Of a DNA stretch of 64,000 nt, positions 1-64,000 are shown in pieces. Positions within the stretch are counted from its first letter, which is position 1; the number at the start of each line of letters is the position of its first letter. Below the pieces are notes generated by a model. It did no database searches. It saw only the letters and a list, made by a program, of their open reading frames with translations, and was not told where the DNA came from. Made by a program: the position numbers and the translations under genes. This DNA is from a virus (lineage: Duplodnaviria; Heunggongvirae; Uroviricota; Caudoviricetes). Where the stretch lies: positions 1 to 64,000 of the IMG/VR virus record IMGVR_UViG_3300028379_000400, one strand, 5' to 3'.

Positions 1-477
1 TCATGTCGCGTCTTTCCTGAGATTATTGCGACTCCGCAGGGGCCGAGGCGCTTCCGGCCATGATCGTTTGCCGCCCACCTTGGCGCGCAGGTTCTTCGGC
101 TTGCGCGGCTTGGTCTCTTGCTTCCAAACCGGCTTGGGCTTGTCGTGCGGGAACCCGATGATCCCGTCGCGGATCAAGATCTCCCACGTCTCCTGCAGCC
201 CGCGGATGATGCAGGCCTGCAGCTCCTCGGTGGGGATTGTGCCCTTGACGAAGCCGACGTCGAGATAGTCGTGGCAGGCGTAGCAAGCGAAAACGCCCGA
301 ATGATCGCTGGCCTTGCGGCCCATGCCCTTATGGCGATCGCGGATGTGGGCGAACACCGTTGTCGCCGGATCGCCATTGCAGATGCCGCGCAGCCGCAAT
401 GTGCATGGCTGGCTGTTGGCATGCGACGTCACCTTGATCGACCGATAGGGCGGCTGGAAATCGGGTAGGGCGTTCAA
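1..477 (-). CDS. DUF1364/YbcO-like putative phage nuclease (zinc-binding)
   Basis: CxLRLRGICNGDPATTVFAHIR ... ACYACHD closely resembles E. coli DLP12 YbcO (CQVRIPGVCNGNPETSVLAHIR ... CSACHD); stop codon at 1-3. Confidence 0.6.
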   Translation of the reverse strand: MNALPDFQPPYRSIKVTSHANSQPCTLRLRGICNGDPATTVFAHIRDRHKGMGRKASDHSGVFACYACHDYLDVGFVKGTIPTEELQACIIRGLQETWEILIRDGIIGFPHDKPKPVWKQETKPRKPKNLRAKVGGKRSWPEAPRPLRSRNNLRKDAT

Positions 478-672
478 GCGATGCCCTCCGTGACGCGGAG
501 GATCTCGGCGGCCAGCAGCCGAGCGTGTCGAACGGACATCCCTACCAGCACTTCACTGCGGATATCGCCGTCTGCCAGGACGCGCTCGAACGACAGCGAA
601 ATGCCGGCTCCCGTCCCCTGCTTGACCGTAACCTTGGAGGTGCCGCCGGTGGGCGTGGCCATCGAGATCACC

Positions 673-1092
673 TCACCCATTGGCCAGCTCCAGCAGCACG
701 TCGCAGTGGCAGGCATCGGACGGTTTGCACCAACAAGCCAAGTTATGGCCCCGCAGCCGGTGCATGGCCTCAGCAGGATGCGTCCGGTGCATCTTTTCGT
801 TGAACCGCTTCGCCCACGCGTGGCCTGCCGGATGCATCTCCGGCGACAGCACACCGGAAACCATCGACTCATAGAGCCAGATCACCGTCTCGCGGCTCAT
901 CGAGGCGATCAGCGGCTTCGTGTCGCCGCCATCGTAGAACTGCCAGCCGCTTGGCTCGCCGATGACGAACGGGTTGCTCCACAGCGACGGCCTAGCGCAG
1001 TTGATGGCGCCGAGGCCATTGATCGCTCTGCTGTGCTCCTGCAGGTTAAAGCCGCGGCGCCGGGAGAGCTGGAGACGGACCGGCTGAATCAT
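673..1092 (-). CDS. DUF4326 domain protein
   Basis: C-terminal GHNLACWCKPSDACHCDVLLELAN motif typical of DUF4326. Confidence 0.5.
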   Translation of the reverse strand: MIQPVRLQLSRRRGFNLQEHSRAINGLGAINCARPSLWSNPFVIGEPSGWQFYDGGDTKPLIASMSRETVIWLYESMVSGVLSPEMHPAGHAWAKRFNEKMHRTHPAEAMHRLRGHNLACWCKPSDACHCDVLLELANG

Positions 1093-1838
1093 ACGGCGAC
1101 GTTCCGATCCTCAAGTGCCAGCCCTCGAGTCTCACCATCCTTGAAGCAGCAGGGATGCGCGCCCCAGATCCTGCCGTGCGGCGGGCCGCCCTCGAGGAAA
1201 TAGAGATGGCCGTCGAGCGTCCGCGCGAAGTCGGCGGTGAACTGGTTCTTCGACAGATCCATCTCGCTCTGCAGCGACGGCAGAAGGAGCGGCTTGGTCT
1301 GAGCGTTGATCAGCGCCTGTGTCATCGCTGCGACGCCGGCGAGGTCGATGTTGACATCCTTGTCGGCTGGCAGCGGCCGCTGGGGATAGTAGCTCGAGAT
1401 GCCGATCAGCACGTTGTCGCGAACGAACGCTCGATACTCGACGGGATAGCCGTCGACGGTCGCCAGATCGAGCCAGGGACGGATGTAGGCGGCAATGGTG
1501 GGGCGTGCGAAATCACCGATGATGTCGCCGGCGCGGAAATCATCGACGGAGAGATCCATCAACGATTCCGTCCATTGGTGATGGCCGTTGGAGAGGCGTT
1601 CCTTAACGAGCCCCATGGAACAGCAGGACCAACGGAGCATATGGTTGCTCCAGCAGGTCTCTTGCTGCTTCCGGACGGCCTGCCAGAAGCCGATAACGTC
1701 CGGTGTCGGGCTTTCGAAGTTCTCGACTTCGAGCGTCGAGACCCGCGCCACCTCGTCGGCCGGCACGAAAGGCACGCCGGCGCGCTGGCAGAGCTCGATC
1801 CAATCGCCGAGATCGACGGGATAAAATAGGTCGGTCAT
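1089..1838 (-). CDS. hypothetical protein, ATP-grasp-like signatures
   Basis: EYRAFVRDNVLIG and DGHLYFLEGGP resemble ATP-grasp E-x-R and D-x-x-Y-x-x-E-x-N segments; 4-nt overlap with neighbours. Confidence 0.4.
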   Translation of the reverse strand: MTDLFYPVDLGDWIELCQRAGVPFVPADEVARVSTLEVENFESPTPDVIGFWQAVRKQQETCWSNHMLRWSCCSMGLVKERLSNGHHQWTESLMDLSVDDFRAGDIIGDFARPTIAAYIRPWLDLATVDGYPVEYRAFVRDNVLIGISSYYPQRPLPADKDVNIDLAGVAAMTQALINAQTKPLLLPSLQSEMDLSKNQFTADFARTLDGHLYFLEGGPPHGRIWGAHPCCFKDGETRGLALEDRNVAV

Positions 1839-2242
1839 AGGCTGAACCTCTCGAAATGATGGTGATAGCTGGCGCGCGTGGTCGGGCGCCGCGTTTGCAG
1901 GTGATCCTGCAGCCCACCAAGCTCGCGCCGAGCCTCGTCAATGCAGCGCAGGAAGTATTGCTCCACCCATCCGTGGTCGAAGCACACGCGCTCGTGGCGT
2001 CCGACCAGTGTTTGGGCAACGCTGCGCGTGTCCGGTTTGCAAACGGTGGCCCGTACCGCGATGCCGCGTTCTTTCGCGCGCCGCTCGATGTCACCAGCCG
2101 CGCCCGCCGTGCTGCAGATGACGATGTCGCCCTCCTGCAGATTGTCGATGAGATGCTCGGTGCGGCCGGTGCTGCGGCTCGTCACCGTGAACATTTCGAA
2201 TGCAGCGCGCAGGGCAGCGCCGACGCCGTAATCTTCTCTCAT
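1835..2242 (-). CDS. hypothetical protein (135 aa)
   Basis: long ORF coupled by ATGA overlap in leftward operon. Confidence 0.4.
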   Translation of the reverse strand: MREDYGVGAALRAAFEMFTVTSRSTGRTEHLIDNLQEGDIVICSTAGAAGDIERRAKERGIAVRATVCKPDTRSVAQTLVGRHERVCFDHGWVEQYFLRCIDEARRELGGLQDHLQTRRPTTRASYHHHFERFSL

Positions 2243-2604
2243 GCCGCGGCCCTCGTCTCATGCCGGTAGCGCTGCGGCTTGGGCGCCTCGTACCAGAACG
2301 CCACGCGAGGCGGCTCTTCGAAGGCCACGATCGCTTCGGCGAAGTCGCCGGCGTATTTGCGCAGCGCCTTGCGAATGGTCTTGCCACTCTGCCGCGCGGT
2401 GTCGACGACCAACATGGCCCCGATGAAGGCAGGCAGCTCGGCGCCGTATGGGATGAACGGCACGCGCAGGATGTGCGACGCGTAGACGGCGGCTATGGCG
2501 CCGGAGCGTCCCGGGCCCGTCACGGCCCCGATGTGGCCCAGATCCGTCGACTCGAGCTTCGCCTTGAAGACTTGGCGGAATTCCTCTTCGGAAACGATCC
2601 TCAT
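2239..2604 (-). CDS. phosphoribosyltransferase-like (PRTase fold) protein
   Basis: internal Met with AGGAAGG RBS; LVVDTARQSGKTI resembles PRTase PRPP-binding loop. Confidence 0.45.
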   Translation of the reverse strand: MRIVSEEEFRQVFKAKLESTDLGHIGAVTGPGRSGAIAAVYASHILRVPFIPYGAELPAFIGAMLVVDTARQSGKTIRKALRKYAGDFAEAIVAFEEPPRVAFWYEAPKPQRYRHETRAAA

Positions 2605-2876
2605 AGGCCAGCCTTCCTTCGGTTGGCTGAAAGGATCTCGAATCCCTTTTCGACCTCCTCGGTTACGTGTTCGCCAAGGCCCTTGGCCAGTTCGATGGCA
2701 TTCGATTTCGTGAGTTCCGGGTCGCACGTGAAGAGCGTGGCGGCCGCGACCAGGGCATTGTACCCGTCATCCTCGCCGGCCTTCAGCAGTATCATCGCGA
2801 CGCGGTTGGCGAGCTTGCGCACACGTTTGTCGCTGGCCGCCCTGAACCGTTCGAGTTCTTTCGCGAGATCGGTCAT
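2601..2876 (-). CDS. hypothetical protein (92 aa)
   Basis: ORF from MTDLAKEL..., operon context. Confidence 0.4.
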   Translation of the reverse strand: MTDLAKELERFRAASDKRVRKLANRVAMILLKAGEDDGYNALVAAATLFTCDPELTKSNAIELAKGLGEHVTEEVEKGFEILSANRRKAGL

Positions 2877-3208
2877 GGCTTTGCCACCCCCAGCCCATGG
2901 AATGCGATTGCCCGCATATCCTCGAGATGCCTGTCCTTGGCTTTGCCCGTCGGCTCGCTGTCGACAAACCCTGTAGGGCGCAGCCCTGCGCCCCATGCAC
3001 AATCGAGTGCATTCTGCAGGAAGTCTGTGCCACCAAACGCGGCGCTCAGCGTCGGTTCAATAACGACGCCCTCGGCCTTTTTCTTGAAGTTGATGCCGGT
3101 CGCGACGGTCCCGTCGAATTCGATCAGAACATCGTGCCCGCGTTGGAGCACGTCGTAGCGAGCGACCAACGAAAAGCCGACGCCATTGCGCTTGCCCATG
3201 GATGTCAT
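2873..3208 (-). CDS. hypothetical protein (about 112 aa)
   Basis: ORF from MTSMGKRNG..., start overlaps upstream stop. Confidence 0.35.
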   Translation of the reverse strand: MTSMGKRNGVGFSLVARYDVLQRGHDVLIEFDGTVATGINFKKKAEGVVIEPTLSAAFGGTDFLQNALDCAWGAGLRPTGFVDSEPTGKAKDRHLEDMRAIAFHGLGVAKP

Positions 3209-3654
3209 ACGACCGGGTCCTTCCGGTAGGTGACGCTCTCCGGCACGAAGCCAAGGCTTTCGTAAAGCCGCGCAGCATCGGTGTTGGTCACCAGCACGCC
3301 GAGGTTGATCGGCAATTCGGCGCGCGCCGCCGCAGCGATGACGGCAGAGACGAGATGGCTGCCGATCGTCTGCCGGCGGCACTCCGGCACAACCCAAAGC
3401 ATGTTGAGCCAGAGGAAATTGGTGTCGTCCGGCCGATAGTAGGTGGCGATGCCGATGATCTTGCCCGCGGCGTCATAAGCAACAGCGGCTTGTTCGGTGC
3501 CCGTGGGCTCGGAGAACTCGGGAAGGAACGCGCCTTCTTCGATGCCGGCACGGATGGCGCGCCGGGCAAACTCCATGGAGTCAGCGTCCTTCTCCATGCA
3601 TGTGACGGTGTCGAGGCCAAAGTAAATCTTGGCGGAATGCGGCTTCATTTTCAT
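3205..3654 (-). CDS. GNAT family N-acetyltransferase
   Basis: RRQTIGSHLVSAVIAAA ... LVTNTDAARLYESLGF = GNAT acetyl-CoA binding motifs A/B. Confidence 0.75.
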   Translation of the reverse strand: MKMKPHSAKIYFGLDTVTCMEKDADSMEFARRAIRAGIEEGAFLPEFSEPTGTEQAAVAYDAAGKIIGIATYYRPDDTNFLWLNMLWVVPECRRQTIGSHLVSAVIAAAARAELPINLGVLVTNTDAARLYESLGFVPESVTYRKDPVV

Positions 3655-4550
3655 GCTGCGATCCTCGATTGACGGATCTTGGGGAATCCGTTGTGCTCGA
3701 TGCCGTCGAGAAGGCGGCCAGCCGTCTTCTTCCCGACGCGTTCGACGTTGTAGCCAGGGCCGTTCGCGTTGGCGTTGCCGTGATGGCTGCCATCGTGGTC
3801 GACAGTGCCGTCGCCCCAGACAACGGTCGGCGTGCTACGGCGCGCCGGCAGCCATTCGCCCCATTGTTTGAAGAGGAAGGGCGTGCCGTTGGCTGCGCAT
3901 TGATCGCGTAGGCTGGTGAACCAGTGCGGATGCGACGGACGAGCCTCGGCGCCGCTCTCACCGCCGGCAATGATCCAGTCGAGACGTACCTCGCCGATCT
4001 TTATCGGGCCTAACATCGGCTCGATGCTGAGTCCGACCCACGGAATGCCGTAGTTCCAGTTGGTCGCGAGGAGCTTCGGAACATCGCGGTCAAACTCCGC
4101 CTGATTGACGACGGTAGCCATCAGCCCGACGTGGCGCGGCCACAGGCCATGTGCCCAATGAACCGGCACCATCTTGGGGACGTTGCCGATGCGCTTGGTC
4201 AGAAGCTGGATCTCGAGGTCGGGCGCCTCCTCGATCTCGGCAAACATCTCGACGCGCCAGGCCTGCTCGACCTCATTGTCGAACGTGTCCGACATCGACT
4301 GCATGAAGACGCGGCGGCGCCGGCCATGCTCGGCGAAGAATTCGGGCGCCTGGCGTTGCAGCTTCCGGATGAGCGCGGCCGCCCCTTTGATCGGGCGCCG
4401 CGGCGCGCCGGTGCCCCACATCTTATTGCCGCGGAAGTTGTTCCAGGTCTCGGCATAGCAATGATCGCAGCCGGGCCCGACCTTGGTGCAGCCCCACCAG
4501 AAATTGACGGTGGCGTCGGTCCATTGGATGGCGGAGGTCTCAGCCATCAC
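3651..4550 (-). CDS. phage Gp37/Gp68 family protein
   Basis: N-terminus IQWTDATVNFWWGCTKVGPGCDHCYAE is the hallmark of PF07505. Confidence 0.8.
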   Translation of the reverse strand: MMAETSAIQWTDATVNFWWGCTKVGPGCDHCYAETWNNFRGNKMWGTGAPRRPIKGAAALIRKLQRQAPEFFAEHGRRRRVFMQSMSDTFDNEVEQAWRVEMFAEIEEAPDLEIQLLTKRIGNVPKMVPVHWAHGLWPRHVGLMATVVNQAEFDRDVPKLLATNWNYGIPWVGLSIEPMLGPIKIGEVRLDWIIAGGESGAEARPSHPHWFTSLRDQCAANGTPFLFKQWGEWLPARRSTPTVVWGDGTVDHDGSHHGNANANGPGYNVERVGKKTAGRLLDGIEHNGFPKIRQSRIAA

Positions 4551-4708
4551 GCACCTCCGATGAAAATGCCGGCAACGAAGAAGATGGCAGTAACTATCCA
4601 GGCGAAGACCGCGGCAGGACCGGCTTCGCCGCTGTCGTCGTCAAAGCTTTTCTCTGTGAGCCAAAAGCCGAGCGTCATGAACGTGATTGCGCCTGCGACC
4701 GCGAACAT
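4547..4708 (-). CDS. small membrane protein
   Basis: two hydrophobic helices (MFAVAGAITFMTLGFWL, AAVFAWIVTAIFFVAGIFIGGA). Confidence 0.35.
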   Translation of the reverse strand: MFAVAGAITFMTLGFWLTEKSFDDDSGEAGPAAVFAWIVTAIFFVAGIFIGGA

Positions 4709-4712
4709 CCAG

Positions 4713-4994
4713 CTATGCACTGGCGCCTCCCGTGGCCGGCTTCTTTGCGGTCGTCGACCGCATCGCCGTCTCAATGGCGTTCATGACTTCGGCGAGGGTC
4801 TTGCGCCGCGATTTCCGATCCGGAACGCTGGCGATCGACACGCCTAACCTGCTGGCGAGAGCGAGGAGGATGGCGCTGTTCTCCAGCGTCTGTCCCTTCG
4901 CGCTGACTCGCAGGCAGATATCGTCGATCGCCTTGTAGATTGCGACGTCGAGAAGCTGGGCCTGTTCCCAGCCAACGTCGTTGGTGCTCACCAT
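4713..4994 (-). CDS. hypothetical protein (93 aa)
   Basis: ORF in operon. Confidence 0.35.
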   Translation of the reverse strand: MVSTNDVGWEQAQLLDVAIYKAIDDICLRVSAKGQTLENSAILLALASRLGVSIASVPDRKSRRKTLAEVMNAIETAMRSTTAKKPATGGASA

Positions 4995-5581
4995 GGGCCG
5001 ATTTCCTTGTAAGCCGCATCCCGTGCGGCATTGAGTTCTGCCATCGCGGCCTGAGAACCGCCGGGCTTGTCGGGGTGACGCTCTTGAGCGAGACGGCGAT
5101 AGCTATCGTCGATCATCACCTTGGTCGGCGACGCGACCTGGTTGATCTCGAGGATGTATCGCCAGTGCTTCTTGTAGGCAGGTGGCGGCAGGGCAACGAA
5201 GCCTTTATAGGCTGCGCGCACGATCGCCAGCGACCCGTGACGAAGCTTGGTGCGGTCGGCCTCAAGGATGTGGTGGATGGCCTGCAGGTTGGCTTCGACC
5301 TTGGCGTATCGGTCGACCGCGATGCAGCGCTGCGCGCCGTCCCAAACGAACCAAAGTGCGACGCCCGGGTCGATCACTTTGGAGTCGAGGCCGCCAACGT
5401 TCGAGGAGAAGACGATCTCGGTTTCCTTGATCGGAAGGTTGCTGTCATGGCCGAACAACAGCAGCGACTTCTTCGCGTTGGCCAAGGCGGGGCGCAATTC
5501 GGTGCGGAACTGGCCGGTCTCGCGCGCGCCCTTGTGGCGCGGCAATTCCTCTGGCCACGCCAGCGGGTACGGTACGGTCAT
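4988..5581 (-). CDS. J-domain (DnaJ-like) protein
   Basis: C-terminal SYRRLAQERHPDKPGGSQAAMAELNAARDAAY with HPD tripeptide; AAGGAGAA RBS before MTVPYPL start. Confidence 0.65.
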   Translation of the reverse strand: MTVPYPLAWPEELPRHKGARETGQFRTELRPALANAKKSLLLFGHDSNLPIKETEIVFSSNVGGLDSKVIDPGVALWFVWDGAQRCIAVDRYAKVEANLQAIHHILEADRTKLRHGSLAIVRAAYKGFVALPPPAYKKHWRYILEINQVASPTKVMIDDSYRRLAQERHPDKPGGSQAAMAELNAARDAAYKEIGPW

Positions 5582-5600
5582 CGAATTCTCCTTGGGGGTA

Positions 5601-5623
5601 GGGCTCCCCAGCACGGGGAGCCC
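5601..5623. other. perfect 9-bp inverted repeat hairpin (GGGCTCCCC-AGCAC-GGGGAGCCC), intercistronic
   Basis: between SPFH stop (5635) and J-protein start (5581); no U-tract follows. Confidence 0.4.
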
Positions 5624-5634
5624 CTGTGCGCTTG

Positions 5635-6570
5635 TCAGCCGGCGGGCGAAGGCTGCGGCTTGACGTCGATGAAGGGCACGGCGCTGCCGGGGATCATCGT
5701 GGTGGGCAGGACGCCGTTCCAGCTTTCCGCCTTGGTCAGTTCGATCAGGCTTGGATTGTTGGCGAGCGCCGCTGCCTTCGCCTTGATCACTTCGGCTTCG
5801 GCATCGCCCTTGGCCTTGATCGCCGCTGCCTGCGCCTCGCCCTGAAGCTGTGTCGCCTTCGCTGCGTTGGTGGCAACGGCGAGCTGGCTGTCAGCCTGTG
5901 CCTGTGCCTGCGTCACGACGATCTTGGCCTTGATCACTTCCTGGTCGTAGATCTGGCCCTGTTCTTGGACCTTCACGGTCGCCTGCTGCTTGGCCGCGAT
6001 CGCCGCCTCGTAGTCGGCCGAGAACTTGATGTCCTTGACCTGGACGCTCTCGACCACAACCGGCTCCGACTTCAGTGCGTCCTGCAGGGCGGTAAGCACG
6101 TCAGCGCCGAGCTTCGCGCGGCTCTGAATGGCGGTCTGTGCGTCGACAGTGCCGAAGACATTCTTGAAGATGGCGGGGACCGACTGGTAGACCGTGCGAT
6201 ATACCATGGCGTCGAGCGTGCCGTACTCACCGTAGACCTGCGTCACCCGATCCGGCGCCACGTGGTAGCTCACCGAAAGCTGGATGTCGGCTGGCTGCTG
6301 GTCGCGGGAATACGCCTCGAACTTGGCGACGCCGTAGTCGGTATTGGGGAATTCGGCGAAGTGGCTCTGCGTCGAGATCATTACGACCGACTGTGCGAGC
6401 GGCATCTTCATGTGCGGGCCCGGGTCTGAGGTGCCCGTCACCTTACCGAAGGTGAGGACAACGGCCTGCTCTCCCTGGTCGACGGTGTAGAGAGGGCCGA
6501 ACATGAGGAACGCAAGAAAGAAAACCACGATCGCGCCGGCGATGACGCCGAGCTTTGTCAGAAAGTTCAT
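5635..6570 (-). CDS. SPFH/band-7 (prohibitin/HflK-like) membrane protein
   Basis: N-terminal TM helix then band-7 domain; coiled-coil Ala/Gln-rich C-terminus. Confidence 0.8.
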   Translation of the reverse strand: MNFLTKLGVIAGAIVVFFLAFLMFGPLYTVDQGEQAVVLTFGKVTGTSDPGPHMKMPLAQSVVMISTQSHFAEFPNTDYGVAKFEAYSRDQQPADIQLSVSYHVAPDRVTQVYGEYGTLDAMVYRTVYQSVPAIFKNVFGTVDAQTAIQSRAKLGADVLTALQDALKSEPVVVESVQVKDIKFSADYEAAIAAKQQATVKVQEQGQIYDQEVIKAKIVVTQAQAQADSQLAVATNAAKATQLQGEAQAAAIKAKGDAEAEVIKAKAAALANNPSLIELTKAESWNGVLPTTMIPGSAVPFIDVKPQPSPAG

Positions 6571-6677
6571 TTGCTGTTTTTGTCCTTGATTTTGACATTG
6601 TCGAAGATCCAACCGACCCCGAGGGCAAGCAGCCCGGCGAAGACGATGGCCCCGATGATTTCGAGAACTGCGCCCAT
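6567..6677 (-). CDS. 36-aa single-TM peptide (MGAVLEIIGAIVFAGLLALGVGWIFDNVKIKDKNSK)
   Basis: found by reading minus strand; TGATG-type overlap with SPFH start; not in ORF track (<60 aa). Confidence 0.35.
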   Translation of the reverse strand: MGAVLEIIGAIVFAGLLALGVGWIFDNVKIKDKNSK

Positions 6678-6680
6678 GGC

Positions 6681-6830
6681 TTAGGAGGGCATCAGGTGGA
6701 CGTAGACCGTGGCGGCCACGGCGATGATCGCGACGGCTGCGAGCACGGACCAGCCGGTCACAGCCCAGCTCGGTTCCTTGCGGTGCGGGTAGCCGGTAAA
6801 CCCACCGCGATCGCGGGTAGGTGGATGCAT
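6681..6830 (-). CDS. 49-aa membrane protein
   Basis: start MHPPTRDRGG... preceded by the conserved hairpin + GGAGTCCCAAATG leader. Confidence 0.4.
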   Translation of the reverse strand: MHPPTRDRGGFTGYPHRKEPSWAVTGWSVLAAVAIIAVAATVYVHLMPS

Positions 6831-6890
6831 TTGGGACTCCTCCCGGCCGAAGCCGGATATGGGCACAATGCCCTGGTGGCAGCCGGTCGC

Positions 6891-7682
6891 TTATGCGGCG
6901 GCTTTGGCCATGACTTGCCGGGCGGCGACGAGCGCGTCGTCCAGCGTGTTGAAGTGGTTGATGCGGTGGTCATGGGCGACGGTGAATTCGCCAATGCCGA
7001 TGGCATAGACAGGGACGCCTACCGCGAGTGCGGCCCCGACCTCTATCCACGCGCCCTTCAGGTTTTCTTCCGGTTCGCGGTAGACGATTACGATGCTGGC
7101 GCTTGTTGCCTCAGCAATGCAGCGCTGCCAGAGATCGTCGAGATTCTTGCTTTCCCCACTCCCGGCCTCGTCGATCCAGGTTGACGTGATCGGCAGGCCG
7201 GCGGCGCGCAGCGTCTTCCAGCGGTCGGCATGCGCTACTTTGCTGGCAATGTAGATGCCATTGCGCTCTGCGCGGGTGCGGGCATCCATGGCATCGGCAT
7301 ATGCTGCGCGCTTGACAACATGCTGGGTTGTGAGTGCGAGAGCATCGATCTCGTGGCTCTTGCGGAAGATCCTACCGCCTAACTCGCGCGTCCAGGCATT
7401 CCGATACATCTCAAAGGAGTCACGCCAAGAGGCTGCATCCCGTTGCGCGACGCCGAGGGCCTTTTGAAGCTCAGCAACCTTCCCGCCGCCATCGGGCGCG
7501 ATGACGTCCCAAAGCTTCGCGGTTCGTTCCTCGTTCGCATTGAGAAACCAGCGACACGGATCGCGGCTGAAGTCTGCCCAGCCGCCGCCGTCGCCGGACT
7601 CGAGGACGCCGGCGTCGATCAGCTCGGCATTGGTGACGTTGCGCAGCGCCTTGATGGCGTGTTCGAATTCCTCTCTGGTCAT
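6891..7682 (-). CDS. hypothetical protein; C-terminus nucleoside 2-deoxyribosyltransferase-like
   Basis: ASIVIVYREPEENLKGAWIEVGAALAVGVPVYAI resembles NDT-like Rossmann motif. Confidence 0.4.
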   Translation of the reverse strand: MTREEFEHAIKALRNVTNAELIDAGVLESGDGGGWADFSRDPCRWFLNANEERTAKLWDVIAPDGGGKVAELQKALGVAQRDAASWRDSFEMYRNAWTRELGGRIFRKSHEIDALALTTQHVVKRAAYADAMDARTRAERNGIYIASKVAHADRWKTLRAAGLPITSTWIDEAGSGESKNLDDLWQRCIAEATSASIVIVYREPEENLKGAWIEVGAALAVGVPVYAIGIGEFTVAHDHRINHFNTLDDALVAARQVMAKAAA

Positions 7683-8059
7683 GCCAGGCCTAAGCTCCGT
7701 TCAATTGCGGCGCGCTTGCAGCGCCTGAATAGGCGGTGTTGCGCCGCCCACGCGCCATCGGTGTTGAGCCGCTCGGCGCGCCGGCGCGCTCGGTTGCGTA
7801 GCGCCCGCATAGCCGGCGGCACGAGCCGCCAATGATCGGCGCAAACCCATTCCATCCTGCGGGAAAGAGGGTCGCCTTTGCGGTTGCCTCTCGTGTGGTC
7901 GCAGCCCGGAACGCAGCATTGGATGGCGAACACCCAACCGCAGCATTCGCAGTAAGCGACATCGCCGTCGTATCGGGTGGACGGCTGCGCGCAGAACCCG
8001 ACTGGACCGTTGATCCCGCCGTGCCCAGCCCCATAGGAGTCGAGGTAGCGCCGGGTCAT
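7679..8059 (-). CDS. Cys-rich hypothetical protein (126 aa)
   Basis: CECCGW ... CCVPGCDH cluster; operon-coupled. Confidence 0.4.
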   Translation of the reverse strand: MTRRYLDSYGAGHGGINGPVGFCAQPSTRYDGDVAYCECCGWVFAIQCCVPGCDHTRGNRKGDPLSRRMEWVCADHWRLVPPAMRALRNRARRRAERLNTDGAWAAQHRLFRRCKRAAIERSLGLA

Positions 8060-9171
8060 CGGGCCACCGTGATACGCTCGGCGGCGCGGGTCACGCCGGT
8101 ATAGAGCCAGCGCGCCGCGTCCTCCCTGAAGACGAAGCTCTCATCGAAGAGATAGACGTTGTCCCATTGGCTGCCCTGCGCCTTATGGGTCGTGACGCAA
8201 TAGCCGTAGGTGAACTCGTCGAAGACCCGGCGCTCGTTCCAATCCTTGAACTCGTCTTCCTTGCCATCAAAGAAGCGCTGGTGGGTTGTCACCTTGACGT
8301 CGAGATTGGTGCGGTTCCCGGCATCGTCAGGGTCAAGAAGCATCGTGATGCCGCCAGGCGTCCGCTTCGAAGCGCGCACCTCCTTCGTGAACCACATCTG
8401 GCCGTTCAAAAGGTGTTTCTGGTGGTTGTTCCGGAGGCAGATCACGCGCTCGCCGACGATCGGCAGCGTCGAGTCGATATCCTTGAGCTCACGCATGCGG
8501 CGGTTGTAATTTGTCCGCGTCGCGTTCTTCCCGACGATCAGTTGGTCGGCGCCGAGAATGTCGGCCGCCTCGACGTCGCGCCGGCTGATGACGCGGCTGT
8601 CCCCATAGGTCCCGTAGGCCAGGCCTTCGCCATTGCGGATATCCATCGACATCCGGATGATCGGGTTGTCAGCGGCCTGCCGGTGGATCTCCGTCAGCAT
8701 GATATCGGGCTCGGCGTTGGTGAAAAACCCCTCGCCGTCTTTGGCCCGCACCGGCGGTAGCTGGAACGGATCGCCGAGAACGAGGATTTTGGTGCCGAAC
8801 GACATCAGGTCGCGGCCCAACCGCTCGTCGACCATCGAGACTTCGTCGATCACCACCAGGTCGGCGTAGCGAACGGCGGAATCCTCATTGAGCTGGAACT
8901 TCGGCTCACCGGCCTCTTCCTTGACGATCGAGTAGATCAGGCTGTGGATGGTGGATGCACCAGTGCAGCCGCGCTTCCGCATAACCAGCGATGCCTTGCC
9001 AGTGAAGGCGCCGTAGCAGACTTTCTTGACGTCCTGCGCCAAGTGGACAGCCAGCGTCGACTTGCCGGTGCCTGCCCAGCCGAACAGCCGGAAAACCTGC
9101 GGCGCTGCCGGGTCGCGCAGCCAAGCCGAGACCGCCTTCAGCGCGGCATCCTGTTGCGGTGACCATTCCAT
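8056..9171 (-). CDS. PIF1/RecD-like SF1 helicase
   Basis: Walker A GWAGTGKST, Walker B LVVIDEVSMVD, ILVLGDPFQLPPV. Confidence 0.75.
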   Translation of the reverse strand: MEWSPQQDAALKAVSAWLRDPAAPQVFRLFGWAGTGKSTLAVHLAQDVKKVCYGAFTGKASLVMRKRGCTGASTIHSLIYSIVKEEAGEPKFQLNEDSAVRYADLVVIDEVSMVDERLGRDLMSFGTKILVLGDPFQLPPVRAKDGEGFFTNAEPDIMLTEIHRQAADNPIIRMSMDIRNGEGLAYGTYGDSRVISRRDVEAADILGADQLIVGKNATRTNYNRRMRELKDIDSTLPIVGERVICLRNNHQKHLLNGQMWFTKEVRASKRTPGGITMLLDPDDAGNRTNLDVKVTTHQRFFDGKEDEFKDWNERRVFDEFTYGYCVTTHKAQGSQWDNVYLFDESFVFREDAARWLYTGVTRAAERITVAR

Positions 9172-9521
9172 CAGGCTGCAAGCCTTCTGAAAATGGAGGT
9201 TGCGGCCGAGATGTAGCCCAGCATGAAATTCATGACGTGCTCGCGGCTGTGGTCGTTGGCGTTGAACACCGAGCCGCCGTCGGAAGTGACGAGGTTCACG
9301 TGTTGCCATTCGCCATGGCAGTCCGCGTAGAGCGCGTAGTGACGATAGCTCTTCGTGCGATGGAAGACGCGCTTTGGCTCCGCATAGGTGCGCACTCGCA
9401 CGATCCAGTCTTCACCGGTGATAGCGCGAAGCTCTTGCAGAAGCTCATTGGCGTCGCGGTCACCGTCGATCGTCCGCGCCTTGCGCACGACGTCGTCACT
9501 TAGAAAAGTCAGTCCCGCCAT
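9171..9521 (-). CDS. hypothetical protein (116 aa)
   Basis: ORF from MAGLTFLSDD..., ATGA-coupled. Confidence 0.4.
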   Translation of the reverse strand: MAGLTFLSDDVVRKARTIDGDRDANELLQELRAITGEDWIVRVRTYAEPKRVFHRTKSYRHYALYADCHGEWQHVNLVTSDGGSVFNANDHSREHVMNFMLGYISAATSIFRRLAA

Positions 9522-10192
9522 CACGCCGCCTCGCGCTGGAAAATGCCTGCACGCTGAAAATGAAAGTAGAGATCGCGAAGGATCAGCATGTCCTCCCACG
9601 CGTCATGGGCACCGGTGCGCGGCGGCCGGCCGAGAATGATCTCGGCGGACTCGTCGAGCGTCGGCCACTTGAATTCCGACGTCTCGAATCCGCTCGGTAG
9701 CTTGCAGGCTTGCTGGCACCACGGCTTCAGCAAATCGATGAACTGCGTACCCGGCCGCGCCGTCCACAACCGGTCGTAGGCCGTTGGCTTGCCCTGGCTC
9801 TCACCGAAGCGGGAGAAGAGGCTGCCGATGATCCGGGCGTCGAAATCGCCATAGGTGACGACCCGCATCCCCTGCACCGGCGCCGTCTTCAGCATATCCG
9901 CCAGCATGCCAAGCACGCGGGGCTCCGGTACGCCGATGCGTGCCGTCGCCTGCGCTGTGATGCCGTGCACCTTCAGCGCGTTTTCCTTGGTGGTGCGGCC
10001 GTCAGCCTTGATGATGTGCGTGAAGGCGTTGGTGATTATGCCGGCCTCGTTGCAAAGCATCGCGGCACACGCCATTGCCCACGGCTGGGCAGGGTCGAAC
10101 GCAGATCGTTTGTCGAGATACAACCCTGACGTCTCGAGATCGAGGAACAGGATTGACGGGATCGAGAAGTCGCGGGCCGGTGCGTCGGTCAT
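9521..10192 (-). CDS. DnaQ-like 3'-5' exonuclease (DEDDh)
   Basis: Exo I motif LFLDLETSGL; H-x4-D near C-terminus (GAHDAWED). Confidence 0.7.
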   Translation of the reverse strand: MTDAPARDFSIPSILFLDLETSGLYLDKRSAFDPAQPWAMACAAMLCNEAGIITNAFTHIIKADGRTTKENALKVHGITAQATARIGVPEPRVLGMLADMLKTAPVQGMRVVTYGDFDARIIGSLFSRFGESQGKPTAYDRLWTARPGTQFIDLLKPWCQQACKLPSGFETSEFKWPTLDESAEIILGRPPRTGAHDAWEDMLILRDLYFHFQRAGIFQREAA

Positions 10193-10893
10193 GCGTCCCT
10201 CAGCTCCCTGAAGGTCGGCCCGACAATAGAGATCAGTTCGATTGGGCCGCCGGCGAGTTCATCATCGAAAACGCCGACGACGAGCCGACCGGTCCACCAA
10301 GCGAAGGTATCGAGATCCGTGCGGCCGGAGAAGAGCAGCGGGCCGTTCTCGAACTGGTGGTGGCCATGAACGACGTGTTTCGAGCCGTAACCGCCTTTGT
10401 CGCCGTCAGGGTAGAGCATCCAAAGGAGGATCTCGTCGTCCTGATCGCCGAGCTTGACGCCATCCTTGACGCCGGCGTGCACGAAAATGCGGTGAGCGTC
10501 CTCATAGTATTTCGGCAGCTCGAATGCCCAGCGCAGATGCTCGATCGGGATAAGCGAAGGATTGGCAAAATCGCCAACCGGATTGCCGTAACTGATGAGC
10601 GTAGCGCCGCCGCCGTTCCGCACCCACCATTCGATGCGCCCTGGCGCCGCGCAGCAGATAAGCATGATCTGCTCGTGATTGCCCTGCAGGCAAACGAGGC
10701 GAAGATTCGGGGCCGGGTCCCCGGCCATGAGCTTTTCGATAATCTCGCGGCTGCGCTGGCCGCGGTCGATATAGTCGCCCATCGTAATAATGGTCGCCTG
10801 CTTTCCCGCCGCATGCGCCGCAATTTTCTCAAATGCCATTCCGAGCAGGTCGTACCGGCCATGAAGGTCGGCGATCGCGTAGGTCAGGCTCAT
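10189..10893 (-). CDS. lambda-type Ser/Thr protein phosphatase (metallophosphoesterase)
   Basis: DLHGRYD, GDYIDRG, GNHE motifs. Confidence 0.8.
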   Translation of the reverse strand: MSLTYAIADLHGRYDLLGMAFEKIAAHAAGKQATIITMGDYIDRGQRSREIIEKLMAGDPAPNLRLVCLQGNHEQIMLICCAAPGRIEWWVRNGGGATLISYGNPVGDFANPSLIPIEHLRWAFELPKYYEDAHRIFVHAGVKDGVKLGDQDDEILLWMLYPDGDKGGYGSKHVVHGHHQFENGPLLFSGRTDLDTFAWWTGRLVVGVFDDELAGGPIELISIVGPTFRELRDA

Positions 10894-11051
10894 TCCGTAT
10901 CTCCCTTGGGCGCGCGCTTCTTCGGCGGCCGCTTCTCGTGCCGGATCTTCTCGGCAGCCCAGAACGCCCTGACCTTGCCCTTCACGTCCTCTTCATCGGC
11001 GCCTGTGAAGTAGATGCCGAGGCGATCGCCGTTGTGCTCGATGAAGGCCAT
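10890..11051 (-). CDS. small hypothetical protein
   Basis: ORF from MAFIEHNGDR...; start uncertain (possible TTG further upstream). Confidence 0.25.
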   Translation of the reverse strand: MAFIEHNGDRLGIYFTGADEEDVKGKVRAFWAAEKIRHEKRPPKKRAPKGDTE

Positions 11052-11104
11052 CCATGCCTTCTCCGGCGCGGCGTTGCGGCTCTCGTAAGTGATAATGCGG
11101 CTGG

Positions 11105-11539
11105 TCAATCTGCGGCCTTGAGGTTGCGGCGCCAATCGAAGAAACCCTGCATGCCGCGCACCGGGATGAAGGGGACGAGACGGGGGTTGCGGATCACCAG
11201 GCCGTAGCGGCCGACGAACCAGGGGCTGCAGGATTCCTCGACGCAATCGACGATCTCGCCAACGCCAATGATGCCGCCCGAGTCAGCGCCGTCGTAAATC
11301 TTTTTGAACTCGGAGATTAGAGGCAGCTCAAGAAGCCATGGCTCGCCGCTCACCGGATGGACAGCATGCGCTAGATCATGCATCGCGTCGCCGTCGACGG
11401 TTTTGCCGGCGTGAATGGCAAACGGGCCACGAAGCTTCCACCGCTGGTTGCGGTTCTCGATATCCTTGAGACCGGCTGCGATCAGCCAGGCCCACGGATT
11501 CATTATGGATAGCGCGAGCTGCGGGATGTCGTCGTACAT
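11105..11539 (-). CDS. ASCH domain protein
   Basis: GLKDIENR = G-x-K-x-x-E-x-R ASCH signature; PUA-like size. Confidence 0.6.
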   Translation of the reverse strand: MYDDIPQLALSIMNPWAWLIAAGLKDIENRNQRWKLRGPFAIHAGKTVDGDAMHDLAHAVHPVSGEPWLLELPLISEFKKIYDGADSGGIIGVGEIVDCVEESCSPWFVGRYGLVIRNPRLVPFIPVRGMQGFFDWRRNLKAAD

Positions 11540-11549
11540 CGCTCTGACC

Positions 11550-11810
11550 TCAGTCGAACCGAACCGTCGCGCCCTTGAAAGATCCTGCGCAAACGACGCC
11601 GGCTACGGGCTGGCCATTCACGCCGGTGCCACTAAAGGTCGTGCTGAGGCTGTCGTCGCGGCCGCAGCTCATCGGGTCGGGATCGTCGAGGCGAATATTG
11701 GTGATCCCAAGGGCGCTCAGAGCGCGGATGGCGCGATCTGGCGGGACCGAACAAGCGGCGAGAGCGGCGACAACAGATAGGGCAGCGATCGCCCGAAGAG
11801 CTTTTTTCAT
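11550..11810 (-). CDS. small lipoprotein
   Basis: MKKALRAIAALSVVAALAAC lipobox; GAGGAA RBS. Confidence 0.5.
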   Translation of the reverse strand: MKKALRAIAALSVVAALAACSVPPDRAIRALSALGITNIRLDDPDPMSCGRDDSLSTTFSGTGVNGQPVAGVVCAGSFKGATVRFD

Positions 11811-11826
11811 GTGATTCCTCAGCGGC

Positions 11827-12783
11827 TCAGGCCGCAACGAGTTGATGTCGATATTGGCGAAAGCCAACGAAGTTCCCGTGCTGGCGCGGGTTCTTCCAAA
11901 AGCCGGCGCCGATAGGTTCGTCTGCCTGGCAGATGTGTTCGGCCGGCGAGGCGTGGATGGGCCGGCTGGAAAGCAGCTTGTCGTGGACGGCGATCGCGCG
12001 CTCGAGGGTCATGTCGAAGCCGTCGACGGTCTTGTAGGAGGTCGACGCGCAGCGAGCGACGGACAGCGCAGTCGCCATTGTCAGCGCATTGCGGAACGGC
12101 CCGGCGGACTCGACGATGAAGCGCGTGTCGTCGTGGGTGACGAAGGGCAGGTGCCACTGGCCGGGCTGCAGGTCGATGATCGGACCATCTTCAAGGCACT
12201 TGCGGATCTCGCGCGCCAGCATCGCGATATGCGGCTCGGCGTCGGCGTGATCGCGCAGCTCGAGGAAGTTCGACCATTCAGTGGCCGACACCAGAACCGT
12301 GATGTGGGAGAACGGCTCCAGCAGCCGGTTGACGATCTGCTTGTGATAACCAGCAGCGTCGAACGCCATAGCAAACTTGATCGCGCTTTCCATCGCGGCG
12401 CGCCATGCCGACTCTCGTGGGAACGGGTAATCGCCGTCGATGCCGGTCACCTCGTTGTCGCATTCGGTGCTAGCCTGCATGCCCTTCTGGTTTGCGCCCC
12501 AAAATAAGGGGATAGCCGGATCGGCGAGTATGTCGTCGATCAGCTTCGACGTCGGAACGGCGCGACTGGAGCCGGCATTGCGCGACAGGGCAGGGTCAGC
12601 CATCAGCGATGGCGTGCTCGGCTCCCAGTCGAAATCTTCGGCCTCCGACAGCGAAATGACGCGATGCGTGTGCTGCTCGGCGTGGATCCAGCGCGGATAG
12701 CGCAGCAGCAGCGTGCTGACGATCTTGTCCGGCGCCGCGGCGTTGCGCGACCGGAGGATGGTCTTGGCTGAGATTGTCGTCAC
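11827..12783 (-). CDS. flavin-dependent thymidylate synthase (ThyX) family protein, divergent
   Basis: HTHRVISLS aligns to the ThyX RHR-x7-S motif with first Arg replaced by Thr; SNFLELRDHADAEPH matches ThyX NFLNLRADSHAQ. Confidence 0.55.
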   Translation of the reverse strand: MTTISAKTILRSRNAAAPDKIVSTLLLRYPRWIHAEQHTHRVISLSEAEDFDWEPSTPSLMADPALSRNAGSSRAVPTSKLIDDILADPAIPLFWGANQKGMQASTECDNEVTGIDGDYPFPRESAWRAAMESAIKFAMAFDAAGYHKQIVNRLLEPFSHITVLVSATEWSNFLELRDHADAEPHIAMLAREIRKCLEDGPIIDLQPGQWHLPFVTHDDTRFIVESAGPFRNALTMATALSVARCASTSYKTVDGFDMTLERAIAVHDKLLSSRPIHASPAEHICQADEPIGAGFWKNPRQHGNFVGFRQYRHQLVAA

Positions 12784-13037
12784 GGCGCAATCCCAAGCTG
12801 CTGGCAGGCATTATCGACGATCGCCTGCACGGTCGTGTCGTCATCCCACACGTCATCGGGGAGCTCGACGCCCTCGAATTCCATCTCGACAGCCATCGCG
12901 ACTTCGATCGCGTCGAGACTGTCCATGTTCAACTCGGCCAGTGTCGACGTCGGCTGCACGTCGGTCTCGCGCCCGGCGTATTTGGTAACGACGTCGATTA
13001 CCTTTGCCTGTACGTATTCCTTGGTCGTCATGCTCAC
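12780..13037 (-). CDS. acyl carrier protein-like (PP-binding)
   Basis: LAELNMDSLDAIEVAMAVEMEF = ACP phosphopantetheine-attachment DSL motif. Confidence 0.7.
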   Translation of the reverse strand: MSMTTKEYVQAKVIDVVTKYAGRETDVQPTSTLAELNMDSLDAIEVAMAVEMEFEGVELPDDVWDDDTTVQAIVDNACQQLGIAP

Positions 13038-13309
13038 TGCACCTTTGGGAAAGTTGGGCCGAAATGGCCGACTAGATCGCGCACCCGGTCTTCCGAGCCA
13101 ACGAACGCCGGCGGCATGCCCCCACCGAACCAGATGCTGAGGTAGACCTTGCCGGACTTGGCGATCTCGGCCCTCTCGTCATCGGACAACTGCCAGCAAG
13201 TGACGCAGCACTCTCCGTTGTGAAAAGCGCGAATGGGAGTGACGTCGTCCTCGCCTTCTGGCGGGTTCATCGTCACATTTGTGCCAGCGAAATCGATGCC
13301 AGTGGCCAT
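13034..13309 (-). CDS. hypothetical protein (91 aa)
   Basis: operon-coupled ORF. Confidence 0.4.
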   Translation of the reverse strand: MATGIDFAGTNVTMNPPEGEDDVTPIRAFHNGECCVTCWQLSDDERAEIAKSGKVYLSIWFGGGMPPAFVGSEDRVRDLVGHFGPTFPKVQ

Positions 13310-13311
13310 GG

Positions 13312-14424
13312 CTAAATCCTCATCGGCATGAGCACGAAGAGCGTGCTCGGATCGTCTTCGGCGAACAGGCGAGTTGGTGAGCCGGGCTCCGATACCGAGA
13401 TCGACACCTGCTTACCGCTGACGATGCCGAGGATGTCGTTGGCGTAGCGGGCGTTGAACCCGATCTCGAATGGCTCCGCCTCCCAGATCGCGTCCATGTC
13501 CTCGACGGAGTCGCCGTGGTCTGGGTTGGTGACGCTGATCTCGAGCTTGCCGGTTTCGAGCTTAAACTTGACGGCCTTGCCGCCGCGGTCTGAAGAGATG
13601 ACGGAGACCCGGTCGATCGCCGCTCGTAGATCGGACACCTTGACCGAAGCCACGGTATTGCTGAGGGCAGGGGTGACGCGCTTGTAGTCGGGGAAGGTGC
13701 CTTCGATCAGCTTCGACAGCAGCGAAACGCCGCCGATGGCGATGCGGATCTTGGTATCGGACACCTCGACTTTGATGTCGCCGCCGGCATCGAGAAGCTT
13801 GGAGATTTCGCCCACGGCCTTCCGCGGCACGATGATACCCGGCATGCCGTTCGAGCCATCGGGCGCCGGGCATTCGCAGCGGGCCATGCGATGGCCGTCG
13901 GTGGCGACGCCGCGCAGGACAGGCATGCGCTTCTCGTCCTCATCGACGTGCAGAAAAATGCCATTGAGGTAGTAGCGGGTTTCCTCGGTGGAGATGGCGA
14001 ACGCCGTCTTGGCGATGATGCGCGCCAGGTCGGCGGCCGGCATCGTGAACTCGTGAGTGAAGGTGCCGACCTTGAGGTCCGGGAAAGATTCTGGGCTCAG
14101 GATGTTGAGGCTGAAGCGGGACCGGCCGCTCTTGATGACGATATCATTCTCGCCGAGGGTGAACGTCAGCGCGCCTTCGGCGGCCTTGCGAACGATTTCG
14201 TGCAGGGTGCCGGCCGGGACTGTCGTCTTTCCGGGCGCATCGATGATCGCCTGCGCCGACTCCGTGATCTCGATATCGAGATCGGTGGCGCGCAGGGTGA
14301 TCTGGCCGTCTGCCGCGGTTATCAGGACGTTGGCGAGGATCGGATAGGTGTTGCGGCGTTCGACGACGCGGCTGACGTGGGCGACAACTTTGAGCAGCGC
14401 GGCGCGTTCGATGGTGAACTTCAT
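13312..14424 (-). CDS. dnaN: DNA polymerase III beta sliding clamp
   Basis: N-terminus MKFTIERAALLKVV...RRNTYPILANVLI and full-length three-domain clamp pattern. Confidence 0.85.
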   Translation of the reverse strand: MKFTIERAALLKVVAHVSRVVERRNTYPILANVLITAADGQITLRATDLDIEITESAQAIIDAPGKTTVPAGTLHEIVRKAAEGALTFTLGENDIVIKSGRSRFSLNILSPESFPDLKVGTFTHEFTMPAADLARIIAKTAFAISTEETRYYLNGIFLHVDEDEKRMPVLRGVATDGHRMARCECPAPDGSNGMPGIIVPRKAVGEISKLLDAGGDIKVEVSDTKIRIAIGGVSLLSKLIEGTFPDYKRVTPALSNTVASVKVSDLRAAIDRVSVISSDRGGKAVKFKLETGKLEISVTNPDHGDSVEDMDAIWEAEPFEIGFNARYANDILGIVSGKQVSISVSEPGSPTRLFAEDDPSTLFVLMPMRI

Positions 14425-15362
14425 TAGAGAAGCAGTCCTTGGTTGGGGTCGACCACGACGCGGTCAATTGCTTCGCCGGCTGCGGTGACGCCGACGGGCG
14501 CCATGCCATTGGCGATCAATTGGCGGTTAAGCTCGGCTTCTTCTCGCTCGCGCCGATAGGCTTCCTCGCGGATCGCGATGTGATGCCTGGCGGTGTAGAG
14601 GACGTCCTCGTCGTCGAAGTCGCGTTTGCTGACGATCCACTGGAGCAAGCCGTCATCGACGTCTTCCCAGAGCGTCCCCTTGCCGCCGTTACGCGCCGAG
14701 CCGAGACGGCAGCGCACAGTCAGCGCCGGCAGCTTCGTCCATTCGATCATCTGCTGCAGCGGGCAACCGTCGTTCAGAAGGTCGCGGACGTGGTGAGCGG
14801 TGACATAGGAGTCCGGACCGGCGCGATGGGCAGGCAGACCCTTCGCCCGCTCCAGCCCGGCGGGCCGGCGCCAATAGCGCAGCCCCATGTTCGAATGCAG
14901 CGGCGCATCCTTCCATACGCGGAGAGCCGTCTTGTAGGTGCAGATGAACGGGATCGGCGTGACGCCCGCCGCGTACCAGTCGGAGCTGATCCACGCAGAC
15001 TCCATCTTGGCGCCATGGGCGCCGAACGCGATTACCTTCTCGTCCCCCTTCTGAGCGACGCTCGATTGGACAAGCGATCTCAGTAGCGGCTGCCAGTTCG
15101 GCAGGCCGACGACATCCTCGTCGAGGATATGGTGCACAGCAGCAGTGTTCGGCGGAATGGGGAAGCCGGGGCTGCAGAGTCGAGCCTTGCCTTCGCGGAC
15201 CTCCCAATTGCACGGTTCGCCGGCGAGGTCCTGTGACTTCGATACGACGTCCGTATAGGCGAGCTCGCACAGCCCGGCCTCTGGGCCGGGATCGTCCGTG
15301 GATTCAAAATCGAGAACTCGAATGACGCTCAAAGCTGACCGCCGGTATGGGCCTGGATCCAA
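14424..15362 (-). CDS. DnaQ-like 3'-5' exonuclease
   Basis: IRVLDFESTD (Exo I), HRAGPDSYVTAHH (Exo III H-x-A-x-x-D). Confidence 0.65.
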   Translation of the reverse strand: MDPGPYRRSALSVIRVLDFESTDDPGPEAGLCELAYTDVVSKSQDLAGEPCNWEVREGKARLCSPGFPIPPNTAAVHHILDEDVVGLPNWQPLLRSLVQSSVAQKGDEKVIAFGAHGAKMESAWISSDWYAAGVTPIPFICTYKTALRVWKDAPLHSNMGLRYWRRPAGLERAKGLPAHRAGPDSYVTAHHVRDLLNDGCPLQQMIEWTKLPALTVRCRLGSARNGGKGTLWEDVDDGLLQWIVSKRDFDDEDVLYTARHHIAIREEAYRREREEAELNRQLIANGMAPVGVTAAGEAIDRVVVDPNQGLLL

Positions 15363-16582
15363 GACTCGACGGCCTTCGCAACCTCGCCGGCCGGGACCTT
15401 CCCGTTTGCGCGGTGGAGATGGTTCTCCTTGATGTCGGCGCCGAGCTTCTTGTCGTCGGGATGGCGCACCTTCGTGCCCTTGCCAGCGCCGGCACCCCAG
15501 AACTGGTCGTGCGCCTTTTGCACGCTCTCGGCGCTGTTCACCCGCGCAAGGGCGCTATGATACCCGCGCCAAATCTCGGCGGAGACGCGAACCACTGGAG
15601 TGCTCGCATCCCCGCCGTCATCGCCGGAGCCATTGCCCCCCTTCGGCGACGGATCTTCTTGGGGCCGGCTGCCGCCAGAAGCGGTCGAGCCAGCCCCGCC
15701 AACGGACTGCGCTGCATCAGCAGCAAGCTTTTTGTCCGTCGGCTGCGCAGAGGCCGTAGACCCGGGCGACGTTGTTTTAGGCGTCGCGTCGGATTGTGCC
15801 CCTGATCCTACTTCGACAAATTCGCCGGTGGTCGCATCCATGCGCTCCATCGGGACTGCCGAGTTGTTTTCGAGTTGCTTGATATTGTCAGCGCTGAAGC
15901 CGGAAGTCGGCGGCGGTGCGAACCGCTCCGCAATCGGCACGGCCTGCCTGGCATGCTGCTCAAGCAGCATCTCGGTGACCTCATCGTCACCCAGGACGCC
16001 CATGATGGCGCTCGGCTTGTAGACGCGCGACCATTCCCGCGTGCCGCGGTAGACCAGCATCTTGCCGTAAGTTGCCGGCCGCCACGGCGAGTTGTTGCCG
16101 TCCGTCTTCCACTCGTCGACCGAGCCGTCCATGATCTGGAACCGCGGATGGCGATAGCCAGGCTCAAGCTGGTCAATCACCTCGTCTGGCAATTCGACGT
16201 CGGACAGATAGACATGGTATCCAACGGTGTTCGGCTCGCCGCTGAAATAGGCGTGCAGCTTGATGCCGAACAGCGACTCGAGCACGGCCGCGATGACCTT
16301 GCCTTCGAACATCAACTTGCCGCGGACGATCGACGACGATGCCATCAGGGCAAATGGCGAAATGTTCCAGCGGTCAGCCTGCTCGACTACGGCGAAGACG
16401 TTCGACAGGACGACCATTTCGTCGAAGTCGTTGAAGACCGCGCCCTTCCGCTCGCCACGCAGACTCTCCGGCACGATCGAAGATTGGGCGATGCGCTCGG
16501 ACAACTTCCACAGATAGTCGAGACGCTCCGGATTGATGGCGGCCGACGGGCGCCAGGATTCGATAGGTGCGATGTCGTTCAT
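15329..16582 (-). CDS. phage single-strand annealing protein, RecT-like (tentative)
   Basis: weak RecT-like pattern; acidic Gly/Ser-rich tail; sits between PD-(D/E)XK exonuclease and DnaQ-like nuclease; start MNDIAPIESW overlaps upstream stop. Confidence 0.45.
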   Translation of the reverse strand: MNDIAPIESWRPSAAINPERLDYLWKLSERIAQSSIVPESLRGERKGAVFNDFDEMVVLSNVFAVVEQADRWNISPFALMASSSIVRGKLMFEGKVIAAVLESLFGIKLHAYFSGEPNTVGYHVYLSDVELPDEVIDQLEPGYRHPRFQIMDGSVDEWKTDGNNSPWRPATYGKMLVYRGTREWSRVYKPSAIMGVLGDDEVTEMLLEQHARQAVPIAERFAPPPTSGFSADNIKQLENNSAVPMERMDATTGEFVEVGSGAQSDATPKTTSPGSTASAQPTDKKLAADAAQSVGGAGSTASGGSRPQEDPSPKGGNGSGDDGGDASTPVVRVSAEIWRGYHSALARVNSAESVQKAHDQFWGAGAGKGTKVRHPDDKKLGADIKENHLHRANGKVPAGEVAKAVESWIQAHTGGQL

Positions 16583-17559
16583 GCCGCCAATTCCTGAGTG
16601 ATGAGGTCGTACCGGCGCTTCGACTGCTTGCGCGCCCATTCGGTTCTGCGCACGAAAGCGCCGTCGCCGGCCGGCGCCTTCGGACCCGGCCATTCGTTAC
16701 GCTCGACGCAGCGCTTGATCAGACGCAGCGCCGCGTGGTTCTCGTCGTGGCCACCGACGATGATCTCGCCGGTGAACGGATCCTTCCCGCCAACGATATC
16801 GAGCGGATGGATCTCGTCGAAGCGGACGCAGTGCGGCGGCTTCTGCTCGACGTAGACGAGCGTGAAGTGCTGCATCTCGATATCGAGCGTCTTCTTCATG
16901 CCCTCGCGAACCATCGCGGCCTGCTGGTTGTAGCCGCGTTCGCCCAGCGCTCTCGAGATGCCGTCACTGCTGACATCGGCAACGCATTTGAGGTCGGCGC
17001 TGTCGCCGGAATCGTTGGGGATGTTGTCCGGTCGGCTCTTCAGCCAGATGCCGGTCTCTTCGTCCTTCCAGAACATCGAGACTTCGGTGTAGCCGTTGAG
17101 AATGCCGCCCCGGACAATCGGCTCTGCCGCAAGGCTCACGGACATGCCGCGGATCCACTCAATCTGCTCGCCCTTGATGATCGTCAGGCCTTCGAGCGCG
17201 CGATCGGCTTCCCACTGCAGGCAGGACTTGTTGCTGCCGTGCCATTCTCGACCGTCCGGCGCCTTGTCAGGGCGCATCGCGAAATATTTGCCGAAATCAC
17301 CTTCTCCGAGGAGCAAGTGGTGAGCAGCCCGACCAAGGATGATTGGCTCGGTTTGCTTGAATTCTTTCCGGTTCGGATTGAAGTGGCTGCCGTTCCAGTA
17401 GTGCTTCGGCGACTCGATGTAGACGGTCCGAAGATTGCTCGAGCTGACGGACAGGCCATCGCACGGCTGGCCGTGATAAACCTCCATCGGCATGCCGAGG
17501 TAGGCGCCAGGCTCGGTGATGATCTGGCCGGGGACGTATTGACGGAAAGGCGAGCTCAT
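16579..17559 (-). CDS. PD-(D/E)XK-family recombination exonuclease (RecE/YqaJ-like)
   Basis: FTLVYVEQKPP E-x-K motif; position between SbcC-like ATPase and SSAP. Confidence 0.5.
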   Translation of the reverse strand: MSSPFRQYVPGQIITEPGAYLGMPMEVYHGQPCDGLSVSSSNLRTVYIESPKHYWNGSHFNPNRKEFKQTEPIILGRAAHHLLLGEGDFGKYFAMRPDKAPDGREWHGSNKSCLQWEADRALEGLTIIKGEQIEWIRGMSVSLAAEPIVRGGILNGYTEVSMFWKDEETGIWLKSRPDNIPNDSGDSADLKCVADVSSDGISRALGERGYNQQAAMVREGMKKTLDIEMQHFTLVYVEQKPPHCVRFDEIHPLDIVGGKDPFTGEIIVGGHDENHAALRLIKRCVERNEWPGPKAPAGDGAFVRRTEWARKQSKRRYDLITQELAA

Positions 17560-18884
17560 TCCGCTGCCTCGAGTTTTGGCTCGGCGCCGCGAACGCGTCC
17601 ATCTTCGATAACGATGGCGGTGGGACGGCTGCTATCAACCGTTTCCACGAACAGTTGGAGCCCTTGCTCGACGGCATATTGCTCGAGCAGCGCCCACGAC
17701 TTCTTGTCCATGAGGCTGCCGTCCCGCACCAGCGCGACTTTGAGGCGCGGGCTGAGGGCTGCGGCCAGAGCGCATGACACCCTGATCTTCTGGGCCTGCG
17801 ATGCCTGATCGAGAGGCTGACCGCGGAACGTGACGATGCCATTCTCGTCGATCGAAAGGCCGGCTACAGGCATCTTCGCCTTCTTGACCGCCTCGGCACG
17901 GGCGGCGCGTCGATCGTCGAGAGCCTTGGTCAGCGCCTTGGACTCGACATCGAGACGCTCGGCGTGGACGATCAGCCCGTTGCGCTTCGTCAAATCGGCG
18001 ACGGCGCGATTGGTGCCGCGCGCGGCTTCGATCTTGGCGCGAACCGCGCCGGCATCCTGCAGAGGCGGCAGTTCGCCCGCCTCGATCAGCTTGCGATCAT
18101 TGTTGTCGGCGGAAGCGCGAAGCTCGGCGGCTTGGGTATCCAGGTCATCAGCCTGCTTGCGAAGCTCGGCGGCGCGAGACACCAGCCCATTGGCGGTCTC
18201 GCGGTGGCGCAGGCTCTCGGCGGCAAGCCGCTCGCGATTGGCCTTGCGGGTCTCGATATTGGTGTTGTGCTCGCCAACTCGCTGCAGCTCGGCAACGAGT
18301 TCCCCTTCGTCGATCGGTTGCCCGGGCGTGCCTTCCGGCACCATAATGCCGGCGACCTGAGCGGTAAGCTCCTTGAACTTCCGATTGACGTCTGTCCGCT
18401 TGGCGAAGTCATCGTCGTAGGCCAAGCGGTCGGCAGCGAAATCGAAGCCGGGGACGAATTTCTCCAGCACGCCGCGCAGCTCATCGGCGTCCATCCGCAG
18501 CATGGCGAGGGGATCGAAGCTGAAAGTGCCGAAGATGGCATCAAGGGTCTTCTGCGGCTTCGGGAACCGCGCGCCGCCAGGTCCCTCAAGGACGAGCGTC
18601 TCAATCAACTCGCCAGCGTCGTTGCGCTTGAACGTCTTCACGGCACGGACAGGAACCTCGCCGACGTCGTCCATGTGGATGACGATGGTGGCCTCTTCGG
18701 CGTCGTCGTTGATCGGCTTCCATGAGAGCGGCTTACGGCCGCCGGCCATCGTGGCTATGGCGTTGAGCAGACTGCTCTTGCCGTTCTCGTTGAAGCCGGT
18801 GACTTCGTTCATCCCCGGCCCGGGATCGATATCGACGTGCCGGACGCGCATGAAATTGTCGACAACAAGCTTGGTAATCGGCAT
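17556..18884 (-). CDS. SbcC/Rad50-like AAA ATPase with coiled coil
   Basis: Walker A GFNENGKSSL, long Ala/Arg coiled-coil, C-terminal D-loop region. Confidence 0.7.
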   Translation of the reverse strand: MPITKLVVDNFMRVRHVDIDPGPGMNEVTGFNENGKSSLLNAIATMAGGRKPLSWKPINDDAEEATIVIHMDDVGEVPVRAVKTFKRNDAGELIETLVLEGPGGARFPKPQKTLDAIFGTFSFDPLAMLRMDADELRGVLEKFVPGFDFAADRLAYDDDFAKRTDVNRKFKELTAQVAGIMVPEGTPGQPIDEGELVAELQRVGEHNTNIETRKANRERLAAESLRHRETANGLVSRAAELRKQADDLDTQAAELRASADNNDRKLIEAGELPPLQDAGAVRAKIEAARGTNRAVADLTKRNGLIVHAERLDVESKALTKALDDRRAARAEAVKKAKMPVAGLSIDENGIVTFRGQPLDQASQAQKIRVSCALAAALSPRLKVALVRDGSLMDKKSWALLEQYAVEQGLQLFVETVDSSRPTAIVIEDGRVRGAEPKLEAAE

Positions 18885-18892
18885 TGGAGTCC

Positions 18893-19192
18893 TCAGCGGG
18901 CGTGTTGAGTGCGGTGGAAACCGGGAGTGCCGGGCGCATAGGAGCCAAAGAGTTCTCTGGCGTGTGGCTTCAGTTGCGCATGCAGCTCGGCGCCTGCGGC
19001 CGTGACGCGATAAAGCGTGGAGAGGTGCTTGCGATCGTTCTCAAGAACGGTCGTTACTTCGCGCGTCTCCATGAGGCCGCGCTTCACCAGGTCGGCGAGC
19101 GCAAACTCGCCGCACGAAAAGTAGCCGCGCAGGTTCCATTGAGGAACGGCCCGACCCAATGCCTGGAACTGCCAGGCGCTGAGCAGCTTCAC
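18893..19192 (-). CDS. hypothetical protein (99 aa), possible winged-helix
   Basis: LADLVKRGLMETRE helix-turn-like segment. Confidence 0.35.
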   Translation of the reverse strand: MKLLSAWQFQALGRAVPQWNLRGYFSCGEFALADLVKRGLMETREVTTVLENDRKHLSTLYRVTAAGAELHAQLKPHARELFGSYAPGTPGFHRTQHAR

Positions 19193-19446
19193 GCCGCGAC
19201 CGCTGGTGCGGTTGGGACTTCCAGTTTTTCGAGGGCGGCCGCAACTCGGCGGAGCGCTCGCTCGGTATCGTGATGTCGGCTTGCCTTGGCGCGACGCTCG
19301 GCCTGCTTGCTGTCGGAGAGCCGCTTGCCGTTATGCGGCACCAATACCGCCCGGGCCTTGTCCGCGTGCCAGTCCGCGATCTGAGCGACGAGCTCAGAAT
19401 TCATGCCTTCTTGGAGCGCTCGTTCGACGGAGATTACGCAAATCAT
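19189..19446 (-). CDS. hypothetical protein (85 aa), first gene of leftward early operon
   Basis: ORF; followed upstream by 446-bp non-coding control region. Confidence 0.4.
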   Translation of the reverse strand: MICVISVERALQEGMNSELVAQIADWHADKARAVLVPHNGKRLSDSKQAERRAKASRHHDTERALRRVAAALEKLEVPTAPAVAA

Positions 19447-19521
19447 GGGATGGCCTCGCCGCTAAGAGAGACCGTGGTGTATAAGAAAATTACACAGTTG
19501 GCAATATAGATCGAAAAAAAA

Positions 19522-19541
19522 TGTGCAACGGTTGTGTGCAC
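19522..19541. promoter_or_regulatory. imperfect TGTGCA-type operator in PL-like control region
   Basis: TGTGCAACGGTTGTGTGCAC; related to the 19-bp palindromes at 48082, 51990, 58079. Confidence 0.35.
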
Positions 19542-19892
19542 CGCCTCGCGGATAGTTTATGCACTATGTCCAAATTGCGACGAACGCCGAGAACCAAGGC
19601 GCGCGATTCGACAGGCAACAGGCCCGAGTCACGCTCGTGTCACGCTGAAAGTTGCCAGGCGCGGGAGTTAACCATCCTGCGGCGCCGCACAAATAGGCAG
19701 GATCGGCGAGCAGCAATGCCGCCGCGGCGTATGTCCCAACCCGGCTCGGCCGTATAGGACGCCGTGATCTTCCCCACCTTCTTTGGCAGCAATCTGCCGG
19801 AGGGGGTAAGGGGGAGTTTGCGGCTTCGAGCCCACCCTCTCAACCGTATATTCGAAGAGATTGAGGTAGAGTCTGGGGTAGGGCGACGATGT

Positions 19893-20408
19893 CTAGTGAA
19901 GGGCGCAGGCGTCCAGGAACTGGCCTATTGCCACAGCGGAATTCTCCGGGGGCAGGCTGACGGACATCGACATCTTGTTGTTCGACGTCGAGACATTCAC
20001 CACGAGCTGGCGAGGGCTGTCGCGCAAGGCGGCGAGCACGTCCAACAGGTCCTGCGGGGCCGCTGCTACGGATGTCGCCTGCGAGTCGTTCTGAGTAACT
20101 TTGCCCGGCCACTTCGCTATGCCGGCGTTCCCGGGCGGGGCAAGCGTTATGGAAACCAGGTCGCCCCGACGGATCGAGAAGTTCTTAGTCGGCGCCCCGG
20201 CGATCGAAATTGTCGGCGCTATCCCGACCTCTCGTCCAGTGCAATCGAACATGACGGCGCCGTCCCCGGAGGCCGGCTGAGCAATTAGGTCGACGCTTCG
20301 TTTTGACGAGGAATCGTCAGAAACCAAGGCGCTCCAGGCGGCATTCGCCGGGCAGCAGACTGCCGTGGCGGCCAGAAAAACTCCGGCCGCCATTGATGCT
20401 TTCAACAT
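19893..20408 (-). CDS. exported protein (signal peptide), candidate superinfection-exclusion/lysogeny factor
   Basis: N-terminal MLKASMAAGVFLAATAVCCPANA signal; directly downstream of repressor gene. Confidence 0.45.
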   Translation of the reverse strand: MLKASMAAGVFLAATAVCCPANAAWSALVSDDSSSKRSVDLIAQPASGDGAVMFDCTGREVGIAPTISIAGAPTKNFSIRRGDLVSITLAPPGNAGIAKWPGKVTQNDSQATSVAAAPQDLLDVLAALRDSPRQLVVNVSTSNNKMSMSVSLPPENSAVAIGQFLDACALH

Positions 20409-20419
20409 GACGAGAGCTC

Positions 20420-21067
20420 CTATGCCCGCCGGTGCCGCGAGAACAGCCCGACCTTGCCGATGATGATATCGATGACGTCGATCTGCGTCGACTCGTCACC
20501 CTTCATCTCGATGTCGGTTTGCCACGCCGGATCCGTGCTATGCGGCCGGAGATTCCATTTCTTGCCATTCTTGACAAGAAGCTTGGCGGTATACTCCGCC
20601 ATGCCATGTTCGAGACGCCTGACGATAACCAGGTCCCCGTCCTCTGGGATTAGCCCAGTATCGCTGACGCTCACGCCCTGCAGGTATTCGCCCTCCATGG
20701 CGAACCTGTTAATCGATGTGCCCTCTACCTCCCACAGTCGCTGCGCCGCAGCCGGATAATCCGACCGCGGGCTGTACGGCATGTCAAAGGGAACGAAGGC
20801 CACTGTCCCCTCCTTCCACACGCCGGCCGCGACTCTACCAACCACCATAAGACCGCCCGCCCCCTCACCGACGCCGCTCTCAAGCCACATGAGCGGCTTT
20901 TTGGTTAGCTCCGAGATTTCCTCGAGCGTCTTCCGGTGTGGACGGACTAAGTCGCCTTCCCATTTAGCGACGGCGCTACGAGTTTTTCCGAGCGCGAGCG
21001 CGAACTCCTCCTGCGAGGAATAACCCGCGTCGCGTCGTGCCTTTATCATGCGCTGTCCGAATGTCAT
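20420..21067 (-). CDS. CI-like phage repressor (XRE HTH + S24 LexA-like peptidase domain)
   Basis: N-terminal HTH (SQEEFALALGKTRSAVAKWE), C-terminal S24-like fold with K residue region AKLLVKNGKKW. Confidence 0.7.
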   Translation of the reverse strand: MTFGQRMIKARRDAGYSSQEEFALALGKTRSAVAKWEGDLVRPHRKTLEEISELTKKPLMWLESGVGEGAGGLMVVGRVAAGVWKEGTVAFVPFDMPYSPRSDYPAAAQRLWEVEGTSINRFAMEGEYLQGVSVSDTGLIPEDGDLVIVRRLEHGMAEYTAKLLVKNGKKWNLRPHSTDPAWQTDIEMKGDESTQIDVIDIIIGKVGLFSRHRRA

Positions 21068-21114
21068 TTGTCCACTATAACGCATCGCGTTTTCACATGC
21101 ACCGACACTTTTGC

Positions 21115-21143
21115 TTGACGTCGATGTACCTTTAGATTATACA
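21115..21143 (+). promoter_or_regulatory. PR-like sigma70 promoter (TTGACG-17-TATACA)
   Basis: in divergent intergenic region between repressor and rightward operon. Confidence 0.4.
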
Positions 21144-21189
21144 CTATCGCCACGGCCGGTTAGGACCGAGTAAATCGTGCGGAGAGGCG

Positions 21190-21501
21190 ATGTCACTTCC
21201 ATCTTGGGTTCGGCGCGGAGTCGAATGCGTTTGCATCGACGATGCCTGGAACAACACCTTCGATATTCCCAGCGAAGGGCCGCATCCGAAGCGTGGTGAC
21301 CACTTCATCGTTGCCGACACGATCGAACTGCTTGGGGTTTGGTACATTACCGTCGCCGAACCTCATGTTGCTCCTGACTACTACGCCGTTTCTGGCTTTC
21401 GCGGCCTGACGGCAGCAGAGATCGCCGTATCGGCGCTGTGGAAACGCTGGCTCAAAGCCGCTGTCGGACAGTCGGCGGCCGAACTGGAGCCGGCGCTCTA
21501 G
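21190..21501 (+). CDS. hypothetical protein (103 aa), first rightward early gene
   Basis: GGAGAGG RBS; ORF. Confidence 0.45.
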   Translation: MSLPSWVRRGVECVCIDDAWNNTFDIPSEGPHPKRGDHFIVADTIELLGVWYITVAEPHVAPDYYAVSGFRGLTAAEIAVSALWKRWLKAAVGQSAAELEPAL

Positions 21502-21695
21502 TGTATTTCGGAGCCAAATTATTTGCCCGGCGCGACGTTGTCGCAGGGGCCTTTCTGAAATCGCTCGCCGACGAGGGCTGCAACCCTTGCCAATGAGCGA
21601 AATGAACTGCGGCGTGTGCCACTGCGCCGATCGCGAATGCCTCGAGTCCGCGCCTCGCGTCTACCAGGACAATGTTGCGCTGCTCGACCATATGA

Positions 21696-22181
21696 GTGTT
21701 CTCCAAGTTCGCGGCTTCAATGCGTATCCTTATCCATCAGAAGGATTTTGAGGTGTCCGAACTGAATTTGGAGGTCGGCAAATTATCTTCGCTGGCCGAG
21801 ATGCGGGCTCTAGTGCACGAGGTCGCGGACTTCGCTGCCCCATCTGACAATTGGAAAGATCGCGTGCAGGCGGCGGCCCGCGCTATCGGCCTCGAGTGGG
21901 AGAGGGCCAAGTCGTTTTACTACAAGACGGCACGCCGCGTTGATTCAGGGGAAATGGATAATGCCAGAGCGGCAGTTAAACGGCTTCGCATCGCCAACGA
22001 GCGACGCGAGGCAGCGCGGCACGTCGAATGGCTGCGCAGAACCGTCGAACATCTTCGCGAGGACGGCGGGCAATTCGACAGCGAAAGTCTTGATGTTCTT
22101 GAGCGTCTTGCTGGCGTCGTGGGCGCAGGAGGCGGCGCCGTGGTGGCCATGGCCGAAGGGGTAAACGGCGCCAGCGAATGA
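21696..22181 (+). CDS. hypothetical protein (161 aa)
   Basis: ORF; start ambiguous (MFSKF or MRILIHQ). Confidence 0.4.
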   Translation: MFSKFAASMRILIHQKDFEVSELNLEVGKLSSLAEMRALVHEVADFAAPSDNWKDRVQAAARAIGLEWERAKSFYYKTARRVDSGEMDNARAAVKRLRIANERREAARHVEWLRRTVEHLREDGGQFDSESLDVLERLAGVVGAGGGAVVAMAEGVNGASE

Positions 22182-22792
22182 CCGTCTACTTCATAAGGCG
22201 CGCTGGCGACGACCGAGGGTTGATCAAAATTGGTTTCGCCAACGATCTGGCGAGGCGATTGATGAACCTGAAGGTCGGCAATCCTGAAGGCTTCGAGGTG
22301 CTCTGTCAGATTCCTGGCGGTGCTGGCTTGGAGGCACATCTCCACGAGGAGCTGAAGGCCTATCGAGTATCTGGCGAATGGTTTGCCCCATCAGACGAGG
22401 TGTTCTGGGTCATCGAGAGGCTGAAGAGATTCGGCGTTCCTTCCGGCAAAGCAGACGCATCTCCGGCGACCCAGAGAAGCGTGGCGGAGGCCGATCGAGA
22501 GGATGTCGCGCAGGCTCGTGAACTCCTGATTAAGGCCGCAACAAATTGGCCTCCTACAGAGAATGCGAAGTCGATGCAGAGCACGCTCGCTGCACTGCTT
22601 GGCTGGTCCGAACGGCGGGTGCGGGCAATCTGGGAACGAGACGCGAGGCGCATCTCCTCCTGGGAGATGAAGGCTCTTTCAGAATTGGCGGATGAGGCAT
22701 GGCTTCTATCCCCGCATGGCAAGGTGATTGCTGACATGACGTCGAGAATTTCCGCCCTCGAATTGGCGCTGACCAAAGCAGGGATCAATTGA
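22178..22792 (+). CDS. T5orf172 (GIY-YIG-like) domain protein
   Basis: VYFIRRAGDDRGLIKIGFANDLARRLMNL ... LHEELKAYRVSGEWF matches T5orf172 pattern. Confidence 0.6.
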   Translation: MTVYFIRRAGDDRGLIKIGFANDLARRLMNLKVGNPEGFEVLCQIPGGAGLEAHLHEELKAYRVSGEWFAPSDEVFWVIERLKRFGVPSGKADASPATQRSVAEADREDVAQARELLIKAATNWPPTENAKSMQSTLAALLGWSERRVRAIWERDARRISSWEMKALSELADEAWLLSPHGKVIADMTSRISALELALTKAGIN

Positions 22793-23700
22793 TGCCGTTC
22801 ATTCCGCTCGAGATCAGCAATGGCCCGGCGCGTCCGTCTATCTTCGCATCGCTGAAGAAGATGGGCGCCAAGCCGGCGAAGACGACGCTTTACCTTGCCG
22901 CCGATGCATCAGCGAAGTTCGGCATCGTGGCCGGTGACCAGGTCGAGGTCATGCTGGGCACTGAAGAGCAGCACGGCATCCTCCGCATTCGGAAGGGCAA
23001 CGGTCCCGTCATCAAGCCAGCCGGCCCGAAGGGTGACCTCGCACTTTCTCTTGGGCACATCGACAGTTTCGTCGACCGGCAAGAGCGCAAGGCAGCGTGC
23101 ACCGTCGAGCTCGTCGATGATTGGGCAGAGATCGTGCTGCCGAAGTGGGCCGATGAGACCGCCCCGCGGCGAGTGATTGTCGCGCCGGCGCGGCCACTGC
23201 TTAAAGCCCCGGCGACAACTCACCGTCGTCGTCCGACGACTGGCCTTTGGGTGGGCAATGTGACCGCCGCAAGCCAAGGCGATCCGCCTCGCTCCCGATC
23301 AGCGTTGGTAATCGGTGCAGCGGAGAGAGCTGAGATGCGCGCGCAGCTCCGGACCGCCGAGTCAGAAATTCGCCGCGACAGCGAGGCGGAGGCGCGGCAG
23401 GAGTTGCGGGCTCGCCGAGAGGCAAGCGGCGCCAAAAGCGGACCGGGCACAAATCTGAGCAAGAGCCAGCGCGGCTTGTTGGCGGCCCTAGCGAAGGGCC
23501 ACGTGGTCGATAAGCCCGGCGTGCTTGCTGCCTCGAATTCAACCTCGCCTGACATTCGGATGGCGAGGGTGCTGATTGGCTATCTGCGTGCCAAATGCGA
23601 GGGAACTGGGCTGGTCATTAAGACTGTCCGCGGCGACGGCTACGTGCTCGACGAAGTCTCCTGCGAGATCGCCGGCAACATCCTGGCGGCATACGCATGA
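22789..23700 (+). CDS. hypothetical DNA-binding protein with OmpR-type winged helix C-terminus
   Basis: LVIKTVRGDGYVLDE resembles trans_reg_C wing. Confidence 0.4.
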   Translation: MMPFIPLEISNGPARPSIFASLKKMGAKPAKTTLYLAADASAKFGIVAGDQVEVMLGTEEQHGILRIRKGNGPVIKPAGPKGDLALSLGHIDSFVDRQERKAACTVELVDDWAEIVLPKWADETAPRRVIVAPARPLLKAPATTHRRRPTTGLWVGNVTAASQGDPPRSRSALVIGAAERAEMRAQLRTAESEIRRDSEAEARQELRARREASGAKSGPGTNLSKSQRGLLAALAKGHVVDKPGVLAASNSTSPDIRMARVLIGYLRAKCEGTGLVIKTVRGDGYVLDEVSCEIAGNILAAYA

Positions 23701-24242
23701 CCTGCATCGTTGGGCTTGTGCACGGCGGCAAGGTCCATATCGGCGGCGACAGCGCTGGTGTTGCTGGCCTGGATTTGACTGTCAGGAGCGATGCCAAGGT
23801 CTTCGAGAACGACGGGTTCGTCTTCGGCTTCACCACAAGCTTTCGCATGGGAAACCTGTTGCAGCATGCGTTGACGCCGCCGCGCCGTCATCCTGACGAT
23901 GATGTCCATAAATTCATGGTCACGGATTTCATTAATGCCGTTCGCGCATGCCTCAAGGACGGTGGCTTCTCGAAGAAAGAGAACAACGTCGAAGAGGGCG
24001 GGACGTTTCTCGTCGGATACGCTGGCCGGCTTTTCTACATCGACGAGGATTTTCAGGTGGGCGAGACCGCTTCCGGATATGCGGCCTGCGGCTGTGGCAA
24101 CAGCATCGCTCTTGGCGCGCTATATGCATCCGAAGGCATGTCGCCGAAGAAGCGAGTTCGCCAAGCTCTTAAGGCGGCGGAACAATTCAGCGCCGGTGTA
24201 CGCGGCCCATTCAATATCGTCAGCACCGAGGTCGCCCCGTGA
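23697..24242 (+). CDS. HslV/proteasome-like Ntn hydrolase
   Basis: MTCIVGLVHGGKVHIGGDSAGV - Thr2 nucleophile and Gly-rich HslV-like N-terminus. Confidence 0.55.
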   Translation: MTCIVGLVHGGKVHIGGDSAGVAGLDLTVRSDAKVFENDGFVFGFTTSFRMGNLLQHALTPPRRHPDDDVHKFMVTDFINAVRACLKDGGFSKKENNVEEGGTFLVGYAGRLFYIDEDFQVGETASGYAACGCGNSIALGALYASEGMSPKKRVRQALKAAEQFSAGVRGPFNIVSTEVAP

Positions 24243-24979
24243 CGATCTTGTTTGCTGGCATGGGGTCGCATCAAAGCGGTAAGTCTGTCACCGACAACTG
24301 GTTCACGCCGCCTGCGATCATCGAAGCGCTCGGCGGTGCAGGCAGCTTTGATCTCGATCCGTGCTCCGGCGCCGATCGTCCGTTCGCTACTGCGCTGCAC
24401 CACTTCAGCCCGGAGGATAACGGCCTCCGTCTCAATTGGTGGGGCAGGATATGGCTCAATCCGCCGTACTCCAATCCGCTGCTAGCCCGTTTCCTGGCCC
24501 GGATGGCCGCGCACGGACGCGGCACTGCCTTGATCTTCGCCAGAACTGAGACAGCCGCGTTCCGCCGCTTCGTCTGGAGCGTCGCCACCGGCGTCATGTT
24601 CTTGAATGGGCGGCTGAATTTCCATCATGCCGATGGTCGACGCGCTATCCGCAACGGCGGCGCGCCATCGGTGCTGATCGCTTATGGCGACGATGATCGC
24701 GACATCCTTGCGGCCGCGCCGATCGACGGCACTTTTATCCCGCTCCGTCTTCCCACAACGATGCTGGTGAGCTGGGTAAATGCCACCTGGGCACAAGCGC
24801 TCGAGTCCTTTTTCGCCGGCCAAGATGGTCCGGTGTCGCTCGGTGACCTCTATCGCGCCTTTGCCAACCATCCGAAGTCGCGCAGCAATCAGCACTGGAA
24901 AGACAAGCTGCGGCAAATGCTGCAGCGCGGCACTTACGAGAGGGTCGACAAGGGCTTGTGGCAGAGGAGAGCTGCATGA
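24239..24979 (+). CDS. phage Dam-family DNA N6-adenine methyltransferase
   Basis: WFTPP, LDPCSG, NPPYS motifs. Confidence 0.7.
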   Translation: MTILFAGMGSHQSGKSVTDNWFTPPAIIEALGGAGSFDLDPCSGADRPFATALHHFSPEDNGLRLNWWGRIWLNPPYSNPLLARFLARMAAHGRGTALIFARTETAAFRRFVWSVATGVMFLNGRLNFHHADGRRAIRNGGAPSVLIAYGDDDRDILAAAPIDGTFIPLRLPTTMLVSWVNATWAQALESFFAGQDGPVSLGDLYRAFANHPKSRSNQHWKDKLRQMLQRGTYERVDKGLWQRRAA

Positions 24980-25701
24980 ACGAAACACTATTCCCCATGC
25001 CGGCGATCCTCACGACACGCTTCGCATTCGTCGACAAGATGGCGGCGGAGTTCGCAGCCATCCGGCCGCCCGGCGGCTTCAACGTCGCCTTGATAGATGC
25101 CCCGTGGGAATTCCAGACCTTCAGCGACAAGGGGCAAGGTAAGGGCCCCGGCAGGCACTACAACACGATGTCGGTGGAGGAGATCTCTGCGATCCCCGTC
25201 GACATGTTGATGGCTGACAATTCGTCGGCGCTCGCCTGGTTCACATGGCCTTTGGCGATGCGCTGGCGAGAAGTCATTGAGGCGTGGGGTTTCGATTACG
25301 CCGGCCTCGGCTGGGAATGGCTGAAGTTCAACCCCAAGACCGGCAAATATGCATTTGGCGGCGGCTATGGGACGCGCAAGAACGTCGAGCCATGTCTGCT
25401 GCTGACGCGCGGTGATCCACAGCTACGCCAGCCGATCGAGAGCTCCATGCTCGGCGAGGCGGTAATCCCCGAGGGCGTGCACAGCGTCCGCGATTTCATT
25501 GAGGCCATGCCGTTGGACGCGATCCGCGCGCCTCGGCGGCAGCACTCCAGAAAACCCGATGAGCAATACGAGCGCATCGAGACACTGTTCGATGGACCAT
25601 ACGTCGAGCTCTTCAGTAGAGCCGACCGGCCCGGATGGACAGCATGGGGGGATCAAGTCGGTCTCCTCAACTCCGCAAAGTCGGAGTCGATCGCCGCCTA
25701 G
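24976..25701 (+). CDS. MT-A70 family N6-adenine methyltransferase
   Basis: IDAPWEF (DPPW) and HSRKPDE motifs. Confidence 0.7.
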   Translation: MNETLFPMPAILTTRFAFVDKMAAEFAAIRPPGGFNVALIDAPWEFQTFSDKGQGKGPGRHYNTMSVEEISAIPVDMLMADNSSALAWFTWPLAMRWREVIEAWGFDYAGLGWEWLKFNPKTGKYAFGGGYGTRKNVEPCLLLTRGDPQLRQPIESSMLGEAVIPEGVHSVRDFIEAMPLDAIRAPRRQHSRKPDEQYERIETLFDGPYVELFSRADRPGWTAWGDQVGLLNSAKSESIAA

Positions 25702-25740
25702 CGCGGCCCCCGCGGAAATGTCCGCAACTAAGGAATCCGT

Positions 25741-26013
25741 ATGACCACCAAGACCGAACTCATTGGGGCAGTCGCTGCTGCCACCGGCCAGACTTTGGCA
25801 ACCACCCGCGAGATCGTCGACGCGACGATCGATGTCATCGGCGTCAATCTTGTCTTCGGTAACGAGGTCAAGCTCGTTGGACTCGGCGTCTTCACCGTGA
25901 AGGACACGCCGGCCAAGGCAGGGCGCAATCCCGCGACAGGCGCAGCGATCACGATCGCCGCCGGCCGCCGCATCGGCTTCAAGCCGGGCAAGGATCTCAA
26001 GGCGCGCCTCTAA
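25741..26013 (+). CDS. HU/IHF family DNA-binding protein
   Basis: full-length 90-aa HU pattern incl. GFGxF-like arm and RNPxTG. Confidence 0.85.
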   Translation: MTTKTELIGAVAAATGQTLATTREIVDATIDVIGVNLVFGNEVKLVGLGVFTVKDTPAKAGRNPATGAAITIAAGRRIGFKPGKDLKARL

Positions 26014-26047
26014 GCAGCCTGCCACATCAACAGCATAGGAGACTTCC

Positions 26048-26827
26048 ATGGCGCGCAAGCCGTCCGGGAAGACTAAGCCCAAGCTCGCCCCTGTGGGCGG
26101 CTCGGCAAGCGTTGGCCACAACAGTGGCGCGACCGCAGAACAGATCACCGACGACCAGCTTCAGGCGTTGACGCGCCAGCATGCCGCCAAGCGTGCCCGT
26201 CTCGTCGCGGCCGAGAAGACCGCGCGTTCCGATCGCATGAACTTCGACAAGGTCATCAAGTCGGATCTCGGCGCCAATGGCCTGAAGGACATCAAGCTGC
26301 TCGAGCAGCTCTCGACGCCTGAAGGCGAGGCGGCACTGAAGGCTGAGCTGGAGCGCCAGATGCGCGCCGCCCGCTGGGCCGGTCTCGCGATCGGGACGCA
26401 GGCCAATATGTTCGGCCCCGATATCCGCTCCCTGCGTGAACGCGCCTTCGAAGAGGGCAAGCGCGCCGGCATGGAAAGCACCGGCCCGCTCAACCCGCCT
26501 GCCAACTACTCGCCGGGCAGCGAAGGATACGAGGGCTACATCGAAGGCTGGCACGTCGGTCAGGCGGCCATCAACAAGATCGGCAAGCCTGCGTCGGATG
26601 AAGGGCACGTGCTGCGCCCCGCTGAAAACGAAGAGCCAGGGCCGGACGCGTTCGACGACGCTGCCGATGGCGGCAATGGCCACGTCGAGGCCGGCCCCGA
26701 AGATGGGGACAATGGCGAGGAACCGGCGCCTCCCGGCGCCGAGCCGGCCGCTGAAGGTTCTCCGCCGGCTGATCCGTGGCCCGACGATGCCAAGCTGGGC
26801 AATCGCCAGCCGGCTGAGGTGCTCTAG
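26048..26827 (+). CDS. hypothetical protein with acidic low-complexity tail
   Basis: AGGAGA RBS; ORF. Confidence 0.45.
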   Translation: MARKPSGKTKPKLAPVGGSASVGHNSGATAEQITDDQLQALTRQHAAKRARLVAAEKTARSDRMNFDKVIKSDLGANGLKDIKLLEQLSTPEGEAALKAELERQMRAARWAGLAIGTQANMFGPDIRSLRERAFEEGKRAGMESTGPLNPPANYSPGSEGYEGYIEGWHVGQAAINKIGKPASDEGHVLRPAENEEPGPDAFDDAADGGNGHVEAGPEDGDNGEEPAPPGAEPAAEGSPPADPWPDDAKLGNRQPAEVL

Positions 26828-26829
26828 CC

Positions 26830-27855
26830 ATGTCAATCCTCCCGCGCACCGACGTCTACCTGGCAGTCACCGCGGAGCTGAAGGCCAACGGATACCGGTG
26901 GCGGGAGGAGTTTGGCGGCAAGCACGGCAAGCTGATCGTTGACGTCGGCGGCCACGAAAAGACGGTCGTGGTGTCGCTGACGCCAAGCGATCACCGCGCT
27001 GTTCGCAATGCGCTGGGCTGGCTGCGGCGCGACATGAAGAACTGGACAGCCGAACTGTCGGCCACGAAGGACAACGCTTTGTCTACCTCACGCAATGAAA
27101 TTGAAATCCATGTCGTTCGCGATGAGCCAAGGGTTCTTGACCTCGACCTCGGGCGCCGTCTCGCCTACGGTCGCCCGGAGCGCATACGCGATGTCATCAA
27201 GCGTCACGAAGACGAGTTCCTGGCGATGGGAGGTTTACCGCACACTGCGGTAAACCCCGGAAACGCTGGGGGTCGGCCGTCCAAGGCCTTCTATCTCAAT
27301 GAAGAGCAAGCACTGCTAGCGGCGGTGCTCAGTGAAACGCCGGCGGCATCGACCGTCCGCGCGACCTTGATCAGGTCCTTCGTGGCGTGGCGTCGCGCCA
27401 AGATGCTGCCAACCGAAGAGGCAGAACGAACCTTCGGCATCGCCAAGCAGGTGAACCACAAGATCACCGTTCTGGAGAAGCAGGTCGACGAGATCCTGCG
27501 CTTCATTACGTCGCCGTCCGGTCAGACGGTCCCCGCATTCAATCTCGCAGGAACGGTGACCGCCCTTGCCATCATAGAAATGGCTGGAGTTCCTCAGCGC
27601 GAGCGTGTGCGCGGCACTTCCTCTGTCGTGACCAGACAGATGAAGGATTTCTGCCTGAAACATTCCTACGGCGCCTTCCCGACGCCGACCCACATCGACC
27701 CCGACGGGCGGTGGCGCTTCCCACGTGAGGCGGCGGCGGAATGGCTGACCGGCCCGTCTCAGGGTTCGGAGGTCATCCGATCGCACGTCGCCCGACATCG
27801 CCGAGAGAGTGCGGCTGGGCAAATCGCCATGCAACTCGTGAGCAGTCGTCCATGA
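26830..27855 (+). CDS. hypothetical protein (341 aa), possible KilA-N/Bro-N-like middle domain
   Basis: EIEIHVVRDEPRVLDLDLGRRLAYGRPERIRDVIKRH weak resemblance. Confidence 0.4.
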   Translation: MSILPRTDVYLAVTAELKANGYRWREEFGGKHGKLIVDVGGHEKTVVVSLTPSDHRAVRNALGWLRRDMKNWTAELSATKDNALSTSRNEIEIHVVRDEPRVLDLDLGRRLAYGRPERIRDVIKRHEDEFLAMGGLPHTAVNPGNAGGRPSKAFYLNEEQALLAAVLSETPAASTVRATLIRSFVAWRRAKMLPTEEAERTFGIAKQVNHKITVLEKQVDEILRFITSPSGQTVPAFNLAGTVTALAIIEMAGVPQRERVRGTSSVVTRQMKDFCLKHSYGAFPTPTHIDPDGRWRFPREAAAEWLTGPSQGSEVIRSHVARHRRESAAGQIAMQLVSSRP

Positions 27856-28472
27856 TCCTTGCCGGCCTCGATATCGCGACCGTCACAGGCGTTGCCCTGA
27901 TGAAGGATGGGAAGATCACGACCCAGACCTTCCGAGCAGACGGCAAGAAGCGCTTCCTCGAGCGCGACGATGACAAGTCAATCGACGCAGTCCGCATGGG
28001 CATGGCGTTCCGCAGCTTCGAGGATTTCCTCACAGCCTTCCTTCTCAACAACTCGGTTGATGCCGTCGCGATCGAAGCGCCGCTCAACACCAATTTCCAG
28101 CGCAAGAAGCTGGTCACCAATGCCGATGCGATTTTCGCGGGGCAATCCAAGAACTGGGAAAATGTGGGCGGCGCCAGCTTGGCGACGTTCTTCAAAATCC
28201 ACGGGCTCGAGGCCGTTGCGCTGGCCGTGTGCACCCGCTGGAACATTCCGGCCGAGTTCGTCAATCAGGGGACTTGGCGCAAAGAGTTTCTCGGCAACGG
28301 CCGGCCAAAGGACCCCAAGAAGGAAGCGCGTCTCATGTGCATCCGGCTGGGGATTGAATGCACGAGCGACGATGCCGCCGAGTCCGCCGGTGTCGTGACC
28401 TGGCTCAACAACAAGCTCAATCCGTACGGCATCCGTCGGGCCAACGATCTGTTCAAGGCGGCGACCACATGA
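27852..28472 (+). CDS. RuvC-like Holliday junction resolvase
   Basis: MILAGLDIATVTG like RuvC N-terminus; ATGA coupling. Confidence 0.6.
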   Translation: MILAGLDIATVTGVALMKDGKITTQTFRADGKKRFLERDDDKSIDAVRMGMAFRSFEDFLTAFLLNNSVDAVAIEAPLNTNFQRKKLVTNADAIFAGQSKNWENVGGASLATFFKIHGLEAVALAVCTRWNIPAEFVNQGTWRKEFLGNGRPKDPKKEARLMCIRLGIECTSDDAAESAGVVTWLNNKLNPYGIRRANDLFKAATT

Positions 28473-29026
28473 CCCCGCACTGGACGGACAAATATACCCG
28501 ATCCCAGCTTGTTGCCGTCGTCCGTGTGATGGCGCGCGATGGAAAGTCGGCGAGCCAAATCGCCAAAGAAATAGGTCTCGGGGTCACCAAAAATATCATC
28601 ATCGGGCTCGTGAACACTTCGCGACCGCGGATCCAATTGCAGGGGCGCGGCGGCGCTGTCGACAAGGATGGCATGCCGCGTCCGAAGAAAGAGCCTTCAC
28701 CCGGGAAGACCGCGCCCAACAAGGTGCCTCGGGTTGCCGGCAAGCCGCTCAGCTTCATTATCCTGGACGAGGTCGCAACCTTCGACGCCGATCCCTCGCT
28801 GCACATCAGCGAGCTCGAACCCAAGGACGGGCGCTGCAGGTTTCCGCTGTGGCCGGATCGGATTGGAAACCTCGATCGGTCGCCGAAGCAATACGAGCTT
28901 CGATATTGCGGCAGGCCGACGATCGGCGACTCGAGCTGGTGCCCTGACTGTCGCAAGAAGGTCTACGCCGACCCGCTGCCACGCCCGGGGATGAATCTTT
29001 CTCAGTTCCGGTGGCGGCGTGGGTGA
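28469..29026 (+). CDS. gcrA: GcrA-like cell-cycle regulator homologue
   Basis: N-terminal WTDKYTRSQLVAVVRVMARDGKSASQIAKEIGLGVTKNIIIGLVN and C-terminal CRFPLWPD...YCGRPTIGDSSWCPDCRKKVY match GcrA termini. Confidence 0.7.
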   Translation: MTPHWTDKYTRSQLVAVVRVMARDGKSASQIAKEIGLGVTKNIIIGLVNTSRPRIQLQGRGGAVDKDGMPRPKKEPSPGKTAPNKVPRVAGKPLSFIILDEVATFDADPSLHISELEPKDGRCRFPLWPDRIGNLDRSPKQYELRYCGRPTIGDSSWCPDCRKKVYADPLPRPGMNLSQFRWRRG

Positions 29027-29441
29027 CGACAAGCATGCGCAAATTGCCAGCCTCACCACAGACCAAGTCATCGACGCCGTCCATTCGCTGCTGGACGAAG
29101 TCCGGCGTCTCACTATCGACCTCGGCTGGCCCGGCGTCTCTCTGGAGATGGCGCGCGAGAAGGCAAGAGCGTTCGCCGTCGCGCGCCGACACCTCGGATC
29201 AATGGTGGCCTGGCGCGAGGGGAAAAAGGGCGAAGCCCAGCTCGCAAGACTCGAGGCGCTGTTCGACCGTGTCGTCAAAAGCTCCGTCGTCGATGAGGCG
29301 AAGAACACGGTGACCTTCATCTTCTCTGCCGACGACGTGCCGCTGCTGCGGCGAGCCATGTTCGCCCTGATCGAATTCCAAATCATCAAGACCGCAGACG
29401 CCGAACGAGCCGGTCGCGGCAAATACAAGGGTAAGCGCTAA
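29019..29441 (+). CDS. hypothetical protein (140 aa)
   Basis: GTG start overlapping upstream stop. Confidence 0.4.
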   Translation: MGDDKHAQIASLTTDQVIDAVHSLLDEVRRLTIDLGWPGVSLEMAREKARAFAVARRHLGSMVAWREGKKGEAQLARLEALFDRVVKSSVVDEAKNTVTFIFSADDVPLLRRAMFALIEFQIIKTADAERAGRGKYKGKR

Positions 29442-31780
29442 TGACTGTCCATGCCCCGGAGACATTCCGCGAATTCGCAGCCGTTCGAGGTTTCGATCTC
29501 GACCACGAGCTGGTCGTCGATTGCTTCGCCGGCGGCGGCGGCGCCAGCGAGGGCATGGAAGACGCGATCCGGCGCCTGAAGGTGCTCGGCATCCTGCCGC
29601 TGAGCCGGCGCGCCAATGTCGACATCGCGATCAACCACGACGACAAGGCGATCGCCATGCACCTGGCGAACCACCCCAATACCATGCACGTCACCGCCGA
29701 TATCTGGACCGTCGACCCGCTGTCGGTCACAGGCGGGCTGCAGGTCGGCGCTGTGTGGGCATCGCCGGATTGTCGGCACCATTCCAAGGCCAAGGGCGGA
29801 CGGCCCGTGAGCGAGTCCGTGCGCGATCTGGCATGGGTCGTTGCCCATTGGTGCGAGCAGGTCCATCCGCGCGAAGTCTACCTCGAGAACGTCGAAGAGT
29901 TTCGGGACTGGGGCCCGCTGGTTTCCGATGGCGCCGGCGGCATGCGACCGAACAAGCTGCAGAAGGGCGCCACATTCAAGCGCTGGGTCCGCAAATTCAA
30001 GGCAATGGGCTATCGCGTCGAATGGCAGGAGCGGCGCGCGAACCTCTGGGGCGTGCCGACAATCCGGAAGCGCCTCTACATCATGATGCGCAATGACGGC
30101 GAACCGATCGTCTGGCCGCCTGAAACGCACGCCGACCCGAAGTCTGAGGAAGTAGCGCGCGGCGAAAAGCAGGCGTGGCCGATTGCCGCCGACATCATCG
30201 ATTGGGATCGGCCGTGCCCATCGATCTTCCTGACGAAAGCCGATGCTCGGGAGCTGCGGCGGTCTGCTGGCATCTCGATCATCCGTCCGCTGGCTGACAA
30301 TACCCACGCCCGGATCGCGAAGGGGATCAAGCGCTATGTCCTCGATCGCGCTTCGCCGTTTATCGTGACTTGCAATCACGCCGGCGAATTTCGCGGCCAG
30401 TCGATCGACGCCTCGTTCAACACCGTTGCGGCGGCGCGCGATGCCCACGGCGTCGTGATCCCGAGCTTGATTAGCGTCAACCATGGAGACAGCGGCGGCC
30501 GGCGCGAATATGGGGTCGATGAGAGCTTTGGCACCGTCGAGACGGCGCCGAGCAAAGGGCTAATCGAGGCCCACATCGCGCCGAGCATTGTCGGCGTCGG
30601 CGGCCGAATGGGGCAATCGGGGCCGCGCTCCGTCGAAGCTCCTTGGCACACCGCGACAACAAAACCCGACAGCGCGATCGTCGCGCCGTACCTCGTTCCT
30701 CGCTATGGCGAGCGTGACGGCCAGGAGCCACGCACGCTGCCGATCGACGGATCGACGCCGACAATTGTCCCTACTGGTAATGGCGCCGGGATTGCCGCAG
30801 CGGAGCTGGCCCCGTTCATTACACATGGCCAGCATGGCGGCCGCTCGCGCGGCGCCGACGAACCGCATCACACAGTCGAAGCGTCGACCAAAGACACCAA
30901 TCAGGTCGCCGCGGTCTACCTGGCGCAGCACAACGAGAATCGCATTGGCGTTCCGGCCGATGGCTCCATGCCGGCGGTAACGACGCGAGGGACGCAAACA
31001 CAGCAAGTCGCGGCCTTCTTGGCCCAGAACAACACGGACATGGTCGGCCACGATCTCCGGGAGTCGACTTCCACGATCGTCGGCAAGGGGTCGACGCAAT
31101 CTTTCGTCGCCGCTTCGGTCATCGAGATGCATGGCAAATCCGGCGCGCGGCCAGTTGATGCCCCGGCGTCATCGCCAACGACGAAGAGCACGCCTGGCTT
31201 CGCTGCTGCGCACATGATCTCGTTGAAGGGGAGCGATCGCCGAGCCTATGGCGCCGACCGGCCCGTTGAGGCAATCACTGCGGATGGTCAGCATGCGGGC
31301 GTCGTGACGCTGCCCCTGATGACCGCCTACTACGGCTCCGATGAAGTCGGTGGCGCCGAAGATGCTCCGGTTCGCAGCGTAACCTCAAAGGCTCGCTTCG
31401 GGCACATCGAAGCCACTGCGGCCGCGCCGCCGCTTACCGACAGCCAGTTGGCCCGCGCCCGCCAGGTCGCAGATTTCCTGCGCGCCTATGGGTGCTGGGA
31501 CGACCGCGAATTCGTGACCGTCGGCCAATGGGTAGTCATTGATATCGGCATGCGGATGTTGACGCCGCGCGAGCTCGCCAGGGCCCAAGGCTTCAGCGAC
31601 AGCTATGTGCTGGCCGCGCCGTACAACGGCAAGACGCTGACGGAGACCGATCAGCGGCACAAGATAGGCAACTCAGTGTGTCCCGCGATGGCGGCATCCC
31701 TGTTCATGGCCAACTACAGGCCGAAGCCCCGGGCCGCGAATTCGCCCGATCAGGGCTGGCTGCTGCAGAAGGCGGCCTGA
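29441..31780 (+). CDS. DNA (cytosine-5)-methyltransferase with expanded repeat-containing variable region
   Basis: motif I DCFAGGGGASEG, motif IV SPDCRHHSKA, motif VI LENV, motif X IGNSVCP; about 10 tandem 30-38 aa units between motifs VIII and IX. Confidence 0.8.
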   Translation: MTVHAPETFREFAAVRGFDLDHELVVDCFAGGGGASEGMEDAIRRLKVLGILPLSRRANVDIAINHDDKAIAMHLANHPNTMHVTADIWTVDPLSVTGGLQVGAVWASPDCRHHSKAKGGRPVSESVRDLAWVVAHWCEQVHPREVYLENVEEFRDWGPLVSDGAGGMRPNKLQKGATFKRWVRKFKAMGYRVEWQERRANLWGVPTIRKRLYIMMRNDGEPIVWPPETHADPKSEEVARGEKQAWPIAADIIDWDRPCPSIFLTKADARELRRSAGISIIRPLADNTHARIAKGIKRYVLDRASPFIVTCNHAGEFRGQSIDASFNTVAAARDAHGVVIPSLISVNHGDSGGRREYGVDESFGTVETAPSKGLIEAHIAPSIVGVGGRMGQSGPRSVEAPWHTATTKPDSAIVAPYLVPRYGERDGQEPRTLPIDGSTPTIVPTGNGAGIAAAELAPFITHGQHGGRSRGADEPHHTVEASTKDTNQVAAVYLAQHNENRIGVPADGSMPAVTTRGTQTQQVAAFLAQNNTDMVGHDLRESTSTIVGKGSTQSFVAASVIEMHGKSGARPVDAPASSPTTKSTPGFAAAHMISLKGSDRRAYGADRPVEAITADGQHAGVVTLPLMTAYYGSDEVGGAEDAPVRSVTSKARFGHIEATAAAPPLTDSQLARARQVADFLRAYGCWDDREFVTVGQWVVIDIGMRMLTPRELARAQGFSDSYVLAAPYNGKTLTETDQRHKIGNSVCPAMAASLFMANYRPKPRAANSPDQGWLLQKAA

Positions 31781-32124
31781 TGCACCAAGCGATATTCGCC
31801 GCACTGCGGCAACACCGCTTCTCGTTGCACGATGAGAAGGCGATGCAAGCCGAGATGTTTAGCGTCCTCGTCGCCGCCGGGTTTGAGGCGGAACGAGAGG
31901 TTGTGCTCAGCGACGCCGATCGCATCGACATTTTGGTCGGGACTGTCGGCATCGAATGCAAGATCAAAGGCCAGCGTCGCGCCATCTATCATCAGGTCGA
32001 GCGCTATGCCCGGCATGATCGCATCTCAGCGCTGATACTTGCCACCAACGTTGCTATGGGCATGCCGCCCCAGCTTAGCGGCAAGCCGGTTCTCGTTCTC
32101 AATCTCGCGAGGGCGTGGCTCTGA
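31780..32124 (+). CDS. PD-(D/E)XK nuclease-fold protein (VRR-NUC/Vsr-like?)
   Basis: DADRIDILVGTVGIECKIK = D-x(n)-E-x-K; immediately downstream of C5-MTase. Confidence 0.35.
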   Translation: MHQAIFAALRQHRFSLHDEKAMQAEMFSVLVAAGFEAEREVVLSDADRIDILVGTVGIECKIKGQRRAIYHQVERYARHDRISALILATNVAMGMPPQLSGKPVLVLNLARAWL

Positions 32125-33776
32125 CCAAGCAGCTCTACGGCAGACTCGAGGCGAAGGGTAATCGGTGGGTAATCACCGATCTGCCGCCGCATGTGGCCAT
32201 CCGCCTCAAGAATATGTTCGCTCGCATCGACAAGACGCAGACCAGCGTCTTCAGCATGCCGCGCACCGACCAGATGTCCGCCGATCTCGATTGGTTCATG
32301 TCGCGATATCCGATGGAGATGACTGAGCACGATCGCAAATTGCTCATAGGCGGCCGGCTGAAATTCGAGGCTGATCGTGACGCGGCAGAAGCGATCATGC
32401 TGCCCACTTTCCAGCCCGGCCTTCTTCATGGTTTCCGCCCTGGCTATGCGCCGCGGCATACGCAAAGCCAGGCGATCGAGCTGTGGCATCGCAAGAAGCG
32501 GCTGCTTGTCGGCGACGACGTCGGCCTAGGCAAGACGTGGATTGCCCTGGGAGGCCTCGTCGGATCGCCGTTCTTGCCGGCGGCCATCGTGGTTGAGGCG
32601 CATCTACCCAGTCAGTGGCGTGACGAATTCATCACGCCATACACCTACATGCAGTCGCACATCATCGCAGGTACGCGCCCCTATAACCTGCCACCGGCCA
32701 ACCTCTACATCTTCAAGTATTCGAACATCGCAGGATGGGTTGATCTCGCGGCGGAGGGCGCATTTCCGTCCGTTGTCTTCGACGAAATCCAACAGGGCAG
32801 GACCGGGGAAGCGTCGGAGAAGGGGCGCGCGATGCGCGTCTTTGCCAACAACGCCGAGATGAGCCTCGGCCTATCGGCCACGCCCATCTTCAACTATGGC
32901 TCAGAAATCTGGAACATCATGCAATACATCGACCCCGATCTATTGGGGCCGTGGGACGAATTCGTCCGTGAATGGTGCAGGATGGGGCCGGGCGGGAAGT
33001 GGCTCGTCACCAATCCTTCGGCTCTCGGTGCATACCTGCGCGAGTCGCAAGTGTTCATTCGTCGCCTGCGTGAAGGTCGACCGATCAACCGCATCGTCAT
33101 CGATGTCGACTTCGACCACGACGAGGCTGCCAAGTCAGAAGATTTGGCGAAGACGCTGGCCAGCCGCGTCCTGTCGGGCACGTTCGGCGAAAGTGGCGAC
33201 GCGGCGCGCAAACTCGACGCTCTCGCCCGACAGGTAACCGGCGTGGCGAAGGCTCGCAGCGTCGCCGCTTATGTTCGCATCCTCCTCAAATCCGGCGAGC
33301 CCGTCATTCTGGCCGGCTGGCACCGTGAAGTCTATTCGATCTGGCTTGAGGCGCTGAAGGATTTCAATCCCAAGCTCTACACCGGCTCTGAATCGCCGAA
33401 GCAGAAGGACGCCACGAAGCGCGCGTTCATCGAAGGCGAGACGGATCTCCTGATCATCTCGCTTCGATCTGGCGCCGGCCTAGATGGCCTGCAGAAGCGC
33501 TGCAAAACCGTGGTTATCGGTGAGCTCGACTGGTCTCCCCAGATTTACGAGCAGCTCTTCGGCCGCGTCGATCGTCCAGGCCAGAAGGCGAATGAAATCA
33601 CTGCCATTTTCTGCGTCGCCGACTCCGGTTCCGATCCCGTCGTGACCTCGGTCAACGCAGTGAAGAAGGACCAAGCGCGGGGCATCATCGATCCCGATGC
33701 CGACCTCGAGGTCACCTATTCCGACATCTCTCAGATCAAGCTGCTCGCACAGAGCTATTTGGAGCACGCCGCATGA
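32115..33776 (+). CDS. SNF2-family helicase
   Basis: DDVGLGKT, VFDEIQ, LSATP, SLRSGAGLDGLQ motifs. Confidence 0.8.
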   Translation: MALTKQLYGRLEAKGNRWVITDLPPHVAIRLKNMFARIDKTQTSVFSMPRTDQMSADLDWFMSRYPMEMTEHDRKLLIGGRLKFEADRDAAEAIMLPTFQPGLLHGFRPGYAPRHTQSQAIELWHRKKRLLVGDDVGLGKTWIALGGLVGSPFLPAAIVVEAHLPSQWRDEFITPYTYMQSHIIAGTRPYNLPPANLYIFKYSNIAGWVDLAAEGAFPSVVFDEIQQGRTGEASEKGRAMRVFANNAEMSLGLSATPIFNYGSEIWNIMQYIDPDLLGPWDEFVREWCRMGPGGKWLVTNPSALGAYLRESQVFIRRLREGRPINRIVIDVDFDHDEAAKSEDLAKTLASRVLSGTFGESGDAARKLDALARQVTGVAKARSVAAYVRILLKSGEPVILAGWHREVYSIWLEALKDFNPKLYTGSESPKQKDATKRAFIEGETDLLIISLRSGAGLDGLQKRCKTVVIGELDWSPQIYEQLFGRVDRPGQKANEITAIFCVADSGSDPVVTSVNAVKKDQARGIIDPDADLEVTYSDISQIKLLAQSYLEHAA

Positions 33777-34114
33777 CCGCACACACCAATCCCCTGCTCG
33801 ACGTCATTTTCGCTGCCGGCGGCTACGCCAAGTTCGCAAAGGCGATGGGCACAACCACAAACTCTGCTGTTCTCCAGGCGATCGCCGCCGGCAAGCGTAT
33901 CCCCAGTGAACGGCTTCGCGCTGCCATTGTGAAAGCGTCGAAGGGCAAGCTCACCGAGCAGGATGTCATCGCCCTCAGCGGCCGTGCCGAATACGAGCGC
34001 AAATACTCCGAAGTCGACTCGCATTGGGACCTGCCAGAGGACGAGCGCCGGCAGTGGATTGCCGAGAAGGCGGCGCAGGGTGCGGCCGCTACGCTTCGCG
34101 GCAAGCTCAAATGA
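33773..34114 (+). CDS. Cro/YdaS-like HTH protein
   Basis: GYAKFAKAMGTTTNSAVLQAIAAGKRIP helix-turn-helix. Confidence 0.4.
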   Translation: MTAHTNPLLDVIFAAGGYAKFAKAMGTTTNSAVLQAIAAGKRIPSERLRAAIVKASKGKLTEQDVIALSGRAEYERKYSEVDSHWDLPEDERRQWIAEKAAQGAAATLRGKLK

Positions 34115-35259
34115 GCCAATACCAGGACGATGCCCGCGAACTGGCCGACCGGATCAACGAGGACATCGAAGGCGTCATCTCGAAATACTGGCCGAGCTGG
34201 ATCCGCGGCATGCAGCGGGGCAAGCCCGTCGCCTACTTGACCCCGCGGGTCAAAGAGAAGGGCAAGAAGCCGACGTCCAGCTTCGTTGTCCATCTCGACG
34301 GCGCCGATCGGGGCAAATGGTATCGGTTCTCGCAGCGCGTGGGCGGCTATGGCCTTCAGCTACTGTTCTACGCCGAGACGACGCGCCTTGCCGATGGCAA
34401 GGAAGACTGGGCCAAAGCCTATCGGCTGGCGCGCGAGTATCTCGGCATTCGTCCGGCTCAGGAAACTTCGGAAGAGGACCGTGCCGAGCGAGAGCGCCGG
34501 CATGCTGAGGAAGACGTTGCGCGCGAACAACGTCGAGTCCAGCAAGCCGCTGAGGCGGCAGAGCATCGCGAGGAGCGTGTCGCCAGCGCGCAAGAGATAT
34601 GGGCGGTCAGCAAGCCGCTGAAGGGAAGCCACGGCGATGCGTATTTGCAGGCGCGCGGGCTGCCTCCGGTATCGGAATGGCCGTGGGATCCTGCTGAGAC
34701 GATCCGCTTTCATCCACGACTGACCTACGAGCTTGATCGAAGCGCAGGGGCGTTCCCGGCCATCGTGGCCCGCGTTCAGGACTGCTTCGGTGAGACGATA
34801 GCGGTTTGGCAGATCTATCTGCACCACAAGCTTGCCGAGAAAGCGCCAGTCGATAACCCCAAGGTCGGCCGCGGCCCTGCCGCTGGCGGTGCTGTGAGGA
34901 TTGGCGGCGATGGCCCTAAGATTGGCGGCGGCGAGGGGCTTGAGACTAGCCTCGCCGCATGGGTGCTGGAGGGCTACCGCTACCCGGTATGGTCGCTGCT
35001 CTCGACATCGGGCGTCGCTAGCTTTGAGCCGCCAGCGTTCGTTCAGCGCTTCAATGGCTTTCCAGATGGCGATCTTGGCATCCTAAACCGCGACCGCGAT
35101 CAGATTTTCGATCCGCCCGGCATCCGCGCGATGCGCACGCTGCAGGAACGACTGGTGCCGATGGGCATCCCTTCAATGATTTCCGAGATGTGCATTCACG
35201 GCGATGCGCTCAACCTGCTTTTGACCATGAGAGAACATGAAGAACGCATCGACCCTTGA
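34111..35259 (+). CDS. Toprim-domain protein, putative DNA primase
   Basis: GEGLETSLA (Toprim Glu) and FPDGDLGILNRD (DxD); directly upstream of DnaB. Confidence 0.5.
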   Translation: MSQYQDDARELADRINEDIEGVISKYWPSWIRGMQRGKPVAYLTPRVKEKGKKPTSSFVVHLDGADRGKWYRFSQRVGGYGLQLLFYAETTRLADGKEDWAKAYRLAREYLGIRPAQETSEEDRAERERRHAEEDVAREQRRVQQAAEAAEHREERVASAQEIWAVSKPLKGSHGDAYLQARGLPPVSEWPWDPAETIRFHPRLTYELDRSAGAFPAIVARVQDCFGETIAVWQIYLHHKLAEKAPVDNPKVGRGPAAGGAVRIGGDGPKIGGGEGLETSLAAWVLEGYRYPVWSLLSTSGVASFEPPAFVQRFNGFPDGDLGILNRDRDQIFDPPGIRAMRTLQERLVPMGIPSMISEMCIHGDALNLLLTMREHEERIDP

Positions 35260-36601
35260 GAATATCGCGGAAGAGCAGGTGGTGCTGGGCCGACTGCTGC
35301 ATAGCGAGAGCGCATTCTGGCATGTTGCCGAGCTGCTGAGGCCGGAGCATTTCGCCCGGAAGATTCACCAAGAAATCTATGCCGCTATCCGGGACCTGCT
35401 GAAGGACGGCAAGAAACTGTCGCTCGTCGCCCTCAAAAGCCGCCTCGGCGATGAGTATGACGACGGCAAGTCTACGATGACGCTGCTGACGGCGTTGCTG
35501 AGGGATGCTGCTGACGGCGATCTGGAGGGTGTCGAGACGCTCGTCGACCTTTGGAAGCGGCGCGCCCATCTCGCCGAACTGACGCGGGCGATGAAGGCCG
35601 CAGAAGATCCAAACGCTCACGTCGACGATCTGATCGCAGAGCATGAGTCCCAGCTCGAGGATATCCATCTCAACGGGCAAACCGTGCCGATGCGAACGAT
35701 CGGGCAAGCGGCGGCAGAAGTGATGAGCTTCTCTGTCAAAGCCAACAGCACCGGCGTGAGTTCTGGCTTCGATACCGGGCTCGGGACGCTGGATTTCCTC
35801 CTCGGCAAGATCAATCGAACCGACCTCGGTGTCATCGGCGCCGCACGTGGCGACGCCAAGACGATTCTTGCAGCCCAGCTTGCGCAGCACCAGCAGGCCT
35901 ACGGCCCGACTGCGCTATTCGAACTGGAAATGCAGGACCTCGCTCTCGCGACGCGAGCCTTGGCCGCGCGCTCCAGCAAATCCGTTTCGGCGATTGAGGC
36001 TGGCGAGTTCGATCCATTCGAGATGGAGGAACTACTGGCGGCAAAGGAAGCTCTGTCCGGGTCTCGTTTCTACATCGACGATCGGCCGAAATTATCGATC
36101 GAGCAAATATGGGATCGCTGCAAAGTCATGAAGCGCTCGAAAGGTTTGTCGGTCGCCTTCATCGATCACTTCCGCCTCATCAGAACGAATGTGCGATTCA
36201 AAGATAAATTTGAACGCATGGAACACGTGTCCGGCGAGCTCAAAGCAATGGCGAAGGACTTGGAAATCGCCGTTGTCGTTCTATCTCAGGTTACACGCAT
36301 GTCGCAGCGCCGCGAAAGTAACCCGGCGCCGCAGCTCAACGACCTGGATGGTGGCGGCGCGCTGGAACAAGACGCCGATTGGGCAATCACGCTGTTCAGA
36401 CGAGACCGCTGGCTGAAGGCCCAGCATCCATACTTCTCCGACCCGGAGAGCCAAGAGGCAAGGGACTTCGCAGAGAAGCTTCGTCCCCACCGCGACAAAA
36501 TCGAGATCACCTGCGTCAAGCGCCGCCGCGGCGTTGACGGAGAGATGCGCCAGTTCGATTTCGACGGCCGCGCCGGTCTCATTCGCGAAACTGAGAGGTA
36601 G
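35237..36601 (+). CDS. dnaB: replicative DNA helicase DnaB family
   Basis: DnaB N-terminal domain NIAEEQVVLGRLL..., RecA-like C-terminal domain. Confidence 0.8.
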   Translation: MKNASTLENIAEEQVVLGRLLHSESAFWHVAELLRPEHFARKIHQEIYAAIRDLLKDGKKLSLVALKSRLGDEYDDGKSTMTLLTALLRDAADGDLEGVETLVDLWKRRAHLAELTRAMKAAEDPNAHVDDLIAEHESQLEDIHLNGQTVPMRTIGQAAAEVMSFSVKANSTGVSSGFDTGLGTLDFLLGKINRTDLGVIGAARGDAKTILAAQLAQHQQAYGPTALFELEMQDLALATRALAARSSKSVSAIEAGEFDPFEMEELLAAKEALSGSRFYIDDRPKLSIEQIWDRCKVMKRSKGLSVAFIDHFRLIRTNVRFKDKFERMEHVSGELKAMAKDLEIAVVVLSQVTRMSQRRESNPAPQLNDLDGGGALEQDADWAITLFRRDRWLKAQHPYFSDPESQEARDFAEKLRPHRDKIEITCVKRRRGVDGEMRQFDFDGRAGLIRETER

Positions 36602-36603
36602 GC

Positions 36604-37764
36604 ATGAACGAGATCGTTTTGCCCCCGCCGATGATCCACGACGCCCGTACCTTCGTAGTCGCCGTGCTGTGGCTGCATGGTCGCGGCACAGGTGAGATCG
36701 CCAAGGTGGTTACGTGGACGCCGGGCCAGGTCCGTGGCTTCGTGCATAGGGCGTTCAAGACGCCTCGCGCGTCCCAGACGACTGCAGAGCGCCAGGCCGG
36801 CCTCGACGAGTTGAGAGCGGTCCGCATGGATGGCGGCAGGCTGAAGGACGAACACTTCATCGCAATCGAACTGGTCGGCAAGCCGCCGGGTGAGCCGACG
36901 CCGATCACGCGCCTGAAGCGCTCCTGGGCAGCAGGGATGACGATCGCCCATGGCATCGAGGACAGCAATCGGCAGGCAGTCGCGATCGCGGCGGTAAATG
37001 CTGACCATCGTGAGAAATTTCAAGCGATGCTTCGGCAGCAGCGGAAGCTGAAGGACAAGGAGCCGCTCGTCCTAACCAAAGAGGACAGGCGCGATCTCAG
37101 AGATATCGAGGCCGACGTTGGGCGCCGACTGCGCGATGAACTGCGCCGCAAGGCAATCGAGAGCAACGGCCTTGCGACACGGCGGGGCGCGCTGTTGTCC
37201 GCTCAACACGAAGCCCAAAGCTCGGCGCTCGACTTCCTGTTCCACAAGCGCTTGCTGCGCGATGGGAAACTGGTCGCCGGTGCGGATAGGAGCAAAACGT
37301 CAGAAGAGCAGCGTCGACTCGAGGCTGGCATGCGGTTGCGCGCCTATCTCGAGGGCAGCAGGCTCGGTGGACTCGGCGCTATCGACTACGAGCGCGCGAC
37401 CATGGGCAGCGGCGGCGGCCCGGCGATCGCGCTGTCAGCCTACAAGCTGCAATGCGCTCATAGCGTCGGCGCGATCCGAAAACTTATCGCCGATGCTGAG
37501 TATTCCATCCTCGAGGCCGTCGTCGATCAGGATGTCTTCCTCTGGGAGCGCGAACGGCCGAATTCGAAACAACGCGAGACCATCTACCGGGTCATCCGAT
37601 ACGGGCTCGATATCGTCGGCGTGTTCGAGGGCATCATGCTGCCCGCCGAATTCAAGCTGCGCTGGGATGAGGAGCTTCCGAAGATCCAATGGCCTGATCA
37701 CGGCGACCTGGCCCGCCGATCCGAAGAGATGGCCGAACTGGTCAAACACGCGAGGCGCGCATGA
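36604..37764 (+). CDS. hypothetical protein (386 aa)
   Basis: ORF in replication operon. Confidence 0.45.
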   Translation: MNEIVLPPPMIHDARTFVVAVLWLHGRGTGEIAKVVTWTPGQVRGFVHRAFKTPRASQTTAERQAGLDELRAVRMDGGRLKDEHFIAIELVGKPPGEPTPITRLKRSWAAGMTIAHGIEDSNRQAVAIAAVNADHREKFQAMLRQQRKLKDKEPLVLTKEDRRDLRDIEADVGRRLRDELRRKAIESNGLATRRGALLSAQHEAQSSALDFLFHKRLLRDGKLVAGADRSKTSEEQRRLEAGMRLRAYLEGSRLGGLGAIDYERATMGSGGGPAIALSAYKLQCAHSVGAIRKLIADAEYSILEAVVDQDVFLWERERPNSKQRETIYRVIRYGLDIVGVFEGIMLPAEFKLRWDEELPKIQWPDHGDLARRSEEMAELVKHARRA

Positions 37765-37982
37765 GCGACGATGAGATTATCAGCGCCACCGGCATTGATA
37801 TTTACATCTGCGACGAGGACCATGTGCACCTCGACCTTCTCGACGAAGACGAGCTCGAAATTGCCGGCGCCGCGATGACGCCCGACGTCGCGCTAGCTCT
37901 CTTTGAGAAAGCGGCCGCAGACATACGCCAGTTCATGGCACAACAGGTCGACACCATCGGCCCAACGATGGGAAACGCGTAG
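37761..37982 (+). CDS. acidic hypothetical protein (73 aa)
   Basis: ATGA coupling. Confidence 0.4.
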   Translation: MSDDEIISATGIDIYICDEDHVHLDLLDEDELEIAGAAMTPDVALALFEKAAADIRQFMAQQVDTIGPTMGNA

Positions 37983-38512
37983 TGACTCGAGAGCCTCTAC
38001 CGCACCGCCGCTATGGCGAGAGCTTTGATATCCAGCACCTCGGTATTCGCTACTCGATGCAGATCGGGTGCTATGAAGACGGCCGTGTCGGCGAAGTGTT
38101 TCTCGGCATGGAGAAGGCGGCCGGCACCGCTATGGACGTCAACGCGCGCGACATGGCGGTCGTGATGTCGATGGCAATCCAGCACGGCGTCCCGATCGAA
38201 CGGATGCTGAAGGCGGTGACCAAGGATTCCGAGGGGCGATCCGAGGGGCTAATGGGCCACGTCCTGGAGTTGATTGCAGCTTGGAAGCCAGTTAGAGGCG
38301 GCTGGGGCCAGACCGCTCTGGCGAAGGTAGCCGATGTGGAGCTGCTCACCTCCACGGCGCCGGCGCCCGGCGCGGCGCCAATCAACAAGGAGAACGCCAA
38401 GGTGTTTGGGTTTACGGGTGACGAATGCACCCAATGCCACAGCTTCCAGATGGTGCGGAATGGCACCTGCCTGAAGTGCGAGAACTGCGGCAGCACCACG
38501 GGCTGTTCGTGA
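37982..38512 (+). CDS. standalone class II ribonucleotide reductase C-terminal homologue (TSCPD-like + Cys4 zinc ribbon)
   Basis: EVFLGMEKAAGTAMDVNARDMAVVMSMAIQHGVPIERMLKAV resembles NrdJ C-terminal segment; ending CTQC...CLKCENCGSTTGC. Confidence 0.5.
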   Translation: MTREPLPHRRYGESFDIQHLGIRYSMQIGCYEDGRVGEVFLGMEKAAGTAMDVNARDMAVVMSMAIQHGVPIERMLKAVTKDSEGRSEGLMGHVLELIAAWKPVRGGWGQTALAKVADVELLTSTAPAPGAAPINKENAKVFGFTGDECTQCHSFQMVRNGTCLKCENCGSTTGCS

Positions 38513-39072
38513 TGCGCGATCTCTTCGGCGAGTCCGACCGCCACGAGGCAGGCGGCAAGGTCAAGACCCGCTTGCTGCCCGGCGTCAAGGGAGACGCCAA
38601 GTTTGCTGGGAAACGGGATGAATACCGACCCGTTTTAAGGCGATGGCGCGGCGAAAAATTCCCTGATGAATATGCAGTTTTCATCGGGATGAACCCGTCA
38701 ACGGCCGAGGCCGCCATCAACGATCCGACGATCACCCGGGAATGGTCATTCACGGAGCGAGAGGGGCTCGCCGGCTACGTCAAATGCAACGTCGCCGACT
38801 ATCGCGCCACCTATCCGTCCGATCTACTCGCGCCGGGCCTGGTATTGCGTTCCGAGGAGAACTTGAAGACAATCTTGGCGCTCGCCGAGGGTGCCAAACT
38901 AGTTGTCGCCTGCTGGGGTTCGGTCAACAAGGCGTTGCGGCCGCTGGCCGATGAAACCGCGGCCGCTCTCCGCGACGCCGGCGTTCAGCTCAAATGCTTC
39001 GGCCTGACAGCTAACGGCTCGCCCAAGCATCCCGTCAGGCTGGCCGGTGTGACGCCGCTCATTTCGTTCTAG
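38512..39072 (+). CDS. DUF1643 family protein
   Basis: FIGMNPSTAEAAINDPTI, CNVADYRATYPSDL, WGS...GSPKHP pattern. Confidence 0.55.
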   Translation: MRDLFGESDRHEAGGKVKTRLLPGVKGDAKFAGKRDEYRPVLRRWRGEKFPDEYAVFIGMNPSTAEAAINDPTITREWSFTEREGLAGYVKCNVADYRATYPSDLLAPGLVLRSEENLKTILALAEGAKLVVACWGSVNKALRPLADETAAALRDAGVQLKCFGLTANGSPKHPVRLAGVTPLISF

Positions 39073-39671
39073 TCCGCGCTCCGCTCCGGCCGCCTCGATG
39101 TCGTCACCGCCTCGGTGACCTCCTGCGCCAGATCGACGTTCTCGACCGACTTGGCGAACAGGGCGAGCACTATACGAACAGGGTGAGGGACGTCCTCGAC
39201 TCCGTCGATCCATTTCAGCACCCGATCTTGGCTAGTCCCGTAGAGATACGCGAAGAAGGTAGGCGTGATGCCGGCGGCGCTGAGCGCCATCGCGAACTCC
39301 GGACCGGTCATCTTCTGGTAGCGTTCCGGCGCGCGTTTGTTGGCGCCAGCCTTTATGCGGGGACCGTTGAGCGCCGAGATCATGGCCCGGCCGGCGTGGT
39401 ATTCCGCCAGCTCTTCGGTCTCGAATACCGACGGAGAACCGTCCCGCTTCGTCAGGGTTTGCGGCACCATACCTGGCGCCGAGAAGACGGCAACAAAACT
39501 GCCACGCCCATCAGGCATCGCTTTGGCGATGAAGACGTTCGACGGGAACCGCTCCGGCATAAAAACCTCGGTATAGGGACGAAAGCGGTTATCGTCGGCG
39601 AGCAGGGCCTCGGTCAAGCGGTAGCTCCTTTCAGTTGGAAATACGGGATTAGGCGTGGCCGCGCAGAACAC
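39069..39671 (-). CDS. hypothetical protein, possible HTH; convergent with rightward operon
   Basis: GTG start per track; alternative ATG at 39560 with GAGG RBS. Confidence 0.35.
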   Translation of the reverse strand: MFCAATPNPVFPTERSYRLTEALLADDNRFRPYTEVFMPERFPSNVFIAKAMPDGRGSFVAVFSAPGMVPQTLTKRDGSPSVFETEELAEYHAGRAMISALNGPRIKAGANKRAPERYQKMTGPEFAMALSAAGITPTFFAYLYGTSQDRVLKWIDGVEDVPHPVRIVLALFAKSVENVDLAQEVTEAVTTSRRPERSAD

Positions 39672-40119
39672 GGCGCGTCAGCGGCGATCGGCCGTGGCGG
39701 CCATGCAGGATCTTGGCGTCGGCACGCGCGGCGGCGAACAGATCGCGGCCTCGAGCCTTGTGCTTGGCGAGCGCTTCGCCGTGAAATGCCTCATCGGGCT
39801 CCATTTCGGCGATGATGACGCGAAGCATTCTGGCTTCCTGTGAGGTCAGTAGGCCGAACTCGGTGGTGATCTTGAGCTTAATGAAGGCAGTCTTCAGCTC
39901 GTCGAGGCCGAGGCCGCGCATGTAGCCGGCCGACGCGAAGTCGCGGAAGCCCTCCAGATATTCGGCGCGGAAGTAAACCTCCATCGCCGCGCCATGCGCC
40001 GGATCAGGGTGGCCCTGTTCCTTCAGCCTGTTGTGGATGGCGCCGAGGGCGAGTCCTTCGCGAATGTGCCAGTAAATCTCGGCGATCTTGTCGCGCAACC
40101 TCACAGCGTTTTCCTCCAC
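39649..40119 (-). CDS. hypothetical protein (156 aa)
   Basis: ORF. Confidence 0.4.
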   Translation of the reverse strand: MEENAVRLRDKIAEIYWHIREGLALGAIHNRLKEQGHPDPAHGAAMEVYFRAEYLEGFRDFASAGYMRGLGLDELKTAFIKLKITTEFGLLTSQEARMLRVIIAEMEPDEAFHGEALAKHKARGRDLFAAARADAKILHGRHGRSPLTRRVLRGHA

Positions 40120-40985
40120 GGGAATCCGTTCGGGATGCCAGCCTTCCGCAGCTCAGCCTTGCCGAGGCCGGTTGCTTTCCAGTGATCGGGGCCGACCTGA
40201 GTGATCCATCCGCGCTCCTCCAAGATTGTGCCAAGCGCGGCGAACCTCGGGTGGGCGGCCGGGAGGACTGAGCCGGTCGATTGCACGCCCCCGAGATCGA
40301 TGCCGGCGAGCAGCGACATCAAGTCATCGTGCTGCGCAGTCGCAGTGCTGTTGACGAGGGCAATGAAGTCCGCCATTTCGTCCCGCCGTTTGCCCGGCAT
40401 GGTCGACGCGATCTGGCTGCCGTCCGAAGCAAGCACGATGCCATCGGCGTCCATCGTCAAGGGCAGCATGTCATAGGTGACACGCGCCTCCGGTTGGGCG
40501 ATCGCCTCGTCTTCCAGTGCCGAAAGTGCATCGTTCGGGTCGGTCCAGGTAATTAGCTCCTGAATCCGGCAGGCGAGAAGCCATGCGCGCGCTGTTCGCT
40601 CAAGAACCTTATGCGCTTCCATCGCGCCGCCGATAAAGAAGGTGCCGGGCGGCACATTGTCTGGCGGAGGGCCGTCCTCGCTCACCACCGGGGCGTACAT
40701 CTTGAAATCGTCCGGCGCGATAAAGCCGGTCAACTCGGTGAGCAGCGCCTTGGCAAGATCGTTGGTCTGATTGACGATCTCGAGGTCGGTGCGGGGACGA
40801 TAGCTGTTCAGCGCGTTCTGAACGAGCGGCGCGAAGCTGTAGTGGCCGTCGCAGATCGGCTCGTTGGCCTCGGTGATCGGGCAGAGGGCGATGACGGCAT
40901 CGGTTTCGCTGTCAACGATGATATGCATGCCGGGGTGTTTCGCCATAGCGCGTTTGGTGGTGTCCACCAGGTAGCGGTAGTTCAT
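40101..40985 (-). CDS. hypothetical protein (294 aa)
   Basis: preceded by conserved hairpin + GGAGTCCGG leader. Confidence 0.45.
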   Translation of the reverse strand: MNYRYLVDTTKRAMAKHPGMHIIVDSETDAVIALCPITEANEPICDGHYSFAPLVQNALNSYRPRTDLEIVNQTNDLAKALLTELTGFIAPDDFKMYAPVVSEDGPPPDNVPPGTFFIGGAMEAHKVLERTARAWLLACRIQELITWTDPNDALSALEDEAIAQPEARVTYDMLPLTMDADGIVLASDGSQIASTMPGKRRDEMADFIALVNSTATAQHDDLMSLLAGIDLGGVQSTGSVLPAAHPRFAALGTILEERGWITQVGPDHWKATGLGKAELRKAGIPNGFPWRKTL

Positions 40986-40993
40986 CCGGACTC

Positions 40994-41419
40994 CTATTCT
41001 CGCCCACGTTCGGGCAGGTTGTGAATGACATGGGCGGCGCCGTATGCCGCCAGTCCAGCCATGCCTAAGAGCATTGCGTCGGTCATGTCTGGCACGTAGT
41101 CGCGGCGATATCCGTCGCTCCTGGGTGCATTGGCGCGATATCCCGCCATGGCCTTGGCCCTGGCTCTCGCCTGGGCGAATGTCGAGGCAGTGCCGCTGAT
41201 CCGGTCGCCACTGCGGTAGCCGCTACCGTTGAAAGCCCACCAGCGATAGCTGTGACGGGAAAGCCGATGGACACCACCCCACGCCGCCACGCGCTTGTCC
41301 GGCCGGTGCGATAGGCGCCAGCTATATCGTGCGGGCCTGTCCGGTTGACCAGCGACGAACTCGACAGCGGTGCCAACCGACAGGAATGGCGCGGTGAGCG
41401 CTCTTTTGCTCCTCGGCAT
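40994..41419 (-). CDS. basic hypothetical protein with C-terminal hydrophobic helix
   Basis: ORF from MPRSKRALTAP; 3' end overlaps a leader-motif hairpin. Confidence 0.3.
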   Translation of the reverse strand: MPRSKRALTAPFLSVGTAVEFVAGQPDRPARYSWRLSHRPDKRVAAWGGVHRLSRHSYRWWAFNGSGYRSGDRISGTASTFAQARARAKAMAGYRANAPRSDGYRRDYVPDMTDAMLLGMAGLAAYGAAHVIHNLPERGRE

Positions 41420-41736
41420 CAGCGCTTGCTCCGTTCCCGGACGATGTCGGCGACCATGCGAGCGTGCCGGCGAGCGCGAGCCCATGGCGAGGTGTAGATT
41501 TTGAACCAAATCCAGAACCCGACGCCGATCGCGATACCGAAGACCAAGCACCAGAAGAAGAAGGTGACGATCAGCATCAAGGGCCACGCTAGAACCCAGG
41601 CGTAGAGCCACGCGCTATCCCAGTGGAAGACGGCGCCGGTGCCCCCGAGGATGGCGTAGAAGAGCGAGCCAAGGCCAAGGTAGAAGGCCAGCCAGGTGAG
41701 GCCGACGCGGCGCACCACGATCTTGCCCTCAACCAT
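41419..41736 (-). CDS. polytopic small membrane protein
   Basis: three hydrophobic segments. Confidence 0.45.
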   Translation of the reverse strand: MVEGKIVVRRVGLTWLAFYLGLGSLFYAILGGTGAVFHWDSAWLYAWVLAWPLMLIVTFFFWCLVFGIAIGVGFWIWFKIYTSPWARARRHARMVADIVRERSKR

Positions 41737-42061
41737 GCTCGGACTCCTTCATGAGCTTCTCGACCAAGGCTTCGAGATCGGCGACCTTGAGGCTCAGCGC
41801 GAAGATGCGGTCGCGAGCAGCGCAGACGACGGCCTCGTGGGCGCTGTCGATGCGCATCAGCATGCGAACCTGGTTGCCGAGATCGAAATCGTTCTGCTCA
41901 TTGAAGATCGACGGCGCGCGAGCGGCAGTATCGCGGACATCGGTCATCCGCTTCTGGACCTCCGGCGCCGACATATCGGTCGGCCCGCAGGTTTCGGTGT
42001 AGACCATGCCCATACGGGCGAGCAGAGCTTTGTGGGCTGCCAGTTCGGCGGCGTTCATCAT
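41729..42061 (-). CDS. hypothetical protein (110 aa)
   Basis: preceded by leader motif GAGCAACTGTGCTC...GGAGTCCCTGATG. Confidence 0.45.
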   Translation of the reverse strand: MMNAAELAAHKALLARMGMVYTETCGPTDMSAPEVQKRMTDVRDTAARAPSIFNEQNDFDLGNQVRMLMRIDSAHEAVVCAARDRIFALSLKVADLEALVEKLMKESEHG

Positions 42062-42097
42062 CAGGGACTCCTTGTGGTGAGCACAGTTGCTCGGGGT

Positions 42098-42304
42098 TCA
42101 GTCGTTCGAGGGGACGCGACCAGCGTCGAGTTCAGCCGCTTGTCCAGCATCGCGGCAGTAGAGCCGGCCGTTCTGGATGAAGGCGTGGCAGCTCTTGGCG
42201 AAGTCGGCAGGCGTGAAGCGATCCGATGGCTTCAGCCGGCGCCAATGCCACCAATCGCCATCGACGTTCCAGCCGGCACGCGGCTCTGTGGGTCCGTCGG
42301 CCAT
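42098..42304 (-). CDS. small hypothetical protein
   Basis: MADGPTEP start coupled to upstream stop. Confidence 0.3.
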   Translation of the reverse strand: MADGPTEPRAGWNVDGDWWHWRRLKPSDRFTPADFAKSCHAFIQNGRLYCRDAGQAAELDAGRVPSND

Positions 42305-43278
42305 CAGGCACCGACCACGATGTTCTGGCCGTCGCAGCATTCGCGCCAGGTCGAATAGATCGGGGAGTCGACCGCGCCTTCGCTCTCGTCATCATCGCCG
42401 CCGCCAGCCCATGAGACAGCTTCCTTCCACGATCCGAAGGCCTTGGAGTCGTAGATGACATCGCCGTTGTCGCCGCCGCTCACCCAGCCAGCGGCGCGGG
42501 CGGCGGTTTCGTATTTGTTGACCGGCGCGACGTAGGCTTCGCCACGATACGCGGCGAGCGCTTTGGCGGCGATCTGTCCGGTCTCCCAATAGGCCATGGC
42601 GCCGCCGTTGCTCTCGGCATCCTCGGTGCCATTGTATTCCTCGATCTCTGGCTCTTCGGCCGGGCAGCGCGCGGCGATCTCGCCGAGGGCGCCGACCAGA
42701 ATGTGATCGCCGTCGCTGATGTTCGCGGAGAAGGCCGCAAGGATGGCGTCGAGGTCTTTGATGCCAGCCGTGTAGGCGCAATCAGCAGGAATCTCGTCGT
42801 CATCGGCGTAGATGTGCGTCTCGATTGCCTCGGTCAGCAGATCGCGGCTCGTCCGAAGGACAGCAACGACGCCGGGATGAAGCGGAGCAGGTTTCGGCAT
42901 GGTCTCGGGGTCGTAACTGACGCCGCAGGCTTTGAACGCCGTCTCGATAAGCCTTTGCGCCTCGCCCCACGGCTGGCGCTGCGTGGCTGGCCGCTCGATC
43001 TCACCGTTGGCGCAGCGCATGACTGCCCGGAGCGCATCGAGGCAAGCGCGAAGCGGGTCGGTTGTGGGGTAGGGGATCAGCGCGCCGATGTAAGCTGCGT
43101 CGCCTTCCCAGGCGCCGGTCAAGCGGGTCGGGCCGGAGGACTCGATATCCGATTTCTGTCCCTCCCAATCGTCATCTTCGAGGGCGAGCTTCAACGCCTC
43201 CTCGGCGGTCGCGGCCTCGTAGGTGCGGTGACGATAGACGGGCAGATCATAGGTAGCTTCGATGGTGAACTTGGGCAT
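42304..43278 (-). CDS. acidic hypothetical protein (324 aa)
   Basis: leader motif upstream; Asp/Glu-rich. Confidence 0.45.
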   Translation of the reverse strand: MPKFTIEATYDLPVYRHRTYEAATAEEALKLALEDDDWEGQKSDIESSGPTRLTGAWEGDAAYIGALIPYPTTDPLRACLDALRAVMRCANGEIERPATQRQPWGEAQRLIETAFKACGVSYDPETMPKPAPLHPGVVAVLRTSRDLLTEAIETHIYADDDEIPADCAYTAGIKDLDAILAAFSANISDGDHILVGALGEIAARCPAEEPEIEEYNGTEDAESNGGAMAYWETGQIAAKALAAYRGEAYVAPVNKYETAARAAGWVSGGDNGDVIYDSKAFGSWKEAVSWAGGGDDDESEGAVDSPIYSTWRECCDGQNIVVGA

Positions 43279-43316
43279 TGGGGACTCCGTTTGCTGCCAC
43301 TATCGGCAAGGGGTTG

Positions 43317-43586
43317 TCAGATGGTGCGGAAGACGTCGGCGAGCAGCTCGTCGATCTCGTCAGCGGTCAATGGATCGTGGAGACCAGAGTCGGTCGCCTG
43401 GTCGCTGCATTCGTCCATGAAGGCGAAGCCCTTGGCGACGATCACGTCACCACGCAGGATGCCCTGCCAGAGCCGCAGAGCGGCAATGGTGGTCGCTTCC
43501 TGCCGGTTGTTCATCGGCAAGGTTTTGCCCAAGGCGGCGCCGAAGAAGCGCGGCGTCAAGCGACCGATATTGGGAAGGCTCGGCAT
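43317..43586 (-). CDS. hypothetical protein (89 aa)
   Basis: GGAGGA RBS. Confidence 0.4.
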   Translation of the reverse strand: MPSLPNIGRLTPRFFGAALGKTLPMNNRQEATTIAALRLWQGILRGDVIVAKGFAFMDECSDQATDSGLHDPLTADEIDELLADVFRTI

Positions 43587-43790
43587 CTATTTGTCCTCCT
43601 TCGGCGATACCGCGCGCAGCAGATCGGCCATGTTCTTGGCGCCCAGCTTGCGCATGATCCGCGCGCGGTGAACCTCGACGGTGCGAGGGGATAGGCCCAG
43701 CAAGCGGGCGGTTTGCTTGTTGGCGTGCCCGGCAAGGATCAGCGCCAGCACCTCGCGCTCGCGCGGAGTCAATTCCTTCTGGCGTGTCAC
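43587..43790 (-). CDS. LuxR/GerE-type HTH regulator (standalone, 67 aa)
   Basis: [45 protein letters not shown]. Confidence 0.65.
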
Positions 43791-43793
43791 GGC

Positions 43794-44375
43794 TCACGCC
43801 AGCTTGTCGATTTGGGCGAGCAGCTTGTTCGCGGCGTCGATCTGCGGCGGCGCTTCGGCACCTGGCACCCGCATCAATTCCGCCCAAGCGGTCAGATCGC
43901 GAAGGGCAGTCTCAAGCTCTGCGGCAAGCCAGGTTGCGCCCTTATTGTGATCGACAACGGTGCCCGAATAGTCATCGCCATGGCAGTCGTTGTGCTCCAT
44001 TTCGTAGCGGGCAAGGTATTCGGCATGGGCGTGATCCCAAGCGCGTACGGTAGTGCCGAACGTGCCCTGATCGGCCTCGCGGTCGCTCCAGTTGATGACG
44101 AGCGAATGAAGCGAGGTCGGGAGGTCGATGAGCGCAGTCAGGCGGACGATGATAGCATCGGCGCAGTCGTAGACGCGCTTGTTGTCCTCATTGTCGATCC
44201 CGTCATCGCCCATGTTCCGGCCGGCGAAGGCAATCAGGAAGTTTGCCTGCCTAATAGACCTCGGGCTGGCTTTGCCGTGGGCATTGGCCTTCTCGACCAG
44301 GTATTGCAGCAGCTCGACGGTCGGCGATTCTTCGGCATATTCGGACGGCTTGGCGAATGGGAAACCGGTAAGCAT
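43794..44375 (-). CDS. hypothetical protein (193 aa)
   Basis: start MLTGFPF immediately after leader GGAGTCCCAAATG. Confidence 0.45.
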   Translation of the reverse strand: MLTGFPFAKPSEYAEESPTVELLQYLVEKANAHGKASPRSIRQANFLIAFAGRNMGDDGIDNEDNKRVYDCADAIIVRLTALIDLPTSLHSLVINWSDREADQGTFGTTVRAWDHAHAEYLARYEMEHNDCHGDDYSGTVVDHNKGATWLAAELETALRDLTAWAELMRVPGAEAPPQIDAANKLLAQIDKLA

Positions 44376-44418
44376 TTGGGACTCCTCTGTTGCCACAATC
44401 GGCAGGGGTAGGTGGTGT

Positions 44419-44607
44419 TTAGACGGGAAGCGGGTGTCGGCGCTCCCATTCGGCGAAGGCTTCGTCCAGCAAGCGCTTCTCGTTTCTGATGACGAAATCC
44501 GGCATGCCAGCCTCAGTTAGTTCGAGCAGCCGGACTAGGCGGTTCGAGCGGTTGACGATGCGAAGTCGAATGCCAGCGTCAGGCACCTCGGAAAGATCAT
44601 GCGCCAT
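44419..44607 (-). CDS. small hypothetical protein (62 aa)
   Basis: coupled ORF. Confidence 0.35.
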   Translation of the reverse strand: MAHDLSEVPDAGIRLRIVNRSNRLVRLLELTEAGMPDFVIRNEKRLLDEAFAEWERRHPLPV

Positions 44608-45058
44608 CGGCTCGATCCTCGCCGTTGACTAACGCCAATGCCCGCTGGTGCAATTCCGAACCTGCTGCCGCCCGGCGTTCGACAAGGGCGTGCGCAATCA
44701 GATGGTCAGCTAGATTGGTCTCGGAATCCTCGTCGGCAAAGATCACGAGCTGACCATCGCCGCATTCGTTGATGTTCCAGCCTTCGGCAAAGGCAGCGTC
44801 GGCATCGGCAACGGACCAGCCGGGGAAGACTTCGATGCTGGCAGAGACCTTATCGCCATCGGCGACAAGATAGGCCACGTCGACTGGCCCTAATTCGCGG
44901 TGGTCTGACAAGAGGTCATCGACCGAATCCCAGACGACGACACCTGACAGGTGGCCGCCAGATTTGACTTCGAGATATGTCGCAATGTCGGATTTCTCTG
45001 CCTCGGGGAAATTGTCAGTGTCCACGACGAAAGCGGCGACGCACAGTTTCCTGCCCAT
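44597..45058 (-). CDS. acidic hypothetical protein (153 aa)
   Basis: GGAGGG RBS. Confidence 0.4.
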   Translation of the reverse strand: MGRKLCVAAFVVDTDNFPEAEKSDIATYLEVKSGGHLSGVVVWDSVDDLLSDHRELGPVDVAYLVADGDKVSASIEVFPGWSVADADAAFAEGWNINECGDGQLVIFADEDSETNLADHLIAHALVERRAAAGSELHQRALALVNGEDRADGA

Positions 45059-45061
45059 CGA

Positions 45062-45619
45062 TCAGCCCTCCAACTTCATGGCGAGGCAGAGGCCGCCCCA
45101 ATCGTCGGCTCTCCCCTTCCAGATATTGTCGTAACCGTCGCCCGTATCATTTAGGCGGAACTCGCTGGCGGCTTCATCCCAAGCCCAGCCCGCACATTCG
45201 GCAATGGACTGCCAGTTGATTGCTTCGGCGATGGCGTCGCGGGCCTTCTCAACGGAATACCTCTCCCCGAACATGCTGTATGAGCCGGTGGCGGCCAGGT
45301 GAGCATTGGCTTCGGTGTTCTCAAGGTCGGCGATGTCCTTCAGCGCCGCCAGCATGGCAGGCGCGGCGCGGTACGCAGTGGTGTCTGCTGATATCGGCTC
45401 GCCCTCGTGGTCGGGCTCGCTTTCGTCCTCGCAATAGGCGCGGTCGACCTCGGCAGTGGTGAAGCCGACGACGCCGTCGCCATCTTCGTCCACGGGCCAG
45501 CTCGCTTTGTCGCTGTCAGCCTTGGCCCTCTCAAAGGCCTCGGCATAGCTGTCGGCCTCGACGACGATAGTGCCCTTGATCCACGCGATTTGGGCCAGCG
45601 TGACGCTGTAGGTCTTCAT
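45062..45619 (-). CDS. highly acidic hypothetical protein (185 aa), DNA-mimic candidate
   Basis: Asp/Glu-rich composition (DEDGDGVVGFTTAEVDRAYCEDESEPDHEGEP). Confidence 0.45.
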   Translation of the reverse strand: MKTYSVTLAQIAWIKGTIVVEADSYAEAFERAKADSDKASWPVDEDGDGVVGFTTAEVDRAYCEDESEPDHEGEPISADTTAYRAAPAMLAALKDIADLENTEANAHLAATGSYSMFGERYSVEKARDAIAEAINWQSIAECAGWAWDEAASEFRLNDTGDGYDNIWKGRADDWGGLCLAMKLEG

Positions 45620-45622
45620 CGC

Positions 45623-46309
45623 TCAACCCCCCAAGATTTCGGTGACGCGTTTGTCGATCTTGCCGATGGCCTCGTTGACCATCGCGTCGGCGGCCGAACC
45701 GTCAAGCGTCTTGCGCAACTCGGCGCGCCGCGCGGTAAGCGACGCGACCTCGACCTTGTCTGCCTCGTCGCCAGCCTCCATCCACGCCTTGAGGTGGTTG
45801 GCGACAACCTCAGAGACGGAGAGGCCAGGCATGCCTTCGCCGTTGGCGATACCCACGCTGGCCACCAAGGCGCGAATGTCGGCAAGCGGATCGTCATTGG
45901 CCAGCAGCTTGCGGAGCGTCGGCAGGTCGATTGTCGAGTTGTTGCCGTCGCTCGACGCCTCCACGCGACCCGTTGCCGGCGTGTAACCAGCGCTGCCAGG
46001 GCCATAGTCGCCGCCCGATCCCCACCCGAAGTGATATGCGATCTTGTGTTCCTCGCAAACAGCCTCGACCTCGCTGATGTTGCCATAGTTGACCTCTTCC
46101 GCGTTGAAGCTGATGCTGGATGCGACGGCCTCTCCGCCGACCGCCTCTGCGATTGCCGCCTTGATGCCGTCGGCGTCGCCAGCGTGGAAATCCGATCCGG
46201 CGTCCGGCTGCATCCAGCGCCCGGCCATCGCCTCGCAGAACTCTTCAAGAGCCTCCACGGTCTCGATATGGCCGGATAGTACGAAACTGACGTTGGTGCG
46301 GTCACCCAT
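45623..46309 (-). CDS. hypothetical protein (228 aa)
   Basis: divergent leader motif upstream. Confidence 0.45.
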   Translation of the reverse strand: MGDRTNVSFVLSGHIETVEALEEFCEAMAGRWMQPDAGSDFHAGDADGIKAAIAEAVGGEAVASSISFNAEEVNYGNISEVEAVCEEHKIAYHFGWGSGGDYGPGSAGYTPATGRVEASSDGNNSTIDLPTLRKLLANDDPLADIRALVASVGIANGEGMPGLSVSEVVANHLKAWMEAGDEADKVEVASLTARRAELRKTLDGSAADAMVNEAIGKIDKRVTEILGG

Positions 46310-46381
46310 TGGGGTTCTCCTGTATGGTGATTGGGGAAGGGCAGGGCGCTCAGCACCCCGCCAATAGCTCAGGACGGGCGA

Positions 46382-47644
46382 CTAGACCCGCATGGGCATA
46401 AGGACGGCCAGCCAGCCTTCGCGGCCTTCGCCGGTCACGACAGTCGGCGAACCAGCGTCATTGAACAGCATGGTCACTTCGTCGGAACGGGCCTCGGTAA
46501 CCAGGTCGGTGAGATAGCGGGCATTGAAGCCGATCTCGAACGACTCCGGCATTTGCTCGCCCGGGACGATTGCGAGGGGTACGGCCGACGATCCCATGTC
46601 GGGGTTGTTGCAGATCAGCGTGAGCTTGCCGCCCTCGAACGAAAGTTTGACCGCCTTGCCGCCGCGTTCCGATGCCACCAGCCCGGCCGCCTTGATCGCG
46701 GCGAGAGCGTCGGCGGCCTTGAACGTGACCGCCTTGTCATTGTTTTTCGGCGTGACACGCTCGTAATCGGGGAATGTTCCATCGATCATTTTGGACGTGA
46801 CTGTCACGCCATCCCAATGCAGCCGCATGAAGCGCTCGTGGACCTCGATTTCGACGGTCTCCGGCCGCGCCTTGCCCTTCATGAGCTTCACCAGAAGGGC
46901 GACCGTCTTTTTGGGGATGATGATGCCCGGCATGCCGATTGCGCCGTCTGGCGCCGTGATTTCGCTTCTCGCCATGCGATGGCCGTCAGTGGCCGTGCAG
47001 CGAAGCTCCGGCCGGTTGCGACCCGACGGCGTGACGACGTGCATATAGACGCCATTGAGATAGTACCGGGTCTCCTCATTTGAGACCGCGAACTCGACGG
47101 CGTCGAGCGAGTCAAAAAGCTCGATGCCAGAGAGGCTGAAGCGGTGCGTGAACTCGCCGGGCTTCAGTGCCGGGAACCCTTCTGACGGCAGAGCCGCCAT
47201 CTGGTAAGTGGCCGTGGCGAAATCGACATCGACCGCGCCGTCGAACGTGATGATGGTTTCCGTCGCGTCGGGGACGTTCTCGCCCTTCTCGATATCGAAT
47301 TTCCAACGCGTGACGCGTTCCACGGCCTTGGACGGTGGCATGGTGAAGGCGACGTATTCGGCCTTGGGCGCGCCCTTCAGCAATTGCTTCAGCATCAGCG
47401 CTGGCACGGTCACGTCGAACCGCTCATCGGCCGGCGCGGGCACGGCAACGTCGATCACGATATCGAGGTCGGTGCTCGTGACGAAAAGCATGTTGCCGTC
47501 GCCGCGAAGGCGGACGTTGGCAAGAATGGGGTAGGTGTTGCGACGCTCAACGATCTCCTCCGCGATCTCGACGGCGCGAGTCAGGGCGACGCGGTCGGCG
47601 ACGGCGGAAGCAAGGGCAGCGGAAGCAAGGGCAATGGCGGTCAT
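46382..47644 (-). CDS. dnaN: second DNA polymerase III beta sliding-clamp homologue
   Basis: RRNTYPILANVRL, three-domain clamp pattern, C-terminal LMPMR; leader motif upstream. Confidence 0.8.
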   Translation of the reverse strand: MTAIALASAALASAVADRVALTRAVEIAEEIVERRNTYPILANVRLRGDGNMLFVTSTDLDIVIDVAVPAPADERFDVTVPALMLKQLLKGAPKAEYVAFTMPPSKAVERVTRWKFDIEKGENVPDATETIITFDGAVDVDFATATYQMAALPSEGFPALKPGEFTHRFSLSGIELFDSLDAVEFAVSNEETRYYLNGVYMHVVTPSGRNRPELRCTATDGHRMARSEITAPDGAIGMPGIIIPKKTVALLVKLMKGKARPETVEIEVHERFMRLHWDGVTVTSKMIDGTFPDYERVTPKNNDKAVTFKAADALAAIKAAGLVASERGGKAVKLSFEGGKLTLICNNPDMGSSAVPLAIVPGEQMPESFEIGFNARYLTDLVTEARSDEVTMLFNDAGSPTVVTGEGREGWLAVLMPMRV

Positions 47645-47700
47645 ATGGGACTCCTTTGGCGCTCACAATCGAGCAGGGGAAACAGGGAGACGGCAGGCGA

Positions 47701-47868
47701 TCAGGCGGCGGTACTAACCGCGCCGACGACAGATGACGTAAGCAACGGCACAAGCGCGCCGGGGAAGCGGATGGTGGTGACGCCGCCAAGCATGAAGCCG
47801 GACAGAAAGGCGGCAACGCACGCCACAAGTGCGCACGTCACGGCGGTATCGGGGATGAAGCGGTGCAT
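47701..47868 (-). CDS. 55-aa membrane peptide
   Basis: found by reading minus strand (MHRFIPDTAVTCALVACVAAFLSGFMLGG...); preceded by leader motif; not in track. Confidence 0.3.
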   Translation of the reverse strand: MHRFIPDTAVTCALVACVAAFLSGFMLGGVTTIRFPGALVPLLTSSVVGAVSTAA

Positions 47869-48081
47869 CTACAGGTACTCCATGAGCGCTCACAATCGAG
47901 CAAGGGTTTGGCACTTTGGCAGTTCCCGCCTCCGGCGATTTGGCCGGTCAATCTTTTCCACTATCTCCCGCACCTGGCGGGCAACCCGTTCAATCCAGAG
48001 TCAGGGGGAAGCTACTTCATTCTGACCTCCCTAATGCGTCAGCAGTTTCGGCAGATCGGCAGCGCCTTGAACCGGCGCCGA

Positions 48082-48100
48082 TGTGTAATTTAATTGCACA
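48082..48100. promoter_or_regulatory. 19-bp palindromic operator TGTGTAATTTAATTGCACA
   Basis: near-perfect inverted repeat at head of leftward operon. Confidence 0.5.
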
Positions 48101-48114
48101 ATCGGCGATTCGTG

Positions 48115-48501
48115 TCAAGCGCGCAGCGCCGTTTCGATCAGGTCGAAATTCCCGTCGTCACGCAGATCGGCGTCCGCACGACCAGCGCGCCGCTGCGCCT
48201 TGTCGGCAAGCTCTTCGCGGATAGATCGCAGATCGGTCACGCTATCAGCGCCCGCCAGCGCCGCGTCGATGGCAACCTTGTTGACCGCGAACAGCAGCGC
48301 CAGCGAGCGCGGCAAGCCCATGTCGGTCTCGCCTTGATCGAAGCGCGGCCACGTTCTTTGATCCTGCCAGACCAGCGCGCCGGGCGGCGTGAATTGATAG
48401 GCGAAGCGACGGCCGCCGAAGACGGAGTCGGTGACGATCACGCGCCACGCGCGGCCGTTGATCGTCATGGGCTCGCTGGCCCAATGAACCGGGCCGGTCA
48501 C
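48115..48501 (-). CDS. hypothetical protein (128 aa)
   Basis: ORF. Confidence 0.4.
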   Translation of the reverse strand: MTGPVHWASEPMTINGRAWRVIVTDSVFGGRRFAYQFTPPGALVWQDQRTWPRFDQGETDMGLPRSLALLFAVNKVAIDAALAGADSVTDLRSIREELADKAQRRAGRADADLRDDGNFDLIETALRA

Positions 48502-48874
48502 GACGGTGCACCTTCGGGCCAGATGCGCTCATAGAGCGCGCCAAGCATCCCCCGCGCGCTCGCCTCGGGGAGCGTGGCCAATACCGCCGACGGCTTCAGT
48601 TCGCGAAGATTGACCGGCTTACGCAGCTCGCCCATGAAGGCGACCGGGTCGGCGATATCGTGGCACGCGTTGAGACAAGCGACGATGCGTTCCGCCCATT
48701 GAGCCGGCGATGGCTCTGAGGCGTCGGGGTCGGTCAAATTCACCATGTAGCCGGTGAGGGTGACGACGGCCAATTCCTGCCCGCCCGGTAGTCGGATGGC
48801 AGGCGTTCCGTCGGGCACTCGGGATTGGTCGCGAACGATATCAGCGACGGCTTGATAGACCTTGGGGTAGTTCA
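48498..48874 (-). CDS. hypothetical protein (125 aa)
   Basis: start MNYPKV placed after GGAGTCCCCG leader (track start is an upstream TTG). Confidence 0.4.
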
Positions 48875-48917
48875 TCGGGGACTCCATGAATGCCCACAAT
48901 CGGGCGAGGGCAGGCGG

Positions 48918-50483
48918 TTACCAGCGGCGCGTCTTGCCGATGGTGAGGATGACGGTGTTGACGTTGGTGCCGACTTCGGAGAAGGAACCGGCCGGAAGGT
49001 CGCGGAAGTCGCCGCCGCGTTCCTCAACGAGTTTGCGGAAGGCGATTGCCTTGCGCGTCTCGCGGAACTCGGTGCCAGCCGACATGATCGCTACAAGAAT
49101 GCCGTCGGGCTTAAGGAATTTGAGGGCGTGCATGACGTGGTCAATGTCGCGTTCGCGGTCAAATGGCGGGTTCATCACAACCCGGTCGTAATGGCCGGTT
49201 GTCGCAGGATCGAGGCGCAAGAAATCCATATTGTAGACGCGCCGGTAGATGCCTTCGATTTCGAGGGCGCCAGCAAGGTGTGGCTGAATCTCGACGCAGT
49301 CGACCGCGTTGTCCCAGCGGTAGTGTCGCAGATATTCCTCAAGGTGCTCGGCGCGCCTTGAATAGTTCGCCGTTACGGCTTCTGCATCGCGGAGGCAGTG
49401 GCGTGCTAGGTTGCCGGTCCCAGCGCTCGGCTCGAGGATCGTCAATTGAGGCTCATCGATTTTCTGCATAAGCGGTAGATGGTGGAATAGCTCAGAGACC
49501 GCCCGCTCTGGCGTTGGGAAGAATCCGTAGCGCTTCGCCGGGGTGGTTTTGATATCGGCAAATGGGTCCGCCTCTTGCTCCCGCCCGTCGCCGATGACCT
49601 CGCCGTACCATTCCGCCAAAAGCTTATTGACCTTCTCCACCAGGTCGCGGCGCTGAAACCACAAATGGGCATTGCCATTCATGAATCCCTTGATCCGAAA
49701 GTATTCGGTTTCGACCTCGCTTTGCCGCGGGCCGCGGGTATGACGACGGTCGTTCTCAAGCTCACCAAGAGCGGACCGGAACGATGCTTCTGGCTTGCCG
49801 TCGAGGACAGCGAAGACGCGCTCGATATCCACCAGTTGATCGCGGATTGAGCCGTATTTCAAACCGCCGCCGAATGGTCCGACATCGAAGGCGTAGGTTA
49901 GGATGATGCGCGAACCAACCTTAAAGCCGTCGTGCGACCGGAAGCGCCGATCCAGCTTGGAAAAGACGTTGGAGATGCCGCGCCGGAAGATATTGCCGCT
50001 ATCGGCCACGAAGGCCTCAATGGTGGCCTGCACGTTCTCGACGGTGAATGGTGGAAGGCCCTTGGCGATTTCGTCGCCGTTAATCAATTCGCCGTCGCGG
50101 CTGACGCGGTCAGGCACATAGGCCATTTGTTGACGCAACTTATCCTTGGCTTCCTTGTCCATCAGGCGCTCCAGGTCGGTGCGTTCAATGGTGTAGGCCC
50201 ATGCGTTGACGTCCAGCAGCTTGCGAGCGGTCCGCAAGTAGCGGTCGCGATCCGGCAGTGTGACCGCCGAATGAAACGCGCTGATTTCCTCGACATGCTC
50301 GTAGTTGTAGTTGTTGAGCCCTTCGGCGCTGCCCGGCCGCACGTTGCGGGCCATGTCGTCGGCCTCGCCGATGGCGGCGGCGGCCTCTGCGATACGGTCG
50401 TAGGCAGTGCTGTACAGGACAAGCGCCTGGTCGCGGGCGGCGGCGATTTGTTCGATGGTGGCGCGGGGGACGATGGCGTTCAT
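48918..50483 (-). CDS. DUF4942-type orphan DNA methyltransferase (N6-adenine class)
   Basis: FFPTPERAVSELF, ILEPSAGTGNLA (motif I), VMNPPFDRE (motif IV NPPF); leader motif upstream. Confidence 0.7.
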   Translation of the reverse strand: MNAIVPRATIEQIAAARDQALVLYSTAYDRIAEAAAAIGEADDMARNVRPGSAEGLNNYNYEHVEEISAFHSAVTLPDRDRYLRTARKLLDVNAWAYTIERTDLERLMDKEAKDKLRQQMAYVPDRVSRDGELINGDEIAKGLPPFTVENVQATIEAFVADSGNIFRRGISNVFSKLDRRFRSHDGFKVGSRIILTYAFDVGPFGGGLKYGSIRDQLVDIERVFAVLDGKPEASFRSALGELENDRRHTRGPRQSEVETEYFRIKGFMNGNAHLWFQRRDLVEKVNKLLAEWYGEVIGDGREQEADPFADIKTTPAKRYGFFPTPERAVSELFHHLPLMQKIDEPQLTILEPSAGTGNLARHCLRDAEAVTANYSRRAEHLEEYLRHYRWDNAVDCVEIQPHLAGALEIEGIYRRVYNMDFLRLDPATTGHYDRVVMNPPFDRERDIDHVMHALKFLKPDGILVAIMSAGTEFRETRKAIAFRKLVEERGGDFRDLPAGSFSEVGTNVNTVILTIGKTRRW

Positions 50484-50528
50484 AGCAGGGACTCCGAGAG
50501 CGCCCATGATCGGGCAAAGGGCAAGCGG

Positions 50529-50783
50529 TTAGGCTATGGCTTCAAGGTAGGTTTCAGGGTGGCAATCCGGCCCGTCTTGTGCGGACCAATCCCAAATCTG
50601 GATGGCGTTCTGCCATTCGTCCAGTTCTGGAAAGTGCTTGTCGAGCGTCACCCAATAGGAACCCTCTTCATCGATTTCGCGAAGCGTTCCCGTCAGGCCG
50701 ATATCGAAAAAGCCGGTCGGGAAATTGTCCACGGCTTTGACGAGTTGGACGCGGGTCTTGGGTTGCAGCATTGGCCTAACCAT
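50529..50783 (-). CDS. hypothetical protein
   Basis: coupled ORF, start uncertain. Confidence 0.3.
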   Translation of the reverse strand: MVRPMLQPKTRVQLVKAVDNFPTGFFDIGLTGTLREIDEEGSYWVTLDKHFPELDEWQNAIQIWDWSAQDGPDCHPETYLEAIA

Positions 50784-51117
50784 CCGCGTTCGCGATGGTG
50801 GCGCGCACCGCTGCCAGACGGGCAGCGGCGGCGGCATAGCTGATGGCCATGCGCGGCCCGTCCTTTCGCAGGCGGTCCACGTAGCCCATCAGGTCGCCTT
50901 CAATTGCCTTGAGCGCCGACAGCGCCGCCGAAGACCCTGCAACTTGAACGCCGTCGTCGGTGCGATAGACGGAGACTGAAACCGTATCATCGTCGTTCTG
51001 CCGGACGGATATTAATCCGCCCTTGCCGTTCGGCGCCGTGAACTCGGCGATGCGCTCGTGCTGCTTGTCGGCGTAGGTATCGGCGACGCAATGAGGGTTG
51101 ATCGACGGACGGCGCAT
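50776..51117 (-). CDS. hypothetical protein (113 aa)
   Basis: TGATG coupling at 51117. Confidence 0.35.
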   Translation of the reverse strand: MRRPSINPHCVADTYADKQHERIAEFTAPNGKGGLISVRQNDDDTVSVSVYRTDDGVQVAGSSAALSALKAIEGDLMGYVDRLRKDGPRMAISYAAAAARLAAVRATIANADG

Positions 51118-51320
51118 CACGACTCCAGCCATTCGTGCTTGCGGGCGATAGCCTGGCGGCGCGCCATACGGCGGGCGCGGCCTTCGGGGCGCTTGCTGAA
51201 CGGCTCGCCGTGGCGCGGCCCATGCTGGCGCAGGTTCACTTTGACGCCAAGCCCGGCAAGGTGGTGCTCAAGGCTGACGGCCATTGTGCGCAGCAGTTTG
51301 CCTTCAATCGGGTGGTTCAT
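51117..51320 (-). CDS. small basic protein (67 aa)
   Basis: leader motif upstream. Confidence 0.35.
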   Translation of the reverse strand: MNHPIEGKLLRTMAVSLEHHLAGLGVKVNLRQHGPRHGEPFSKRPEGRARRMARRQAIARKHEWLES

Positions 51321-51400
51321 CTTGGGACTCCTCTAGTGCTCACAATCGAGCGGGGCGGCTTGTTGCCGTATCGGCGGCGCATTGCGCCGCCTAGGCTGCA

Positions 51401-51688
51401 TCAAGCGACGTTGACGGCCAGATATCTGGAATAGCCAGACGTTGCCGCCTTGAAGCCAGCGGGCGAGCGCTGGCCCGGCGCAAGATCAACAACACATGCC
51501 AGCGGCTTGCCGGTTGCCTTGGCCTCGGCTGCATAGGCGTCACGGGCGGCGATGGCCTCGGCAGTGTTGCGGACTTCCATGTCGCGCGGGGCGAACTCGT
51601 CAGGCTTGCCGGTAAGATCGAAGACGACAGAAAAGCGCCCGCCGCCGCTGGCCTTGGCAGGGTATGAATGAAGGCGGATTTTGACCAT
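51401..51688 (-). CDS. hypothetical protein (95 aa)
   Basis: start MVKIRLHSYP after leader motif. Confidence 0.4.
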   Translation of the reverse strand: MVKIRLHSYPAKASGGGRFSVVFDLTGKPDEFAPRDMEVRNTAEAIAARDAYAAEAKATGKPLACVVDLAPGQRSPAGFKAATSGYSRYLAVNVA

Positions 51689-51731
51689 TTGGGACTCCTC
51701 ATTGCTCACAATCGAGCGGTTGCAGGCGGGA

Positions 51732-51914
51732 TCAGTAGCCGCCCGCCATAGAGCGCAGCAGCGGACCGGCCTTCGCGCGGTATTGCGCCTTGGCTTCGAG
51801 CGCAGCGGTCTCGCGAATCTTGCGGGACAGTTCTGCGCGTTCGAACTTGTCGGTGGTGCCGCCTAGCTGTGTGCGAAGGGCTTTCAGGACGGCGGCGGTT
51901 GGCAGCTTTGCCAT
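51732..51914 (-). CDS. small hypothetical protein (60 aa)
   Basis: start MAKLPTAAV after leader motif. Confidence 0.35.
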   Translation of the reverse strand: MAKLPTAAVLKALRTQLGGTTDKFERAELSRKIRETAALEAKAQYRAKAGPLLRSMAGGY

Positions 51915-51989
51915 ATCAGGGACTCCGTTAGCGCTCACTGTCGAGCATGGGGAGAGTAGAAACCTGTTCGCGTCGGCGGTCAAGAAAAA

Positions 51990-52008
51990 TGTGCAATAAA
52001 CTTGCACA
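51990..52008. promoter_or_regulatory. 19-bp palindromic operator TGTGCAATAAACTTGCACA
   Basis: perfect 7-bp arms; abuts stop of upstream operon. Confidence 0.5.
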
Positions 52009-52374
52009 CTATTGCTGTTTCTCGAATAGGTGTGCGGCGCCTGAATTGACGATCAACGCGGCGCCGCGCTCATCAGCAATGGCGTCGTTTATCCAGATAT
52101 CGCGATAGTCGGTCGCCGGCTCATAAACTCCGTCTATCGTCCAATAGCCGAGGTTAAGAATATCCTCGGTGCCGGTCTGCGCCGGAAGGCCATGGGACGC
52201 GAGGAACGAATTGAACTCGGCAATGTCGATCCGGGCGATTTTTAGGTAGCCCTGATTCGGGTCGGGATCGGCTTCATCGAAATCGATGCCGGGGGCATAG
52301 TTCAGCACTTCGCCAGTGGCCAGATCGCAGGTCATCTCTCCCCAATTGCCTGTCACGAGAATTGTATCGGCCAT
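52009..52374 (-). CDS. hypothetical protein (121 aa)
   Basis: variant leader GCGCGATCATGCGC...GGAGTTAC. Confidence 0.4.
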   Translation of the reverse strand: MADTILVTGNWGEMTCDLATGEVLNYAPGIDFDEADPDPNQGYLKIARIDIAEFNSFLASHGLPAQTGTEDILNLGYWTIDGVYEPATDYRDIWINDAIADERGAALIVNSGAAHLFEKQQ

Positions 52375-52465
52375 CGAAGTAACTCCGGTTGTGGCGCATG
52401 ATCGCGCGGGCGGTGACTGTCACCAGTGGAGCGGGCGCGCGGCGCGCTCGCTCGGCTGATATCAG

Positions 52466-53302
52466 CTAAAGGCTGGCGATGAACGCCAAGGCCTTGACGG
52501 CTAGCGCGTCACCTTTTGCCGCTTGTGCCTCGACATGGATTCTGGCGTCGTCATCGCTGGCAAAAATCGGCTCGCCGTCGCCTTCGGGGCAAAACTCGTG
52601 CATGTCGTCAACGCGCTCGATACCGCCAGCCATGAACCAGCCCTGCACGCCTGCCGCATGCATGTCATCAGCCGTCCAACCACTTTCGCGGGCGGCTTTG
52701 CGCTCGGCCTGGCATGCATGCTCTGCCGTGCTGGCGTAGCGGTAACCGTCGGATGCGGTGGCGTCGGTTTTGCGCCATTCGCTTTGCTCGGTTTCCCAAT
52801 ACCAGCCCGCCGCCTTGGCCGCCGCGACATAGATCGGATTTTCGGGCGCGGGATCTTGCTCGTCGTCGCCTTCGTCGTCTTCGGCTACCTCTTCCGCATT
52901 CATCGCCAGCGCGCTCCGGAACATGGCCTTGGGATCGCCGCCTTGCCGCCGGATCAAATGGGCCATGTTGCAAAGTAGGTCGCCGATAGCGTCTTCGTCA
53001 TCGGTCCGGCAAACCCCTTGAAAGGCGCTTACGGCGGCTTGCGCAAATTCGGCCCGGTCGGCATTGGTGGGCGTCATCATGCCCAGCGAATGCAGCGCGT
53101 GCGGCACGGTTTCCATGTCGGGGACAACGGCAGCATCGGTCACCATAAAATCGGTGTCATTGGACAGGGCATAAAGGCCGTCGGCAACAACCTGCCACGC
53201 CGCCCGGCTAGCGATTGGGCAGGCGTTGTCAAGGTTGCGCTCGACAAACGCAGCCACATCAAACGCGGCGCTGCTATCGATCAAGGCGAAGGTCTTTTTC
53301 AT
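52466..53302 (-). CDS. acidic hypothetical protein (278 aa)
   Basis: leader motif; DDEGDDEQDPAPENP stretch. Confidence 0.45.
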   Translation of the reverse strand: MKKTFALIDSSAAFDVAAFVERNLDNACPIASRAAWQVVADGLYALSNDTDFMVTDAAVVPDMETVPHALHSLGMMTPTNADRAEFAQAAVSAFQGVCRTDDEDAIGDLLCNMAHLIRRQGGDPKAMFRSALAMNAEEVAEDDEGDDEQDPAPENPIYVAAAKAAGWYWETEQSEWRKTDATASDGYRYASTAEHACQAERKAARESGWTADDMHAAGVQGWFMAGGIERVDDMHEFCPEGDGEPIFASDDDARIHVEAQAAKGDALAVKALAFIASL

Positions 53303-53433
53303 GGTCGGACTCCATCATGCGCACCATTGCGCGGGGGATTGGCCTTTGCGGCCAGCTAGGCCGGGCAGGGACGCCCGGCTTGGCTTGCGGCAAGGGTAGG
53401 GACGGGCGCGCGGTCGCGCCCGCCACGGGGCAG

Positions 53434-54852
53434 CTAGAGCCGCCCGATATAGACCGGGTCACCAAAGGGAACGGCGGCGGCGAGGCTGGCGAATTTTCGG
53501 CTATCGCCATGCGTTGCCCAAAGGACCGGGCAGGCAGGCTCCTCCCCAAAGTCACTAACCTCTAGGTCGGTTAGGTAGACAACGGCGCTGGCGTCCGGGG
53601 CGTTGGCCTCGATCCACTCAAAGGTATTGCGGAAGGCGGTGCCGCCGCCGCCCGCTAGCGTCAATTCTACGGTATCGCCAACCGTGAACTCGGCGACGCT
53701 GCAAACCCGCGTGTCTGCCATTAGGACGGTAAGCCGGGCAAACTTGCCGGACTCCATCGCGCCGACAATTTCGGCGGCGGCGTTGTTGACCATGTCGGCG
53801 GTTATCGAACCGGACGTGTCGACGGCAAAGACGACATGCGACAAGCCGTCGACAACAGCGCCGGGCAAATACACGCCAGCGTGCACAAAGCGGCGATTGG
53901 GGCGGGCAAACGAATAGTCGAATGACACGCGGGAATCGATCCAGTTCGCCAGCAAGTCGCGCCAATCGGCAACGGGCGTTGCAAGGTCCGTCACAAGCTC
54001 TTGCAGATAGCCCGGAACGCTTCCGGCTTGCGCCTTGGCGACGTTGACGGCTTGGCGGGTCCAAACCTGCCATTGGTCGGCGCTCGCCTCGCTTTCCACC
54101 TGCCCGCCTTCCGGTGCGATAACCCCGCCCATGCCGTGCGCGTCGCGGCTATCGTTCCCCGGCGCTGGCGCGCCTTCCGGCTGGCCTTCCGCGCCGCCGC
54201 CTTGTGACTGCCCGTCCGGCTGGCCAGCGCCTTCAGCGCCCGCGCTATCGCCGCCGCCTTCCGCGTCACCCTCGCCCGCTTCGCTATCTGCGCCAGCGTC
54301 TCCCGGTTCGGACGCGTCGCCCTCGCCAGCGTCGGCGGTCTCGCCGTCGCCCGCCTCGCTTTCGCCTTGTCCGGATTCGCCCTGGCTGGCGTCCGCCTCG
54401 CCGTCGCCCTCTTCGGGTTGCTCTTGCGGTTTGGTCTCGGCGGCAGTCAACAGGGCGTAAACCTCTTCCGCGCCCATGCCACGAAATGCCGGGTCCAAGA
54501 GCATACCGCGCGGCATGGTGAACCCGGCCGCGATCAGGTCGGGATTGATGCAATAATCAGCCGCCCGGTTGAAGCGCTCAAGGTCACGGTTGCCAATGCG
54601 GGCATGGTGACGATAGGCGCAATGCGAGACCTCGTGCGCGACTAGGAAAATGCATTCCGCCTCGCTTAGGCTTTCGATAAAGGCGGGCGCGTAGAAAAGG
54701 GACGCGCCGTCGGTCGCCATTGTGGCCGTCTTGTCCGGCCGTGCCGCCACGGCAAGGTGTAGGGCGAGGCAACCATAAAACGGTTGCGACGTGACTAGCC
54801 GGGTCCGCGCCAAGGTCACGCGGTCGGCGGCGTTGAGGCCTTGCCAGTTCAC
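53434..54852 (-). CDS. VWA-domain protein with N-terminal HExxH metallopeptidase-like domain (DUF2201-type)
   Basis: HEVSHCAYRHH; MIDAS VVFAVDTSGSI; acidic Gly/Glu/Asp linker; GTG start overlapping MoxR stop. Confidence 0.7.
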   Translation of the reverse strand: MNWQGLNAADRVTLARTRLVTSQPFYGCLALHLAVAARPDKTATMATDGASLFYAPAFIESLSEAECIFLVAHEVSHCAYRHHARIGNRDLERFNRAADYCINPDLIAAGFTMPRGMLLDPAFRGMGAEEVYALLTAAETKPQEQPEEGDGEADASQGESGQGESEAGDGETADAGEGDASEPGDAGADSEAGEGDAEGGGDSAGAEGAGQPDGQSQGGGAEGQPEGAPAPGNDSRDAHGMGGVIAPEGGQVESEASADQWQVWTRQAVNVAKAQAGSVPGYLQELVTDLATPVADWRDLLANWIDSRVSFDYSFARPNRRFVHAGVYLPGAVVDGLSHVVFAVDTSGSITADMVNNAAAEIVGAMESGKFARLTVLMADTRVCSVAEFTVGDTVELTLAGGGGTAFRNTFEWIEANAPDASAVVYLTDLEVSDFGEEPACPVLWATHGDSRKFASLAAAVPFGDPVYIGRL

Positions 54853-55853
54853 AGCGTCACCGCCTGATTACGGTGCGCCCAGTCCACATAAGCGCCGGTC
54901 TCGCAAAGCGCCTTGTCCCGCTTCACCGCGTCAACGGCGGTTACAATCTCGAACTCTTTCGGCAGGCGGCGGGCATAGGCCAGCACGTTGTCAAACGTCG
55001 TCACGCTGGCTTTGCGGGCGAGGGCGGTTGATACCGCGTAAAGCGCCGACGGGTTTGACGGTACGGGCGCGCCGTGCGGGTCCGCTATGATTGCCTCTAG
55101 CCGGGGAAGCTCTTCCGCGATTTCCGCAAAGGCTTCAAATTCGGCGGCGACGGTATCGCCGACTAGGCCAGCTATCAGGGCATGCCGGACGGCAAGCGGC
55201 TGGCCAACAAACTTGGCGGCGCGTTCCCATGCCCGTGGCGACGGGAAGGCTAGTTCATCGGCTGGCGCTGGCGTGGCGCGGTCCATCGTTTCGACGTGTA
55301 GCAGCGCCGGGCGGAATTTGAGAAACCCGGCTATCAGCGGATGAACGCCAGCCGTTGCCGCCCATGCCTGCCATGCCTCGGGATCAACCGCGACGTTCAG
55401 GTGTAGGAATCGATTGGCCAGCGCGCCCGAAATCTTGTTTGTGCCGGTCCGGTCGGTTTTGCCGTTGCCCGCCGCAATGACGCGCACGCTATCGGGGAGG
55501 GCATGCTCGCCAATGCGCCGATCTAGGACGATTTGCAGCGCCGCCGCCATGACGGCCGGACTCGCCCGGTCCATTTCGTCAAAAAACAGGATTGTTTCGC
55601 GCGACGGGTCGGACGGCCAAATTGCCGGTTTCAGCCAAACCGTTTCCCCGTTCACGGCGGCGGGCAAGCCGCGCAAGTCGACGGGGTCAAACATGCTCAA
55701 CCGGATATCGGCCAGCGTCGCGCCACGCCGCTTGGCAAGGGCCTTGATAACGTCCGATTTGCCTACGCCCGGCGCGCCCCAAACAAAGGGCGGGACGTTG
55801 GCGTCTAGGGCGGCGTTGACAGCCTCAACAGCGGCGGAAAGCTTCAGTTTCAT
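54849..55853 (-). CDS. MoxR-like AAA+ ATPase
   Basis: Walker A VWGAPGVGKS, Walker B ILFFDEMDRA; leader motif upstream. Confidence 0.75.
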   Translation of the reverse strand: MKLKLSAAVEAVNAALDANVPPFVWGAPGVGKSDVIKALAKRRGATLADIRLSMFDPVDLRGLPAAVNGETVWLKPAIWPSDPSRETILFFDEMDRASPAVMAAALQIVLDRRIGEHALPDSVRVIAAGNGKTDRTGTNKISGALANRFLHLNVAVDPEAWQAWAATAGVHPLIAGFLKFRPALLHVETMDRATPAPADELAFPSPRAWERAAKFVGQPLAVRHALIAGLVGDTVAAEFEAFAEIAEELPRLEAIIADPHGAPVPSNPSALYAVSTALARKASVTTFDNVLAYARRLPKEFEIVTAVDAVKRDKALCETGAYVDWAHRNQAVTL

Positions 55854-55919
55854 AGTGGGACTCCACATTGCGCACTAGCGCGCGTCACGCCGCCGGGCGA
55901 ACCGGCGGCGACACTCGTG

Positions 55920-56828
55920 CTAGGCCATATAGGCGGAAACGTCGTCAACGATTGCCGCCGCCGCCTTGGCGATTTCAGCGCGGGCGCTGGCATCATCCCG
56001 CAAGGCTTCCGCGTCATACCGGCAAAGCGCCGTCATGCGGTCCGCCACGCTGGCCAGCAACGGGTCATTGGTAATGTTGAGGGACGGCAACAGCGCGGCG
56101 AGCTCACGGACATTCTCAACAAGCGAGTCCCGGAAGATTGCCGCCAGCTTGTCGCCCTTGTCATTTTCGCGGGTCTCGGCGAGCTTGGTAGCCATGTGGC
56201 CCACCTTGTCGCAAACCCGCTTGAAAACGTCGCCCATGGCGTCGCCAATCGCCTTGTCAGTGCGCGCCTTGATATCGGCGCGGATTGCTTCCGCCGCCGC
56301 CTCGCCGACATCAACGCGGAAGTCGTCGGCGTCCGGCATAGGCATAATCGAGTAACCGAAAGAGAACCGGGCGGCGATTTCCGACGGGTCGGGATAATCC
56401 TCCGCCTTGAACATGCCATTAAGCCGCGCCTTGGCAGCATCAACATATGCGCTGTAGCCAGCCGAGAAACTGGCCACGGCGGCGTCAAACTTCGCCTTGT
56501 GCTTTTGCATCGCTGCGGCATAGGCCAGGTATCCCTTGGCGCTAAGAATGCGCGACCCGTTGTCAAACCATGGCGCGGTCCGGGCGTAATGGTCGTCACG
56601 CGCTTCGCCCGCCACCTTGTTGATTTCGGCCAGCGCGTCGCGGCTCAAAAGCGCCTTGTTGTACCGGCCAGCGTCGGCGCTCGCCCCATGGTCGCGGTTG
56701 ACTTCATCGGTCACCTGCCGGTCAAGCTTCCGGCCGGACCATGCCGTGATGTTGACGGCGGCAATCATCGCCTTTTCGGAAATGGCAGAACGCGCGGTGG
56801 GCGTGGCGTTGGCAATGTGCATGTTCAT
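55920..56828 (-). CDS. hypothetical protein (about 302 aa)
   Basis: start MNMHIANATP after leader GGAGTCCGACTATG. Confidence 0.45.
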   Translation of the reverse strand: MNMHIANATPTARSAISEKAMIAAVNITAWSGRKLDRQVTDEVNRDHGASADAGRYNKALLSRDALAEINKVAGEARDDHYARTAPWFDNGSRILSAKGYLAYAAAMQKHKAKFDAAVASFSAGYSAYVDAAKARLNGMFKAEDYPDPSEIAARFSFGYSIMPMPDADDFRVDVGEAAAEAIRADIKARTDKAIGDAMGDVFKRVCDKVGHMATKLAETRENDKGDKLAAIFRDSLVENVRELAALLPSLNITNDPLLASVADRMTALCRYDAEALRDDASARAEIAKAAAAIVDDVSAYMA

Positions 56829-56914
56829 AGTCGGACTCCGGTTTGATCGCCCATGATCGGGCAGGTTGGCTAGTCGCCAGTGTTGCCCGCGACGCGCGCG
56901 GGCAAGGCTTCCGA

Positions 56915-57220
56915 CTAGAACGCGACAGGCACGACGGCGGGCAGGGAGGGCGCGCAATAGGCGTCAACGGCTGGCAACGGCTGGCCGGTCTCGCTTGTGG
57001 CCACGGTCGGGAACGGCGCTTCCCAAATCGCATGCATTGCCGCGCGGCAAGCGTCGGCGGGCATAGGGTCGGACATGCGCAAGGCATGCCCGCCCTTGGC
57101 GTTGAGTATCAGGGTAAGGCGCAACAGCGTCGGCGCGGCGGAAACGCCCGCCAGCGCGCCGCCAAGTGTCACGGCGAGGCCGATAGCGGCAACGGCAAGG
57201 GTTGAAGTTGTCCGGGTCAT
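56915..57220 (-). CDS. small exported/membrane protein
   Basis: MTRTTSTLAVAAIGLAVTLGGALAGVSA signal-like N-terminus. Confidence 0.35.
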   Translation of the reverse strand: MTRTTSTLAVAAIGLAVTLGGALAGVSAAPTLLRLTLILNAKGGHALRMSDPMPADACRAAMHAIWEAPFPTVATSETGQPLPAVDAYCAPSLPAVVPVAF

Positions 57221-57224
57221 TTGC

Positions 57225-57373
57225 TGACTCCGAAAATGGCGCACGTGGCCAACGTGACGACGGCCAGTCCGCCAAAGAACGTGGAAGCGACAAGCCAGTC
57301 GGACATGGCCAGATAGGCGTTGATTGCGTTTTCGAGCGCCACCAAGGGGCGCAGAATCTTGTTCATGGCGCGC
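57225..57373 (-). CDS. 49-aa membrane peptide
   Basis: MNKILRPLVALENAINAYLAMSDWLVASTFFGGLAVVTLATCAIFGVSK; read manually, not in track. Confidence 0.25.
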
Positions 57374-57374
57374 C

Positions 57375-57572
57375 TCAGCAATTTTCAAGTTGTTCGGCGA
57401 AGGCGAGCGCTTCGGCCGCTTGCTTGGCGAATTGCGCGGACATGCCCGCGTCGCACAGTTCGGCGGACCATTCGTTCCACTTGGCGGCGCTGCTACGGCA
57501 AATGTTGGCGAGCGTCCAACGGGTTTCCTCCGGGATTAGCTCTAGGGCAGCGGCGGGCAGTTCTTTCTGCAT
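57375..57572 (-). CDS. small hypothetical protein (65 aa)
   Basis: start MQKELPAAAL after leader motif. Confidence 0.35.
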   Translation of the reverse strand: MQKELPAAALELIPEETRWTLANICRSSAAKWNEWSAELCDAGMSAQFAKQAAEALAFAEQLENC

Positions 57573-57658
57573 TTGGGACTCCTCAATGCGCACAATCGCG
57601 CGGGGTTAGGCGTCTAGAGCCTAGTAGGACGCGCCACGCGGGCGCGCCCGGCTAGAGG

Positions 57659-57829
57659 CTAGGCGAAGTAACGGGCTATCGCCGCCAGCGCGTCCGCCTC
57701 ACAATCGAACAAGCCCCATGACTTGAGCCGTTGCGTTCCATGGCTGACATGCCAGCGACGCGCGAGGCGATCAAACCCGGTCACGAGACTGCCGGGCGCA
57801 TAGAGCTTGAGGTTGAGCAGGGTTTCCAT
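57659..57829 (-). CDS. small hypothetical protein (57 aa)
   Basis: METLLNL start with GAGGG RBS. Confidence 0.25.
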   Translation of the reverse strand: METLLNLKLYAPGSLVTGFDRLARRWHVSHGTQRLKSWGLFDCEADALAAIARYFA

Positions 57830-57839
57830 TGACGCGCCC

Positions 57840-58013
57840 TCAATAGCCAAGCCACGCCAGCACGGCGCTGGCGCGGTACGTGGCACGGTCGCCGCACTCG
57901 GCAAGAAACAGGGCGATTGATTCGGCGTCGTCAACGCCATGGCGTGCAAGCTCTTGCAGGGCGCGGGCTTTGGTGATCGTCACGCCACTTGCGGACTCGG
58001 AATAGGTGCACAT
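57840..58013 (-). CDS. small hypothetical protein (57 aa)
   Basis: MCTYSESASGV... preceded by leader GGAGTCCCGTGAATG; read manually. Confidence 0.25.
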   Translation of the reverse strand: MCTYSESASGVTITKARALQELARHGVDDAESIALFLAECGDRATYRASAVLAWLGY

Positions 58014-58078
58014 TCACGGGACTCCAATCGGTCGCGCACAATCGCGCATTGCGCACATGCTCATAGTTCGCCGCATTT

Positions 58079-58097
58079 GGCAAGCGCTTGTGCAAAG
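58079..58097. promoter_or_regulatory. 19-bp palindromic operator TGTGCAAAGATATTGCACA
   Basis: perfect 7-bp arms at head of leftward operon. Confidence 0.5.
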
Positions 58098-58099
58098 AT

Positions 58100-58620
58100 A
58101 TTGCACATTCCACGGACGCCAAAGGGAACGCGCGCGCATGTGAGGGCAGCACACTGGCCAGCCCTGCCACGTGGCTAGGTCGGACGCCATGCCTACGCCA
58201 CGCCAGCGCTGGCCAGCGTCATGCCGCACCGATAGCTGGCAACACGTCGCGCCTCGCTTCGCATGTCATGCCAGCGTGTCCAATTGATACCTGGCTACGG
58301 TTCACGCTCGCCGCTTGCCTCGCCGAGTCGCGCCGCTTGCCGCCTCGCCCATGACTGGCCAGCGCTGGCCGCGCCTCGCCCCTCCGGCCTCGCCGATCAT
58401 GCCGCGCGCCCGTCACTGACAGGATGTCACGATTTGACCCGGCGAGGCATGGCCACGCGTTCGGAGTGCCGTGCCCGCCTCGCCGTCGTCAACCCAAGCC
58501 GCGCGCAGCGTCCGAGACCCCTAGGGGGGTCTAAATCTCTAGGCGCCGGCGGAAGGCCCTGACCGCGGGGGCCCCAAGCCCGAAAAAAATTTGGTATGCA
58601 CAGTTTTTGATCCAGCCAAA
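58100..58620. repeat. GC-rich non-coding region with short direct repeats (GCCTCGCC, TCATGCC) and GCCAGCGCTGGC palindromes
   Basis: no credible ORF; multiple repeat copies seen by eye. Confidence 0.4.
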
Positions 58621-58659
58621 AAAATCCCAGTCGACCGCCGGCGCGTGGCGATCGCTGGG
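58617..58659 (-). terminator. Rho-independent terminator of XRE gene
   Basis: minus-sense CCCAGCGATCGCC...GGCGGTCGACTGGG hairpin followed by TTTTTTT. Confidence 0.4.
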
Positions 58660-58698
58660 CTGCAGCTCAGCGGTGTTTTGGCTTGCTCGAGGCCGCTC

Positions 58699-58890
58699 TT
58701 ACGGCGTCAAGGCGCCGGCGAGATCCTTCATCCGGAGAGCCAGGCGCAAATAGGCGGCAAGCGGCCCGGGAATGCGATCGTCCACGATCCAGCGGCTCAT
58801 TGTGGTGCGGTGCGTGGCCGTCCGTCGAGACAATTCGTTCTGGGACCAGCCGAGATCTTGAAGCGCCTGTTTGAGCTCTCGCGAGTTCAT
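58699..58890 (-). CDS. XRE-family HTH regulator (63 aa)
   Basis: LKQALQDLGWSQNELSRRTATHRTTMSRW; GGGAAGG RBS; promoter region carries TGTGCAAT repeats. Confidence 0.6.
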   Translation of the reverse strand: MNSRELKQALQDLGWSQNELSRRTATHRTTMSRWIVDDRIPGPLAAYLRLALRMKDLAGALTP

Positions 58891-59004
58891 GTCGACCTTC
58901 CCGTGAATGTGTCTGGTCCTCCTAGCGGTCAGTATCCCGATATGCGGGAAATAGACCCTTCCGACGGCCGGGTGAAGACCGATGTGCAATTTCGGCGACG
59001 AAAA

Positions 59005-59046
59005 TGTGCAATAAAAGTTGACACTGCTGAAATCCTGTCGTATGAA
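59005..59046 (+). promoter_or_regulatory. sigma70-like promoter TTGACA-17-TATGAA overlapping degenerate TGTGCAAT operator
   Basis: -35 at 59018-59023, -10 at 59041-59046; TGTGCAAT at 58983 and 59005. Confidence 0.5.
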
Positions 59047-59149
59047 CGGGGCCTGCAGTGACGGCCTGGCAGGCGCACCGAGCACAAACGGGAAAGCCTG
59101 CTGAAGTTCTCGAGCTCTCTCACTCAAAAGCTCGATGGTGGAGGGCTAA

Positions 59150-59600
59150 GTCGCCCCCTTCGAAGATGGGCGTAATTCGGTTCGAGTAGATAGCGGATAG
59201 CACCCGGGGGCAGTACCCGGCGCTTCCACCATGGTCGCATCTGTCGCCGGCGTCGAGCTGGCTTCGCCGCCCTTCACTGGGGCGGTCATTGCGAGGGCAG
59301 TGAAGCCTCGCCGGGATGCGCCTTTGATGGGAGCGAAACAGGATCGACTACCGCGGGAAGCAAGAAACGCGCTTCGGCATGGCACCGCCGAGATCGGGCC
59401 GACGAGTAACTGCGAACGATAATGTCCGCACTGGTGAGATGGCCCTCGCGGCCTAATCACCTGGGGCCCGCCGGCGCCTCGCAACAGAAGCCGGCAGCGC
59501 GGGGATTGCCCAAGTCGAGTTCCGCGTAAAGGCACAGTTGGGTTGCGACCGCGGTAAGCGCGGCGAGCTGGTGGAAGGCCGGCAATGATTTTCTGGTTGT
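59150..59600 (+). ncRNA. ssrA: circularly permuted (two-piece) tmRNA gene, ends approximate
   Basis: acceptor 3' strand CGCTTCC-A-CCA at 59221-59231; downstream 5' strand GGGAGCG (59329-59335) pairs 7/7 incl. G3-U; followed by AAACAGGATCGACTACCGCGGG; tag ORF GCG AAC GAT AAT...TAA at 59412-59456 = ANDNVRTGEMALAA. Confidence 0.55.
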
Positions 59601-59940
59601 CGAGCGGGCTGGCCTCCGTCTCTGCGAACCTGGGGCTAACGCGTCCAAGGGCGTGACGGGCGGAGAGAGTGCCGCAACAGAATTCGCCCTGACGGGCACA
59701 ACGGTTTGGGTGCGAGCTCGAGCGGTGAAGTGAAGGGGTCCTCGCGTGGGGCACGGTCCATGGATGCGTGCGGCGACGAGTAGCCGGTCTTCCGCGCTCC
59801 GAGGTCGGAGCAAATGACAGCTCCACCCAATTCAATCCGCCGCGGCGCTTACGAGCGTCCGGCAAACCAATAGGCGAGGGCAGGAGGCCACTCCTCCCGC
59901 GACACCCGGCAGGTGCTTCTGCCGACCGTCGCGGTTGTCT

Positions 59941-59966
59941 CGCCTGCTGGGGAGGCGGTTTTTGGG
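59941..59966 (+). terminator. possible Rho-independent terminator
   Basis: CGCCT-GCTGGGG-AGGCG followed by GTTTTTGGG. Confidence 0.3.
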
Positions 59967-60043
59967 AGCCGCGGCTTGGTGCTCGTCCGCCAACGCCGCC
60001 GGCGGGGACCGCCTCCCTCATCCACCAATCGAACGGAGGCAAC

Positions 60044-60601
60044 TTGGAAGACGCTATCGAATTCGAGCCTTTCCAGAAGATCGCTCGCCTGAAACGCGCG
60101 TGCATCATTACCGAGAAGATCGACGGCACCAATGCCTGCGTCTTCATTGGCGACGATGGCGAGTTCCGCGTTGGCAGTCGGACTCGCTGGATCACGCCTG
60201 AAGACGACAACCACGGGTTTGCTCGCTGGGCTTTCGCTCACCGCGACGAGCTGATGGAGCTTGGCCCTGGCCGTCACTTTGGCGAATGGTGGGGCCTCGG
60301 CATCCAGCGCAGCTATGGTCTGAAGGAAAAGCGCTTCTCCTTGTTCAACGTCGGGCGCTGGAATGCCGAGACTCCGCCGCCGGCGTGCTGCGGCACTGTC
60401 CCGGTTCTTTTCGAAGGCCCGTTCGATACCGGTGCCGTCGACGGCGTGCTCGCGTTCCTTCGTCGGAACGGCTCCAGCGCGGCGCCTGGCTTCTCCAAGC
60501 CCGAAGGCATCATCGTCTATCTGCCGGCCGCTCGGGACTATTTCAAAGTCACCCTCGAGGGCGACGAGGCGCCGAAGAGCCTTTCGGCCAAGGCAGCATA
60601 A
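60044..60601 (+). CDS. Rnl2-like RNA ligase / nucleotidyltransferase
   Basis: motif I EKIDGTN, motif III FGEWWG, motif IV EGIIVY, motif V FKVT; TTG start with ACGGAGG RBS. Confidence 0.55.
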   Translation: MEDAIEFEPFQKIARLKRACIITEKIDGTNACVFIGDDGEFRVGSRTRWITPEDDNHGFARWAFAHRDELMELGPGRHFGEWWGLGIQRSYGLKEKRFSLFNVGRWNAETPPPACCGTVPVLFEGPFDTGAVDGVLAFLRRNGSSAAPGFSKPEGIIVYLPAARDYFKVTLEGDEAPKSLSAKAA

Positions 60602-61042
60602 CGAGTTTCATCGGCCGGCCAGAAACGTCTCGAGTCCTGGCGTCTCGGCCGTGAAGTGAGGCGGCATGCATTCTAGGGTCCGCACCTGCAGGGACGGATC
60701 GGCCTTCAGGTAACTGCTGGCTGGTGTGCCGCCTCCATAGTTTCCCGCCGCTCCGCCACATGGCTAGCGGCGGGGAGTCGACGGCGGCGTTGAAGGCAGG
60801 CCTGCAGGCCAAGAGAAACGCAGCGAACATAGATGGAGCGATCTGGCCGCAAGCCTTCGGACCGCAGAGGTCAATGGGGCGGTTCATCGTTCACGACAGA
60901 AACCTCCCGGGCCGGCAGGAAACGCGGGGCAGGAAGGTGAGGCGGATCCGCTGCCGCGGGCGAGCCGAGCCCTTGAACATAATCCACCAGATCTTGCCCG
61001 GGTCGCGCCGGGCCCGTCGAAAACTAGCAAAGGGAAAACAAG

Positions 61043-61498
61043 GTGAACACGAATCTCGTCGCCGCAATTGATGATCTTGTCGAGAAAAAGACGTTCTCGC
61101 TAGACGCACTAAAAGCGATCCAGGATCTGCGCGCTAAGGCCGAGAAGTCCTTAGAAACCGAAGCCCAGAACGCAGCCAAGATAACATCTCAGGCGGACAA
61201 TCTTTCGAAGCTCAGTGCTGAAATTAACGCATGGCAGTCGAAGGACGCCGCGTTGAAGGCCCGCGAGGATGCGGTCGCTAAACGCGAAGCGGCGATCACC
61301 AGGCTCGAGCTCGAGACGGCGGTCGCCAACGCCGGCATGAATGTTATGCGCGAAACGGTTTCGATGTTCCTCCGCAACAGGGTCGTGCGCGAGGACATCG
61401 TATCCAGCACTCCGGTAGGGGTTCCGGGCGGAGGGGGCGGTCCTGGCTACATCCAGAACGCTCCAAAGACCGAGAACATCACGCGCGAAGAGCAGTAG
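61043..61498 (+). CDS. coiled-coil hypothetical protein (151 aa)
   Basis: GTG start; heptad-rich; Gly-rich tail. Confidence 0.4.
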   Translation: MNTNLVAAIDDLVEKKTFSLDALKAIQDLRAKAEKSLETEAQNAAKITSQADNLSKLSAEINAWQSKDAALKAREDAVAKREAAITRLELETAVANAGMNVMRETVSMFLRNRVVREDIVSSTPVGVPGGGGGPGYIQNAPKTENITREEQ

Positions 61499-61500
61499 CC

Positions 61501-61770
61501 ATGAAGCTCCGCGACGTCAAACCTGGCATGACGGTCTACCCCGACGCCGATTTCACCTGCGTCGATGCCGATACGCCGTCGGTCGTCAAGCGCGAGTCCT
61601 TCATCAAGCGGCTGTGGCAATGGCTGCGCACCGGCGACATGCCGCATGGGTTGTACATCGACTGCGATTGCGGTGAGCACGGCCTCGACGGCCAGGAGCG
61701 CGAGGACGGCACGCTGTCCGGCATCGCAGCGCTGCCGTGGGTCGGCATCAATGGGCGCCAGAATCCATGA
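61501..61770 (+). CDS. hypothetical protein (89 aa)
   Basis: ORF. Confidence 0.4.
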   Translation: MKLRDVKPGMTVYPDADFTCVDADTPSVVKRESFIKRLWQWLRTGDMPHGLYIDCDCGEHGLDGQEREDGTLSGIAALPWVGINGRQNP

Positions 61771-62066
61771 ATTTGCTCACAGAGGCCGTGGCCCGCACCA
61801 AATGGTGCCCGTTGGGTGCCGAGCGATCAGCCGGCAGACTAAATCCGGCTGCGAACCGAGCTCGCGACGGGGGCGAGCGAGTCTTGCTAACGAATTGCGT
61901 CGCCAGCGATTGCATGATGTGGCGGGCTGTCCCAGATGATTGCCCGGATTGCAAGGGCACGGGCAGGCACGTCAGTCAGGGATATCCGCTAGTCTGCAGC
62001 ACATGCCAAGGCAGCGGCAGGGCGGCATCCTACACGGGCTACTGCGGCCTGGCTGGTCGGCCATGA
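61767..62066 (+). CDS. small protein with two DnaJ-type CxxCxGxG zinc-finger motifs
   Basis: CPDCKGTG and CSTCQGSG; ATGA coupling. Confidence 0.4.
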   Translation: MNLLTEAVARTKWCPLGAERSAGRLNPAANRARDGGERVLLTNCVASDCMMWRAVPDDCPDCKGTGRHVSQGYPLVCSTCQGSGRAASYTGYCGLAGRP

Positions 62067-62275
62067 CTTACGCTGAACGCCGCGCTGCAGCGATCGCCCT
62101 CGCCGCTGCATACAATGGCTGGGCCCGCCCGCCGACTCCAGAAGGCAAGCCTCCGGCCCGCCGGATGGTCATCTATGGCCGGCGCCGCTGGGCCTTCGTT
62201 CCAAACACAGCGGCGCTCGACGCCGAGCAGGCCGCGCGCGAGCGCCGCCAAGACCGCATCGCTTTCAAGAAATAG
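62063..62275 (+). CDS. small hypothetical protein (70 aa)
   Basis: ATGA coupling. Confidence 0.3.
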   Translation: MTYAERRAAAIALAAAYNGWARPPTPEGKPPARRMVIYGRRRWAFVPNTAALDAEQAARERRQDRIAFKK

Positions 62276-62285
62276 GAGGTTTGAC

Positions 62286-63899
62286 TTGCAGGCTTCGACC
62301 GCGACTAGCGCTCAACGTCACGACGAATACTACTTCGACCATTTCGCGGACAACTGCCGCGCATATTTCGCCAAGGTGATTGCCGAATACGGGCCACACC
62401 TCTTCACCGTCGACGTCGGCGATCACGACCTCTACGCCTCCTATCTCGACAGCCTGCCGTCGCAGGATCGTCAGCACCACACCTGCCATTGCTGCAAGCA
62501 GTTTATCGAGCGCTACGGCAATCTTGCAGCGATCGCGCCAGACGGCCGGCTGATCCCTGCGATCTGGGATGTGGTCGGCGCGGATGATCTTTATGCCGAC
62601 GCAGTTTCGGCGATGTACCGCGCTGTCGCGGCGGGCAAGGTCACCGGCGTCTTTCTGGCGAGCAGCCCGGTTTGGGGAACACCGGTCACCGGCACATGGA
62701 CGCACTTCTCGATCGACGTCCCTGTCGAGCTCCGCTATCGCCGCGGCACGCTGACGGCCGGCCAGGCGATGGCGGCGAAGCGTGAAGATTACGGCACGCT
62801 GCAGCGCGGACTCGCCGAATACAACCGAAACGCCGTGGCGCAGGCGCTGACGCTCCTCGAGTCCGAAGCGCTCTATCGCAGCGAGAAGGTCGTCGGGCCC
62901 GCGCGCTTCCTCCTCGAGCTGCACGATGCCCGCGCCAAGGCGCACGGCCGTCAGCGCGAGAACGTCACGTGGCTTGCCGTGGCAAAGGCGCCGGCTGGCT
63001 TCTGCACGCCGCGCAGCTCAATGGTCGGTACGCTGCTGGACGACATCGTGGCGGGCAAAAGCTTCGCCGACGTCAAGCGCAGCTTCGCCGACAAGATGCA
63101 GCCCGAGCGCTACCAGCGTCCGACGGCGGCGCCCAGCTCCGGTAACATCGCGCAAGCCGAGAAGCTCGTCGAGCAGATGGGGATCAAGGCGTCGCTGCGC
63201 AGGCGCTACGCGCGGCTCGAGGACCTCAGGACGATCTGGACGCCGCAGCCGTTGCCGTTCGCACCTGCGCCCTCCGGCGGCGTCTTCACGCATCTGCAGC
63301 CGAGCGGCCGCGCGCCGACGGCGCCTCCAATGCGGACGGCCGCAATCCCGATCACGTGGTCGAAGTTCGCACGCACGGTGATCCCCAATGCCCTGAAGAT
63401 CGAGGTCTATGCGGCTCACCAGGCCCTGCAGCTCGTCGGGCTGGTCACGGCGACCGATCCCGCCGCGCCGCCGATCTTGCAGTGGGATCGAGACGAAGAC
63501 CGAAACCCCGTCTCCTGGTACGTCTACAACCACGGGTCATCACCCGAGGAATGGTCGTTGCGTTCCGGGTCGTGGGTGCCGGTGACCGCGATCACATTGC
63601 AGCCGTCGATGTGGGCTGGCGAAGAAGCTTTCCCCCATCACGGCAAGAGCGCCATTCTGGTGCTCGAAGGCGCCAAGGATAAGCGCAGCCCCAACCTTGC
63701 GCTATTCCCCGAGATCCTTCGTACCGAACTACATGCCATCCGCTCCACGATCGAGGCGTTCTCGAAGGCCGGCGAGATCGAAGGAGCCGCTGAGGCATCG
63801 GCCAATGGGCTGCGCGTCGGTGGCGATGGAGCTTCGCCTGCCATCCGCGTCACTACGTCGATTGGAGCGGCTACTTACTCGATCGACCGGTGGGAGTAG
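62286..63899 (+). CDS. large hypothetical protein (537 aa)
   Basis: TTG start after AGGAGG RBS; HTCHCCKQF Cys cluster; no recognisable family. Confidence 0.45.
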   Translation: MQASTATSAQRHDEYYFDHFADNCRAYFAKVIAEYGPHLFTVDVGDHDLYASYLDSLPSQDRQHHTCHCCKQFIERYGNLAAIAPDGRLIPAIWDVVGADDLYADAVSAMYRAVAAGKVTGVFLASSPVWGTPVTGTWTHFSIDVPVELRYRRGTLTAGQAMAAKREDYGTLQRGLAEYNRNAVAQALTLLESEALYRSEKVVGPARFLLELHDARAKAHGRQRENVTWLAVAKAPAGFCTPRSSMVGTLLDDIVAGKSFADVKRSFADKMQPERYQRPTAAPSSGNIAQAEKLVEQMGIKASLRRRYARLEDLRTIWTPQPLPFAPAPSGGVFTHLQPSGRAPTAPPMRTAAIPITWSKFARTVIPNALKIEVYAAHQALQLVGLVTATDPAAPPILQWDRDEDRNPVSWYVYNHGSSPEEWSLRSGSWVPVTAITLQPSMWAGEEAFPHHGKSAILVLEGAKDKRSPNLALFPEILRTELHAIRSTIEAFSKAGEIEGAAEASANGLRVGGDGASPAIRVTTSIGAATYSIDRWE

Positions 63900-63901
63900 C
63901 C

Positions 63902-64000
63902 AATGGACGCCGCTCCCGCCAACGACAATCCAAAAGACTCGAGGCAATTCGAGTTCTTCGGTGCCGACTTCGGCACCGGCCAATACTCGGCTATCGCCGA
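63902..64000 (+). CDS. partial ORF (5' end only)
   Basis: MDAAPANDNPKDSRQFEFFGADFGTGQYSAIA... runs off window. Confidence 0.25.

Follow-up and report, generated by a model that had tools for sequence, protein, structure and literature searches.

The 64,000-nucleotide stretch of phage DNA analysed here, referred to as the window, contains a family of 19-bp palindromes which are probably operators of the phage's own CI-type repressor (HTH_3-S24), dispersed over the genome. The sites occur non-randomly, and in their positions and sequence they match conserved sites around the genes of CI homologues. From the sequence we infer that CI binds them, that it acts by repression rather than activation, and which promoters exactly are concerned. 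The first-pass annotation of this DNA had interpreted the sites as a second regulatory circuit distinct from CI; this reading gains no support, the same motif family being found at both operator positions flanking the CI gene, which are orthologous to conserved 19-bp palindromes in about 25 loci. An overview of the features is given in Table 1.

Occurrence and build of the 19-bp palindromes

In a mismatch scan of the 64-kb window, three sites with at most two mismatches were found as opposed to 0.12 expected, all three with at most one mismatch, and three or more sites occurred in 0 of 100 shuffles. An unbiased scan of the 64 kb for TGT-N13-ACA palindromes yielded four matches against 0.56 expected, and these are exactly the sites at 19478, 48082, 51990 and 58089. 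All eight copies of TGTGCAA in the window fall within full sites or within the degenerate ones at 19522, 58983 and 59005. Both the palindromes and the degenerate sites are without exception intergenic, the intergenic share of the window being about 18% in a rough gene model. The 51990 and 58089 sites agree in all 14 half-site bases, whereas their spacers and flanks are unrelated, which is the signature of recognition by a protein.

The consensus of these putative operators in the window is TGTRYAA-N5-TTRYACA, with a 7-5-7 layout. Position 7 of the half-sites is A nearly throughout, in the CI-proximal and distal sites alike, the exceptions being the degenerate halves of OR, OL2 and the two sites of the tmRNA region; in all half-sites of the relatives described below, this position is G. 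No other element or phage with the TGTGCAA palindrome was found on searching.

These results modify the original site list. The palindromes at 48082-48100 (one mismatch) and 51990-52008 (perfect) stand as annotated, the third, given as 58079-58097, is in fact located at 58089-58107, and the degenerate copies at 19522, 58983 and 59005 each contain TGTGCAA. A full palindrome at 19478-19496 and a half-degenerate site at 21125-21143, both beside the CI gene, had been missed. The description of the sites as a family of protein operators is supported: the half-sites are identical and the spacers are not, every site is intergenic, the sites are situated ahead of leftward blocks, and the -35 of the putative tmRNA promoter is overlapped by an operator-like sequence.

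Table 1. Coordinates of the repressor candidates, putative operators and tmRNA features in the window.
Feature	Position	Strand	Description
OL1-type operator (putative)	19478..19496		TGTATAA-GAAAA-TTACACA, TGTATAAGAAAATTACACA
OL2-type degenerate operator (putative)	19522..19540		TGTGCAA-CGGTT-GTGTGCA
CI-type repressor gene	20420..21085	-	Pfam HTH_3 + Peptidase_S24
OR-type operator (putative)	21125..21143		minus strand TGTATAA-TCTAA-AGGTACA, half-degenerate
Distal operator 1 (putative)	48082..48100		TGTGTAA-TTTAA-TTGCACA, 1 mismatch, TGTGTAATTTAATTGCACA
Distal operator 2 (putative)	51990..52008		TGTGCAA-TAAAC-TTGCACA, perfect, TGTGCAATAAACTTGCACA
Distal operator 3 (putative)	58089..58107		TGTGCAA-AGATA-TTGCACA, perfect, TGTGCAAAGATATTGCACA
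XRE/HTH_3 protein, 63 aa	58699..58890	-	candidate repressor of the first-pass annotation
Isolated TGTGCAA half-site	58983..58989	+	22 bp upstream of hybrid site, divergent XRE/tmRNA control region
Hybrid site	59005..59023		TGTGCAA-TAAAA-GTTGACA
Putative tmRNA promoter	59018..59046	+	TTGACA-N17-TATGAA, read from sequence
Two-piece (permuted) alpha-type tmRNA gene	59120..59498	+	tag ANDNVRTGEMALAA; phage genes either side

The CI-type repressor and its flanking operators

The CI gene probably starts at 21067 or 21049. In an alignment of 15 homologues, the Ala-Gly cleavage site A87-G88, S124 and K168 are invariant or nearly so, and the N-terminal domain matches the DNA-binding domains of the P22 C2 and 434 repressors in the PDB. 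With its HTH and S24 domains, the Ala-Gly site and the Ser/Lys dyad, the protein is predicted to be a repressor of the CI/LexA type. The recognition helix reads KTRSAVAKWE in the window CI as opposed to K[TS]R[SG]AVAQWE in the relatives, the K for Q being found in the window alone.

On one side of the gene, a TTGCCA -35 precedes OL1, which lies 32 bp upstream of the long leftward operon (19446 to 1; ATG at 19446). Its orthologue in the relatives is the conserved TGTATAGTTNNNCTGTACA site downstream of cI. OL2 lies 44 bp from OL1, is followed by a T-run on the minus strand, and contains a perfect TGTGCAA/TTGCACA half-site, the same as that of the distal sites. On the other side, OR lies 76 bp before the conserved CI start, where it covers the spacer and the -10 of a promoter directed rightward (TTGACG-N17-TATACA). 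Inverted-repeat putative operators on both sides of the gene, overlapping early promoters, suggest the organisation of a CI/LexA-type switch.

For comparison, about 25 loci encoding CI homologues with 47-64% protein identity were collected from four sources. The CI family was seen on Mesorhizobium contigs, phage contigs and metagenome contigs. TGTAYAG-N5-CTRTACA, which has the same 7-5-7 build, is present in nearly all of these loci 160-2000 bp downstream of cI, and the operon downstream of cI has a tandem palindrome pair in front of it. In most relatives the -10 of the divergent promoter is also covered by a half-degenerate copy, at 62-81 bp before the cI start (in one locus at -130). Examples of these sites are TGTATAGTTAGTCTGTACA in L188, L190 and L197 and TGTATAGTTTGGCTGTACA in L192, and the OR site of L185 contains TGTGCAG. 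The region upstream of cI in the window aligns base for base with the OR of seven relatives through the operator and a CTTGAC -35, and the order OL2, T-run, -35, OL1 is common to the window and the relatives.

When a PWM built from the relatives' sites only was run over the approximately 64,000 window positions, the window sites ranked 1st and 5th-9th, with the distal sites 6th-8th. Taken singly, the scores of the sites (8.3-12.0) are not significant, as they do not exceed the mean shuffle maximum of 12.7; this counts against the CI reading, and only the joint ranking is telling. Taken with the shared layout, the outer TGT/ACA and the half-site in OL2, the PWM suggests that the distal and CI-proximal palindromes are one operator family. 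Because this family holds the CI-flanking positions that are orthologous to the sites of the relatives, the distal sites and the site at the tmRNA promoter are likewise read as putative CI operators. However, the distal TGTGCAA sites are better palindromes than the CI-proximal ones of the TGTATAA type and differ from them at positions 4-5, and they may represent a second, related specificity. No distal operator copies were found in the relatives within +/-10 kb of cI, so that the dispersed layout gains no comparative support from these loci.

Distal sites, the tmRNA promoter and alternative regulators

The distal sites lie 27-37 kb from the CI gene, ahead of successive leftward gene blocks whose products include a MoxR-type ATPase together with a VWA-domain protein, a DUF4942 methyltransferase and a DnaN-like clamp. 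The earlier claim that a site heads each leftward operon applies to these blocks, but not to the gaps at 42062-42303, 44397-44596 and 57382-57658 of the 39-59 kb array, which are siteless; the link to leader-motif genes is similarly incomplete, as the shared leader GGAGTCCC-N4-ATG recurs at 50481 without a palindrome. The 58.0-52.0 kb block opens with a gene whose ATG (58013) lies 75 bp downstream of the 58089 site. The 51990 site adjoins the stop codon of gene 52009-52374, with an ATG at 51915, 74 bp downstream, and the 48082 site lies 15 bp past the end of gene 48115-48501. On the minus strand, a consensus TTGACA at 48113-48118 is located 12 nt upstream of the latter palindrome, which would therefore cover both the spacer and the -10 of a possible promoter reading leftward into the DnaN-like block. 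At 51990 and 58089 the only recognisable -35-like hexamers are TTGACC and TTGCCA, 5-6 bp downstream of the palindrome, which places the site centre near -50, not a classical position for occlusion.

In the tmRNA control region, the hybrid site has a perfect left half and a right half that also serves as the -35 TTGACA (59018-59023) of the putative promoter. The region around 59005 is, read by eye, about 27/31 identical to that of the 51990 site, with 1-nt indels, and the tmRNA -35 appears to be derived from an operator half-site by a 1-nt deletion (TTGCACA to TTGACA). The two TGTGCAAT half-sites annotated at 58983 and 59005 are real, and the second runs into TTGACA. The promoter had also been called a strong sigma-70-like promoter; with TATGAA as its -10, it fails a sigma-70 consensus scan.

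On the CI reading, OR, on the -10 of the rightward promoter, and OL1/OL2, in front of the DNA-metabolism operon at 19.4-0 kb, would be bound by CI dimers in a lysogen. So would the three better-matched distal operators at 48082, 51990 and 58089 and, probably, the half-degenerate sequence that overlaps the tmRNA -35. Once RecA stimulates CI to cleave itself, the whole set of promoters would be freed at the same time. It is doubtful that CI directly gates the phage tmRNA, or that, additionally or instead, the distal sites near -50 at 52.0 and 58.1 kb are activating. If CI did gate the tmRNA, the trans-translation function of the phage would be tied to prophage induction, and if the distal sites were activating, CI would keep defence-like operons (MoxR-VWA, DUF4942 methyltransferase) on in the lysogen, not off.

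The XRE protein, favoured earlier as the cognate repressor, carries an HTH_3-type motif, and its gene has distal operator 3 on one side and the two half-sites on the other. In lambdoid phages, operators are common to Cro and CI, so that XRE could bind alongside CI. Nevertheless, a role of XRE as cognate repressor, Cro-like competitor or independent regulator gating the 39-59 kb block and the tmRNA promoter is unlikely, since no homologue was detected among 5.8 billion proteins, it is without similarity to CI, and the motif family is also found at the CI-proximal OL and OR, 37 kb away, with equivalent sites in relatives that have no XRE homologue. Its own upstream region contains no full palindrome, but a pair of half-sites and a site with 3 mismatches at 93-133 bp from the ATG, so the sites described in its promoter region are confirmed as half-sites only. 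Nor is the terminator ascribed to the gene confirmed, as the terminator-like hairpin at 58651-58674 has its T-run on the plus strand, not the XRE strand. The first-pass annotation had also named a LuxR/GerE-type phage protein of 67 aa (43587-43790) as an alternative. The LuxR family binds TGTGCAG-type boxes, and the half-site resembles the TraR tra-box half-site TGTGCAG; the tra box, however, has a 2-bp spacer against 5 bp here. Binding by this protein, or by a host global regulator of the Fur/Mur type, is quite improbable: the nearest relatives of the LuxR gene, at 70-75% identity, belong to host chromosomes, where they are conserved beside an AbrB-family gene, such palindromes are absent within 10 kb of them, and the phage gene adjoins none of the sites. 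A 19-bp palindromic Mur box is described from Rhizobiales (PMC1698941), but a host regulator leaves unexplained why the site positions are orthologous to the CI operators of related phages.

It is very improbable that the palindromes act mainly at the RNA level, their hairpins serving to end or process the long leftward transcripts in the gaps between blocks. The sites at 48082 and 51990 do directly follow stop codons, and the latter folds into a 9-bp hairpin of -10.3 kcal/mol that has UUUUUCUU behind it and is flagged as terminator-like, with TTTTTCTT after it on the minus strand. However, the U-run is absent at 48082 and 58089, the mismatch at 48082 is a C-A clash on the transcribed (minus) strand, and the stems are weak and AT-rich, with 3/9 GC pairs at 51990. 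The half-site sequence is kept in all copies with no compensatory changes, and the 58089 site follows a 590-bp non-coding stretch instead of a gene end. As intrinsic terminators, defined by a GC-rich hairpin and a U-run, the palindromes were rejected, a U-run being found at 51990-52008 only.

Relation to known phage switches

Like lambda CI, P22 C2 and 434 cI, the window CI combines an HTH with a LexA-like S24 self-cleaving domain, and as in the lambdoid phages, palindromic operators flank the repressor gene and overlap the divergent early promoters, with OL in tandem. The window differs in its 19-bp 7-5-7 operator (TGT...ACA), as lambdoid operators comprise 17, 18 or 14 bp, in having at least three additional putative operators, perfect or nearly so, at a distance of 27-37 kb from the repressor gene, and in that no Cro homologue was recognised beside OR in the window. 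The stoperators of mycobacteriophage L5 gp71 are asymmetric 13-mers with one working orientation. As in L5, putative repressor sites lie in short gaps between co-directional early-operon genes (48082 and 51990), but they are palindromes beside promoter-like hexamers.

The P1 C1 regulon contains 22 operators dispersed over the genome, which are asymmetric 17-mers (ATTGCTCTAATAAATTT; PMC8546580). The sites in the window are likewise dispersed, at 19.5, 21.1, 48.1, 52.0, 58.1 and 59.0 kb, and in both large temperate phages a single primary repressor would directly govern many scattered operons, including replication and methylation; the 22 operators of P1 compare with only about 7 in the 64 kb of the window, the contig being up to 196 kb long. 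In operator and protein the window departs from the P1 C1 type, its operators being 19-bp palindromes and its repressor HTH_3-S24. Phage-encoded two-piece tmRNA genes are known, for example from phage Melnitz (PMC9004378), with which the window has in common that a complete permuted ssrA belongs to the phage genome and follows an early-type promoter. In contrast to Melnitz, it derives from a temperate-type phage of a high-GC alphaproteobacterium, and a repressor-operator-like sequence, not a riboswitch, is found on the promoter.

The regulation described here is most likely an ordinary kind of switch and not a new kind, and the chief value of the analysis lies in the correction of the second-circuit reading and in a testable list of sites. 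If the CI reading is true, the window shows how the classical CI switch is extended in a large, uncultivated temperate phage whose host is a high-GC alphaproteobacterium: extra operators would bring accessory modules for replication, methylation and ATPase functions under CI control, and possibly the phage's tmRNA as well. TGTAYAG-N5-CTRTACA would then be the operator consensus for a widespread CI family in phages of alphaproteobacteria, which could aid the annotation of immunity regions in such prophages.

The palindrome family and its genomic setting

With up to two mismatches allowed, the pattern TGTGCAA-N5-TTGCACA occurs at three sites in the window as opposed to 0.12 expected, and none of 100 shuffled sequences reached three. 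The palindromes proposed in the first-pass annotation thus exist beyond chance, with 48082-48100 and 51990-52008 correctly placed, while the third coordinate (58079-58097) was off by 10 bases and two sites were missing from the list. The heptamer TGTGCAA occurs eight times in the window, each time within one of these three distal palindromes or one of the degenerate sites at 19522, 58983 and 59005. A relaxed scan, in which only TGT-N13-ACA was fixed and the inner four positions were palindromic with no more than one mismatch, returned exactly four sites (0.56 expected), namely the distal palindromes and one site near the repressor gene (see table). Every palindrome site is intergenic, intergenic DNA making up about 18% of the window in a rough gene model. 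The sites at 51990 and 58089 are identical in 14 of 14 half-site bases, with unrelated 5-bp spacers and flanks, which fits protein recognition rather than recent duplication or a conserved RNA structure, and the earlier interpretation of the palindromes as operators appears sound. A weak match at 36380-36398 (TGGGCAATCACGCTGTTCA), which departs from the relaxed consensus at two positions and lies in the intergenic gap preceding gene 36604-37764, is probably due to chance, since 2.3 such matches are expected per window.

Coordinates of the sites and genes discussed, with the corresponding palindromes of related loci
Feature	Position or locus	Strand	Sequence or description	Obtained by
CI-type repressor	20420-21085	-	HTH_3 and Peptidase_S24 domains	
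Palindrome downstream of cI (predicted OL1)	19478-19496		TGTATAAGAAAATTACACA; not in the first-pass list	relaxed TGT-N13-ACA scan
Window copy of the upstream element (predicted OR)	21125-21143	-	TGTATAA-TCTAA-AGGTACA	
Distal palindrome	48082-48100		1 mismatch to TGTGCAA-N5-TTGCACA	pattern scan
Distal palindrome (operator 2)	51990-52008		perfect TGTGCAA-N5-TTGCACA	pattern scan
Distal palindrome (operator 3)	58089-58107		perfect TGTGCAA-N5-TTGCACA	pattern scan
Hybrid site	59005-59023		TGTGCAATAAAAGTTGACA; perfect left half-site and outer ACA, right half TTGACA	
Two-piece alpha-type tmRNA, complete	59120-59498	+	tag ANDNVRTGEMALAA	
Downstream palindrome of CI homologues	L188, L190, L197		TGTATAGTTAGTCTGTACA	
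Downstream palindrome of CI homologue	L192		TGTATAGTTTGGCTGTACA	
Downstream palindrome of CI homologue	L185		TGTATAGTTGGCCTGTACA	

The window represents the early and DNA-metabolism part of a large phage, with structural genes absent from it, and encodes a RecT-like protein, an exonuclease, two DnaN-type clamps, a thymidylate synthase, a Dda-like helicase, several methyltransferases, and a MoxR-type ATPase with a DUF2201 metallopeptidase/VWA protein. The two clamp homologues are separate (13312-14424 and 46382-47644) and belong to two different leftward early blocks. A Logan contig is identical to 48699-64000, and the repressor CI and the small XRE protein are both on record on a 195,839-bp contig; no protein record was found for the 594-aa ORF at 62115-63899, and megablast of the 39-59 kb region against phage and plasmid collections gave no match. 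The site at 19478 is located 32 bp upstream of ATG 19446, the first ATG of the long leftward operon adjoining the repressor gene, and the site at 48082, which precedes the DnaN-like block, begins a 15-bp distance past the end of gene 48115-48501 at its stop codon. Operator 2 abuts the stop codon of gene 52009-52374, 74 bp upstream of ATG 51915, and operator 3 is situated 75 bp upstream of ATG 58013, after a non-coding stretch of 590 bp.

Between operator 3 and the XRE gene, this stretch (58108-58698) has six GCCTCGCC copies between 58317 and 58484, the window as a whole having 22 where 9 are expected, along with two palindromes of the TGGCCAGCGCTGGCCA type at 58202-58216 and 58355-58369. These repeats form an iteron-like cluster, which may serve as an origin, as a partition site or for attachment. 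A perfect 13-nt inverted repeat, CACATTCACGGGA at 58009-58021 and TCCCGTGAATGTG at 58899-58911, 877 nt apart, flanks the XRE gene and the iteron-like region, one arm lying over the start codon of a 57-aa gene. At 50481-50495, GGAGTCCC-N4-ATG has the same ribosome-binding context as 51912 and 58011. It falls within the 5' end of the longest ORF for the DUF4942 methyltransferase, suggesting ATG 50483 rather than 50507 as the true start.

Operators of CI homologues

CI homologues with their genomic contexts were drawn from assemblies, IMG/VR and metagenomes. They are 47-64% identical to the window CI, with the Ala-Gly, Ser and Lys residues invariant and the recognition helix K[TS]R[SG]AVAQWE almost so. 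Nearly all of their loci carry a 19-bp palindrome with the 7-5-7 architecture seen in the window, TGTAYAG-N5-CTRTACA, 160-2000 bp downstream of cI, and in most of them a further copy with one degenerate half precedes the cI start by 62-81 bp. In eight loci, including the window, the DNA upstream of cI aligns over this half-degenerate element and an adjacent CTTGAC, which puts the element over the spacer and -10 region of the divergent early promoter. Downstream of cI, the relatives keep a fixed order in which a degenerate site comes first, then a T-run and a -35-like CTTGCG, and last the good palindrome, which provides the -10 with its distal half. The same order is found in the window, with 19522-19540, TTTTTTTT, TTGCCA and 19478-19496, and by this orthology 19522-19540 and 19478-19496 are the predicted OL operators of CI (OL2 and OL1, respectively).

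Several features connect these CI-proximal sites with the distal ones. OL2, just like the sites at 51990 and 59005, has a perfect TTGCACA half-site with a T-run after it, and the two half-site variants are bridged by OL1 (TGTATAA/TGTGTAA) and the site at 48082 (TGTGTAA/TGTGCAA). The OR site of L185 contains TGTGCAG, so that G at position 4 is tolerated in the family. At position 7, every relative has G, and the window has A in almost all of its half-sites, both near cI and at the distal sites, the exceptions being the degenerate halves; the window CI is also the only family member with K in place of Q in the recognition helix (AKWE versus AQWE). The equivalent Gln presumably contacts bases in the P22 C2-operator structure, and we infer that the A at position 7 and the K in the helix link CI to the proximal and distal sites alike. 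A weight matrix built solely from the sites of the relatives and scored over about 64,000 window positions ranked 19478 first, 21125 fifth, 48082, 51990 and 58089 sixth to eighth, and 19522 ninth, with no single score above the best shuffled-sequence score.

Other candidate binders and the tmRNA region

The first-pass annotation had placed the palindromes in a second circuit separate from CI, with XRE, a 63-aa HTH_3 protein (58699-58890), as the candidate repressor. The case for XRE is its proximity to the sites; however, a homologue search of 5.8 billion proteins returned only XRE itself, comparison with the PDB gave nothing meaningful, it has no similarity to CI, and its upstream region contains no full palindrome. 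XRE as the cognate regulator is therefore not supported, although it could be a Cro-like competitor for the same sites. The previously suggested alternative, a 67-aa GerE-type LuxR protein (43587-43790), is a rival binder whose closest homologues (70-75% identity) are conserved host chromosomal genes with no such palindrome within 10 kb, which argues against it. The gene looks like a captured host regulator; in loci L237 and L238 its host homologue adjoins an AbrB-family membrane-protein gene.

A role as RNA hairpins or terminators fits only 51990, which forms a 9-bp stem (-10.3 kcal/mol) followed by UUUUUCUU. On the minus strand, the hairpin of operator 2 together with TTTTTCTT (51988-52010) was flagged as terminator-like, directly past the stop of gene 52009-52374, and operator 2 may well double as a weak terminator. 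A host Mur-type box is a further lead. Among 60 loci with relatives of the DUF4942 methyltransferase (genomes and IMG/VR), none had a TGTGCAA palindrome, an XRE homologue or a LuxR homologue, this comparison set being too mosaic to be informative. The exact pattern is present in at least 118 DNA stretches of IMG/VR; among the matches listed, nearly all are single-site, tblastx against this phage gave no meaningful similarity, and they are only chance singletons.

The tmRNA is followed on the same strand by genes of phage families, an RNA ligase (phrog_548, 60044-60601) and phrog_1735 (62286-63899; E = 1e-115), which places it inside the phage genome; nhmmer detected no tmRNA in any of 235 loci gathered for comparison. 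Phage-borne two-piece tmRNA genes are already known but uncommon; with every tmRNA type included, about 2.3% of phage genomes have such a gene, and the two-piece ones number 53 (PMC9004378). In the hybrid site at 59005, TTGACA is followed after 17 nt by TATGAA, a pair rejected by the promoter scan because the -10 ends in A. Read by eye, about 27 of 31 positions in this region match that of the 51990 site, and indels of 1 nt turn TTGCACA into TTGACA. At the level of sequence, the -35 is thus overlaid by an operator-like element, with another half-site 22 bp further upstream. The element may act on the tmRNA promoter, on the leftward promoter of XRE, or on both.

A predicted CI regulon with dispersed operators

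Of the readings considered, a predicted CI regulon with dispersed operators is the best supported, and repression would be the simplest model for the palindromes. At OR, OL1 and 48082, a promoter-like hexamer pair is recognisable, and the palindrome overlies its spacer and -10 region. At 51990 and 58089, the sole -35-like hexamers (TTGACC and TTGCCA) lie 5-6 bp downstream of the palindrome, so that the site centre would be near -50, which is not the classical occlusion position; these promoter assignments may be wrong, or CI could act differently there, for instance by upstream contacts, looping or even activation. A consensus promoter scan of 47.6-59.6 kb found no promoter, and the assignments therefore rest on hexamers read by eye.

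By sequence-level tests, the system is placed with the lambdoid CI/OL/OR switch and would work likewise. Its dispersed operators recall the stoperators of mycobacteriophages, which are asymmetric repressor sites, unlike those of the window. In phage P1, C1 binds 22 operators spread across the genome (PMC8546580). The extra operators of the window recall this regulon, although P1 operators are asymmetric and those of the window palindromic, the comparison being one of operators. Because the operators of both are asymmetric, the window system belongs to neither family.

The CI-homologue family (L185, L188-L192, L197, L198, L220, L221 and L224), found on a Mesorhizobium contig as well as on contigs of phages and metagenomes, shares the strongly conserved operator TGTATAGTTNNNCTGTACA and the fixed layout of OL2, T-run, -35 and OL1, both of which could help to annotate immunity regions.

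What the first reader, a model, noticed from the sequence alone, without database searches (positions are those of the whole stretch)
59005..60601. Two-piece permuted tmRNA gene beside an RNA ligase, its promoter carrying the element's operator motif
The tag reading frame GCG-AAC-GAT-AAT...GCC-TAA (ANDNVRTGEMALAA) fits the alphaproteobacterial ANDN...ALAA consensus. The acceptor 3' strand + ACCA (59221-59231) lies upstream of the 5' strand GGGAGCG (59329), which pairs 7/7 including the G3-U AlaRS identity pair and is followed by the conserved GGAUCGAC...GGG motif. That gene order is the circular permutation typical of alphaproteobacterial ssrA. Its sigma70-like promoter overlaps a TGTGCAAT operator like those in the element, and an Rnl2-family RNA ligase is the next gene. 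So either the element integrated next to host ssrA (no integrase or direct-repeat att site is visible in the window), or it carries its own tmRNA plus an RNA-repair ligase, e.g. to counter ribosome stalling or anticodon-nuclease defences.
Basis: seen in the sequence. Interest (0 to 1): 0.6.

Follow-up and report, generated by a model that had tools for sequence, protein, structure and literature searches.

The report
Phage-borne two-piece tmRNA gene
The sequence holds a complete, circularly permuted (two-piece) tmRNA gene of the alphaproteobacterial type that belongs to a large tailed phage rather than to a bacterial chromosome, which is a known though uncommon kind of phage cargo.

Summary
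Rfam matches window 59120-59498 (+) to the alphaproteobacterial tmRNA model at 110 bits (cut-off 50, E 4e-29), and to the general permuted-tmRNA model at 105 bits. The 7-bp acceptor stem with G3·U, the T-arm, encoded ACCA, pseudoknot PK1 (supported by covariation) and the tag ANDNVRTGEMALAA are all present. ARAGORN misses the gene at its default threshold but calls it at 99% of that threshold.

The window is phage DNA-metabolism genes throughout. On the same metagenomic contig, 6-9 kb past the window end, lie 14 tRNA genes, then terminase, portal, protease and an HK97-type capsid gene. No integrase, host gene or tmRNA duplicate flanks the gene.

The neighbouring 185-aa protein is a minimal RNA-ligase nucleotidyltransferase (PF09414). 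Its best fold matches are Naegleria Rnl5, then T4 Rnl2. The tmRNA-ligase adjacency was not seen in any relative examined. The "operator" is a real 19-bp palindrome elsewhere in the element, but only a weak copy overlaps the tmRNA's -35 box.

Phage-encoded two-piece tmRNAs are already documented, so this is a new member of a known kind.

The parts
58699..58890 (-). 63-aa helix-turn-helix (Cro/CI-type) regulator gene, divergent from the tmRNA gene. Candidate binder of the operator-like sites.
   Evidence: Translation. Pfam HTH_3 E 1.1e-4 (22.6 bits, just under the 23-bit cut-off). PHROG 4779 'transcriptional regulator' E 2.2e-6.
58983..59023 (+). Operator-like sites upstream of the tmRNA. TGTGCAAT half-site at 58983-58990. 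A 19-bp site TGTGCAATAAAAGTTGACA at 59005-59023 has 3 mismatches to TGTGCAA-N5-TTGCACA and contains the whole -35 hexamer.
   Evidence: Perfect or near-perfect palindromes lie at 51990-52008, 58089-58107 and 48082-48100: 6 sites at up to 3 mismatches against 1.7 expected, reached by 0 of 100 shuffles.
59018..59046 (+). Promoter-like element: TTGACA (59018-59023), 17-nt spacer, TATGAA (59041-59046).
   Evidence: Read from the sequence. Not reported by the strict consensus scan because the -10 hexamer lacks T at position 6. Function is inferred.
59120..59498 (+). Whole permuted tmRNA (ssrA) gene as delimited by the alphaproteobacterial covariance model.
   Evidence: RF01849 110 bits, E 4.1e-29, model 1-355. 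ARAGORN at -ps99 calls a permuted tmRNA at 59135-59547.
59168..59231 (+). Acceptor piece: 5' strands of helix P2, T-arm (59204-59220), acceptor 3' strand CGCTTCC (59221-59227) and encoded ACCA (59228-59231).
   Evidence: Rfam alignments. Sequence.
59232..59328 (+). 97-nt intervening segment, removed on maturation. It folds into a closed stem structure.
   Evidence: Length lies within the 30-149 nt seen in 24 other alpha-type genes. MFE -49.6 kcal/mol. Excision is inferred from the family.
59329..59375 (+). Start of the coding piece: acceptor 5' strand GGGAGCG (59329-59335; G3·U with T59225), conserved AGGATCGAC, and 3' strands of P2.
   Evidence: Rfam alignments. Sequence.
59375..59401 (+). 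Pseudoknot PK1. Stem 1 is 59375-59378 with 59387-59390 (extendable by U59374-A59391 and U59373·G59392). Stem 2 is 59380-59383 and 59385-59386 with 59396-59401, with A59384 bulged.
   Evidence: Alignment A1 and pair counts: 91% of cells paired against 21-50% when partners are slid. Four pairs change on both sides. The window sequence forms all 10 pairs.
59412..59456 (+). Tag reading frame ANDNVRTGEMALAA plus TAA. Resume codon GCG lies 10 nt after PK1.
   Evidence: ARAGORN. Rfam alignment. Comparable tags ANDN...EMALAA in other alpha-type tmRNAs.
59463..59495 (+). 3' pseudoknot-like element with the conserved GCAACAGAA loop. GCCGGC 59470-59475 pairs with GCCGGC 59490-59495. GGGGC 59463-59467 pairs with GCCTC 59476-59480.
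   Evidence: Aligned to the 3' end of RF01849. The same element, with changed stem sequences, appears in other loci (alignment). The pairing is my reading and was not tested statistically.
59940..59963 (+). Terminator-like hairpin plus T-run between the tmRNA gene and the ligase gene.
   Evidence: The count of such sites in the region (5) is no higher than in shuffles (4.5), so this is weak.
60044..60601 (+). 185-aa RNA-ligase-family nucleotidyltransferase (TTG start after GGAGG). Motif I K25-x-D27-G28-x-N30.
   Evidence: Pfam PF09414 E 1.7e-13, 51.5 bits against cut-off 27. PHROG 548. Invariant residues. Model pLDDT 90. Top folds are Naegleria RNA ligase, then T4 Rnl2.
62286..63899 (+). DUF8224 (PF26675) protein of 537 aa (594 aa if read from the upstream ATG at 62115). 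Widespread in phages, function unknown. Marks the right flank as phage DNA.
   Evidence: PHROG 1735 E 2e-115. 100% identical P0001 on a 98.8-kb contig. 47-50% identical proteins in Rhizobium phages B1VFA and RHph_X66.

Best explanation
This is a genuine, structurally complete two-piece (circularly permuted) tmRNA gene of the alphaproteobacterial type. It is carried as cargo by a large tailed phage: at least 125 kb is assembled, and one contig carrying a gene from the same stretch is 196 kb. The host is probably an alphaproteobacterium of the order Hyphomicrobiales.

**Shown here**
- The gene is a full-length tmRNA gene.
- It lies deep inside phage DNA.
- It shares a strand and region with an RNA-ligase-like gene, a 14-tRNA array and the packaging and head genes.

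**Inferred from what is established for two-piece tmRNAs (Keiler et al. 2000, cited in PMC9004378)**
- The gene is transcribed as one precursor from the TTGACA-N17-TATGAA element.
- The 97-nt intervening segment is removed, RNase P cutting 5' of G59329 and 3' trimming stopping at the encoded CCA.
- The two pieces stay base-paired, are charged with alanine through the G3·U pair, and work with the host's SmpB.
- They rescue ribosomes stalled on broken mRNAs and tag the nascent chains with ANDNVRTGEMALAA for ClpXP-type proteolysis.

**Likely benefit, and what remains a hypothesis**
- The likely benefit to the phage is more ribosome-rescue capacity during infection, alongside its own tRNAs.
- A weak copy of the element's 19-bp palindromic operator covers the -35 box. 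Expression may therefore be repressed by a phage regulator until lytic growth. This step is a hypothesis only.
For: **Identity**
- RF01849 110 bits, E 4e-29, and RF04321 105 bits.
- ARAGORN calls a permuted tmRNA with the same tag at 99% of its default threshold.
- PK1 is supported by covariation: 91% of cells paired against 21-50% for slid controls, and 4 pairs change on both sides.
- The tag fits 94 other alpha-type tags, several of which end in EMALAA.

**Phage-borne**
- The window to the left holds a CI-like repressor, RecT and exonuclease VIII, two clamp genes, DnaB, a primase, helicases, methyltransferases and a MoxR/VWA pair.
- To the right lie the phage-type ligase and DUF8224.
- On the same contig, 14 tRNA genes lie 6-9 kb past the window end. 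Then come TerS, TerL, portal, a ClpP-type protease, an HK97-type capsid gene and connector genes.
- The same arrangement appears in two assemblies, ENA ERZ27251944 and Logan SRR5451461.
- No segment of the tmRNA longer than 12 nt recurs in the window.
- No integrase was found among about 70 ORFs scanned.

**Host**
- GC content is 62%.
- Among genomes sharing the acceptor/T-arm 19-mer, the closest bacterial tmRNAs are from Hyphomicrobium.
- Neighbouring genes have homologues in Mesorhizobium, Devosia and Methylobacterium and in Rhizobium phages.

**Precedent**
- Phage-encoded two-piece tmRNAs are documented in PMC9004378.
- The cultured Rhodobacter phage RcSimone-Hastad has an unannotated one.
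Against: - There is no expression, processing or charging data.
- ARAGORN's default threshold is narrowly missed, and Rfam marks a few non-canonical pairs in P2.
- The -10 hexamer is weak, and the strict promoter scan finds nothing.
- No SmpB gene was found among the ORFs scanned or in the precomputed Pfam hits for the 20 kb downstream. Function would therefore depend on compatibility with host SmpB.
- Cofolding of the two pieces is no more stable than shuffled controls (z -0.65), so thermodynamics adds nothing.
- The window and the contigs are metagenomic, so host and lifestyle are inferred.
Confidence: 0.85

Rival explanations
1. The tmRNA is the host's own chromosomal ssrA, and the phage-like element is a prophage or island integrated next to it, as is common for tmRNA genes.
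For: tmRNA genes are frequent integration sites (PMC4383910, PMC11915505, listed). The element has a CI-like repressor and so may be temperate.
Against: - Phage genes lie on both sides for at least 59 kb to the left and 20 kb to the right, including the tRNA array and the terminase-capsid genes.
- There is no integrase in the window.
- There is no partial tmRNA duplicate.
- No GTDB species-representative genome sharing the 19-nt acceptor/T-arm word has a closely similar tmRNA. The best is 49 bits by nhmmer, from a Hyphomicrobium genome.
Confidence: 0.03
2. The copy is a passenger picked up from a host by imprecise excision, or it serves as the phage attachment site (attP). Either way it is not expressed as a working tmRNA.
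For: - Buchholz et al. propose capture through temperate phages as the origin of phage ssrA genes (PMC9004378).
- In a permuted gene, a phage integrating at the T-loop would have to carry almost the whole gene to restore it.
- The 19-nt T-arm/acceptor word is identical to that of Hyphomicrobium tmRNAs.
- The -10 box is weak.
Against: - The copy is full length, including the 5' P2 strands and the leader.
- Every helix tested is intact, and the changes relative to bacterial homologues are compensatory. That argues for selection on structure.
- The tag frame is intact with a canonical ALAA end.
- No integrase lies nearby, whereas attP normally adjoins int.
- It sits in the same orientation as, and near, the tRNA array, as in other phages that carry translation RNAs.
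Confidence: 0.08
3. The tmRNA, the adjacent minimal RNA ligase and the tRNA array form one repressor-controlled module. Its specific role is to counter host RNA-targeting defences, such as anticodon nucleases, mRNA interferases and CRISPR RNases.
For: - The tmRNA, ligase, DUF8224 gene and tRNA genes share a strand within 14 kb.
- In other phages this ligase family sits next to tRNA genes in 6 of the 8 loci that have any tRNA nearby.
- In Rhizobium phages the ligase and DUF8224 genes lie in one region with RtcB.
- An operator-like site overlaps the -35 box.
Against: - The tmRNA-ligase adjacency is not conserved. No tmRNA was detected in 83 ligase loci by ARAGORN, nhmmer or Rfam as applied. No ligase relative occurs in 119 viral tmRNA loci.
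- Only 6 of 83 ligase loci have a tRNA within 1 kb.
- A terminator-like hairpin separates the two genes.
- The operator copy is weak.
- There are no functional data.
Confidence: 0.12
4. The arrangement is an assembly artefact that joined a piece of bacterial chromosome to a phage contig.
For: All the source sequences are metagenomic assemblies. In one assembly the window is split over two contigs.
Against: - The HTH-tmRNA-ligase-DUF8224 order is identical in two assemblies (L205 from ENA and L206 from Logan).
- Composition is uniform across the junctions.
- The element's own operator-like motif lies immediately upstream of the gene.
Confidence: 0.02

Closest known systems
Alphaproteobacterial two-piece tmRNA (Rfam RF01849; prototype Caulobacter crescentus ssrA, Keiler et al. 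2000)
   Same: Permuted gene order, encoded CCA, 7-bp acceptor stem with G3·U, T-arm, AGGAUCGAC motif, P2 helices, PK1, ANDN...ALAA tag and the 3' element with a GCAACAGAA loop.
   Different: It sits in a phage genome rather than a chromosome. Acceptor pair 4 is A-U, a variant absent from 119 viral alpha-type loci. Among GTDB representative genomes that variant was found mainly in Rickettsiales and a few Hyphomicrobium. The tag's central residues VRTGEM were not seen in the other tags collected.
Phage-encoded two-piece tmRNAs of marine myophages (OM43 phage Melnitz, Pelagibacter myophages; Buchholz et al. 2022, PMC9004378)
   Same: A complete alphaproteobacterial-type permuted ssrA carried by a large phage that also carries tRNA genes, downstream of an early-type promoter.
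   Different: Here the phage is GC-rich (62%) and apparently temperate, with an HK97-type head. No glutamine riboswitch or other Rfam element lies in the 3' region. The neighbours are an HTH regulator and an RNA ligase. In that survey, 50 of the 53 two-piece phage tmRNAs came from marine or aquatic phages.
Unannotated tmRNA of Rhodobacter capsulatus phages RcSimone-Hastad (MW677525.1) and RcRudolph (OP009285.1)
   Same: The only deposited phage genomes with blastn similarity to this tmRNA: 74% over the tag-to-3' region. RcSimone-Hastad has a full alpha-type permuted tmRNA among its DNA-metabolism genes (RF01849 97.7 bits).
   Different: Those phages are about 63 kb, with different flanking genes (HIRAN-domain protein and topoisomerase) and no adjacent ligase. 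RcRudolph was not scanned with Rfam.
Soil rhizobiophage with tmRNA: Sinorhizobium jumbo phage AP-J-162 (PMC11242549)
   Same: A soil alphaproteobacterial phage reported with many tRNA genes (66) and one tmRNA.
   Different: It is a 471-kb lytic jumbo phage. I did not compare its tmRNA sequence.
Rnl5 / Rnl2 RNA ligases (Naegleria gruberi NgrRnl, Deinococcus DraRnl, T4 Rnl2)
   Same: The nucleotidyltransferase fold and the lysine motif KxDGxN. Best structural matches are NgrRnl (E 3e-6, TM 0.61) and then T4 Rnl2. Pfam PF09414.
   Different: Only 185 aa, with no N-terminal OB domain (Rnl5) and no C-terminal domain (Rnl2). Identity is about 20%. There is no sequence-level PDB hit. The TIGR02306 score is far below its cut-off.

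Membership tests
Two-piece (permuted) alphaproteobacterial tmRNA, RF01849 / RF04321 | Score above the curated covariance-model threshold over the full model | tested here: met
   110 bits against 50 (model 1-355) and 105.4 bits against 47 (model 1-213)..
Two-piece (permuted) alphaproteobacterial tmRNA, RF01849 / RF04321 | Circular permutation: the 3' acceptor strand plus CCA lies upstream of the 5' acceptor strand, with an intervening segment between them | tested here: met
   CGCTTCC-ACCA at 59221-59231, a 97-nt spacer, then GGGAGCG at 59329-59335.
Two-piece (permuted) alphaproteobacterial tmRNA, RF01849 / RF04321 | tRNA-like domain: 7-bp acceptor stem with the G3·U alanine identity pair, and a T-arm | tested here: met
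   All 7 pairs form, with G59331·T59225 at position 3. The T-arm 59204-59220 aligns with posterior probability near 1.
Two-piece (permuted) alphaproteobacterial tmRNA, RF01849 / RF04321 | Pseudoknot PK1 just upstream of the resume codon | tested here: met
   Ten-pair H-type pseudoknot. 91% of cells paired against 21-50% for slid partners. The covariation score exceeds all 500 shuffles. The window sequence forms all pairs. The alignment has only 10 sequences, which I chose for having the same architecture.
Two-piece (permuted) alphaproteobacterial tmRNA, RF01849 / RF04321 | Tag reading frame that starts with an alanine resume codon and ends in a hydrophobic ALAA-type degron plus a stop codon | tested here: met
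   GCG...GCC TAA = ANDNVRTGEMALAA*. Compare the tags.
Two-piece (permuted) alphaproteobacterial tmRNA, RF01849 / RF04321 | Processing into two base-paired RNAs, alanylation, SmpB binding and trans-translation activity | not testable with these tools
   Needs RNA and biochemical experiments. No SmpB gene was found in the element parts examined.
Phage-encoded tmRNA | The gene lies inside a virus genome, with hallmark virion and packaging genes on the same molecule and viral genes on both sides | tested here: met
   TerS, TerL, portal, protease and HK97-type capsid genes lie on the same contig about 15 kb downstream. A tRNA array lies between. Phage replication genes lie upstream.
Genomic island or prophage integrated at a host tmRNA gene | A tyrosine integrase next to the gene and a direct repeat of the tmRNA 3' part at the other end | tested here: not met
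   No integrase among the ORFs scanned in the window. No repeat of any tmRNA segment longer than 12 nt. The far end of the element lies outside the window and was not examined.
Genomic island or prophage integrated at a host tmRNA gene | Host chromosomal genes on one side of the tmRNA | tested here: not met
   Both sides are phage genes.
Rnl2-family RNA ligase (T4 Rnl2 type) | Covalent nucleotidyltransferase domain with the lysine motif KxDGxN | tested here: met
   PF09414 at 51.5 bits against cut-off 27. K25, D27, G28 and N30 are invariant in 24 homologues. The fold matches RNA ligases.
Rnl2-family RNA ligase (T4 Rnl2 type) | Rnl2-specific C-terminal domain of about 90 aa | tested here: not met
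   The protein is 185 aa. The Pfam domain covers residues 20-169, and residues 180-185 are disordered in the model.
Rnl2-family RNA ligase (T4 Rnl2 type) | RNA nick-sealing activity | not testable with these tools
   Needs an enzyme assay.

The most novel reading that the evidence does not exclude
The phage keeps its tmRNA under a phage repressor, through the operator-like site covering the -35 box. On induction it switches the tmRNA on together with a minimal RNA ligase of the Rnl5/Rnl2 type and 14 tRNAs. Together they would form one 'keep translation running' module that repairs or bypasses damage done by host RNA-cleaving defence systems. The unusual central tag residues (VRTGEM) might in addition change the fate of tagged proteins.
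Probability: 0.1. Interest if true: 0.6.

Novelty: new member of a known kind. Interest (0 to 1): 0.3.

Why it matters
The finding adds a GC-rich, probably Hyphomicrobiales-infecting and apparently temperate large phage to the short list of viruses that carry a complete two-piece tmRNA. Most documented cases are marine or aquatic.

There is a practical lesson for annotation. Default ARAGORN misses this gene. The Rhodobacter phage RcSimone-Hastad record has a comparable tmRNA that is not annotated. Phage tmRNAs are therefore probably under-counted, and covariance models should be run on phage genomes.

The locus would suit a test of what a phage gains from its own ribosome-rescue RNA, and of whether that RNA is repressor-controlled. 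Nothing here challenges current understanding.

Tried and rejected
- **ARAGORN at default settings** on the window found nothing. The gene scores just under the threshold.
- **DNA similarity searches.** Megablast of the region against plasmids and of 21 kb against phages found nothing. blastn of the tmRNA against 50,697 phage genomes found only two Rhodobacter phages.
- **Exact tag-region search** in IMG/VR found nothing.
- **First genome-contig scan**, with the DUF8224 protein, found nothing.
- **Second genome-contig scan**, with the 19-nt acceptor/T-arm word, found 43 loci.
  - Most are Rickettsiales tmRNAs and two are from Hyphomicrobium.
  - Eleven hits in non-alphaproteobacterial genome bins are not tmRNAs. 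Rfam finds none there, and several share flanking sequence around the word. I set these aside as unrelated.
- **Search for a conserved tmRNA-ligase pair** found none.
  - No ligase relative occurs in 119 viral tmRNA loci.
  - No tmRNA was found in 83 ligase loci or in relatives of DUF8224. The checks on L001-L080 used ARAGORN at default (first 60 only) and nhmmer with this one sequence. They could miss divergent permuted tmRNAs.
- **Att-repeat search** found nothing longer than 12 nt.
- **The 545-nt untranslated stretch 59499-60043.** No Rfam hit at E<=1 and no unusual folding (z -1.0).
- **Cofolding of the acceptor and coding pieces** was uninformative (z -0.65).
- **Strict sigma-70 scan** found no promoter.
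- **SmpB** was not found among the ORFs scanned with Pfam.
Full report

Yes. A scan of the whole 64-kb window against Rfam at curated thresholds gives two hits, both at the reported place:
- RF01849 (alphaproteobacterial tmRNA) at 59120-59498 on the + strand, 110 bits against a threshold of 50, E 4.1e-29, covering model positions 1-355.
- RF04321 (general permuted tmRNA) at 59168-59456, 105.4 bits against 47.

A more permissive scan of 57500-62200 adds nothing else.
- CGCTTCC at 59221-59227, followed by ACCA at 59228-59231.
- GGGAGCG at 59329-59335, which pairs with CGCTTCC at all seven positions, with G·T at position 3.
- AGGATCGAC after the 5' strand.
- A frame at 59412-59456 reading ANDNVRTGEMALAA then stop.

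ARAGORN reports no gene at default settings. Run locally at 99% of its default threshold it reports a single permuted tmRNA at 59135-59547 with the same tag. The discrepancy is a near miss of a threshold, not a disagreement.

**2. Is the RNA structurally complete?**

- I aligned the stretch between helix P2 and the resume codon with nine other alpha-type tmRNAs: Hyphomicrobium, Rickettsiales and viral-contig sequences (A1).
- I then counted pairs for an H-type pseudoknot. Stem 1 is 59375-59378 with 59387-59390. Stem 2 is 59380-59383 and 59385-59386 with 59396-59401, with A59384 bulged.
- 91% of cells form standard pairs, against 21-50% when the 3' partners are slid by 1-3 columns.
- Four of the ten pairs change on both sides. 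The covariation score exceeds all 500 shuffles.
- The window sequence forms all ten pairs. Where Hyphomicrobium has A-U and U·G, it has G-C and C-G.
- The alignment is small, and I chose the sequences for having the same architecture. This is supportive rather than rigorous.

Other features also fit the family.
- The 3' region carries the family's GCAACAGAA loop inside a hairpin (GCCGGC 59470-59475 with 59490-59495). Its stem sequence differs from that of related loci while pairing is kept (alignment).
- The 97-nt intervening segment lies within the 30-149 nt range of 24 comparison genes.
- The tag fits the natural range. Of 119 viral loci with an alpha-type T-arm/acceptor signature, ARAGORN tmRNAs, nearly all with ANDN... 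tags, several ending in EMALAA. In the 43 genome loci it more.

**3. Host gene next to an element, or cargo of the element?**

The window is phage-like from end to end.
- PHROG and Pfam scans of about 70 ORFs find a CI-like repressor (20420-21085), RecT and exonuclease VIII, two DnaN clamps, DnaB, a primase, Dda-like and other helicases, several DNA methyltransferases, thymidylate synthase and a MoxR ATPase with its VWA partner.
- They find no integrase and no obviously bacterial housekeeping gene.
- Immediately left of the tmRNA is a divergent 63-aa HTH gene. Immediately right are an RNA-ligase-family gene and a DUF8224 gene.
- The best named relatives of the DUF8224 protein are in Rhizobium phages RHph_X66 (50%) and B1VFA (47%).

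The DUF8224 protein occurs with 100% identity on a 98,769-bp metagenomic contig (ENA ERZ27251944) and on a Logan contig, with the same gene order.
- The ENA contig begins at window position 21482 and runs 56 kb beyond the window end.
- A second contig of the same sample covers the left part of the window and 4.8 kb beyond it.
- At least 125 kb is therefore assembled. A protein from the downstream part sits on a contig of 195,839 bp.

On the 98.8-kb contig, 6-9 kb past the window end, lies an array of 14 tRNA genes on the same strand: Ser x2, Tyr, Leu x2, Trp, Gln, Pro, Thr, Asn, Ala, Cys, Met and Ile. The small and large terminase subunits, portal, ClpP-type protease, HK97-type major capsid and connector genes follow directly.

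No segment of the tmRNA longer than 12 nt recurs in the window. The tmRNA is therefore internal cargo of a large tailed phage. The 'integrated next to host ssrA' reading is not tenable.

**4. Likely host**
- GC content is 62% throughout.
- A scan of GTDB representative genomes for the 19-nt T-arm/acceptor word returned mostly Rickettsiales (AT-rich, dissimilar elsewhere) and two Hyphomicrobium genomes. Those two tmRNAs are the most similar overall, at 49 and 40 bits by nhmmer.
- Neighbouring phage proteins have homologues in Mesorhizobium, Devosia and Methylobacterium records.
- This points to Hyphomicrobiales. It is an inference.
- The A4-U acceptor variant of this tmRNA was absent from all 119 viral alpha-type loci collected.

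**5. The ligase**
- The 185-aa product matches Pfam RNA_ligase (PF09414, 51.5 bits against 27) and PHROG 548.
- It belongs to a very large family of proteins of about 180 aa: more than 8000 homologues, many at 65-76% identity.
- K25, D27, G28 and N30 (motif KxDGxN) are invariant in 24 homologues.
- The AlphaFold model is confident (pLDDT 90).
- Its best solved-structure matches are Naegleria gruberi RNA ligase (Rnl5 type; E 3e-6, TM 0.61), then T4 Rnl2, archaeal Rnl3 and trypanosome REL1.
- It has neither the Rnl5 N-terminal domain nor the Rnl2 C-terminal domain. 'Rnl2-family' holds at the level of the nucleotidyltransferase fold but not as strict membership.

**6. Is tmRNA plus ligase a unit?**

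I found no evidence for it.
- None of the 119 viral tmRNA loci encodes a ligase relative.
- No tmRNA was detected in the ligase loci. This covers the 80 IMG/VR loci (ARAGORN on the first 60, nhmmer on all 80) and the three closest relatives at 72-76% identity (Rfam). The first two checks are less sensitive than a covariance model.
- The ligase family does show a loose link with tRNA genes. Six of 83 loci have a tRNA within 1 kb, and these are six of the eight loci with any tRNA in the fetched flanks. One 72%-identical relative is flanked by three tRNAs.
- The simplest reading is that phages tend to cluster RNA-related genes. In this phage the tmRNA occupies such a position.

**7. Promoter and operator**
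- The candidate promoter has a perfect -35 box (TTGACA, 59018-59023) and a 17-nt spacer. Its -10 box, TATGAA, fails the strict scan.
- TGTGCAAT alone is barely enriched.
- The palindrome TGTGCAA-N5-TTGCACA occurs perfectly at 51990-52008 and 58089-58107, with none expected, and with one mismatch at 48082-48100.
- At up to three mismatches there are six sites against 1.7 expected. One is 59005-59023, which contains the whole -35 hexamer.
- A further half-site lies 22 bp upstream, at 58983.
- Repressor control of the tmRNA is therefore plausible but rests on a weak site. Which protein binds the motif is unknown. Candidates are the adjacent HTH protein and the CI-like repressor.

**8. Comparison with what is known**
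- Phage tmRNAs are documented. A survey found them in 402 of 18,146 phage genomes. Of 133 unique tmRNA structures, 53 were two-piece by ARAGORN, and 50 of those came from marine or aquatic phages. The study also described the alpha-type two-piece ssrA of phage Melnitz and of Pelagibacter myophages (PMC9004378).
- The current tmRNA database lists 79 unique bacteriophage sequences (PMC11915505).
- A Sinorhizobium jumbo phage is reported with 66 tRNAs and one tmRNA (PMC11242549).
- I also found that the cultured Rhodobacter phage RcSimone-Hastad carries a full alpha-type permuted tmRNA that its GenBank record does not annotate.
- The present gene is thus a new member of a known kind.

**9. Verdict**
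The promoter-operator and Rnl2 claims hold only in part. The functional link to the ligase and to counter-defence is unsupported.
- Interest is modest (0.3).

Noticed in passing
L205 17765-20461 (equivalent to window 70050-72746, just outside the window): An array of 14 tRNA genes on the same strand as the tmRNA: Ser-GCT, Ser-CGA, Tyr, Leu-CAA, Leu-CAG, Trp, Gln, Pro, Thr, Asn, Ala, Cys, Met and Ile. The terminase, portal, protease and HK97-type capsid genes follow directly (L257 11131-16997).
   Followed up: yes
L262 2203-2593 (Rhodobacter phage RcSimone-Hastad, MW677525.1, about 32.1-32.5 kb): A full alpha-type permuted tmRNA (RF01849 97.7 bits, RF04321 108.7 bits) that is not annotated in the GenBank record. 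It lies between a HIRAN-domain gene and a topoisomerase gene. RcRudolph (OP009285.1) gives the same blastn match, under a 'hypothetical protein'.
   Followed up: partly
[not shown]
   Followed up: partly
window 48082-48100, 51990-52008, 58089-58107 (weaker: 19478-19496, 19522-19540, 59005-59023): A 19-bp palindrome TGTGCAA-N5-TTGCACA recurring between genes (6 sites against 1.7 expected). It is probably the operator of a phage regulator. The binding protein was not identified.
   Followed up: partly
window 58014-58698: About 680 bp with no convincing ORF, between the early leftward genes and the HTH gene. It is rich in short repeats (GCCAGCGCTGGCC, CGCCGCTTGCC x2, CATGCC...). The motif CACATTCACGGGA at 58009-58021 recurs inverted at 58899-58911, just upstream of the HTH start codon. 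This may be a regulatory or origin-like region.
   Followed up: no
window 59499-60043: A 545-nt untranslated stretch between the tmRNA and the ligase gene. No Rfam match at E<=1 and no unusual folding (z -1.0). It contains a second GCAACAGAA (59673-59682) and ends in a terminator-like hairpin (59940-59958).
   Followed up: partly
window 13312-14424 and 46382-47644: Two separate DNA polymerase III beta (sliding clamp) genes in one phage, both strong matches to PHROG 947.
   Followed up: no
window 60044-60601; L260, L038, L056: The 180-aa minimal RNA-ligase family is very large (more than 8000 homologues at E<1e-10). When tRNA genes are nearby they usually lie directly beside it. In L260 three tRNAs flank the gene, and one falls inside its over-called N-terminus.
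   Followed up: partly
L210 8573-8629; L212 12010-12100: A type-P5 twister ribozyme (41 bits, cut-off 37.6) lies near the tRNAs upstream of DUF8224 in one temperate-phage contig. A DUF3800-VII RNA (72.5 bits) lies in another.
   Followed up: no
L208 12287-16671 (beyond the window's left end): Past the window start, the other contig carries a pyocin-activator-like gene. It is followed by an Acetyltransf_6 gene, a FAD-binding monooxygenase-like gene and a further 385-aa gene. This may be metabolic cargo or the edge of the element.
   Followed up: no
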